Shown piece by piece: positions 1 through 35,092 of a DNA stretch of 35,092 nucleotides (the stretch's first letter is position 1; each line of letters begins with the position of its first letter). This DNA is from a bacterium. Lineage in GTDB: Bacteria; Patescibacteriota; Saccharimonadia; CAILAD01; JAUYJX01. The position numbers and the translations under genes were made by a program. The notes beneath the pieces are model-generated. The model ran no database searches and was not told the origin of the DNA. It saw only the letters and a list, made by a program, of their open reading frames with translations. The DNA is taken from contig JAUYJX010000010.1 in assembly GCA_030699245.1 (NCBI GenBank), forward strand, positions 1 through 35,092. The letters run 5' to 3'.

Positions 1-86
1 ACAGATAAATTGGGAATACGAGCTAGCCGGGCCGCGCCCGGCAACACAACGCCGATTCTGGTTTGGGAACCAATCTTGTTTGTCAT
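1..86 (-). CDS. rpoB: DNA-directed RNA polymerase beta subunit, N-terminal fragment running off the window
   Basis: ATG at 86..84 preceded by GGAGGT (plus 91..96). Lies directly downstream of rplJ-rplL as in the conserved rplJL-rpoBC order. Only ~28 codons are visible (MTNKIGSQTRIGVVLPGAARLARIPNLS), so identity rests mainly on synteny. Confidence 0.55.
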   Translation of the reverse strand, partial: MTNKIGSQTRIGVVLPGAARLARIPNLS

Positions 87-168
87 AGATACCTCCTACA
101 TTTAATTGTAGAAGTGGCGCTTATCTATGTGAACCTAGACAAACTGCAAATCAAAACTTTTTTGATTC

Positions 169-699
169 TTATTGCAGCTCTATAGTAGCGCCGGCAGCCT
201 CCAGAGCTTTCTTGGCCTGCTCAGCTTCTTCTTTTGGCACATTTTCTTTAACAGTCTTTGGGGCACCATCAACTAAGGCTTTGCTTTCAGCAAGGCCTAG
301 TCCTGAAATCTCGCGAACAGCTTTAATTACTTCGATCTTCTTATCGCCAGGTTCACTTAAGGTAATTGTATAAGCGCTCTTTTCTTCAGCAGCCTCACCT
401 TCTTCACCGCCAGCTATCGCAGCTACTCCTACTGCCGCCGGAGCAGCTGCTGATACTCCGAAGTGGTCCTCTAAGACCTTAACTAGCTCTGAGAGTTCCA
501 GTACAGAAAGCTTTTCAATCTGTTCAACCAAATCTTTGAACTTGCCGCTTATCTTGGGTTTTTCTTCCTTTTTTTCTTTTTTTGCTTCAGTTTCTGGCTT
601 TGGCTCTTCTTTCTTCTCTTCCTTGGTAACCGAAGTTTCCTTGATCTTAGCCTGCTCTTCATTTTCCTGTTTAATCTCTTCTATTTTTTCTTCTGCCAT
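169..699 (-). CDS. rplL: 50S ribosomal protein L7/L12 with ~50-aa Lys/Glu-rich N-terminal extension
   Basis: Residues ~52-176 ([36 protein letters not shown]...[56 protein letters not shown]) are canonical L7/L12. ATG 699 is preceded by AAGGAG. TAA stop. Confidence 0.9.
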
Positions 700-715
700 T
701 TTTACTCCTTTTTAG

Positions 716-1240
716 TTAGCTTTTTTGTCCTTTAATTGCATTTAATGCATAAACCAGATTTCGTAAATTACCGCCCAGTACATTGACAAAGCCAGAAAGC
801 GGTGCGGCAATAGTGCCGGTAACTTTGGCTAGCAGCTCTTCATGTGAAGGCAGACTTGCCAATTCTCTGATTCCGTTAGCGCTGAGTATTTTTGCTTCAT
901 TAGTAATTGCACTAATAATTTCCAATGACCCGTGTTCTTTGGCATAGGTTGCTATGATCTTAGCAGCAGTTATTTCGTCATCACCAAAAGCAATTGCCAT
1001 TGGTCCGTCAAATATCTTGCTGTCAATACCGCTCAAATCCGTTTTTTTGATGGCTAATTTAATCAAAGTGTTTTTTACAACCTTATAGCTTATACCTGCT
1101 TCGCGTAATCTAGTGCGCAGCTCATTCATTTCTTCAGCGCTTAGCCCCCGGTAATCAGTCAAAACAGAAAGTTTCGCATTTTTAAATTCAGAGGCGATCT
1201 GGGAAACAATTTCTTCTTTTTTACTCTTTGATATAGCCAT
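716..1240 (-). CDS. rplJ: 50S ribosomal protein L10
   Basis: MAISKSKKEEIVSQIASEFKNAKLSVLTDYRGLSAEEMNELRTRLREAG is a typical L10 N-terminus. ATG at 1240 preferred over the TTG at 1279 that opens the tracked ORF. Upstream of rplL. Confidence 0.85.
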   Translation of the reverse strand: MAISKSKKEEIVSQIASEFKNAKLSVLTDYRGLSAEEMNELRTRLREAGISYKVVKNTLIKLAIKKTDLSGIDSKIFDGPMAIAFGDDEITAAKIIATYAKEHGSLEIISAITNEAKILSANGIRELASLPSHEELLAKVTGTIAAPLSGFVNVLGGNLRNLVYALNAIKGQKS

Positions 1241-1357
1241 AAATAAAAAATCTTTGGGTTTACTTAACACCAAAGACAAATAAAAACTTTATACCTCGGC
1301 AGCTTTTTTAATTCCTTCGACAAGCTCAGGATCGCTGCTGTCTTTGGCAACTAAAAA

Positions 1358-1386
1358 ATAATAGCAAATTCTTACTTAAGTGTCAA
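1358..1386 (-). promoter_or_regulatory. sigma70-type promoter for rplJ-rplL
   Basis: TTGACA (plus 1381..1386), 17 nt, TATTAT (1358..1363) on the minus strand. About 110-nt leader before rplJ, a possible L10 leader whose structure was not verified. Confidence 0.5.
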
Positions 1387-1387
1387 T

Positions 1388-1421
1388 AAAAGGAAAAACC
1401 CCGGGGCAATAAGCCCCGGGG
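1388..1421 (-). terminator. rho-independent terminator closing the tmk-thyX unit
   Basis: Minus-strand RNA: CCCCGGGG-cuuauug-CCCCGGGG (8-bp all-GC stem, 1399..1421) followed by UUUUUCCUUUU. Lies 22 nt after the thyX-like stop. Confidence 0.65.
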
Positions 1422-1442
1422 CCATTCTGAAATGAACACAGG

Positions 1443-3146
1443 TTAATCCATTCCAGAACTATTAGTTTTAGCAGCACGGGCTGCTCGTTTTATGGAAAGT
1501 CGGGTTTCAGCGGCTTCCCGCTCAAGGTTGTATTCCTGATAATCGACATAGCTCATACATTCGCCGATCACCGGGTCCACCTCGCACACTAGTTGATGCA
1601 TTTGCTGGCCAATTCGCCGATAGCTGGGATGACCCTGCTGACTGGTCCTCAACTCCAGCATGAACATCAGTGCACGGGCATTGATTTCCATACTGACTCG
1701 CATTCGGTAAGCCAGGCAAACCGCATATTGCGCAGCCTCGGGGTGGTCTGACTCAAGTAGTTCATACAGGCTTCGAGATTTCTCCATGGCCTGCTGATAG
1801 AGCTCGAGCTGCTCCATGTCCTCGATGAACGGTGAAACCGTCCAACCAAAGTATGGTGTAACCTTACCCCAATCGATCGTCAACATACGATGCCGTTTCC
1901 AGTCTCGCATGATCCCGAAATCAATCAGCAAATTGAAGCTGTAACGGGCATGTTCGAACGCTCGGCCTGGCTTCCAACGTCGGTTTCCTTCTGAACTTCC
2001 GAGGCTACCACGCTTCCCGCAATAAGTGTGGATTAGCTCAGCACGTTCTTCGGGACTCATGGCTCGCGCTAGTTCGTCGCAATCGATCTGCATGCGTCCG
2101 AGAGTGTCAAACTCATACAGAATAGCGCCCGCAACTCGAACTTCGTTGTTTGGATCGGCATAAGCGAGATCTACAACATTTTCTGCCGGCAAGGTAATAC
2201 TGGTTCCCGACAGCAACGGGTTCTCCTCTTCGATTTGCCTTACCAGCTGACGGGCCTGTTCACGTGTATCGCGAAAGTACTGGACCCATGGCACTCCTTT
2301 TACCGGATCATCGATCTGATTGAAGAATGCTGGTGCTGCATCAGGGTGACGCAATTCCTGCAGAGCCATTTGCCCGATTGTACGTGCTTCCGCAAGTTCC
2401 GAACTCAACAGGCGGCGCAGCATGTTAGCTGCTGCTTGTGCGCTACCAAAGAAACCAACATTACTGACAATTCCGGCTGGCAACATTGTGCGGATGGTAT
2501 CGAAGGCCTTAGCTCGAATGGTTGTCCGATAAGCCCGATCATCACCGTCGAAATTCTCACGAGGGTTGAGTATCTCGAAACGTGCAACGGCGCGCTCGAA
2601 CATCTGCTGGTACGAACCAAAGAGCTCATCCATAGTTCGAACGTACTCATCTGCATTCGGACCATCCAGGATTTCGGGGTCGCGGCGATAGCGAAAACGA
2701 CCATCCGCCAACGGTACAGAATAATCAATATAACGTGTTGACTGTTCCAGATAGGCCGCCAATCGTCCCCACTCTATCTCGTTGATCACGATATTGCTAG
2801 ATTGTTCGAACACCAGATGCACGCCGCCGAGTTGAGTAACTGATTCATCATCAAACTCGTCGAACACCCTATGATAAAGCTGTTCAGCTCGCTTGGTTGA
2901 GACTCTGCTGGCTTCTGATTTATCTCCGCTGAGTCCCTCGTAGAACTCATCCAGAAAAAGCCGACGTGTACTCTTGGTGGTACGTGAGTAACGTGCGAAA
3001 AGTGCTCCGCTCACCACCTGTGGTAGATTGATGATACAGAATACTGGACAATCCAAATTGGTGAAATAGCGGTTCAGAATGGCAGTTTCGTCCTCCGTCC
3101 ACTCCTCCACCACGTAGGTTGACCATTCATTTCCTTGAGTTGTCAT
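1443..3146 (-). CDS. thyX: FAD-dependent thymidylate synthase ThyX-like protein, long (about double-length) form
   Basis: ThyX-type signature pieces: ARYSRTTKSTRR and EQSTRYIDY in the N-terminal half, WKRHRM in the C-terminal half, LELRTSQQGHPSYRRIGQQM near the C-terminus. Its ATG overlaps the tmk TGA stop (ATGA at 3143..3146). About 50 % G+C by hand count. Confidence 0.6.
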   Translation of the reverse strand: MTTQGNEWSTYVVEEWTEDETAILNRYFTNLDCPVFCIINLPQVVSGALFARYSRTTKSTRRLFLDEFYEGLSGDKSEASRVSTKRAEQLYHRVFDEFDDESVTQLGGVHLVFEQSSNIVINEIEWGRLAAYLEQSTRYIDYSVPLADGRFRYRRDPEILDGPNADEYVRTMDELFGSYQQMFERAVARFEILNPRENFDGDDRAYRTTIRAKAFDTIRTMLPAGIVSNVGFFGSAQAAANMLRRLLSSELAEARTIGQMALQELRHPDAAPAFFNQIDDPVKGVPWVQYFRDTREQARQLVRQIEEENPLLSGTSITLPAENVVDLAYADPNNEVRVAGAILYEFDTLGRMQIDCDELARAMSPEERAELIHTYCGKRGSLGSSEGNRRWKPGRAFEHARYSFNLLIDFGIMRDWKRHRMLTIDWGKVTPYFGWTVSPFIEDMEQLELYQQAMEKSRSLYELLESDHPEAAQYAVCLAYRMRVSMEINARALMFMLELRTSQQGHPSYRRIGQQMHQLVCEVDPVIGECMSYVDYQEYNLEREAAETRLSIKRAARAAKTNSSGMD

Positions 3147-3799
3147 TTCCCTACCTCCTCTATCATAGGCTCAATGTGAGCCCACACGGACCGTTCAACT
3201 TCTTCTATAGAAAGTGAGCCATCCAAAAGCATGACCTCATCAAGCTCTTCTGCCCACTTTCGATATGACTTGTTAACCAAGCGTCGTTCCTGTTCGCCAA
3301 TCGACTCAAATCGATCACTCTGCCCACCACGTTGTGCCAGTCTTTGTTGGGATTGCTCATAGCTAATGTCCAGAACGAGGGTGATATCAGCTATGGCAAC
3401 TTGGCTGGCTAACTGGCAAGCTCCAAGAAACTGAGTGATCTTGTCAGGCTTATCGGGTTCGAGCAAACCACGCATTTCGCCCTGATACACATAGGTACTT
3501 AAAGAACTACGGTCAGAAAGCACCCAGCTTCCCTGCTCCAGGAGCGGTTTCACCACCAATTCCAGAACCTGTGCCCGAGCCATCAGAAAACCAAATAGCT
3601 CACCGAGTGGAGTAATGGCGGATTCACTAAACTTCAGGATTTCCCTGAGCTGTTCAGCAATTGGATCGCCACCAGGTTCTCGCACGATTTCACACGTGAT
3701 TCCTTCTCGAACAAGTCGTTTTAACAAACGCTTGACTTGCTCGCCCTTACCAGCTCCTTCATCACCTTCGAGGACAATATAGCGTCCACGATTAGACAT
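3143..3799 (-). CDS. tmk: dTMP (thymidylate) kinase with atypical Walker A (GAGKGE)
   Basis: YIVLEGDEGAGKGEQ P-loop, LSDRSSLSTYVYQG (DRxxxS..YQ motif) and a lid-like AQRGGQSDRFES. ATG 3799 is preceded by AAAGGTGA. The tracked ORF starts at a GTG 9 nt upstream (3808). Confidence 0.8.
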   Translation of the reverse strand: MSNRGRYIVLEGDEGAGKGEQVKRLLKRLVREGITCEIVREPGGDPIAEQLREILKFSESAITPLGELFGFLMARAQVLELVVKPLLEQGSWVLSDRSSLSTYVYQGEMRGLLEPDKPDKITQFLGACQLASQVAIADITLVLDISYEQSQQRLAQRGGQSDRFESIGEQERRLVNKSYRKWAEELDEVMLLDGSLSIEEVERSVWAHIEPMIEEVGK

Positions 3800-3843
3800 A
3801 ACATTCACCTTTCAAGGTAAACTTGCCGCCTCTAGTCTCAAAA

Positions 3844-3852
3844 ATTATAGCA
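3844..3852 (-). promoter_or_regulatory. extended -10 promoter element (TGCTATAAT) upstream of tmk
   Basis: Minus-strand TGCTATAAT about 45 nt upstream of ATG 3799. No clear -35. Confidence 0.4.
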
Positions 3853-3894
3853 TATAAAAAACTAGATTACTTTTTATATTATGTGGTTTATAAA

Positions 3895-4578
3895 TTAACC
3901 CCTTTTGCGTTCGTAGAGTTTTGGGAGCATCTGTTCTGGTACCCAATTTTTAGTCAGTTGGCGTAGCTCAGTTCCTTTTTGATAACGACCCTCTAAACCA
4001 TAGTGACGATCACTTTGTCCGGCATGGAAAAAAATAATCTGTCCAACACATTCTCCTACTGGTATGGGTACATGGATTTTGTTCTTATTACGAACTTCCA
4101 TCGTCCAACGATTAAAATAGCCGATATCTCCCCAACCGGCATCATCGCAGGTTGAAATATTAACTCTACCTATTGAAGAACGAGCGTGCATCATGGTTGT
4201 AGCATGATGCACCGCTCCAATAAATTCTTGGGTGTGGCTTAAAATACATTCACCTGGTTTTAACACAATAATTTTCTGTTTTGCGGGAATATTTTTCCAA
4301 AGTTTGCCACCTCGGTGTTCTTCACACCATTCTTTATTGGTCACAGCGCGTAATGGTCCTTTATAGTACCGCTCGACATCTTTCTTATCATAGGGATTAA
4401 AATCTGTTTGAAAGTCATCAGCCTGACAAACATAAAACTGCTCACCAAGTGTCACATCATAGCTACTGGTATTTAATTGACTATCATGGAATGGTGAAAT
4501 AATAATCTGCCCATTCTTGAGAGCTTCTCGTATCTCGTGATCTGAAAATACTCCTGTTTTCATCTGTTGGTGTATCAT
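3895..4578 (-). CDS. dcd: dCTP deaminase / dUTPase-superfamily protein
   Basis: N-terminus FSDHEIREALKNGQIIISPF..SSYDVTLG and core ARSSIGRVNISTCDDAGWGDIGYFNRWTMEVRN...GECVGQIIFF match the dCTP deaminase fold pattern. Carries a ~50-aa insertion relative to typical ~190-aa enzymes. Confidence 0.75.
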   Translation of the reverse strand: MIHQQMKTGVFSDHEIREALKNGQIIISPFHDSQLNTSSYDVTLGEQFYVCQADDFQTDFNPYDKKDVERYYKGPLRAVTNKEWCEEHRGGKLWKNIPAKQKIIVLKPGECILSHTQEFIGAVHHATTMMHARSSIGRVNISTCDDAGWGDIGYFNRWTMEVRNKNKIHVPIPVGECVGQIIFFHAGQSDRHYGLEGRYQKGTELRQLTKNWVPEQMLPKLYERKRG

Positions 4579-4584
4579 CTTTTA

Positions 4585-4593
4585 ATACTAACA
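4585..4593 (-). promoter_or_regulatory. extended -10-like element (TGTTAGTAT) 6 nt upstream of the dcd ATG (leaderless layout)
   Basis: Minus-strand TGTTAGTAT-TAAAAG-ATG. No SD. Confidence 0.35.
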
Positions 4594-4648
4594 AACCTTA
4601 ATTGAATTACCAAATACGCTTTTTATAACAGTATAGCTGGCCACCCTC

Positions 4649-5110
4649 TTAAATTGAAGGGTGGCCAGCCAAATTGACCGATTTTGCTGCGTTTAGTGAG
4701 GCAAGAATAGTTAATACCTGCTTCACTGCCGGGCTTTCTGGGTCCAAACCATGCTGCTGTCGATCGCGCATCCTAAAGGCAATTGATCCTAAGGGTGCTT
4801 TCTGACCCAAGTCCACCGAATAAACATTGGCGATCACCGGGATACTTCGTTCAGCCATATAGGCTTCCCATTCCTCGATAAATTGCGGGTGTTTACGTGT
4901 AGCGTCCTCTGGAAGTGGGCGGCGATTAACAAGAATTGAATAGTCGGCATCTGCCACCATCAGATCCATATTGGGATTACTAAGTTTGCCGGGAAGATCG
5001 CCTATTACTAATTCACTTGGATCGCTTGCAAATTCATCAACACGACGCTCTATTGTTTGTAACCATGCATGTCTTTTCTTCTTCCTCTTATCCCATGGTT
5101 TATGGCCCAA
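4649..5110 (-). CDS. hypothetical protein; tracked ORF opens at TTG 5110, and the frame continues upstream to an SD+ATG at 5254 across one in-frame TGA (5180..5182)
   Basis: 153-aa ORF with no recognisable motifs. No SD before TTG 5110. AGGAGG-N6-ATG at 5254 lies in the same frame, and an extended -10 sits upstream. See findings. Confidence 0.5.
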   Translation of the reverse strand: MGHKPWDKRKKKRHAWLQTIERRVDEFASDPSELVIGDLPGKLSNPNMDLMVADADYSILVNRRPLPEDATRKHPQFIEEWEAYMAERSIPVIANVYSVDLGQKAPLGSIAFRMRDRQQHGLDPESPAVKQVLTILASLNAAKSVNLAGHPSI

Positions 5111-5300
5111 TAGACAGGCATGAGTATCAGAGTAAACATCAATTTCGTGTAATCCGACATCCCAACCATCGGATTGCGCTCACTTATATAGCGAACACGA
5201 AAAAACACTCTTGTTAGCTCCACGAACTCCACCCACAACAATATGGGTCGACATTTACTGCCTCCTGATGGTCAAGTATCTACCTCTGTCGGTCTCAATT

Positions 5301-5309
5301 ATTATAGCA
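5301..5309 (-). promoter_or_regulatory. extended -10 promoter (TGCTATAAT) upstream of the SD+ATG at 5254
   Basis: Minus-strand TTGTAT-16 nt-TATAAT with TG extension, followed downstream by AGGAGG-N6-ATG. Confidence 0.4.
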
Positions 5310-5343
5310 CGAGCAAAAACCGATACAATGTTAGTAATTTAAC

Positions 5344-5352
5344 TGTTATAAT
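5344..5352 (+). promoter_or_regulatory. extended -10 promoter (TGTTATAAT) 6 nt upstream of ATG 5359 (leaderless layout)
   Basis: TGTTATAAT-TAAATT-ATG. No SD. Confidence 0.45.
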
Positions 5353-5358
5353 TAAATT

Positions 5359-5937
5359 ATGAGCAGTAGACCAGTTGTGCTAGTAGATATAGATGATACG
5401 TTAGCTGACACCCAGGTTAAGATGTTGGAATATGTGAATAGAAACGGCGATAAAACTTATCAATACCACAAACTGACACGCGAATTTAGAGACGGCAAGA
5501 TAGCCGATTATGAAAAGTTAGTTCAAGAATATTTGAGTCGCCCGGATCTTGTAGAGGAAATTTTGCCGTATGATAATACACTCGAAGCTATGCAGAGATT
5601 AGAAACGGGTGGCTATGAAATCCATATTGTTTCTACCCGCAAGGAGCCTTTACATAACTCAACTATCAAATGGCTAAGTCGTCACGGTTTTGATCAACAC
5701 ATAAAAAAGGTTCATCCTCGTCCTTCAGAAAAGATAGGACACAAATTCAAACAAGATACGGCTAATTTGGTAAATGCAGTAGCGGCCTTCGATGACACGC
5801 TAAGAGTAGTTATAGCAATGGCTGAAATAGTTCCTGTTGTTTATTTAATAGATAAACCTTGGAACCAAGGTAAGCTTCCTAGAAACATTGTTAGGGTTTC
5901 AAGTTTTGTTGAAGCTGTTGACTTATTTTTAGTTTAG
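5359..5937 (+). CDS. HAD-superfamily phosphatase, 5'(3')-deoxyribonucleotidase-like
   Basis: HAD motif I VVLVDIDDTLAD (DxDxT), motif II HIVSTRK, motif IV AAFDDT. Size (192 aa) and layout resemble NT5C-type nucleotidases. Its stop overlaps the rplA stop by 3-4 nt (convergent). Confidence 0.6.
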   Translation: MSSRPVVLVDIDDTLADTQVKMLEYVNRNGDKTYQYHKLTREFRDGKIADYEKLVQEYLSRPDLVEEILPYDNTLEAMQRLETGGYEIHIVSTRKEPLHNSTIKWLSRHGFDQHIKKVHPRPSEKIGHKFKQDTANLVNAVAAFDDTLRVVIAMAEIVPVVYLIDKPWNQGKLPRNIVRVSSFVEAVDLFLV

Positions 5938-6887
5938 AACTTTAGAGCATTTGCCACATCAACCTTAACCGATGGACTCATTGTTGAACTTAAGTAAATT
6001 GATTTGATATAAGTGGTCTTAATGGTTGACGGTCTTGCTTGTGAAACTGCTTTGAGTAAAGCTCTGGCGTTAGCCAGTAAATCACTAGCTTTAAAACTCT
6101 TTTTACCGATCAATAAATGTAAAATGCCATATGAATCGTTACGAAATTCTATCCTACCAGACTTGATTTCTTTGACAATTTTTACTGGATCAACCGTAAC
6201 GGTGCCGCTCTTGGGTGAAGGCATCAGCCCTTTTGGTCCCAAAACCTTAGCATAACGACCAAGCTTAACCATTTGCTCGGGAGTAGAAACTAAAACATCA
6301 AAATCAAGTTTGGCTTTAGAAATAGCTGTCAGCAAATCACCTTCATCGCAGATGTCAGCCCCTGCGGCTTTTAAGTCTTTGGTTAACTTCTCGTTAGCTA
6401 ATACTGCTACTTTGACTTTTTTACCAATGCCTTCCGGCATAATTACACTGCCGCGAATGTTCTGATCAGCCTGCTTTGGATTAATGCCAAGATTGATGTG
6501 TATTTCTAAACTAGCATCAAATTTTACATTACTTAGCTTCTTTATCATCCCGATAGCTTCGGACAAATCGTAATATTTTTGTCTATCGATTTCTTTTAGC
6601 GCCTGGCGATAAGATTTGGAATGTGCTTTGAGTAGATTTTTAACGGTAATGACCTTTTTTTTCGACTGTTCAGGTGGCGCTAAAGTTTTGCGCTGCTGCT
6701 TGATTTCTTTTTCTTTGATTTTGGCAATGGCTTTTTTTGATCTTTTACCGGCTTTGGCTAGTGGCGTTTTTTTTGGTTTGGTTTCTGGTTTAACGGTTTT
6801 TTTCTCGGGTTTTTCTAGTTTCTTTTTTTCAATCTTTTTCTCTGATTCCTTTACCTTATTGATTTTGACTTCATCTTTTTTTGCCAT
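5934..6887 (-). CDS. rplA: 50S ribosomal protein L1 with ~86-aa Lys-rich N-terminal extension
   Basis: From ~residue 88 (HSKSYRQALKEIDRQKYYDLSEAIGMIKK...GPKGLMPSPKSGTVT) it is canonical L1. ATG 6887 is preceded by AAGGAG. The tracked ORF begins 30 nt further upstream without an SD. Confidence 0.9.
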   Translation of the reverse strand: MAKKDEVKINKVKESEKKIEKKKLEKPEKKTVKPETKPKKTPLAKAGKRSKKAIAKIKEKEIKQQRKTLAPPEQSKKKVITVKNLLKAHSKSYRQALKEIDRQKYYDLSEAIGMIKKLSNVKFDASLEIHINLGINPKQADQNIRGSVIMPEGIGKKVKVAVLANEKLTKDLKAAGADICDEGDLLTAISKAKLDFDVLVSTPEQMVKLGRYAKVLGPKGLMPSPKSGTVTVDPVKIVKEIKSGRIEFRNDSYGILHLLIGKKSFKASDLLANARALLKAVSQARPSTIKTTYIKSIYLSSTMSPSVKVDVANALKF

Positions 6888-6940
6888 CTTGACTCCTTCG
6901 TGGTACTGGCCCCACAACTAATGTGTCCCACTTTAAACTG

Positions 6941-7369
6941 TTATTCTACTTCTATGCCCATTGACCGGGCTGTACCGGCAATAATTTTCTTAGCAGCTTC
7001 AATATCATTGGCATTCAAATCTTTCATCTTAACCTTGGCTATCTCGGCTAACTGCGCTGGAGTTAATTTACCAACCTTTTCTTTATTTGGCACACCCGAA
7101 CCCTTCTCTATCTTTAGAGCTTTTCTAATAAGACTGGTGGTCGGCTCGGATTTAATGATAAAAGTAAATGATTTATCTTCATAAATAGTGATTATTGTCG
7201 GAGTTGGCACACCTTTTAAATCCTTGGTCTGCTCATTAAAGGTGTTAATAAAATCCATCATATTCACACCGTGTTGACCTAATGTAGAGCCAACCGGGGG
7301 AGCAGGAGTAGCACCGCCTGCAGGGATTACTAATTTTAATTTTGCTATTACTTTTTTGCCTTTACTCAT
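6941..7369 (-). CDS. rplK: 50S ribosomal protein L11
   Basis: [37 protein letters not shown] is the L11 signature region. Position between nusG and rplA. Confidence 0.95.
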
Positions 7370-7370
7370 T

Positions 7371-7910
7371 TTAAACCTTCTTAACCTGCAGGCTATCCAG
7401 TTCTACTGGGGTTTCGCGTCCAAACATATTAACTAGCACTTTGATTTTACCCTTATTTTCATCAATTTCATTGACATTGCCATCAAAGCCTTTGAACGGA
7501 CCGTCATTGATATGCACTAGTTCGCCGACTTTAAAATCGATTTTGTATTTCGGCTCTTCAACACCCATACGTTTTTGCAGAGATTTAATCTCTGCTTCAC
7601 TAATCGGCGAAGGGGTGACGCCCGAACCGACAAATCCGGTTACATTCGGTGTATTTCGTACAATATACCAGGAGTCTTCGGTAACGATCATCTCAATCAA
7701 TATATAGCCTGGAAAAATTTTGCGCTCCACAATCCGCCTTTTACCATTTTTAATTTCAATTTGTTTTTCTTTCGGCACGATGACATTGAAAATCTTATCT
7801 GACATATCCAGTGATTCGATGCGTTGTTTTAAATTTTCTGCAACCATATCTTCATAACCCGAGTAGGTGTGAATAACGTACCAATCTTTTTGTAATTCTT
7901 TTTTATCCAT
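7371..7910 (-). CDS. nusG: transcription termination/antitermination factor NusG
   Basis: [15 protein letters not shown]-terminal NGN pattern and C-terminal KOW ([22 protein letters not shown]). secE-nusG-rplK synteny. Confidence 0.9.
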
Positions 7911-7912
7911 TT

Positions 7913-8104
7913 TTAGCTTACTTTAAATATTACCTGCTGTAAGATTGTTTGGAAAAGATACCCGAAAGCACTAACAATAGCAGCTAGTATTAGCGAAAAA
8001 ATAATCACCATAATTGTTAACTTAAAAGCTTGCCGGGGCGTTGGCCAAATAACCTTTTTGAGCTCCTCAATCGAGGATTTAATATAATTCACTAATTTAT
8101 TCAT
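7913..8104 (-). CDS. secE: preprotein translocase subunit SecE
   Basis: 63 aa with a single C-terminal TM and the EELKKVIWPTPRQ motif. Immediately upstream of nusG. Confidence 0.8.
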   Translation of the reverse strand: MNKLVNYIKSSIEELKKVIWPTPRQAFKLTIMVIIFSLILAAIVSAFGYLFQTILQQVIFKVS

Positions 8105-8158
8105 CTAGAAAACTATTGAACAATCTAAAAAAGCCTTCTAACCGGCTCTTTATTTAAA

Positions 8159-8187
8159 ATTGTACCTGTTAGATATGAAAAAGTCAA
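8159..8187 (-). promoter_or_regulatory. sigma70-type promoter for secE-nusG-rplK-rplA
   Basis: Minus-strand TTGACT (plus 8182..8187), 17 nt, TACAAT (8159..8164). Abuts the stop of the upstream membrane-protein gene. Confidence 0.5.
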
Positions 8188-9669
8188 TTATTTAAGCCTG
8201 GGAATCAGTTCATCGGTATTAGGTAAAGTTAAATGATTATAGAGATTCTTAATTTCTGTGGTGATTCTCTGCTGGTTTTGATAAAATATCAAGCCATAAG
8301 CCAGCAAAAGTAAAAGAGCTATGGCGGTCATGAAAATCAAATTAGCTCTTGAGGGTTTTGGAGGATTATCAAAAGTTAAGTACTCAGATACTTTCTTTGA
8401 CCTGCTATTTATTACTAACTCATGATAAACACTGGACCAAAATACCAGAGACCAACTGCTTATAAGTGTTAAGAGAATTATTACCAATATTGCACCTATT
8501 GTTGTAGTTATTATACGTGTCGCCAAGTGAAAATGAGTACTTAGGTATAAAACTTCTCCATAGCCTAGGGCTAACACACCGGCAAATACAACTGCACAAA
8601 TAAAAAGCCAAAAAACACCAACCGGTATTAGTTTTAAATAATTTCTAAAAACCAGGCCATAACTTTTTAGTTGAATCCAGCTAATCTTTTTATCTGTTAC
8701 CGATAAAATCGCCCGCTGCATTGGCTTAGCGAAAATAACTGCTAGAACCAAGAACAGATTAATTATCAAAGCCAGATTCAAAATTAATGATTGAAATGCC
8801 ACTATATAAGTATTGGTGCTTTTGAGTACAAGCTTAAAGACAATATAATCAACCGCGATAAGTAAACTAATCCAGAAAATATTTACTACAAAGTTGATCC
8901 AGGTTTTGAAGATAAAATCTATACCGTGGCTTAATAGTGTTTTAGTATTTGCGCTTCTATGATCTATTTCCTTGATATGAATGGCCATAGAAACTTGACC
9001 GGTAATATTATTAACTATACTGCTGATTATTAGCAAAACCAAAAGTAGCCCGCCTATAATGCCCACTGCCGTTAAATCAATGCTACTAAGTACATGTCTA
9101 AAATATAAAATTATTTCATTTGCAGAAAATTTTGAAATTTTAATAATAAAAACTAGGCTTAAAGGTATGCCTATAGCGAAAAGCAGTTTGAAGCTAAGTA
9201 AGACTCTAAGTAATGACAGTCTAATAATTTGGGGATTTATTTTTTTTATAAAAGGACTGATAAAAACCTTTGAAAAACTGCCCTGGGGCAAAGATTTGGC
9301 TTTCGTCTGAGAAACAGGCAAAGACGGATGGGATATATTTTTCTCTTCTTTTAGATGAGGCTTAGCTTGAGAGAGCCGTTTTGCCGACATATCTTCTTTT
9401 GGCTCAGTAACTTCACCTGCCTTATCTTTTTTAGATTCTAACCTCAACTGATGTTTTGGAGGCTTATTTAATTCAAGTGGTTTTTTGGTTTTTCTCTTGA
9501 GCACAATACTGTCAACATTTGCTACCAGCTTTCTTTTTTTCACAAACCCAGCAGAAGACGTGGTAATTTTCGGCACCGTTTCGTTTGGTTTAACCTTTTT
9601 TATAGGTTGTCCATTGTCCAAATTATAAACAGTACCATCAATAATTATTGTACGATCTTTTCTTGGCAA
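8188..9669 (-). CDS. hypothetical polytopic membrane protein with Lys-rich cytoplasmic N-terminus
   Basis: 493-aa ORF. First ~130 aa are K/P/S-rich, followed by about 8-9 hydrophobic segments. TTG start preceded by AAGAGG. No family recognised. Confidence 0.6.
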   Translation of the reverse strand: MPRKDRTIIIDGTVYNLDNGQPIKKVKPNETVPKITTSSAGFVKKRKLVANVDSIVLKRKTKKPLELNKPPKHQLRLESKKDKAGEVTEPKEDMSAKRLSQAKPHLKEEKNISHPSLPVSQTKAKSLPQGSFSKVFISPFIKKINPQIIRLSLLRVLLSFKLLFAIGIPLSLVFIIKISKFSANEIILYFRHVLSSIDLTAVGIIGGLLLVLLIISSIVNNITGQVSMAIHIKEIDHRSANTKTLLSHGIDFIFKTWINFVVNIFWISLLIAVDYIVFKLVLKSTNTYIVAFQSLILNLALIINLFLVLAVIFAKPMQRAILSVTDKKISWIQLKSYGLVFRNYLKLIPVGVFWLFICAVVFAGVLALGYGEVLYLSTHFHLATRIITTTIGAILVIILLTLISSWSLVFWSSVYHELVINSRSKKVSEYLTFDNPPKPSRANLIFMTAIALLLLLAYGLIFYQNQQRITTEIKNLYNHLTLPNTDELIPRLK

Positions 9670-9843
9670 GATTTTAGACCTCTTTAGTTTTAGCTTAGCT
9701 TTTTGGCTTATAATATTATAACTTTTTTAACCTCAAACCAAAACTATTTTATTAAGCTGACATTTAATGACTGTAATTTTATTTGCATCAATGTTAATAT
9801 TTGATAGCTATCTACTATCTTTATTGATAGTCGGATATTTTTA

Positions 9844-11856
9844 ATGAAAAAAACCAGGCTAAGACTACTTGAGGTTATTAAAACCAGCCGTCCCTTCTTG
9901 TGGATAATTACTGGCTTTGCTTTTGCTGCTGGCTATTTATTATCAGCAAAAGGGATAGGTTTAGAATTTTTTATTTCTACCCTGTATTTTTTAATACCCT
10001 ATAATCTTTTGCTGTATGGTATTAATGATATTTTTGACTTAAAGTCAGATATTAAAAACCCTCGCAAAGTTTCTGTAGAAAATAGTCCTGCCGGCAAACA
10101 AAAGTATCGATATCTACTGGACTGGATTATTTTATTAAATCTGCCATTTGTTGTTTATTTACTGATAATCGGGGATATTAAGTCAAAGATTATCTTTGCC
10201 ACACTAATCTTTCTCGTGATTGCTTATAGCTACAAAGGCCTAAGATTTAAAGAAATACCTTTTATTGACTCAATTACCTCTTCACTACATTTTGTAGGAC
10301 CATTTATTCTGGGATTAAGTCTGTCGAATTCGATTAACTTTTATTGGCCAATAATTATTAGTTTTTTCTTTTGGGGCATTGCTAGCCACACCTTCAAGGC
10401 AATCCAGGATATTATCTCCGATAGAGCTTCTGATATTAATTCCATTGCCGTCTCTTTAGGAGCCAAGGGAGCGATGTATCTGAGTTTTTTCCTTTATTGC
10501 CTTTCCTCTTTAATAATTTTAATCGCTTATTGGCCGCTAGGAATTATTCCTGCATTACTAATTGGAGTTTATCCGCTTAATATCAGCTTTTTTTTAAAAT
10601 ACAAAAGTGATGCACAGAGTAATAAATTCATCCGTGGTTGGAAAAATTTTCTGTGGCTTAATTTGAGTACTTTTTTTTGGTTAAGTTTATATATTTTCCT
10701 AATTATTGACCCGCTTGGTTTTGGGACTATCAATGTATTTATGCTTGGAGAAATTTTGATATTTATTTTTATTTTACAGTTTTTGCTAATTATCTATAAC
10801 TTTTGGGGACTCAAAAAACCTAAATTAAATTTTAAATTAGCTGAGTGGCCGAAGATTACCATTTTAATACATGCCTATAATCAAGCCCAGCATATTTCTT
10901 CCACTTTACTGGCAGCATTAGGCCAGCATTATCCGAATTTTGAAATTATTTTCACTGATTTAAACTCTGCTGATAATACATTAAAAATTGTTGAAAATTA
11001 TCAGGACCCTAAACTTAAAATAGTAACAATTGACAAGAAAAAGTCACATTGGTCACAAAACGCTTGGGCTAATCAGCAAATGCTTGAACAGGCTAAATCA
11101 GATATTGTGGTTATACTGTCTGCTGATACGGTAATGATGCCTAATACGCTCACAGCAATTGCCGGCCTGATAACAGATCAAAAATTAGATGTTATATCGC
11201 TTTTACCGGCCGATCAAAATAGCACATTATCGCAACGTTTTATTTTAAGCCAAAACCGATTCTTTCTACTGGGCACTTATCCGGCAGCATATTTGAATAA
11301 TAAGAGACGCGATTTTGCCTTAGCCACAAGAAGCATAATAGCCTTCCATAAGACTAGAACCCAAATTTTCAATAATTTTGAATCGGCTAAAAAAAGTTTA
11401 TTAGAAAATTTGGACTTTATGGTCAATGCAAAAAAATATCGGTTAAAAACTGCTTTTTATTTAGCTAGTGATTTGGCTACAAATCATGATAATGCATCAT
11501 TAAAATCAATATTTTTACAAAATTATCAAAACTACTATCCTATTCTAAAATTTAATATGCCGCTAACTGTTAATATAGTAATTGGCGGTTTTTTAGTTTT
11601 CTCTTTACCTTTATTCTTATTAATTGATCAAATTATCCGTTTCGATATAACGAATATAATTATCCTTTCAACGGTTTTGTTAATTGGACTTATAAATCGA
11701 ATATTAATCGCTATTCAGGGAAAACAGAGTTTGCTGTCAACTCTGTTTTATCCCATTACCATACCATTAACCTTGATTCTGATATTTATTTCCATGCTTA
11801 ATTATGAACTGTTAAAACCGCGCTGGCATGAAAGAACAGAAGTTCATACAATCTAA
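9844..11856 (+). CDS. fusion protein: UbiA-family prenyltransferase (N-terminal) + family-2 glycosyltransferase (central) + C-terminal TM segments
   Basis: N-terminal multi-TM region has both Asp-rich UbiA motifs (NDIFDLKSDIKNPRK; QDIISDRASDINSIAVSLG). Residues ~335-460 look GT2-like (KITILIHAYNQAQHISSTLLAALGQHYPNFEIIFTDLNSADNT...VVILSADTVMMPNT). More TM helices follow at the C-terminus. Confidence 0.65.
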   Translation: MKKTRLRLLEVIKTSRPFLWIITGFAFAAGYLLSAKGIGLEFFISTLYFLIPYNLLLYGINDIFDLKSDIKNPRKVSVENSPAGKQKYRYLLDWIILLNLPFVVYLLIIGDIKSKIIFATLIFLVIAYSYKGLRFKEIPFIDSITSSLHFVGPFILGLSLSNSINFYWPIIISFFFWGIASHTFKAIQDIISDRASDINSIAVSLGAKGAMYLSFFLYCLSSLIILIAYWPLGIIPALLIGVYPLNISFFLKYKSDAQSNKFIRGWKNFLWLNLSTFFWLSLYIFLIIDPLGFGTINVFMLGEILIFIFILQFLLIIYNFWGLKKPKLNFKLAEWPKITILIHAYNQAQHISSTLLAALGQHYPNFEIIFTDLNSADNTLKIVENYQDPKLKIVTIDKKKSHWSQNAWANQQMLEQAKSDIVVILSADTVMMPNTLTAIAGLITDQKLDVISLLPADQNSTLSQRFILSQNRFFLLGTYPAAYLNNKRRDFALATRSIIAFHKTRTQIFNNFESAKKSLLENLDFMVNAKKYRLKTAFYLASDLATNHDNASLKSIFLQNYQNYYPILKFNMPLTVNIVIGGFLVFSLPLFLLIDQIIRFDITNIIILSTVLLIGLINRILIAIQGKQSLLSTLFYPITIPLTLILIFISMLNYELLKPRWHERTEVHTI

Positions 11857-12986
11857 GATTTAAAAGTCTGTTTCTTATCAATATTTATTGGTATTTCAAT
11901 ATAAAAAGTGCTGCCTTTTCTAAATTTACTTTTCATCCAAAGTTGGGCCCCAATTCGCTCGGCTTGTTTTTTGCAAATATACAGTCCCATACCAGTACCC
12001 TTAACTTTCTGTGCCTCCTCGTCATCAGAGCGGAAAGCTTTTTCAAAAAGCTGTTTTTGGTCCTCATTACTTATACCAATCCCCTGATCACTGATACTAA
12101 ACTCTACTCCCTTTTTGATTTTTGGCGAAGGTTTGGCTTTTAGTGTTACAATTTTTCCCTTGCCGCTATATTTTATGGCGTTTGTTAGAAAATTAACAAT
12201 TATTTCCTTTAGTCTCTGTCTGCTGGTCTTAAGTTCAGGCAAATTATCATTAACTTCAGTTTCAATTTTAATATCACTATGTGCGGTTTTAACTGCAAAA
12301 TCTTTTTGTAATTCACCAACTAGTTCTTTTGGTTTAACAATGCTAATCTCAATGTCCAGTAAACTTTTTTGGGCTTGCGATAAGCTAGTTAAATCTTGTA
12401 GTAAATTAGACAAATAAATTAAGTTTTGCCGGGCATTGGCCAGTAACTTTTGAGCTTTTTCGGGTATCTCGGCAAAGCCTGGCATCATGGCAGTCGAAAG
12501 ATCTCCCTCTACTACTGCGATTGGTACACGCAACTCATGAGAGATAATTGAAATAAATTCGTCTTTTTGAACTTCGAGTGTTTTTTGTTTGCTGATATTG
12601 CGAACTAACGCTAATGCACCGACCTTTATCGTTCCGTCGGTAATAGGGGTAATATTTACATACAGATCAATTCTCTCTTTATCTTTATCTAAAATCAGAT
12701 CATCACGAATTACTACTCTAGAATTTTTAAGCACTTCTTTTACGGGATACTGCTTTTGTCCATCTTTATCTACTAGTGGCAAAATTTTGTCAAATGACTG
12801 ATCGAATATACCTTCATGAACATCAAGTAAGTCCAGTGTCGCAGCATTATAAAAAGTTATCTTACCGCGACGATTGATTACTATGACCGCTTCTCCAAGA
12901 CTATTGATTAGTGTAGAAAATTTAGCCTGTTCTTTCTTTAGTTTTTCTTCGGTATCTAAAATTTTTTTAAGATGTTCATCCTGCAT
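11853..12986 (-). CDS. soluble sensor histidine kinase (PAS + HisKA + HATPase_c)
   Basis: H-box ISIISHELRVPIAVVEG, N-box NFLTNAIKYS, G1 SISDQGIGI, G2 GTGMGLYICK. PAS-like N-terminus (LGEAVIVINRRGKITFYNAA). No TM segments and no response regulator in the window. Confidence 0.85.
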   Translation of the reverse strand: MQDEHLKKILDTEEKLKKEQAKFSTLINSLGEAVIVINRRGKITFYNAATLDLLDVHEGIFDQSFDKILPLVDKDGQKQYPVKEVLKNSRVVIRDDLILDKDKERIDLYVNITPITDGTIKVGALALVRNISKQKTLEVQKDEFISIISHELRVPIAVVEGDLSTAMMPGFAEIPEKAQKLLANARQNLIYLSNLLQDLTSLSQAQKSLLDIEISIVKPKELVGELQKDFAVKTAHSDIKIETEVNDNLPELKTSRQRLKEIIVNFLTNAIKYSGKGKIVTLKAKPSPKIKKGVEFSISDQGIGISNEDQKQLFEKAFRSDDEEAQKVKGTGMGLYICKKQAERIGAQLWMKSKFRKGSTFYIEIPINIDKKQTFKS

Positions 12987-13004
12987 AATTCTTATCTTAA
13001 CACT

Positions 13005-13883
13005 TTAATCTTTATTTTTCGATTTCGCTAAAAACAAGCCAGCAATAAATAAACCGGCAGCAATTATTAGCATTAAAATTGAGTAATTCTTAATTTCGTC
13101 AAAAAATAATTTTGATAAATTAATCATTAGAGCCGAGGAGATTTGATCTTTATTTTTTATGGATAATGTCATCGGCATATCGTAATTTTTTATAAAAATC
13201 TGGAAAATAAAATAAGCAATTAAGCCCAGTATTCCAGTCAGGATAAAAGAGGCAGCAGCCAGATTAAACTTCTTTTTGCCTCGTCTTATATTGAAAAAGA
13301 AAAGTAGAAAAACCGTTCCTACTGAAAATAATATTAATGGAGAAACTGCCCTATTAGTTAGTTGATAATAAGCTTTTAGCTGATTAAACTTTTGAATTTC
13401 CTCCGAATTTTTTTGCCCTCCATCTAAAGCTAATATATTAATGGAGTCGGGGAAAGATTTGGTAATTTCAAACTTAACTTTTGCTGCTTTATCTTCCCCT
13501 AAGGTCTTATCAGCTTTTTCGACCATATTAATTCGAACTATTTCAGTGTCTGCCTTTAAGCTGAAATCATTACCAATAGGATTTTTAAGCCAGTTAGTCA
13601 TCTGTGCAATTATTGGTTCGACAGTTTTTCTGATAGATAAAGGACTAATCGCGCTAATAATTTTGTCCAAATCGTCTTTTGATAAGTAACTGATGTTTTT
13701 AGTTAAATCATTAGATAAATTATTTTTTACTTCTTGGCTGACTAAGCTGTATATCCCGGATTTATCTAGAGCATCACTAAAGTTTTTTTCAGAATCAAAT
13801 AACCTTGTAAAACTAAAACAAATGCCTAAAGTGATTAACGTTAAGGTTAAGGTAAAAAATAAAAATTTGTTTATAAAATTCAT
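13005..13883 (-). CDS. hypothetical membrane protein
   Basis: N-terminal TM, ~160-aa extracytoplasmic-looking domain, then 3-4 C-terminal TM segments. Packed between the P-type ATPase and the kinase. Confidence 0.6.
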   Translation of the reverse strand: MNFINKFLFFTLTLTLITLGICFSFTRLFDSEKNFSDALDKSGIYSLVSQEVKNNLSNDLTKNISYLSKDDLDKIISAISPLSIRKTVEPIIAQMTNWLKNPIGNDFSLKADTEIVRINMVEKADKTLGEDKAAKVKFEITKSFPDSINILALDGGQKNSEEIQKFNQLKAYYQLTNRAVSPLILFSVGTVFLLFFFNIRRGKKKFNLAAASFILTGILGLIAYFIFQIFIKNYDMPMTLSIKNKDQISSALMINLSKLFFDEIKNYSILMLIIAAGLFIAGLFLAKSKNKD

Positions 13884-13893
13884 CTAAAGCTAA

Positions 13894-16233
13894 TTATAGT
13901 AATCTATCGCTAATTTTCGAAGCAATTTGTCGCTTAGCCATCTGATATTGTATAAAGCCAAAGACCAGTGAGACTGCCAAAACAAAAACTAAACTTAAAA
14001 AATTTAGACTAACGAAACCGAAGAAATTAGCAAATTTATAATTGTTTATCAAAATCATCAGTATTGTAAATATAATTACAAAACCTCCCAAAATCGTTCT
14101 GGTTTGTGCTGGATTTTTTTCAACATTTAGTGCTTTGGGTGCAACTAAAATCACTATTAACCCAAGTGCAATAAGAGTTAAAACTACCGACATATTAGCT
14201 TGCAAAAGGTCATTTGGTGATAAATATTCGAAGCTTAAGATAAAAATTATCACTGCACCAACGGCAGTAACGAAACCGTTAGAAATTGCAAACGGCAAAA
14301 CTCTTTTGAAAAAGCTCTTATCACTTATAGTCCTTTTTCTGGTACGTGGCCAACCAGCCCAAAGTATTATTGGAAAACCGATTGTTAAATAATTGATAAC
14401 CGTTAAGTTTCTGGGAAGTAGCGGGTAAGAAAAACCTAATAATGAAATGATTGCAAAAATAGTCAGCCCATAAGTTACTTTATTGAAAAACAGACAAGCG
14501 ACCATTTCAATTGTTGTGATAATGCTATCTGACAGCTTAACTCCTTTGGGCAAGGCAGAGAAACTATTATTTATTAATACAATGTCTGCGATTTGACGTG
14601 TTGCACTGCTGCCGTCAAACATTGCAATGCCCAAATCGGCTTTTTTAATTGCCAGGGCATCATTAGCACCATCACCAATCATAGCTGTAAAACCATTTAC
14701 CTTAAAAGCTTCTATTAATTTTTCTTTTTGCTGCGGGCTTACCCTGGCAAATAGACTAAAATTAGGAGCATTTTTCAGATAGTCTTCCTTACGCCAAGCT
14801 TTTAACTGCGACCCTTCGATTACTTTATTTAAATTACTGATTCCTGCTTTCTTGGCAATTGCTAGGACGGTCTGCAGATTATCGCCAGAAATTATACGCA
14901 ATAAAACATTTCTCTTGCGAAAATATTCAACTATTTTATTCGTTCCTGGTTTTAATGGATTTATCAAGCTTATCAAGCCTAAGGGTTTAATTTTGCTATT
15001 GGCAAGAGAAAAACTATTTAAGTCAGTGCTCAAATTATCTATCTCCCCCACACCGATTACCCTCTTAGCCTCTAAACTATAATCTTTTATTTTATCTTTT
15101 AGACTTTGTCCAGCTTTTGCAAAAACTATATCTGCGCCACCGACAATAATCTGATGAGTTTTTCTTTTAAACTCAAAACAGACTAGTCCATATTTTTTAT
15201 CTAAAGAGAATGGCTTAACGTTAATAATTTTGCCATAAAATGTATGATCTAATGATTCATCTATGGCCTTAATTGTTTCAGTAGTTAAACCACTAGCTTT
15301 AATATAAGCAATAAGTGCTGTTTTTAGAAAACCTAAATTTGTATTTAAATTTTCAATATTATCTAAAACAGGTTTGTTCCCAGTTAAGGTACCGGTTTTA
15401 TCTACGCACAAATTTACTATATGACCTAAATTTTCGATAGCATTTATTTCTTGTAATAAAACTTTTCCCTTGAGCATTTTAACTGCTCCATAAACAAAAA
15501 GCAGGGTTGTTGCCAGCACTAAACCTTCGGGAACAATTGAACCGGCAAAGCTAGCTATCTGTTTGATCACAAAAGGAGCATCTAGGTTTAAAATTACTCC
15601 TCTAATTACTATCAAACTTGCAAAAAGCAACAAAATTATACTCATAATTTCAATAAAATGTGACAGGGATTTTTGAATAGGACTGAAGCTTAAATTATAA
15701 TGTTTAATCTTATCCGTCATATGGGTAATATAACTGTCTTTGACGGTTTTTCGTGCCAGAACAATTGCTGAACCCGACATCACTATACTACCGCCAAATA
15801 ATTTTGTTTTCGGTTCTTTGATAATATTATTTGATTCACCGCTAAGTAGTGCTTCATTAACCTCCATACCATTAGTAGTTAAAACGATACTATCAACCGG
15901 CACTTGATCGCCCAGATTTAGTTCGTAGTGATCGCCGATTTTAATTTTATCTATATTAATTAGAACTTTTTGCCCGTTTTTTATCACATTAACCTTCTGA
16001 ACAGTTAATGCTTGTAGTTTCTCTAAGGCCAGTTTAGCCCTTAGTTCCTGCACAATACCAATAATCACATTTAGCGCGATAACACTGCCGATAAATAAAG
16101 CCTCTTGTATGTCGCCAAAAATTACCAGCAGTGCAACAATTACGCCGATTAGGATAGTAATCAGTGAAAAAAGATTTCTGACAATTATTGGCCCTAAATC
16201 TTTAATAATATTGAAAAACTTGTTAGCTTTCAT
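13894..16233 (-). CDS. P-type cation-transporting ATPase (P2-like)
   Basis: DKTGTLT phosphorylation site, LSGES (TGES-like), PEGL in TM4, MIGDGANDALAIKKADLGIAM hinge. ATG 16233 (MKANKFF...) preferred over the tracked upstream start. Overlaps the msrB end by 11 nt. Confidence 0.85.
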   Translation of the reverse strand: MKANKFFNIIKDLGPIIVRNLFSLITILIGVIVALLVIFGDIQEALFIGSVIALNVIIGIVQELRAKLALEKLQALTVQKVNVIKNGQKVLINIDKIKIGDHYELNLGDQVPVDSIVLTTNGMEVNEALLSGESNNIIKEPKTKLFGGSIVMSGSAIVLARKTVKDSYITHMTDKIKHYNLSFSPIQKSLSHFIEIMSIILLLFASLIVIRGVILNLDAPFVIKQIASFAGSIVPEGLVLATTLLFVYGAVKMLKGKVLLQEINAIENLGHIVNLCVDKTGTLTGNKPVLDNIENLNTNLGFLKTALIAYIKASGLTTETIKAIDESLDHTFYGKIINVKPFSLDKKYGLVCFEFKRKTHQIIVGGADIVFAKAGQSLKDKIKDYSLEAKRVIGVGEIDNLSTDLNSFSLANSKIKPLGLISLINPLKPGTNKIVEYFRKRNVLLRIISGDNLQTVLAIAKKAGISNLNKVIEGSQLKAWRKEDYLKNAPNFSLFARVSPQQKEKLIEAFKVNGFTAMIGDGANDALAIKKADLGIAMFDGSSATRQIADIVLINNSFSALPKGVKLSDSIITTIEMVACLFFNKVTYGLTIFAIISLLGFSYPLLPRNLTVINYLTIGFPIILWAGWPRTRKRTISDKSFFKRVLPFAISNGFVTAVGAVIIFILSFEYLSPNDLLQANMSVVLTLIALGLIVILVAPKALNVEKNPAQTRTILGGFVIIFTILMILINNYKFANFFGFVSLNFLSLVFVLAVSLVFGFIQYQMAKRQIASKISDRLL

Positions 16234-16546
16234 TTTTTTTCTTAAAATCCAGAACATTAGATAAAATGCAATAACGATTTCCAGCTTTAGAGTGACTATC
16301 ACCTAAAATTTTGCCATCATCAAAAAGATGGCCTAAATGCTGGCCGCATTTGGCACATAATACTTCTGTTCTAGCCACGCCAAGAGAATAGTCTGGGCGT
16401 GTTTTTATTGCTCCTGCAGTTGCATCACGAAAACTGGGCCATGCAGTGGTAGATTTGAATTTATCACTTGAACAAATTAGTGGACTGCCACACTTACCAC
16501 ATTTATAAACACCGTTTTGCCAAAAATTTGTGTATTTTTCCTCCAT
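16223..16546 (-). CDS. msrB: peptide-methionine (R)-S-oxide reductase MsrB
   Basis: Two CxxC pairs (CGKCGSPL, CAKCGQHLGHLFDDG) and the catalytic RYCILS motif. ATG 16546 lies 1 nt after the upstream gene's stop. Confidence 0.85.
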   Translation of the reverse strand: MEEKYTNFWQNGVYKCGKCGSPLICSSDKFKSTTAWPSFRDATAGAIKTRPDYSLGVARTEVLCAKCGQHLGHLFDDGKILGDSHSKAGNRYCILSNVLDFKKKNES

Positions 16547-16547
16547 C

Positions 16548-17474
16548 TTAGCCGACAGAGCCAAAGCTTGAAACAACTAGAAAAATTATAGCGGTAATTA
16601 AAAGCAAGGTCGGGACTATGGTAGTCAATGGATGATGGGTAGTATTGTTTTTACGTCTTACTCGATGTGTATTAATATAAATTATTGTCAGTATCAGCAG
16701 TATAATAGCAATAATTTTAGCTCCCCAACCTAAGGTTTTGTTTACTGATAAAATCGGCGGTAAAAGTGAGTAGTTTTTTGCCTGCGGAGTGGATTCATTG
16801 CTGCTAGCTTGTGTCCCAGCTACTTGCTCACTTGTATTTTGCAAGCTGTTATTTGCTTGTTGCTCATTAGTACCAATAGAGGCAGCAGTAGCTATATTTT
16901 CTGCACCCTGTGGTTGCCCGTAAAAAGCAACGACTAAAGTTATGTCTTTGCCATCCATCTTGCCATTAACCACAGCCATACCGATATCAGTGTATTTGGG
17001 ATTTAAAATATTAGCTTTATGCCCAGAACTTGTCATCCAGCCCGACATTACACCAGAAGAAGTGCTAAAATTACGTGCTAAATTTTCACCTGCGAAATTG
17101 TATTTATAGCCGCTTTTTTGAAAGAAATTCCAGGGTGAAGAGCCCTCCGGCGAATAATGCGACCAATAATTTTTAGCCAGCATATCAGTCGCTTTAGCCT
17201 TAGCTGCCTTGCTTAATGTAGTATTGATATTAAGTGGTGCAATACCAGCTTTAGCTCTTTCATTATTTGTTAATTTAGTAAGTGAATTTTCATCAATATT
17301 ATTAGATAATCCCAGTACAGAAAATTTGCCGGTAACAGCAAAATTAAAAATTACTTGTACTAGTAAGATCAGTACAGCAATGGTAATCAGACCATAGGGT
17401 CTGATTATATGCGGATGATGATTATTGTGCCTAGATGGCACAAACCAGTGTCTGATTTTTTTGGTCAAGCTCAC
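16548..17474 (-). CDS. membrane-anchored CAP/SCP (YkwD-like) domain protein
   Basis: N-terminal TM. CAP-like core (NNERAKAGIAPLNINTTLSKAAKAKATDM...GENLARNF...WMTSSGHKANILNPKYTDIGMAVV). S/T/Q/N-rich linker and C-terminal TMs. GTG start. Confidence 0.7.
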   Translation of the reverse strand: MSLTKKIRHWFVPSRHNNHHPHIIRPYGLITIAVLILLVQVIFNFAVTGKFSVLGLSNNIDENSLTKLTNNERAKAGIAPLNINTTLSKAAKAKATDMLAKNYWSHYSPEGSSPWNFFQKSGYKYNFAGENLARNFSTSSGVMSGWMTSSGHKANILNPKYTDIGMAVVNGKMDGKDITLVVAFYGQPQGAENIATAASIGTNEQQANNSLQNTSEQVAGTQASSNESTPQAKNYSLLPPILSVNKTLGWGAKIIAIILLILTIIYINTHRVRRKNNTTHHPLTTIVPTLLLITAIIFLVVSSFGSVG

Positions 17475-17483
17475 AATAATCTA

Positions 17484-17512
17484 ATTATCATCAATTAGAT
17501 ATAAACTAGCAA
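17484..17512 (-). promoter_or_regulatory. candidate promoter for the CAP-msrB-ATPase gene run
   Basis: Minus-strand TTGCTA, 17 nt, GATAAT. The -10 lies only 9 nt from the GTG start at 17474. Confidence 0.35.
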
Positions 17513-17528
17513 GACTCTTTAAGTGTTT

Positions 17529-19232
17529 TTACTGATGTCTTTTTTGGCGTCGAGCGATCAGCCAGATGATTAGCACTAATGCTGCTAGGCCAATAAGTGA
17601 CCACCACAGCCAGTTGAGTGAATTAAATAGATTAGAAGTCTGCGCACTTTTAACTTCACCGTTTTTGTCTTTGTCGCTAGATTTATTAGAATCACTATCA
17701 GCTTTACTGGTATTTTCTGCTAATACTTGAGCTGATTGACTGTCTGTACCTTCAGACTGCTGACCAAAGCCAAAGGCGCTATTACCTGAAGTGTTACCAG
17801 TACCGCCACTGTTTCCTCCTGGGTTGCCACCACTGTTAACACTGGTAATAAAGTTTAAGATTGCATTATTGGTTATTGAACTAGGAGTCAAAAAGTTACC
17901 GAAAGCAAATGCGTTATCAGCAGTTACGGCAACTCTTGCAAGTTCTGTACCAGGGACGGTAGTAATATCAATTATTGAAACTGAATCATCAACTGAATTA
18001 GATACATAAGCACGGGTGCCAGCAGAGTTTAGGGCTATACCGACTGGGCCATTACCGACAGTGATAGTATCAATGACTGTATTATAGGTTGGGCCTGGAA
18101 CAGTATCAATAACTGAAACGGTATTGCCGGCCCCTCCCCAAAAAGAGTTAGCATAGTTAGTTACATAAGCCCGAGTACCTGCTGAGTTGATAGCGATACC
18201 TACTGGACCGTTCCCTACACCAATGACAGTACCAATTACTGTATTATAATTTGGACTTGAAGAGTCAGTATCAATAACTGAAACGGTATTGCCAACACTT
18301 CCACCAATACCATCATAGAAGTTAGTCACATAAGCTCGAGTGCCAGCTGGGTTGATAGCGATGCCTGCCGGACCATTGTTGGTGTATCCATCAACAGCAC
18401 CAATTGTACCTACTACTGTATTATAGGTTGGGCTTAAAGGATCAGTATCAATGACTGAAATTGTCCCACTGCCGCCAGCATTAAAATTTGTAACATAGGC
18501 GCGGTTAGCAGCTGGATTTAAAGCGATACCGGCCGGACCATTACCAACAGTAATCGGACTGCCAACCGGTAATTCTGTAACAGTATTAACAACTATTACA
18601 GAATCATTAGCTAGATCACCTAAGGGACCGAAATTTGCTACATAGCCGATAGTCCCAGAAGGGTTCAAGGTTATTCCAGTTAAAGAAGTACCGCCTGTAG
18701 AAATAGTGCCAACTACCTGATCGGTAGCCGTATTAACTACAGAGACATTCCCATTATCAAAATTTGTAATATAAGCTCTATTTTGGGTAGGGTGAGTAGC
18801 TATACCAAATGGTTGTGATAAAAGTGGGGTTACTATATTTGTTTCTACTGAAACAGGAATACTGGTAGTATCAACTACTGAAGCATTATCGCTGCTGTTT
18901 CCTAGTATATAACCAAAAGGACCGCCGGTGACTTTAGCCTCAAATGTATGATTACCGTTAGCAAGAGATGGAGTAGTATATGTCCAGTTACCACTGCCAT
19001 TAGCTAATACTGCTACAGGAGCGCCACCATCAATTGACAGATTAACTGTATAATTCGGAGAAGTAGTGCCATTTATAGTAGTAGAACCAGTAGTAATAGT
19101 GCTGCCGCTAGCTGGAGTGGTAATAGTTATTGGTACACCAGCATTAGCTAAAACAGGTGCAGCTAAATAAGCAAATAAACTTAAGCTCAAAATTACATTA
19201 AAAACTTTTTTGAAAAAATTGTTGCTAGACAT
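17529..19232 (-). CDS. cell-surface protein: signal peptide + Ig-like domain + YVTN-type beta-propeller repeats + G/S/N-rich stalk + C-terminal TM anchor
   Basis: Signal-like N-terminus. Repeated GNGPxGIAxNxAGTRAYVTN...VSVIDT units (literal YVTN). GGNPGGNSGGTGNTSGNS low-complexity stalk. C-terminal LIGLAALVLIIWLIARRQKRHQ. ATG preceded by AAGAGG. Confidence 0.7.
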   Translation of the reverse strand: MSSNNFFKKVFNVILSLSLFAYLAAPVLANAGVPITITTPASGSTITTGSTTINGTTSPNYTVNLSIDGGAPVAVLANGSGNWTYTTPSLANGNHTFEAKVTGGPFGYILGNSSDNASVVDTTSIPVSVETNIVTPLLSQPFGIATHPTQNRAYITNFDNGNVSVVNTATDQVVGTISTGGTSLTGITLNPSGTIGYVANFGPLGDLANDSVIVVNTVTELPVGSPITVGNGPAGIALNPAANRAYVTNFNAGGSGTISVIDTDPLSPTYNTVVGTIGAVDGYTNNGPAGIAINPAGTRAYVTNFYDGIGGSVGNTVSVIDTDSSSPNYNTVIGTVIGVGNGPVGIAINSAGTRAYVTNYANSFWGGAGNTVSVIDTVPGPTYNTVIDTITVGNGPVGIALNSAGTRAYVSNSVDDSVSIIDITTVPGTELARVAVTADNAFAFGNFLTPSSITNNAILNFITSVNSGGNPGGNSGGTGNTSGNSAFGFGQQSEGTDSQSAQVLAENTSKADSDSNKSSDKDKNGEVKSAQTSNLFNSLNWLWWSLIGLAALVLIIWLIARRQKRHQ

Positions 19233-19355
19233 TTTACCTCTTTATATTATCACTTTAAAAAAAATTACCCTGTAATAATTATTACAACTGATGTGTAAAT
19301 ATTATTCCCCCTTTTGTTTTTAAGCAATAGTTTTTTAAATTAATAGAATCTCTCT

Positions 19356-19384
19356 ATTATGCACAATATCCCTAAGTTTGTCAA
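19356..19384 (-). promoter_or_regulatory. sigma70-type promoter for the beta-propeller surface protein gene
   Basis: Minus-strand TTGACA (plus 19379..19384), 17 nt, CATAAT (19356..19361). Implies a ~115-nt 5' UTR containing the 16-bp palindrome at 19271..19286. Confidence 0.5.
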
Positions 19385-19437
19385 TACTTTTTTCAAGTTT
19401 ATTAATTATTAATTTTTTTGCATGAACCTGCATTTTC

Positions 19438-19956
19438 CTACTTTAATTTTATTAAAGTAGCATTGGGCCATTTTGGCAAATCGTAAAATATTTTGGGGTT
19501 TTGATGTTTATTTATCACCCCGATCATTCGCCCTACCCCTGCATGGCTAACCATTAAAATATTTTTCTTTGAGTTTTTGTATTGATTAAGAAAACTTTTT
19601 ATGCGATCTTTAAATTTATAAGGATCTTCAGCTCCCTTTGTAGAAATCAGCTTCGCAGAGGTAGTGCCTTTTTCTGGTTTATCAGCCATTTCACCTACTT
19701 CATACTCTGCGATACGTTTGTCATACTCGATTTTTTTTTGATCAAAGCCGATTTTATCGACAATTATGATGGCGGTTTCTTTAGTGCGGGTCAAAGGAGA
19801 TACAATGATATGATCAAATTTAATGTTTTCTTTTAGGATTTCGCCAGCAGCTTCTTCTACCTGCATTCTACCTTTTTTTGTTAGATGGACGTTATCACGA
19901 GCAAGAACACCTTTTTCATTAGCTTCGCTTTCACCGTGTCGGATAAAATAAATCAT
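19438..19956 (-). CDS. histidine phosphatase family protein (phosphoglycerate-mutase-like)
   Basis: IYFIRHGESEANEKG (RHG catalytic motif), SPLTRTKETA, and a late VSHAG motif. Confidence 0.75.
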   Translation of the reverse strand: MIYFIRHGESEANEKGVLARDNVHLTKKGRMQVEEAAGEILKENIKFDHIIVSPLTRTKETAIIIVDKIGFDQKKIEYDKRIAEYEVGEMADKPEKGTTSAKLISTKGAEDPYKFKDRIKSFLNQYKNSKKNILMVSHAGVGRMIGVINKHQNPKIFYDLPKWPNATLIKLK

Positions 19957-20059
19957 TGACTCCTATTATAGCAAAACTATTTTGCATAGCGTCTACCCTA
20001 TCTAGATCTAGAAAATATATTGAGCATGACTTATAATTGTTATGTAAAGAATAAGTTAA

Positions 20060-20695
20060 ATGAAAGAAGAAAAAACTTCTCCTAAAACATCAATCAAAAA
20101 GCCAGAAAAAAATCATTCTGTAATATGGTTTGGTGTTATTATCGTTATTTTGTTAATTGCCGGTAGTAGCTTATTTCTCTGGCAGATGAAAAACTATAAT
20201 AATCAAAGAAATAAGCTGGAAAATGAAAAGAAAGAATTACAAAAGAAGGTTGATGATCTAGCGAAGCAGCTGAAAGATAAAAGTAAAGAACTAGAAGACG
20301 CTAAAAAATCCAGCACTCCATCAAAGGTAACGATTCCCCAAAACTTGAAAGATAATATCGAAGCAGCACTTAATACCAAAAACACCGCTGCGCTAGAGGG
20401 TTATATGGCAAGTTCTGTAAATGTTGTAGTGGCAGCATCCGAAAAAGCTGGACCGCGAACTCCTGCCCAAGCTGTTAGTGATCTGGATTATTTAAACTCG
20501 GCAACCTCACCATGGAACTTTAATTTACCGCAAACAACACTCACGGCATATAAAAACAGTTTTTACGGACAATACTTTGGTGATAATACAGTTGTCGGGC
20601 AGTCAACCAATAAATACGTAGCTTCATTTGGTATAGATGCCAACGTAAAAATCAATGTGATATTTATGGCAGTCAATGCTGATCTACTGCAATAA
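20060..20695 (+). CDS. hypothetical membrane-anchored protein with coiled-coil segment
   Basis: One N-terminal TM (VIWFGVIIVILLIAGSSLFLW), a K/E-rich heptad-like stretch, and a ~110-aa C-terminal domain. No family recognised. Confidence 0.55.
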   Translation: MKEEKTSPKTSIKKPEKNHSVIWFGVIIVILLIAGSSLFLWQMKNYNNQRNKLENEKKELQKKVDDLAKQLKDKSKELEDAKKSSTPSKVTIPQNLKDNIEAALNTKNTAALEGYMASSVNVVVAASEKAGPRTPAQAVSDLDYLNSATSPWNFNLPQTTLTAYKNSFYGQYFGDNTVVGQSTNKYVASFGIDANVKINVIFMAVNADLLQ

Positions 20696-20810
20696 GATTT
20701 CTTGTTATTAATATTACGCAACAAATTCAACTCAAAAATTCTTTAGCTCTTAACTGATAATTTAGTATAGTTTAACAAGTTTTTTGTGACTGAGAGTTTT
20801 ACTGCTCTTT

Positions 20811-21386
20811 CTATTCCTTCTGATGACTACCTTTTAAGGCAGATTCAATGACATCACGCGGTAAGGAAGCGGCTGAAAGTAAGGCATCTCGTACCTTCTG
20901 GGCGGCATCGCCGCCTACACTACCAGCTGCGTCAACTGCACCGCCGACTGCTGCCTTGGCAGCTTCAGCTGTATCGACACCAATATTACCAGCAGCTTTA
21001 ATTGCTCCTTCTACTGCAGAAACTGCCACTGAACCGATATCACCACCTGTCTCAGCAGTTGTTTTAATCAAACCGTGAGCTGTTTCGCGTATAGCCGTTA
21101 TAACATCACCGCCAACTTCGTTTACACCCTCAACAACTCCATGAACAGTAGTACGTGCTACATCTGTTAATGCAGCGCCTGCTTGACCTGCTCCTCTAAT
21201 AGCGCCGCTAGCTACCCCGGCTACCAATTCAATTCCACTTGCAGAAATTTCGCCGGTTCCTTTAAAAATATTAATTACCTGATGTTTTACCGTGTTAGTA
21301 ACTGCTCCTAGAATATCATCCGTTCCTTCAATAGCCGCTACTACAGCATCGGTTGCTTCTTTAATAATTTTGTCGATCATGTTCAC
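20811..21386 (-). CDS. Ala/Gly/Val-rich repeat protein (about five 22-residue units)
   Basis: Strong SD (GGAAGGTG) before ATG 21386. Units: GAIRGAGQAGAALTDVARTTVH / GVVEGVNEVGGDVITAIRETAH / GLIKTTAETGGDIGSVAVSAVE / GAIKAAGNIGVDTAEAAKAAVG / GAVDAAGSVGGDAAQKVRDALL. No TM or signal peptide. Confidence 0.6.
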   Translation of the reverse strand: MNMIDKIIKEATDAVVAAIEGTDDILGAVTNTVKHQVINIFKGTGEISASGIELVAGVASGAIRGAGQAGAALTDVARTTVHGVVEGVNEVGGDVITAIRETAHGLIKTTAETGGDIGSVAVSAVEGAIKAAGNIGVDTAEAAKAAVGGAVDAAGSVGGDAAQKVRDALLSAASLPRDVIESALKGSHQKE

Positions 21387-21530
21387 CTTCCTTTTTTATT
21401 TATTAATGACTTGTTAATAATTGTATCAAATAATCGTTTGATAAGGAAAGCCTTTCGGGTCTTTAAGCATCCCCCTACGTTCGCTGGACAGCGAACTATG
21501 GAGGACAAGATAAGTTCTTTGGCTTGCCAT

Positions 21531-21600
21531 TTCTTCCTGGCTGAAAGCAATGAGCGAATGAAGTGAGCCTGCCTGCCGGTAGGCAGGTCGAATGGCAGGG
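21531..21600. repeat. direct repeat copy A: 57-nt core with internal hairpin, plus an 8-nt copy of the tRNA-Trp 3' end
   Basis: The 57-nt core 21531..21587 matches 24285..24341 at 53/57 positions. tggcaggg at 21593..21600 equals 24354..24361 (CCA, discriminator and first acceptor bases of tRNA-Trp). Hairpin cctgcct-gccggt-aggcagg. Confidence 0.8.
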
Positions 21601-21684
21601 ATGTATAAAAGGAAGTTATAACTGCGATAGCTACTTAGAATCAATATCCATGCAAACTAGATAATTTTTAGCATAAGACTCTTG

Positions 21685-21690
21685 TATAAT
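21685..21690 (+). promoter_or_regulatory. -10 box (TATAAT) 7 nt upstream of ATG 21698 (leaderless layout)
   Basis: cttgTATAAT-atgtaat-ATG. No SD and no clear -35. Confidence 0.35.
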
Positions 21691-21697
21691 ATGTAAT

Positions 21698-24178
21698 ATG
21701 GACTTTTATAGATATAAGACTGAAGAGGTTCTCAAACAACTCAAAACTACACCTCGAGGGCTTGATAACCACGAAGTACAAGAGCGTCTTTTGAGATACG
21801 GCAAAAACAAGATTGTAGTCAGGCACCCGGGAGAATTATTATCAAAATTACTTGAGCCCTTTAAGAGCCTTTTCATAATAATTCTTTTGATAGCTACTGG
21901 CATCAGCATATTAACCAGAGAGTTTCTAGATGCAGCAGTGATAGCAGTAATTATAATGGTAAATGCTGTCATTTATTATACCCAGAGGTTTTCTGCCGAT
22001 CGGATTCTAGCAACTCTTGAAAGAACCGATGTTTCTTTTGTTTCAGTTTTACGCGAAGGTAAGCTCCATAAAGTGTCCTCAGAAGATATTACTATTGGCG
22101 ATATCATTCAGCTTTATGAAGGTATGAAAATACCAGCTGATGGAAGGATAATTTATCACCGCAATTTATCAGTTGACGAATCAGCTTTAACTGGCGAATC
22201 CAGGCCTGTTGCGAAACAAGCTCGCAGCCTAAAAAGCAAGCATCCTATTTACGAACAAACCAATATGGTTTTTCGTGGCACTATAGTGCAATCCGGAAGC
22301 GGCACTATGGCTGTTGCTTTAACCGGTAATCAAACTGAGTTTGGTAGATTAGCTAGATTGAGCCGCAAAGCTGAGCTCACTAGCCCTCTGCAAAACAAGA
22401 TAAATAAGCTTACTAGCCGTTTGGTTATTTTTGTAAGCTTTGTGATGGCACTAGCCCTAATACTTAGCCTGTGGCGACAAGCTAGCCTAGCTGAAGCATT
22501 GCGTTTCGTGCTTTCTTTGATGGTTTCTGCCATTCCCGAAGGGCTTCCCGTAGCGGTTACTGTGGTTATGATATTTGGCATACATGCTATGGCCAAACGT
22601 AAAGCTTTAGTCAGAAATCTGACAGCAATCGAAACGCTAGGTCAAACCACTTTGATTGCTACTGACAAAACGGGCACCATTACCCAAAACAAACTCCACA
22701 TTGCTCAAACTTGGACACCCACTAAAATTGATATTTTACAATCAGCAGCCCGATCGCAAGCTGCTCAAGAAGGAGCTAGCACTAATGAAATTGAGGTTCT
22801 ATTAGCTCGAGACTTGGGTCATAATAAATTAAATGGTCGGTTGCTAAACCAATTAGACTTTGTGCAAAAGCTGCGAGTTAGCGGTTCGGTCTGGCAAATT
22901 GGCGCTAATACCTGGACATATATCAAAGGAGCCCCCGAAGAAATTATTTCGTTCAGTGTCCCCGATGATACCGTGCGATCTCAAACTCAACATATCTTAC
23001 ATCAGCTTAGCCACGAAGGATTGCGGGTACTAGCTATAGCCAGAAAAAAGAAGGGACTAAAAAAACTTAGAGCCAAAGAACTCTCTGGGTTTGAACTGTG
23101 CGGGTTAATAGCCTTTGGCGATAGACTAAGATCGAACGTAAAAACTGCCGTTGAAACGGCTCATAATGCCGGTATTCAGGTAATATTACTTACTGGCGAC
23201 CATGTAGCTACGGCTGGTTATTTTGGTAAAGAGTCAGGTATATCGCCTAATTTACTGGCTTTGGAAGGTAGCCATATTGCTAGTCTTGATCATGCTCAAA
23301 TTAGGCATATTATCAATCACACCAAAGTCTTTGGGCGAGTGTTGCCAGAACACAAGTACCGATTCCTAGAAGCTTTAGAGCGAAGCCATGTTACTGCCAT
23401 GACTGGAGATGGGGTAAATGATGTACCGGCCTTAGTGAAAGCTGATGTAGGAGTAGCTGTTGGTGCTGGTACCGATGCTGCCAAACAAGCCGCCGATATT
23501 ATCCTTCTTGACAATAACTTTGCCGCTATTGTTGAGGCTATTCGTTACGGACGAGGCATTGTTACAAACATACGAAAAATGGTTAGTTATTTGTTTGCTA
23601 CTAGTCTAGCCGAGATATTAACCGTGTTAAGTGCTCTGGTCGTTGGATTGCCACTGCCAGTTACTGCTTTACAAATATTATGGATAAATTTAGTTACCGA
23701 CGGTGTTACTGTTATTCCTCTTGGCTTAGAGCCGATGGAGAAAGATTTAATGCAAACTAAACCCCAATCAAAAACTGCTCCGCTTTTGAGCAGGCAGCAC
23801 ATCATCCGTATTATACTAGTCGCAACCATCATGGCTGCTCTAACCATGACGATATACCTTGTTAACTTGACAGCTGATCAAACCTACGCCAAAACAATGG
23901 CTTTTGCAACCTTAGTAGTAGTGCAGTGGGCTAATGCAATTAATTCGCGCAGTGAAAAACGCTCATTTTTAGAAGGTTTAAAGCGACCAAACTGGACTTT
24001 AGTAGCTGGTTTAACAATAGCAATTATCTTACAAATCTTGGTGCTATTTGGCCCCCTTAGAACTATATTCAATGTAGAGCTTTTGCGACCAGATAGTTTA
24101 TTAGTGCTCGGTGGAGCATTTTTGGTAGTGCTTATCGCTGGAGATATCATTAAAAAACTTATACCGATCAAGGCTTAA
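21698..24178 (+). CDS. P-type cation-transporting ATPase, P2A-like (Ca2+/Mg2+ type)
   Basis: N-terminal cation-ATPase domain (LDNHEVQERLLRYGKNKI), TGES (ALTGESRPV), PEGLP, DKTGTIT, TGDHVATA, MTGDGVNDVPALVKADVGVAVG, and ten-TM-like hydrophobic pattern. Confidence 0.9.
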   Translation: MDFYRYKTEEVLKQLKTTPRGLDNHEVQERLLRYGKNKIVVRHPGELLSKLLEPFKSLFIIILLIATGISILTREFLDAAVIAVIIMVNAVIYYTQRFSADRILATLERTDVSFVSVLREGKLHKVSSEDITIGDIIQLYEGMKIPADGRIIYHRNLSVDESALTGESRPVAKQARSLKSKHPIYEQTNMVFRGTIVQSGSGTMAVALTGNQTEFGRLARLSRKAELTSPLQNKINKLTSRLVIFVSFVMALALILSLWRQASLAEALRFVLSLMVSAIPEGLPVAVTVVMIFGIHAMAKRKALVRNLTAIETLGQTTLIATDKTGTITQNKLHIAQTWTPTKIDILQSAARSQAAQEGASTNEIEVLLARDLGHNKLNGRLLNQLDFVQKLRVSGSVWQIGANTWTYIKGAPEEIISFSVPDDTVRSQTQHILHQLSHEGLRVLAIARKKKGLKKLRAKELSGFELCGLIAFGDRLRSNVKTAVETAHNAGIQVILLTGDHVATAGYFGKESGISPNLLALEGSHIASLDHAQIRHIINHTKVFGRVLPEHKYRFLEALERSHVTAMTGDGVNDVPALVKADVGVAVGAGTDAAKQAADIILLDNNFAAIVEAIRYGRGIVTNIRKMVSYLFATSLAEILTVLSALVVGLPLPVTALQILWINLVTDGVTVIPLGLEPMEKDLMQTKPQSKTAPLLSRQHIIRIILVATIMAALTMTIYLVNLTADQTYAKTMAFATLVVVQWANAINSRSEKRSFLEGLKRPNWTLVAGLTIAIILQILVLFGPLRTIFNVELLRPDSLLVLGGAFLVVLIAGDIIKKLIPIKA

Positions 24179-24284
24179 TTTATGTAAAAAACGGTTGTGA
24201 ATATTACGTAAAATATATGCATAAAACAACATTATTTTAAGTCCTTCGATTCTCTTCGTTCACTTAAGGACATTCTCTCATTCT

Positions 24285-24361
24285 TTCTTCTTGGCTGGAA
24301 GCCATGAGCGAACGAAGTGAGCCTGCCTGCCGGTAGGCAGGCTTGACGTAGGATGGCAGGG
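24285..24361. repeat. direct repeat copy B, immediately 3' of and overlapping the end of the intact tRNA-Trp
   Basis: Same 57-nt core (24285..24341), a 12-nt spacer instead of 5 nt, then the genuine tRNA-Trp 3' end. Weaker similarity extends further distally (24257..24285 vs 21478..21531). Confidence 0.8.
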
Positions 24362-24429
24362 GTGGCAGGAATCGAACCCGCGACCTTCGGTTTTGGAGAC
24401 CGACGCTCTACCGACTGAGCTACACCCCT
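24354..24429 (-). tRNA. tRNA-Trp (anticodon CCA), 3' CCA encoded
   Basis: Hand-folded cloverleaf: AGGGGTG/CACCCCT acceptor, GCTC..GAGC D-arm, TCGGT-CTCCAAA-ACCGA anticodon arm, GCGGG-TTCGATT-CCTGC T-arm, discriminator G plus CCA. 76 nt. Confidence 0.9.
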
Positions 24430-24487
24430 TCATCTAACTTTGTAGACAAATCTTGGTTTGTTGATTTGGTAAGAATCTGATCAGGAA

Positions 24488-24562
<75 letters not shown>

Positions 24563-24565
24563 CCA

Positions 24566-24652
24566 TGGTGCAGGGAGAGGGATTCGAACCCCCGAAGGCT
24601 TAAAGCCGCCTGATTTACAGTCAGGTGCGTTTGGCCGCTTCGCTATCCCTGC
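24566..24652 (-). tRNA. tRNA-Tyr (anticodon GTA) with long variable arm, 3' CCA encoded
   Basis: GCAGGGA/TCCCTGC acceptor, CCTGA-CTGTAAA-TCAGG anticodon arm, GGCTT..AAGCC variable arm, GGGGG-TTCGAAT-CCCTC T-arm. 87 nt. Only 3 nt from the next tRNA. Confidence 0.9.
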
Positions 24653-24655
24653 TCG

Positions 24656-24730
24656 TGGAGCCAACGGTGGGAATCGAACCCACAACCTACGGTTTACAAA
24701 ACCGTTGCTCTGCCATTAAGCTACGTTGGC
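24656..24730 (-). tRNA. tRNA-Thr (anticodon TGT), 3' CCA encoded
   Basis: GCCAACG/CGTTGGC acceptor, ACGGT-TTTGTAA-ACCGT anticodon arm, GTGGG-TTCGATT-CCCAC T-arm. 75 nt. Confidence 0.9.
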
Positions 24731-24780
24731 GTATCAATTTAACAGATAAAGTTTACCAACAAAACCGCTTTCTTTCAAGA

Positions 24781-25446
24781 TTACTTCTTGGTTAGTTCTT
24801 GGTGCGCACGAACGTTTTGGGGATCGATTTTTAAGATCTTTTTAAAAATTTTGTCAGCATTTTCTTTGTCCTTGTTATCGAGATATGCCTCAGCTAAAAG
24901 CTGCATAATTTGCGTATTTTGCTTATCCATGTCTAGAGCTTTCTGTAAAGTGGCAACCTGCAGGCTATACTTACTCAAAATTCGATAAACCCTAGCTAAA
25001 CTAACTAGACGCTGTGGTTCAGGTTTGAGTTCAGTAGATTTTTCCAAGACAGTTGCAGCTTTGGTAAAATCACGGTTTTTTAAATAAACCATACCCAAAT
25101 TCTGATAAGAGGCAGGGTTAGGCTTTGCATCGACTACGATTTTAAAACATTCAATAGCATCAGGGAAATTGCTCATATGTGCATAGATAAAACCAAGACG
25201 ATTATAGGACCAGGTATTTTTATGATCAATTTTTAACAATTTTAAATAAGCTTTTTCGGCAGCTAAAAATTCACGTTGCAGATAATATCTATTAGCTTTG
25301 TCCAATAGTTTTTCTAAATGAGTATCATTTGTATTAACCGAATCATCTAGGGCGCTCACAGCGGGAAAACCGCGCAAAAATTTTGGCTTAGTTATGGTTA
25401 AGTAAGTAATTACTGCAAAGATTATAACTAAAACTATAGCAATCAT
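24781..25446 (-). CDS. membrane-anchored TPR-repeat protein
   Basis: N-terminal TM, then several 34-residue TPR-like units (e.g. AEKAYLKLLKIDHKNTWSYNRLGFIY, AIECFKIVVDAKPNPASYQNLGMVY). Confidence 0.7.
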   Translation of the reverse strand: MIAIVLVIIFAVITYLTITKPKFLRGFPAVSALDDSVNTNDTHLEKLLDKANRYYLQREFLAAEKAYLKLLKIDHKNTWSYNRLGFIYAHMSNFPDAIECFKIVVDAKPNPASYQNLGMVYLKNRDFTKAATVLEKSTELKPEPQRLVSLARVYRILSKYSLQVATLQKALDMDKQNTQIMQLLAEAYLDNKDKENADKIFKKILKIDPQNVRAHQELTKK

Positions 25447-25447
25447 C

Positions 25448-26323
25448 TTAATGTAAATTTAAAGCTAAATTTTCCAAGACTAGTCTAGGGCTTAAATTAT
25501 TTGAAAGTTGTTTCTCAGATTCAATTAACATATCTAAATTTTTGCTATTTTTCGGATTGAGTAATATTTTATCACGATATAACCTAATTAACTCTAATAT
25601 AAAATTCAAACTTAAACCCTTATCGCTTATTTCCTTGGCTGATTTAAATCTAGCGGTAATTGTGTCGTTTATAAAATCATCAGCTTTGGCAATCAGATTA
25701 ATTTTTTCTTTAAATAAGTTTTTGTCCTCAAGCAGTTTTATTGACTCACCTGGTTTACCGCTAGACAAACGAATTACTAAATCCAAAGTTTTATCATCAA
25801 CTTTGGATTTGTCTTTTAGAAATTTTTTGAGCTCGTTTTTGGCTGGTGGAATAAAATTAATTAATTGTGTGCGTGAAACAATAGTCGGAAAAACAGCAGA
25901 TAGGTTATCAGCCAGTAAAATAAAAATGATTTTACTGCTTGGCTCTTCTAAACTTTTGAGCAAGCTATTGGCTGCTTCAGGTGTCATCTTGTCAGCACTT
26001 TTGATGATAATTACTCGATGGTACTTTTTGTTAAAGGGTGTTAGATTTACTTCTTCAATCAAGTCTTTTATCTGACCTATTTTGATTGTGCCGCGACGGC
26101 CGTCTAGAGCAGATATAATTGTCACATTTGGGTTGTTAAATGAAGTGATTTGTTTGAAAGTTTTAGCATCATCTTTGCCGGTAGTTAACTTTGCACCAAT
26201 ATGATAAGCAATGCTTTTTTTACCTAGCCCTTTCGGTCCATAAAAAATATAAGCATGGGACGGCGCATTAATGCAATGGCGAAGTTTTTTATATGTAGTG
26301 GGATGAATTAATAAATCTTTCAT
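25448..26323 (-). CDS. holB: DNA polymerase III subunit delta' (clamp-loader AAA+ subunit)
   Basis: HAYIFYGPKGLGKKSIA Walker-A-like, IIIKSADKMTPEAANSLLKSLEEP (sensor/box motif), IVSRTQ. Start overlaps the rluD-like stop (ATGA). Confidence 0.7.
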   Translation of the reverse strand: MKDLLIHPTTYKKLRHCINAPSHAYIFYGPKGLGKKSIAYHIGAKLTTGKDDAKTFKQITSFNNPNVTIISALDGRRGTIKIGQIKDLIEEVNLTPFNKKYHRVIIIKSADKMTPEAANSLLKSLEEPSSKIIFILLADNLSAVFPTIVSRTQLINFIPPAKNELKKFLKDKSKVDDKTLDLVIRLSSGKPGESIKLLEDKNLFKEKINLIAKADDFINDTITARFKSAKEISDKGLSLNFILELIRLYRDKILLNPKNSKNLDMLIESEKQLSNNLSPRLVLENLALNLH

Positions 26324-27201
26324 AATGAGTTTAGAAAAAAATTTAGCTCTGTAGGTAAGTTTGCTTTTAGAGTTAGTTGCTCGCCATTTGGCAATTTAAA
26401 TTCTATCTTAGCTGCATGTAAAAACTGTCTCTTTAGACCAGGGGTTTCTTTTCGTCCATATATTTTATCACCAACTACCGGGTGGCCTAAATACTTAAAT
26501 TGAGCTCTAATTTGATGTGTCCTGCCAGTAATAAGTTCTATCTCAACTAAGCTAAAGTCTTTATACTCTTTTATTACCTTATAAAAACTTACTGCCTGTT
26601 TGCCCGAAGATGAGACTGCCATTCTATGCCGATGGGATATATCTCGGGCTATGGGTAATTCTAACTTGGCTTTTGCGGGGCGTAATTTACCCCATATTAG
26701 CGCTTTATAAGTTTTTTTAATCTGTCTTTTTTTAAAAAGACCAGTTAAATATTTTTTTATTTGAGGATTTTTGGCAATTAGCATTATTCCTGATGTGTCG
26801 CGATCTAAACGATGCACTATACCCGGTCTTAACTTGTCATAATCTGTAACCTTATTTCTAAAAATTGACACAATCGTTGTCTCTTCCTTATCTTTGGGGG
26901 CATAAACGAGCAAGCCAGCAGGTTTATTAATAGCTAGAAGATCTTTATCTTCATAAATAATCTCTGGTTTTATTTTTTCTTCTTTAATTTGCGAGCGTTT
27001 TTTAGAAATAACGAATTCAACTATTTGTCCAGCTTTTAAAACTGTATGGGCTTTAGCCGGCTTGTTGTCAAGCTTAACATTACTATTCTTAATTTCTTTT
27101 TGCCAAAAGTTCCTGGACTGATTGCAAACTTCTGCTAAAAAAATATCGAGCCTTTTACCTGCTTTTTCTTTTGAAATTTTTTTCTTGAAACTTTTTGGCA
27201 T
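26320..27201 (-). CDS. rluD: RluA-family 23S rRNA pseudouridine synthase with N-terminal S4 domain (RluD-like)
   Basis: S4-like KRLDIFLAEV, catalytic HRLDRDTSGIMLIAKN, KTYKALIWG, and GRTHQIRAQF. Confidence 0.8.
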   Translation of the reverse strand: MPKSFKKKISKEKAGKRLDIFLAEVCNQSRNFWQKEIKNSNVKLDNKPAKAHTVLKAGQIVEFVISKKRSQIKEEKIKPEIIYEDKDLLAINKPAGLLVYAPKDKEETTIVSIFRNKVTDYDKLRPGIVHRLDRDTSGIMLIAKNPQIKKYLTGLFKKRQIKKTYKALIWGKLRPAKAKLELPIARDISHRHRMAVSSSGKQAVSFYKVIKEYKDFSLVEIELITGRTHQIRAQFKYLGHPVVGDKIYGRKETPGLKRQFLHAAKIEFKLPNGEQLTLKANLPTELNFFLNSL

Positions 27202-28184
27202 CAGGCAACAGAACTAATAGCATCAAGTTGAGTACGCGTACCCATCAAAATTAGCCGATCGCCCGTATATATGCGCTCTGAACCAGTGGGATTGACCTTA
27301 CTTGAACCATCATTGCTATTAATAGCCAGAACTATGGCGCCAGTCTGATGCTTGTCTAGCCAGGAAACGGGTTCACCGGCAAGGTTGGAATCTTTTGATA
27401 CAATCAGCTCCTCAATCTGAAGTAAAGAATTATCATTAGTACTGAGTACGTCAAGGAAATCAACCACATTTGGTCTAATCATCATGGTCGCCATATGATA
27501 TCCGCCGATTTGGTATGGCAGGGCAACTCTGTCGGCACCGGCTCTAAGTAGCCGGTCTTTGTTTTCTTCACGATTAGCCCTGGAAACAATAAATAAACCC
27601 TGATTGAGCTGCCGCGAAGTTAATGTCACGAACAAATTATTCGAATCCTCGCCAAGCGAAGCAATTAGTCCTTTGGCACGCTTAACTCCTGCGGTGATCA
27701 GCACCTCTTCTTTGGTGCTATCGCCAACAAAACCGATGCCACCATGTTCGACAAGATTTTTGACTTTGGAATCATCACGATCCACTCCAACAAAATCGAC
27801 CTCTTCTTCTTCAAGCTCCTTAGCGACTTGGCTGCCAACCCTGCCTAGCCCGCAGATAATATAATGATCTTTTAATTTTGCAGCTTTTCTTTTCATCTGT
27901 CTTCTTTTTAAACCGTCTCCTAATCCTATCATATACTCTGCTAGGTATTTTAGTAAATAAGCAATAATAATTAGGCTGGCTGATATCAGAGATACGACTA
28001 TCCAGCGACTAAAGGGGTTGCGAAAACCATAATGATCAAAGTGGCTTAAAATTATTAGAGTGGTCTGATAAAATGACTCGCTAAAATTTAGTTTTTCACC
28101 ATAACTAAAGCCAATTGTGCCGAAAAGTAGCAAAAAAATTACAAATATAATAATTTTTTGTAGTTGTGTAAGTTTAGGAAACAT
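27201..28184 (-). CDS. 2-TM ion-channel-like protein with RCK/TrkA-N and TrkA-C domains; no canonical K+ selectivity filter
   Basis: HYIICGLGRVGSQVAKELEEEEVDFVGVDRD Rossmann motif. C-terminal TrkA-C-like LAGEPVSWL...GDRLILMG. The pore region reads SFYQTTLIILSHFDHYGF where TVGYGD would be expected. Confidence 0.65.
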   Translation of the reverse strand: MFPKLTQLQKIIIFVIFLLLFGTIGFSYGEKLNFSESFYQTTLIILSHFDHYGFRNPFSRWIVVSLISASLIIIAYLLKYLAEYMIGLGDGLKRRQMKRKAAKLKDHYIICGLGRVGSQVAKELEEEEVDFVGVDRDDSKVKNLVEHGGIGFVGDSTKEEVLITAGVKRAKGLIASLGEDSNNLFVTLTSRQLNQGLFIVSRANREENKDRLLRAGADRVALPYQIGGYHMATMMIRPNVVDFLDVLSTNDNSLLQIEELIVSKDSNLAGEPVSWLDKHQTGAIVLAINSNDGSSKVNPTGSERIYTGDRLILMGTRTQLDAISSVA

Positions 28185-28228
28185 TTTAGCTTATTATAAC
28201 TCTTATGTTTTCTAAACCCAACAGAAAC

Positions 28229-28654
28229 TTAACGTTTGCTGAATTGCGGGGCTTTGCGAGCTTTTTTGAGTCCGTATTTTTTGCGTTCTTTTTTTCTCGG
28301 ATCTCGGGTTAGATAACCAGCTTTTTTTAAACTGACTCTCAGATCACCACTCATAACATTAAGTGCTCTCGCGATGCCTAAACTAATTGCCTGTGCCTGC
28401 CCCTTTTTACCGCCGCCTTTTACCTTAACACTAATATCTACACTTGCTGCTTTACCAACTAAAACCAAAGGACTTTTTACTGCATGGACTAGAGTTTTAT
28501 TATTAAGATAGATTTCGGCGTCAATATCATTAATAGTAATTTTCCCGTTTCCCTTAAATAATCTGACGGTTGCCACAGCAGTCTTGCGTCTGCCTACAGC
28601 ATAATAATAATTGCCCGTCTTTTTGATAGAAGTTTTTTTCACTGCTTCTGTCAT
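28229..28654 (-). CDS. rpsI: 30S ribosomal protein S9
   Basis: YYAVGRRKTAVATVRL...GGGKKGQAQAISLGIARAL...LTRDPRKKERKKYGLKKARKAPQFSKR. Confidence 0.95.
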   Translation of the reverse strand: MTEAVKKTSIKKTGNYYYAVGRRKTAVATVRLFKGNGKITINDIDAEIYLNNKTLVHAVKSPLVLVGKAASVDISVKVKGGGKKGQAQAISLGIARALNVMSGDLRVSLKKAGYLTRDPRKKERKKYGLKKARKAPQFSKR

Positions 28655-29085
28655 TTATTTTCCTTTTTACCCACATTAATTTGAGCATTATGAGGATGTT
28701 CACCGCCCGGATATACTTTTAGATTAACCAGCATTTTGTCAGCTAGTTTGTTTTTTGGCAGCATACCAGCTACTGCATGAATAATTACTTTTGTCGGATC
28801 TTTTTCTAACTGGTCTTTTAGATTTATTGATTTAATACCTCCAGGATAACCCGAATGACGATAATAAATTTTATCATCTAATTTTTTGCCGGTAATTTTT
28901 ACCTTCGAAGCATTGATCACCACCACTTTGTCTCCGCAAAGAACATGGGGAGAATAGTGAGTTTTGTTTTTACCTATTAATATAGTGGCTATTTGGGTGG
29001 AAATACGTCCCAATGTCTGGTTTCTAACGTCAATTAGGCACCAATCATTTCTGGCATCGGCTGTTTTTAGACTAAATGTTTTCAT
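28651..29085 (-). CDS. rplM: 50S ribosomal protein L13
   Basis: WCLIDVRNQTLGRISTQIATILIGKNK..YSPHVLCGDKVVVINA...YYRHSGYPGG. TGA stop overlaps the rpsI ATG. Confidence 0.95.
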   Translation of the reverse strand: MKTFSLKTADARNDWCLIDVRNQTLGRISTQIATILIGKNKTHYSPHVLCGDKVVVINASKVKITGKKLDDKIYYRHSGYPGGIKSINLKDQLEKDPTKVIIHAVAGMLPKNKLADKMLVNLKVYPGGEHPHNAQINVGKKENK

Positions 29086-29552
29086 TTTTTAGCTCCCGAA
29101 GCTGCTTTTTGAATTTTTTTAGGTTTAGACCGTTGAACTAAATCAATATTTTTTGCTTCTTTTTTTTCTTGTTCGGGTTTTTTACCGAAATCCTTTGGTA
29201 GTATTAATTCAATAACAGCCATCGGTGCACTATCACCTCTTCTATTACCGGTTTTGATAATACGAGTATAGCCGCTATTGCGATCCTTAAAACCTTCAGC
29301 CAGTTCATAAATCAGTTTCTGGGCAGAGGTCTTCGACAAAGAGAAAGAAAAGACAGCACGCATATTAGTTAGGTTACCTTTTTTAGCCTTAGTAACCAAT
29401 CTGTCAAATATTGGAGCGATTTCTTTTGCTTTAGTCATTGTGGTCTCAATTCTTTCATATAAGATTAGTGAGTTAACTAGCCCCCTGAGTAAAGCGCGAC
29501 GTTGATCAGCTTTTAAAGATAATTTTCGGCCCTTGTAGCTATGACGATGCAT
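29082..29552 (-). CDS. rplQ: 50S ribosomal protein L17 with Lys-rich C-terminal tail
   Basis: MHRHSYKGRKLSLKADQRRALLRGLVNSLILYERIETTMTKAKE...GYTRIIKTGNRRGDSAPMAVIEL. Confidence 0.9.
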   Translation of the reverse strand: MHRHSYKGRKLSLKADQRRALLRGLVNSLILYERIETTMTKAKEIAPIFDRLVTKAKKGNLTNMRAVFSFSLSKTSAQKLIYELAEGFKDRNSGYTRIIKTGNRRGDSAPMAVIELILPKDFGKKPEQEKKEAKNIDLVQRSKPKKIQKAASGAKK

Positions 29553-29556
29553 TAAG

Positions 29557-30501
29557 CTACTCCTGACCTTCTCTTTTAATACCTAATTCTTCTAATTTTT
29601 CCAAAACTTCTTCATATGCCTTAACACCAAAACCTTTTAGCTCTTTTAGTTCGGCGTTACTAAGTTGCATAATTTCAGCCACTGTCTTGATATCGTTATT
29701 CATCAATGCATTAGCAGTTCTAGGTGTAAAGTTTAATTCGTCAACCATTAAATTAGCGGCGTCAGCTTCGTTTTTGCTCTCCGCGGTTACAACGCCTTGA
29801 TCGCCGACGCTAACTACATCATGTCCAGCTAATACCTGAAAGTGACCGACAAGAATTTCTGCAGCCTGCTCAATAGTTTCTTTGGGTGTTAAACTGCCAT
29901 CAGTTTCAATATCAACTATCAATTTATCAAGATTTGTCATCTGACCAACACGGGTGTTTTCAACACTATAGCGAACTTTTTTGATAGGAGTATAAATAGC
30001 ATCAACAGCAATCATACCAATCGGTAATTTTTCTGCTGAACGGCTTTCTACTGGTATATAACCGCGGCCGCGCTCAACTTTTATTTCCATATTTAACTTA
30101 GCTGACTCATTATCTAGATTAGCAATTTCCAGATCTTTATTGATGATTTCAACAGAACTTGGGGCCTTAATATCGCTAGCTTTAGCAATGCCCTTACCTT
30201 TTTTGTTCAAATTAATATAAGTCGGCTCATCATCATGATACTTGATACGCAGCTGTTTTAAATTCAGGATAATTTCAACTACATCTTCTTTTATACCTTT
30301 AATTGTTGAGAATTCATGAGAAACTCCATCGATTTTTACTGCAGTTACTGCAGCCCCGCTTAAACTCGACAAAAGTACTCTTCTCATGGAGTTACCTAGA
30401 GTCATGCCATAGCCAGGATATAGCGGCTCAATTATGAAGGTTGATTTATTACTTTCAACTTTATTTTCTTTTATTTCTGGCAAATTAATGTCATATAACA
30501 C
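29557..30501 (-). CDS. rpoA: DNA-directed RNA polymerase alpha subunit
   Basis: FIIEPLYPGYGMTLGNSMRRVLLSSLSGAAVTAVKIDGVSHEFSTIKG plus C-terminal domain LNFTPRTANALMNNDIKTVAEI. GTG start preceded by AAGGAG. Confidence 0.95.
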   Translation of the reverse strand: MLYDINLPEIKENKVESNKSTFIIEPLYPGYGMTLGNSMRRVLLSSLSGAAVTAVKIDGVSHEFSTIKGIKEDVVEIILNLKQLRIKYHDDEPTYINLNKKGKGIAKASDIKAPSSVEIINKDLEIANLDNESAKLNMEIKVERGRGYIPVESRSAEKLPIGMIAVDAIYTPIKKVRYSVENTRVGQMTNLDKLIVDIETDGSLTPKETIEQAAEILVGHFQVLAGHDVVSVGDQGVVTAESKNEADAANLMVDELNFTPRTANALMNNDIKTVAEIMQLSNAELKELKGFGVKAYEEVLEKLEELGIKREGQE

Positions 30502-30517
30502 TTCTTACTCCTTTATT

Positions 30518-31135
30518 TTACCTTGAATAATATTCAATGATTAATTGTTCTTTAATGTCTTGGCTTAATTCATCCCGCAGGGGCATACCAGTAACTTTGC
30601 CGCTCATTTTATTTGCATTGAAGCTCAACCAACTAGTGTTTTCACTCTTATTCTTGCTTAAGCTATCTTTTAACTGGCCAAAATAGGTATTATCTAAACT
30701 TTTTTCCCTAATCGTAATTTCATCACCAATATCTACGAGTATTGAGGGAATATTTACTTTTTTGCCATTTAAGCGAATATGTGCGTGGCTTACCAGTTGT
30801 CTTGCGGCTTGTCTAGAAGTTGCTAAATTTAAACGATAGCAAACATTATCCAGTCTACGTTCTAATAAAATTAGGAGATTTTCACCGCTTACTCCTCGCA
30901 TTTGTTCGGACTTAGCAACATAGCGTCTAAATTGTTTTTCTAAAATTCCGTAAATACGTTTAATTTTTTGCTTTTCACGAAGCTGCATTGTGTAATTACC
31001 TGGCCTAGGTCGCCGGGATAAACCATGGTCTCCTGGTGGGTAATTTCTTTTAGTAAGAGATTTCACGGCTTTAGGATGCAGCGCTACGGCTTCTCGGCGA
31101 GATAATTTAGTAACTGATGTAAAGTTTTTTGCCAT
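30518..31135 (-). CDS. rpsD: 30S ribosomal protein S4
   Basis: [17 protein letters not shown]...LREKQKIKRIYGILEKQFRRY...LERRLDNVCYRLNLATSRQAARQLVSHAHIRLNGKKVNIPS. ATG 31135 overlaps the rpsK TAA by 1 nt. Confidence 0.9.
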   Translation of the reverse strand: MAKNFTSVTKLSRREAVALHPKAVKSLTKRNYPPGDHGLSRRPRPGNYTMQLREKQKIKRIYGILEKQFRRYVAKSEQMRGVSGENLLILLERRLDNVCYRLNLATSRQAARQLVSHAHIRLNGKKVNIPSILVDIGDEITIREKSLDNTYFGQLKDSLSKNKSENTSWLSFNANKMSGKVTGMPLRDELSQDIKEQLIIEYYSR

Positions 31136-31524
31136 TAAACTCTCCTTGGCTTTCTGGGACGGCATCCATTATGCGGAATGCCTGTCACGTCTTTGATTGA
31201 AGAGATTTTTACACCTGAGGCTTGAATGGAACGAATTGCCGATTCCCTACCACTACCAATACCTTTGACTACAACTTCTACTTCAACTACCCCAAGATCT
31301 TTGGCTTTGGTGATAACTTTTTCTGCTGCCACCTGAGCAGCATAAGGAGTACTTTTTCTTGAACCCTTAAAACCTGAGGAACCTGAACTGTTCCAATCCA
31401 CTACATTACCGCTGGCGTCTGTAATAGAAATAATAGTGTTATTAAAGGTTGACTGAATATGCACGACACCACTTGTTAAGCTGGTTTTTTTCTTCTTTTT
31501 AGGCGATACTACTGCCTTGGCCAT
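31135..31524 (-). CDS. rpsK: 30S ribosomal protein S11
   Basis: [50 protein letters not shown]...[17 protein letters not shown]. Confidence 0.95.
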
Positions 31525-31535
31525 TTTATCTCTCC

Positions 31536-31922
31536 TTAAGTCTTAGCGGTTGCTTTCTTGCGTCCTGAACCAACTGTCATTCTCTTACCTCTTTTGGTGC
31601 GGGCATTAGTTTTGGTCCGCTGCCCCCTTACCGGCAAATTAGCTTTATGTCTTAAACCTTTGTAAGTATTAATTTCTTTGAGCCTCTTGATGTTTAGGGT
31701 GACCTGTCTGACCAAATCAGCTTCAACTTGATAATTTTTATCGATATACTCCCTGATTTTATTTAAATCATTCTCAGTTAAGTCCTTAACTCGCAAGTCA
31801 GGATTAATTTTTAGAGCCGAGAGAATTTTTTTGCTGGCAGATGATCCTATGCCAAAAATATAAGTCAGTGCTACTTCGACTCTTTTTTCATTAGGAATAT
31901 TCGCACCTACAACTCTTGCCAT
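31536..31922 (-). CDS. rpsM: 30S ribosomal protein S13
   Basis: [34 protein letters not shown]...[26 protein letters not shown]. Confidence 0.95.
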
Positions 31923-32035
31923 TAGCCTTGTCTCTGCTTATGTTTAGGATTATCACAAATAACCCGCACTACACCGCGACGTCTGATTACTTTGCATTTT
32001 GAACAAATTTTTTTAACTCCTGCTCTAACTTTCAT
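31922..32035 (-). CDS. rpmJ: 50S ribosomal protein L36 (not in the supplied ORF track)
   Basis: Hand translation of the minus strand gives [37 protein letters not shown] (37 aa), with GGTGA SD. Its TAA overlaps the rpsM ATG by 1 nt. Canonical infA-rpmJ-rpsM position. Confidence 0.9.
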
Positions 32036-32044
32036 TTTCTTCAC

Positions 32045-32266
32045 CTATTTATGCCGATAAGTTATTCGGCCCTTTGATAAATCATAGGGCGTCATTTCCA
32101 GGGTAACTTTATCGCCTGGCAAAATTTTAATATAATGCATACGCATCTTGCCTGAAATATGGGCTAATACAATATGGCCATTATCAAGCTCTACCTTAAA
32201 ATTGGCATTCGGCAAAGCTTCTAAAACGGTGCCTTCGACTTCAATTACTTCCTTTGTATCTGACAT
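32045..32266 (-). CDS. infA: translation initiation factor IF-1
   Basis: [66 protein letters not shown]. Confidence 0.95.
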
Positions 32267-32288
32267 GAGTTAAATACTACAATTTTTT

Positions 32289-32317
32289 ATTATAGATAGT
32301 TTTTAGATAAAAGTAAA
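32289..32317 (-). promoter_or_regulatory. candidate internal promoter between secY and infA
   Basis: Minus-strand TTTACT, 17 nt, TATAAT, about 22 nt upstream of the infA ATG. Confidence 0.35.
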
Positions 32318-32329
32318 GACTTTTTTAAG

Positions 32330-33646
32330 CTAATATTTTTCATATGTCGCCATTAAAGCTCTTGATTCGATCTGCTTCATTGTTTCGATTACTACTGCAA
32401 CCACAATCAGCAGACCTGTACCGCCGATAGCCAATGCTGAAGAGCTCTTGATAAATACTTGGATTATAAACGGCATCACTGCAATAATCCCTAGAGCTAG
32501 TGCGCCGGCAAAAGTTATACGGGCAATTATTTTTTTCAAATATTTAGCTGTTTCATTGCCCGGTCTGATGCCAGGAATAAAACCACCTTGCTTTTGCAAA
32601 TTTTCGGCCACTTCTTCCGGTTTGAATATCAAAAAAGTATAAAAATACGTAAAGCCAATTACCAGTCCAAAATAACTAATGGTATAAACAATGGTGCTGG
32701 GCTCAAATAATTTAGTCAATTGTTGAGCAAAACTCGATAACCAAGACGTTTTGGCATTAGTGAACAATTGACCGACAATTCCCGGGATAGAGAGGAAAGC
32801 TAAAGCAAAGATAATTGGAATCACCCCAGCAGTAATTACCCTCAGCGGCAAATGAGTATCCACTCCGCCATAAGAGCCGGTAGCACTAACTCTTCGGGCA
32901 TATGATACCGGTATATTACGCTGACCTTCATTGATCATCACAATAAAATAAATTGCAGCTATAGCCAAAATGATTAGCAAGATGGTGCTGACAATTTTGC
33001 CTGTATCAACTTGAGCTAAACTGATCATCTGGCCAATAGTAGCAGGGACAGTTGAAACAATACCAGCCATAATCAGCAGTGAAATACCATTACCAATTCC
33101 CCTCTCAGTAATAATCTCGCCCAGCCACATCAATAGCAGACTGCCGGCTGTAATCGTAACTATCATCACAATCCATTGGACTAAACTCGGCCTACCAATT
33201 AGATCAATCCCTTCGATTTTTTTTGAAGTCTGGGACACAAAGGTTACCATTGCTACTGATTGAATTGCTGCTAATGGAACGGTTAATAACCTAGTGTACT
33301 GATTAATTTTATTGCGCCCCATTTCGCCTTCTTTATTTAAGGCTTCAAACTTAGGCACCACATGAGAAAGCAGTTGCATAATAATTGAAGCATTAATAAA
33401 GGGTCCCAGTCCCATCATAATTATTGAAAAATTAGATATTGCTCCACCTGAAAATAAATTAGCAAAACCCAACAGCGGATTACTGTTAAAAAGCTTGAGC
33501 AAGAATCTCTGCAAGGAGGCACTGTCAGGTACAGGTACAGGCACATGGGCAAGTAAACTATAAACCGCTAAAATTGCGATAACAATAATCAGTCTTTTTC
33601 TTAAATCTTTGTTTTTATAAACTTGTGATAAAACTGCTAGATTCAA
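32330..33646 (-). CDS. secY: preprotein translocase subunit SecY
   Basis: 10-TM pattern with LGFANLFSGGAISNFSIIMMGLGPFINASIIMQLL and WLGEIITERGIGNGISLLI. Apparent TTG start. Follows rplO. Confidence 0.9.
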   Translation of the reverse strand: MNLAVLSQVYKNKDLRKRLIIVIAILAVYSLLAHVPVPVPDSASLQRFLLKLFNSNPLLGFANLFSGGAISNFSIIMMGLGPFINASIIMQLLSHVVPKFEALNKEGEMGRNKINQYTRLLTVPLAAIQSVAMVTFVSQTSKKIEGIDLIGRPSLVQWIVMIVTITAGSLLLMWLGEIITERGIGNGISLLIMAGIVSTVPATIGQMISLAQVDTGKIVSTILLIILAIAAIYFIVMINEGQRNIPVSYARRVSATGSYGGVDTHLPLRVITAGVIPIIFALAFLSIPGIVGQLFTNAKTSWLSSFAQQLTKLFEPSTIVYTISYFGLVIGFTYFYTFLIFKPEEVAENLQKQGGFIPGIRPGNETAKYLKKIIARITFAGALALGIIAVMPFIIQVFIKSSSALAIGGTGLLIVVAVVIETMKQIESRALMATYEKY

Positions 33647-33649
33647 TTT

Positions 33650-34153
33650 TTACTCTTCTTTCGCTTTAATTATTTTGTCTTCTGACTTGTTAACTTTGGC
33701 GGGCTTTTTAAAAGAAAAATCAACTATATTTATCCTACCGCCTTTTGATTTAATTTTATCAATAGCTGACCGGGAAGCTTTATTTACACTGATATTAAAT
33801 TTTTTAGTAACCCTGCCATTCCCCAGTAATTTTACCGGGATTGATTCTTCTTTGACTAAACCAGTTTTAATTAAAGTATTTATATCAATTTTGGCTGATT
33901 TGATTTTAGATAAGTCAGAGGTATTGATTATCTGATAAATTTTCGGATTTTTAGCATTAAAGCCTCTGGCTTTCGGCAATCTTCGAACTAATTTAGTCTG
34001 ACCACCTTCAAATCCTGGTTTAATATTGCCACCACTACGAGATTTTTGACCCTTGGTACCACGCCCTGATGTTTTGCCCCAACCACTGCTAATACCCCGC
34101 CCTACTCTTTTTCTAGCTCTTTTAGGGGAAGCTTTCAATTCATGTATTTTCAT
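33650..34153 (-). CDS. rplO: 50S ribosomal protein L15 with short Lys-rich C-terminal tail
   Basis: KRVGRGISSGWGKTSGRGTKGQKSRSGGNIKPGFEGGQTKLVRRLPK. ATG overlaps the rpsE TGA (ATGA). Confidence 0.9.
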   Translation of the reverse strand: MKIHELKASPKRARKRVGRGISSGWGKTSGRGTKGQKSRSGGNIKPGFEGGQTKLVRRLPKARGFNAKNPKIYQIINTSDLSKIKSAKIDINTLIKTGLVKEESIPVKLLGNGRVTKKFNISVNKASRSAIDKIKSKGGRINIVDFSFKKPAKVNKSEDKIIKAKEE

Positions 34154-34647
34154 TTTTTTACCACCTTTTTTGCACTTTTTTCACTGCTAACTTTCTTATC
34201 TTTCTCCATTAGCCTTAGTTTAGACAAAGCAGTAATAGTAGCGTAAGCATTATTGATTTTGTTATTTGAACCAAGAGCCTTGGTAAGTAAATCACGGATT
34301 CCGACAGCTTCGACCACTGAACGCACTGCGCCGCCAGCAATTACACCAGTACCTTCGCTAGCGGGCTTTAATAGTACTGTCGCACCGCCAAAGGAAACTT
34401 GAATATCGTGCGGTATGGTTGAACCGCTCAAGTTAACTTCTATGATATCTTTTTGGGCTTTATTAACCGCTTTAATAATCGAAGTGGGTGCGTCTTTGCC
34501 CTTACCGATACCAACACCAACTTTACCCATACCGTCACCAACTACCACAGTAGCGCGGAAACGAAATCTTCGACCGCCTTTAACTACACGAGTAACTCTA
34601 TCGAGAGAGATAATCTTTTCTGGAAATTCTTTTTTTTCTTTTTCCAT
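34150..34647 (-). CDS. rpsE: 30S ribosomal protein S5
   Basis: [49 protein letters not shown]...[21 protein letters not shown]. Confidence 0.95.
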
Positions 34648-34656
34648 AATAAAACT

Positions 34657-35004
34657 CTAAAACTTTAATCCTTTTTCTCTTGCGGCGTCAGCCAAGACTT
34701 TTACTCTGCCATGATAAATTTTTGCACCGCGGTCAAAAACTACTTCTTTGATTTTAACTTTCTGAGCTTTTGCGGCAATATCCGCACCAACCCAGCGGGC
34801 TTTTTCAGTCATATTTTTCCCGGTTAAGTCTTTATTATTGACAGTGGTGCCATAAATCAAAGTCTGGCTCATTTGATCGTCAATCAGCTGGCAAACAATA
34901 TTGCGGTTAGTAATTTTAACCGATAATCTTGGCCGCTTACTAGTTCCTGAAATTTTAACCCTGACCCTTCTTCTCCTTAAAATCGCCTTATCTGTTTTAT
35001 TCAT
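34657..35004 (-). CDS. rplR: 50S ribosomal protein L18
   Basis: RRRRVRVKISGTSKRPRLSVKITNRNIVCQLIDD...VVFDRGAKIYHGRVKVLADAAREKGLKF. Confidence 0.95.
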   Translation of the reverse strand: MNKTDKAILRRRRVRVKISGTSKRPRLSVKITNRNIVCQLIDDQMSQTLIYGTTVNNKDLTGKNMTEKARWVGADIAAKAQKVKIKEVVFDRGAKIYHGRVKVLADAAREKGLKF

Positions 35005-35005
35005 C

Positions 35006-35092
35006 TTAAACTGCCTTTATGCCTGTCTTACCAACTTTTCTGCGAATATGTTCATCGCTGTATTTAATTCCTTTGCCTTTGTAAGGCTCGGG
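35006..35092 (-). CDS. rplF: 50S ribosomal protein L6, C-terminal fragment running off the window
   Basis: Hand translation gives PEPYKGKGIKYSDEHIRRKVGKTGIKAV* (typical L6 C-terminus). Immediately upstream of rplR. Confidence 0.8.
   Translation of the reverse strand, partial: PEPYKGKGIKYSDEHIRRKVGKTGIKAV

Follow-up and report, generated by a model that had tools for sequence, protein, structure and literature searches.

A thymidylate-synthesis slot between rplA and rplJ of a Saccharibacteria-type genome, probably inherited and renewed by module replacement

Between rplA and rplJ of the window, by which we mean the whole 35,092-nt stretch of DNA analysed, lies a block of genes that is probably a long-standing thymidylate slot of the Saccharibacteria type (CPR/Patescibacteria), inherited as a site while its content turns over by module replacement. 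The same site is used by many related Saccharibacteria for interchangeable thymidylate sets, indicating a feature shared by the lineage rather than a fresh foreign island. The window comes from a Saccharibacteria-type (CPR) genome, as seen from the nearest named homologues of dcd (Saccharibacteria/Patescibacteria proteins, 50-67% identity), from the ThyX clade member P0122, which is named Candidatus Saccharibacteria, and from the synteny common to the window and its relatives (UbiA-GT, nusG-rplK-rplA ... rplJ-rplL). Inside the slot, thyX, alone or together with tmk, was most likely exchanged among Saccharibacteria, with direction and mechanism that we infer from sequence comparison.

Gene content and borders of the slot

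The order and coordinates of the genes in the rplA-rplJ interval (Table 1) agree with the first-pass annotation of this DNA for thyX, tmk, dcd, the HAD gene and the rplA stop at 5934, and all the families it had named were recovered above the Pfam gathering cut-off. The upstream border is rplA, whose product has an N-terminal extension rich in Lys and Glu and whose stop codon overlaps that of the HAD gene by 3 nt. At the downstream border, the GC hairpin terminator was found against the near-consensus rplJ promoter as described earlier, and the L10 leader before rplJ was kept in 8/8 relatives scanned. An independent Logan contig, used as an assembly check, carried an identical thyX-rplJ-rplL junction. 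The earlier remark that flanking repeats and mobility genes are absent was borne out by a repeat search and by the ORF list and Pfam scan of the interval: no direct or inverted repeats flanking it and no integrase or transposase ORF within it were found. The insert also has no tRNA next to it.

Table 1 Features of the rplA-rplJ slot and its borders in the window
Feature	Coordinates	Strand	Details
rplJ-rplL	169..1240	-	Pfam Ribosomal_L10 and Ribosomal_L12; rplL 169-699, rplJ 716-1240
rplJ promoter and L10 leader, downstream slot border	1236..1386	-	promoter 1358-1386, TTGACA-17-TATTAT with TG extension, 11/12 match; leader 1236-1365, Rfam RF00557, 50.3 bits (gathering score 44)
Intrinsic terminator closing the tmk-thyX unit	1397..1423	-	11-bp stem, 9 G-C pairs, T tail
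thyX, flavin-dependent thymidylate synthase	1443..3146	-	567 aa, tandem Thy1, ATGA-coupled to tmk
tmk, thymidylate kinase	3143..3799	-	Pfam Thymidylate_kin 89.8 bits; TIGR00041 106 (cut-off 83.25)
Promoter element TGCTATAATTTTTGAGAC	3835..3852	-	upstream of tmk
dcd, dCTP deaminase family	3895..4578	-	Pfam DCD 108.1 bits
Hairpin spanning the P-loop ORF stop	4629..4676	-	inverted repeat I3, 19-nt arms, 84% complementary
Small SIMIBI-class P-loop NTPase, probable pseudogene	4649..5254	-	606 nt, one reading frame
Promoter element TGCTATAATAATTGAGAC	5292..5309	-	upstream of the P-loop gene
Extended -10 box TGTTATAAT	5344..5352	+	read from sequence; 6 nt upstream of the HAD start codon
HAD-superfamily NT5C-like 5'(3')-deoxyribonucleotidase	5359..5937	+	Pfam NT5C 33.0 bits (cut-off 24.8)
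rplA (ribosomal protein L1)	5934..6887	-	Pfam Ribosomal_L1 178.4 bits, residues 126-315 of the 327-aa ORF

Pfam Thy1 matched the ThyX protein in two stretches (106.9 bits; 38 bits for the N-terminal half alone). The C-terminal half aligned to Thermotoga maritima ThyX with FEH and RHR kept, and the canonical RHR...SxRY motif was divided between the two halves. The score against the NCBIfam equivalog (46.9) was under the cut-off (87.9), and Foldseek returned ThyX structures as the top matches, with PolB also among the structural matches. More than 150 residues were invariant within the 15-member ThyX clade. The reported ATGA coupling of tmk and thyX was confirmed as an overlap of the tmk stop with the thyX start. 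The Walker A of Tmk is atypical (GAGKGEQ, without Ser/Thr after the lysine), and among the aligned slot Tmk proteins a GKG form was seen only in the window and in locus L004. Dcd scored 87.8 against TIGR02274, just under the equivalog cut-off of 92.8; its best solved relatives were 4xjc, 1ogh and 2qxx, with the ARSSIGR and E-containing motifs aligned, and it is possibly of the dUMP-forming bifunctional type.

The HAD gene is convergent with rplA and divergent from the minus-strand dcd, tmk and thyX genes. Its product has a DxDxT motif (VDIDDT, read by eye), and only 15 homologues were found, of which those looked up (L168, L170) occupy the same position, also convergent with rplA. All three extended -10 boxes reported earlier were present: TGCTATAAT at 3844-3852 and 5301-5309 on the minus strand, and the plus-strand box before the HAD gene, from which the HAD transcript would likely be leaderless or near-leaderless. 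The two minus-strand promoter elements of Table 1 are 89% identical over 18 nt (repeat family D1), with weaker similarity at the rplJ promoter. A further box, TGTTATAAA, lies at 4622-4630, after the P-loop ORF hairpin, a possible terminator, and before dcd.

The first-pass annotation had listed 4649..5254 as an unknown ORF; the single frame stands, though an in-frame TGA at codon 25 (5180-5182) and a damaged Walker A had been missed. Because tmk ends on TGA, this codon is a genuine stop in the genome. The Walker A reads GANKS where GxGKS is expected, and its Gly is invariant or nearly so in the homologue alignment. The 42 representative homologues, of ~180-220 aa, align from their residue ~27 onward. 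No Pfam match above the cut-off was obtained for the family, and the predicted structure of homologue P0253 (pLDDT 93.7) showed a SIMIBI fold. We read the ORF as a probable pseudogene, derived from an uncharacterised family of SIMIBI-class P-loop NTPases.

The same slot in relatives

All relatives reached via clade-1 ThyX or NT5C homologues (6/6) had clade-1 ThyX in the same slot, the deepest clade-1 member, P0026, included. The slot held DCD-Tmk-ThyX-SHMT in L002 and L004, ThyX-SHMT in L005 and L180, NT5C/DCD/Tmk/ThyX/SHMT in L168 and DCD-Tmk-ThyX in L178. For each insert gene, relatives had a counterpart at the same position, among them NT5C in L168, L170, L173 and L175 and P-loop family members in L166, L173 and L175. 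Among 26 loci from metagenome assemblies, found through rplJ and with both rplA and rplJ visible, 20 had ThyA or Thy1 between these two genes. Unlike most relatives, the window had no glyA/SHMT among its ORFs scanned with Pfam; neither dut nor glyA was present in the 35 kb, which bears on the supply of methylene-THF and, for a monofunctional Dcd, of dUMP. The ORFs scanned included no further thymidylate synthase.

Between close relatives, the slot alternates between dcd-tmk-thyX(-glyA) and CTP-transferase/dCMP-deaminase/DHFR/thyA/glyA. Ribosomal identity, computed over rplA, rplJ and rplL, was 84% between L002 (ThyX set) and L091 (ThyA-DHFR-dCMP deaminase set), and 90% between L004 and L093, whose ThyX is only ~34% identical to clade-1 ThyX. 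On the ribosomal tree (neighbour-joining, without support values), L121, with a 381-aa Thy1, was sister to L123 (ThyA set), and four unrelated Thy1 lineages and ThyA types were interleaved. ThyX was 80-85% identical among L168, L002 and L004, compared with 65-70% for rplJ, 54-64% for rplA and 60-69% for SHMT. For L002 and L004, ThyX reached 85% and the ribosomal proteins 68%; for L002 and L005, the ribosomal proteins were 77% identical and ThyX only 61%. This conflict between ThyX and ribosomal-protein identities indicates replacement within the slot.

Composition of the slot genes

Against a GC3 background of 0.310 +/- 0.037 (32 other window genes), GC3 was 0.509 for thyX (z = 5.4) and 0.443 for tmk (z = 3.6), with codon-usage distances of z = 3.7 and 4.0, respectively, and GC1 and GC2 of thyX were also high. 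The suggested compositional shift therefore held for these two genes, whereas dcd (0.316, z = 0.1) and the HAD gene (0.321, z = 0.3), previously judged intermediate, were native in GC3, with mildly raised codon-usage distances (z = 2.5 and 2.3). GC3 of clade-1 ThyX exceeded that of the flanks in 7/7 carriers, in which ThyX is only 46-85% identical, so part of the signal could be gene-specific and not a mark of recent transfer. Native composition of the same genes at the same site, which the first-pass annotation had named as evidence against an island, was found in some relatives: in L175 and L093/L095, and nearly so in L005 and L180.

Proposed function and history

The gene families assigned by Pfam support the earlier reading of a dCTP -> dUTP/dUMP -> dTMP -> dTDP pathway plus a nucleotidase, with predicted enzyme activities. 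Dcd would deaminate dCTP to dUTP, or straight to dUMP if bifunctional, ThyX would methylate dUMP to dTMP with methylene-tetrahydrofolate and reduced flavin, and Tmk would phosphorylate dTMP to dTDP, while the NT5C-like nucleotidase may trim or recycle dNMP pools. The genes are presumably transcribed from native-style extended -10 promoters, and the terminator after thyX would insulate the L10-leader-controlled rplJL operon. The slot and its occupancy would be inherited, with modules swapped (thyX/dcd/tmk for thyA/folA/dCMP deaminase) and one thyX lineage also replaced by another; the thyX-tmk module of the window would go back to one such swap, with a GC-richer donor that was probably a different Saccharibacterium.

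Alternative explanations

A recent origin would have the whole 4.6-kb block arriving in this genome or its immediate ancestors from a foreign donor, for instance a phage or an actinobacterial host, and splitting adjacent rplA and rplJ. In its favour, cultured Saccharibacteria are known to have Actinomycetota as hosts, the GC3 and codon usage of thyX and tmk deviate, and after its own clade ThyX is nearest to the long ThyX proteins of high-GC Acidimicrobiia (loci at 66% GC). Their identity of ~45%, however, is too low for a recent transfer; in a neighbour-joining tree without support values, the Saccharibacterial proteins branch as a sister group of the Acidimicrobiia set and not from within it, and thyX was unlinked to dcd, tmk and glyA in 80 Acidimicrobiia loci. 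Phage origin of thyX was unsupported, with a single viral contig holding a long ThyX at 40% identity. The native GC3 of dcd and NT5C, the Saccharibacteria/Patescibacteria affinity of dcd, the slot position of the looked-up NT5C homologues and the lack of integrase genes, repeats and an adjacent tRNA also speak against it. In divergent relatives (L168, L002, L004, L005, L178 and L180) these genes lie at this site too, in some cases with native composition, and this synteny largely refutes a recent arrival, which we consider very unlikely. What survives of the proposed horizontally acquired module is that thyX-tmk looks laterally replaced; a self-contained, newly wedged island is unsupported.

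If the locus were purely vertical, the G+C of thyX and tmk would reflect gene-specific constraint (amino-acid composition, mRNA structure or synonymous-site selection), and the sets would descend by differential loss from an ancestral thyA + thyX cluster. The GC3 excess in carriers at any divergence, the high GC1 and GC2 of thyX, and the slot position of all looked-up clade-1 ThyX genes, P0026 included, fit this account. It is nevertheless unlikely given the discordant identities above, the only 35-43% identity of same-position Tmk among L168, L002 and L004, the interleaved Thy1 and ThyA types, and the finding of thyA and thyX together in none of the loci examined. The first-pass annotation also left room for a non-canonical pyrimidine or DNA-modification pathway; in it, the unusual ThyX, Tmk and Dcd would yield a modified deoxypyrimidine in place of dTMP and phosphorylate it. 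Some ThyX homologues, PolB among them, do methylate UMP, and the PolB structural match, the sub-cut-off scores of ThyX and Dcd, the split ThyX motifs and the GKG Walker A are in line with this. In relatives, though, what occupies the slot is either the canonical ThyA-DHFR-dCMP deaminase-SHMT set or this ThyX with SHMT, which fits ordinary dTMP synthesis; thousands of long ThyX proteins are annotated as FAD-dependent thymidylate synthase, the ORFs scanned gave no second such enzyme, and the interval lacks the glycosyl-, amino- and hydroxymethyl-transferases that are typical of phage hypermodification clusters. A modified product is therefore highly improbable, and an inherited slot with exchanged modules is preferred.

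Comparison with known systems

The slot resembles the bacterial ThyX-dependent de novo dTTP route (Dcd -> [Dut] -> ThyX -> Tmk) in its enzyme families and pathway order, in the translational coupling of tmk and thyX in the window, and in the pairing of the relatives' set with glyA, as expected for a consumer of methylene-THF. It differs in the complementary half-motifs of the tandem ThyX, in the GKG Walker A of Tmk, in the absence of dut and glyA from the window, and in the location of the genes between two ribosomal-protein operons. Taken as a family, the long ThyX proteins are closest by sequence to those of Acidimicrobiia/Actinomycetota (~535-570 aa), with which they have in common a two-domain architecture, signature stretches such as RRLFLDEF and GNRRWKPG, and ~45% identity over 93-98% of the length. 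The Saccharibacterial proteins nevertheless form their own clade, and most of them carry a 30-40-aa insert that is absent from the window protein.

As in the rplKAJL cluster with an L10 leader (RF00557), the order nusG-rplK-rplA ... L10 leader-rplJ-rplL is kept, with the leader in the window and 8 relatives, but the rplA-rplJ spacer of this lineage consists of 1.4-6.6 kb of nucleotide-metabolism genes instead of a short intergenic region. Non-homologous displacement of thyA and thyX by lateral transfer was described by Stern et al. 2010 (PMC2826268), whose text does not mention synteny or genomic context. Here too, related genomes carry one or the other of two unrelated thymidylate synthases, and there are signs of lateral transfer; the displacement, however, takes place in situ, always at the same position on the chromosome between conserved ribosomal-protein genes, and whole companion sets swap, DHFR and dCMP deaminase for Dcd and Tmk.

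Layout of the rplA-rplJ interval

On the minus strand of the window, secE-nusG-rplK-rplA is followed by a 4.6-kb insert and then by rplJ-rplL. The interval between rplA and rplJ (hereafter the slot) holds thyX, tmk, dcd, a further reading frame and an NT5C-like gene, and its features are collected in the table below. The first-pass annotation, made from the sequence alone, had described ribosomal genes kept apart by these named genes in this order, an ATGA-coupled tmk/thyX pair, a GC hairpin terminator abutting a near-consensus rplJ promoter and the lack of mobility genes or flanking repeats, and all of these points stood. The rplJ promoter matched 11 of 12 consensus positions and carried a TG extension, while no integrase or mobility genes, flanking repeats or adjacent tRNA target were found within 900-7200. 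An identical thyX-rplJ-rplL junction was present on an independent short contig of another assembly (Logan run SRR13727534).

A shared 18-nt promoter-like element, which reaches past the -10 box, precedes tmk and the 606-nt frame in copies that match at 16 of 18 positions; the rplJ promoter has a third, weaker copy. The slot genes would be transcribed from predicted extended -10 promoters of native type, and the terminator after thyX would shield the autoregulated rplJL unit. Elsewhere in the window, four closely packed tRNA genes (Thr-TGT, Tyr-GTA, Thr-GGT and Trp-CCA) account for a local G+C peak at about 24.3-24.9 kb.

Features of the slot and its surroundings in the window, and of the slot in relatives' loci (L handles, metagenome contigs); GC3 z scores refer to the 32 other genes of the window (0.310 +/- 0.037)
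Locus	Feature	Position	Strand	GC3 (z)	Remark
Window	rplL (L7/L12)	169-699	-		N-terminal extension of ~50 aa
Window	L10 leader	1236-1365	-		Rfam match
Window	18-nt element	3835-3852, 5292-5309, 1349-1366	-		TGCTATAAT(W)(W)TTGAGAC
Window	Strong hairpin terminator	1397-1423	-		downstream of thyX
Window	thyX	1443-3146	-	0.509 (5.4)	567 aa; ATGA overlap with tmk
Window	tmk	3143-3799	-	0.443 (3.6)	
Window	dcd	3895-4578	-	0.316 (0.1)	native composition
Window	606-nt frame (P-loop ORF)	4649-5254	-	0.386 (2.1)	marginal composition
Window	NT5C-like HAD phosphatase gene	5359-5937	+	0.321 (0.3)	native composition; stop overlaps rplA stop by 3 nt
Window	rplA (L1)	5934-6917	-		Lys/Glu-rich N-terminal extension of ~110-125 aa; long L1 proteins in relatives too (~270-360 aa)
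Window	Four-tRNA cluster	24354-24730	-		
L002	Conserved ORF	14116-14535			between SHMT and rplJ
L091	ThyA-type cassette	4963-8282			
L166	ThyA-type cassette	4551-11000			
L166	P-loop family gene	6001-6600			
L173	P-loop family gene	3492-4076			
L175	P-loop family gene	7001-7669			
L164	MtrA-ThyA-PterinBD(DUF4346) fusion	7669-9189			506 aa
L121	Thy1 protein	2711-3856			381 aa; NTH...SRNSASSR motif
L132	Thy1 protein, further lineage	7448-9163			571 aa

Enzymes encoded in the slot

The families proposed earlier (Thy1, Thymidylate_kin, DCD and NT5C) were all recovered above their Pfam gathering scores. ThyX matched Thy1 (PF02511) in two stretches with 106.9 bits against a gathering score of 24.8, and its N-terminal half alone reached 38 bits; these profile matches show two Thy1 domains in tandem. 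The duplication is seen only via the Pfam profile; a BLASTP comparison of the two halves gave no significant similarity. The NCBIfam equivalog of canonical single-domain ThyX (TIGR02170) scored 46.9 bits where 87.9 are required, with the match confined to residues 447-527. Alignment to Thermotoga maritima ThyX showed that the C-half keeps FEH and RHR (418-420) and lacks SxRY, and that the N-half keeps E-Q-S-T-R-Y (134-139) and lacks RHR. These split motifs (FEH, RHR and EQSTRY) are invariant across a 15-member clade and compatible with a pseudo-tetramer with shared active sites, the arrangement that we infer for this enzyme.

An AlphaFold model of ThyX built from 15 sequences (pLDDT 59, with a better C-half and poor residues 1-140) serves for fold assignment only. 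Its best Foldseek matches were the crystal structures of Mycobacterium tuberculosis and T. maritima ThyX (probability 1.0, target TM 0.56-0.70). Sequence searches of the PDB returned no match with the full-length protein, the clade profile or the N-half, and weak ThyX matches with the C-half alone. The nearest proteins (54-66% identity) formed one clade with the window protein, with one member named Candidatus Saccharibacteria, and the second tier consisted of long ThyX proteins of Acidimicrobiia at about 45% identity.

Dcd matched DCD (PF22769) with 108.1 bits against 27 and fell just below the cut-off of the TIGR02274 equivalog (87.8 against 92.8). Its best solved relatives were 4xjc, 1ogh (labelled dUMP-forming) and 2qxx, and the catalytic Ser/Arg loop and Glu, ARSSIGR and TMEVRN, aligned with RSSVGR and TLELFN of 4xjc. 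Dcd may be either monofunctional or bifunctional, and the bifunctional, dUMP-forming type would need no separate dUTPase. The nearest named homologues of dcd belong to Saccharibacteria and Patescibacteria (50-67% identity). Tmk matched Thymidylate_kin (PF02223) with 89.8 bits against 27 and TIGR00041 with 106 against 83.25. Its Walker A, GAGKGEQ, lacks a Ser/Thr behind the lysine and so departs from GxxxxGK[ST]; the 57% identical Tmk of the related locus L004 reads GSGKGTQ, and the other slot Tmks carry GK[ST]T.

The slot in related genomes

All comparisons were made on metagenome-assembled contigs. Relatives were looked up via ThyX homologues, and L168 via an NT5C homologue, and all landed between rplA and rplJ. 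The expectation, attached to the reading as a foreign island, that relatives would lack these genes at this site did not hold. The slot contains DCD-Tmk-ThyX-SHMT in L002 and L004, ThyX-SHMT in L005 and L180, DCD-Tmk-ThyX in L178 (with P0026, the deepest-branching ThyX), and a convergent NT5C followed by DCD, Tmk, ThyX, SHMT and Crp in L168. The wider synteny also agreed with the window (UbiA-glycosyltransferase, nusG, dnaX-dnaB, GtrA and PMT_2), and the L10 leader before rplJ was kept in all eight relatives scanned.

Functional equivalents occupy the slot in many further loci. A metagenome scan seeded on rplJ gave 80 loci, in 26 of which both rplA and rplJ were visible, and a thymidylate synthase lay between them in 20. 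In the other six, rplA adjoins rplJ or the gap holds no convincing gene. Seven loci carry CTP_transf_like, dCMP deaminase, DHFR-HIT, ThyA and usually SHMT; three carry DCD and SHMT with a long ThyX of a second lineage (about 34% identity to the window protein); and single loci carry DCD-Tmk with a 381-aa Thy1 protein, DCD with another Thy1 protein of 571 aa, and an MtrA-ThyA-PterinBD fusion with Tmk. A short ThyA with dCMP deaminase was found in seven loci from more distant genomes.

Within the ThyA-type cassettes (L091, L166, L170 and L173), the CTP_transf_like protein recurs, the dCMP deaminase is extended at its N-terminus by about 130 aa, and a HIT domain is fused to DHFR or adjoins it; additional members in L166 are an HD_4 protein and a kinase of the APH type. 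The SHMT-rplJ gap of L002, L102, L103 and L107 contains a conserved ORF of about 140-150 aa that matches no Pfam family, joined in L002 by two more small, GC-rich ORFs.

The NT5C-like gene and the P-loop reading frame

The phosphatase matched NT5C (PF06941) with 33.0 bits against 24.8, in an alignment covering positions 1-109 of the 180-position profile, and its translation reads VDIDDT at HAD motif I (DxDxT). NT5C again lies in this position and convergent with rplA in L170 and L173, where a ThyA set adjoins it, and in L168 and L175, where its neighbour is a ThyX set.

The frame that the first-pass annotation had listed as an unknown ORF does lie in one frame, and a strong Shine-Dalgarno sequence precedes its ATG at 5254, but an in-frame TGA interrupts it at codon 25. 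An alternative code with TGA as Gly was ruled out: tmk ends on TGA at its conserved C-terminus, so TGA is a genuine stop in this genome. An exhaustive HMMER search gave 42 representative homologues (clusters) of about 180-220 aa, with which the window copy aligns from their residue ~27; the 24 codons before the stop therefore correspond to the family N-terminus. Family motifs are Walker A GGxxGxGKST, HE(I/L)DxxSDTH and GDLPG, the last being a Walker B of the DxxG type. In the window copy Walker A has become GANKS, at a position where the family Gly is invariant or nearly so. With this substitution and the in-frame TGA, the window copy is probably a pseudogene.

Pfam gave nothing above threshold for the ORF or the family, nor did PHROGs for the ORF. 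The model of a homologue, P0253 (pLDDT 93.7), resembled SIMIBI-class NTPases (SRP54/FtsY, HypB, ApbC/Mrp, the CTP-synthase N-domain and MeaB), and this confident model places the uncharacterised family in that class. In every informative context (the window, L166, L173 and L175) the gene lies within the slot. It adjoins NT5C in the window, L173 and L175, and in L175 overlaps it in one operon.

Composition, turnover and origin of the cassettes

The block had been read as a compositionally foreign, horizontally acquired island. That holds for the composition of thyX and tmk, while dcd and the NT5C gene are native and the P-loop remnant is marginal; the shared site in relatives and the lack of mobility genes also speak against the island. 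Moreover, in all seven carriers (the window, L002, L004, L168, L178, L005 and L180) GC3 of clade-1 thyX, which encodes the Saccharibacterial long tandem-Thy1 clade, exceeds that of the flanks by +0.05 to about +0.4, and hence the anomaly in the window alone is weak evidence of a recent event. The clade-1 ThyX proteins of these carriers are only 46-85% identical. The discordant identities are consistent with an ongoing exchange of a GC-rich thyX allele between Saccharibacteria, and the lineage itself has GC-rich members (L173, L170 and L123). Alternatively, the excess may reflect a gene-specific constraint on synonymous sites. No one explanation accounts for the GC3 excess in every carrier.

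Exchange is also suggested by the neighbour-joining trees, which carry no support values. The cassette types are interleaved on the rplA+rplJ+rplL tree: over these proteins L002 (ThyX set) and L091 (ThyA set) share 84% identity, L004 and L093 share 90% and yet have ThyX lineages only ~34% identical, and L121 (381-aa Thy1) pairs with L123 (ThyA set). Among L168, L002 and L004, identities were 80-85% for ThyX, 60-69% for SHMT and 65-70% for rplJ, but only 35-43% for Tmk; between L002 and L005 they were 77% for the ribosomal proteins and only 61% for ThyX.

Genome contigs were scanned with the ThyX clade alignment, using patterns common to Acidimicrobiia; the matches listed were all Acidimicrobiia and served as the outgroup. 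The Saccharibacterial ThyX clade was sister to this set, not nested in it (neighbour-joining). None of the thyX genes among the matches listed (80 loci) had dcd, tmk or glyA next to it, which argues that the cassette was not brought in as a block from Acidimicrobiia. A phage origin was rejected, as the viral scan gave one contig with a long ThyX at 40% identity.

Taken jointly, these data admit a reading that we put forward tentatively, as one just short of probable. The rplA-rplJ boundary in Saccharibacteria would be a dedicated cassette-exchange site for thymidylate synthesis, where whole, functionally equivalent sets replace each other in situ, presumably via homologous recombination in the conserved ribosomal-protein flanks; the slot P-loop NTPase would travel with NT5C and could be a so far unrecognised participant in deoxypyrimidine metabolism; and the lineage would share a circulating, GC-rich thyX allele whose affinity is ultimately actinobacterial. 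The sets exchanged would be thyX+dcd+tmk on the one hand and thyA+folA+dCMP deaminase on the other, with glyA kept in place.

Discussion

Judged from sequence, the locus is an ordinary pathway at a lineage-conserved position. The proposed route leads from dCTP to dTDP: Dcd would act first, then ThyX with methylene-THF and reduced flavin, then Tmk, and NT5C would act on dNMP pools. The first-pass annotation had also entertained a non-canonical pyrimidine or DNA-modification pathway, given the atypical enzymes and the unknown ORF. This is unlikely, because the slot of close relatives holds thyA-folA-dCMP deaminase-glyA, or this same ThyX with glyA, which is the strongest argument for canonical thymidylate synthesis. 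We suggest annotating the block as an ordinary locus for dTMP/dTDP supply, probably essential, in the reduced genome of an epibiont; labels such as foreign island or exotic modification system would be misplaced. The small P-loop NTPase family, whose sole known context is the slot, is flagged for attention.

Saccharibacteria rely on their hosts for most precursors, and for this reason the dTMP route of a strain could matter for its sensitivity to antifolates or ThyX inhibitors; the route carried could also bear on its nucleotide dependence on the host.

In the literature on thymidylate synthesis in Saccharibacteria and CPR bacteria and on ThyX in Acidimicrobiia, we came across no account of the fixed rplA-rplJ slot or the P-loop family. 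That thyA and thyX undergo extensive lateral transfer and displace one another non-homologously is already established (PMC2826268), and acquisition of thyA by Patescibacteria has been reported (PMC12455944). Beside these known cases, the locus is of modest wider interest as a clean, repeatedly sampled in-place displacement of two unrelated thymidylate synthases and their companion enzymes, confined to one fixed site bracketed by ribosomal-protein operons.
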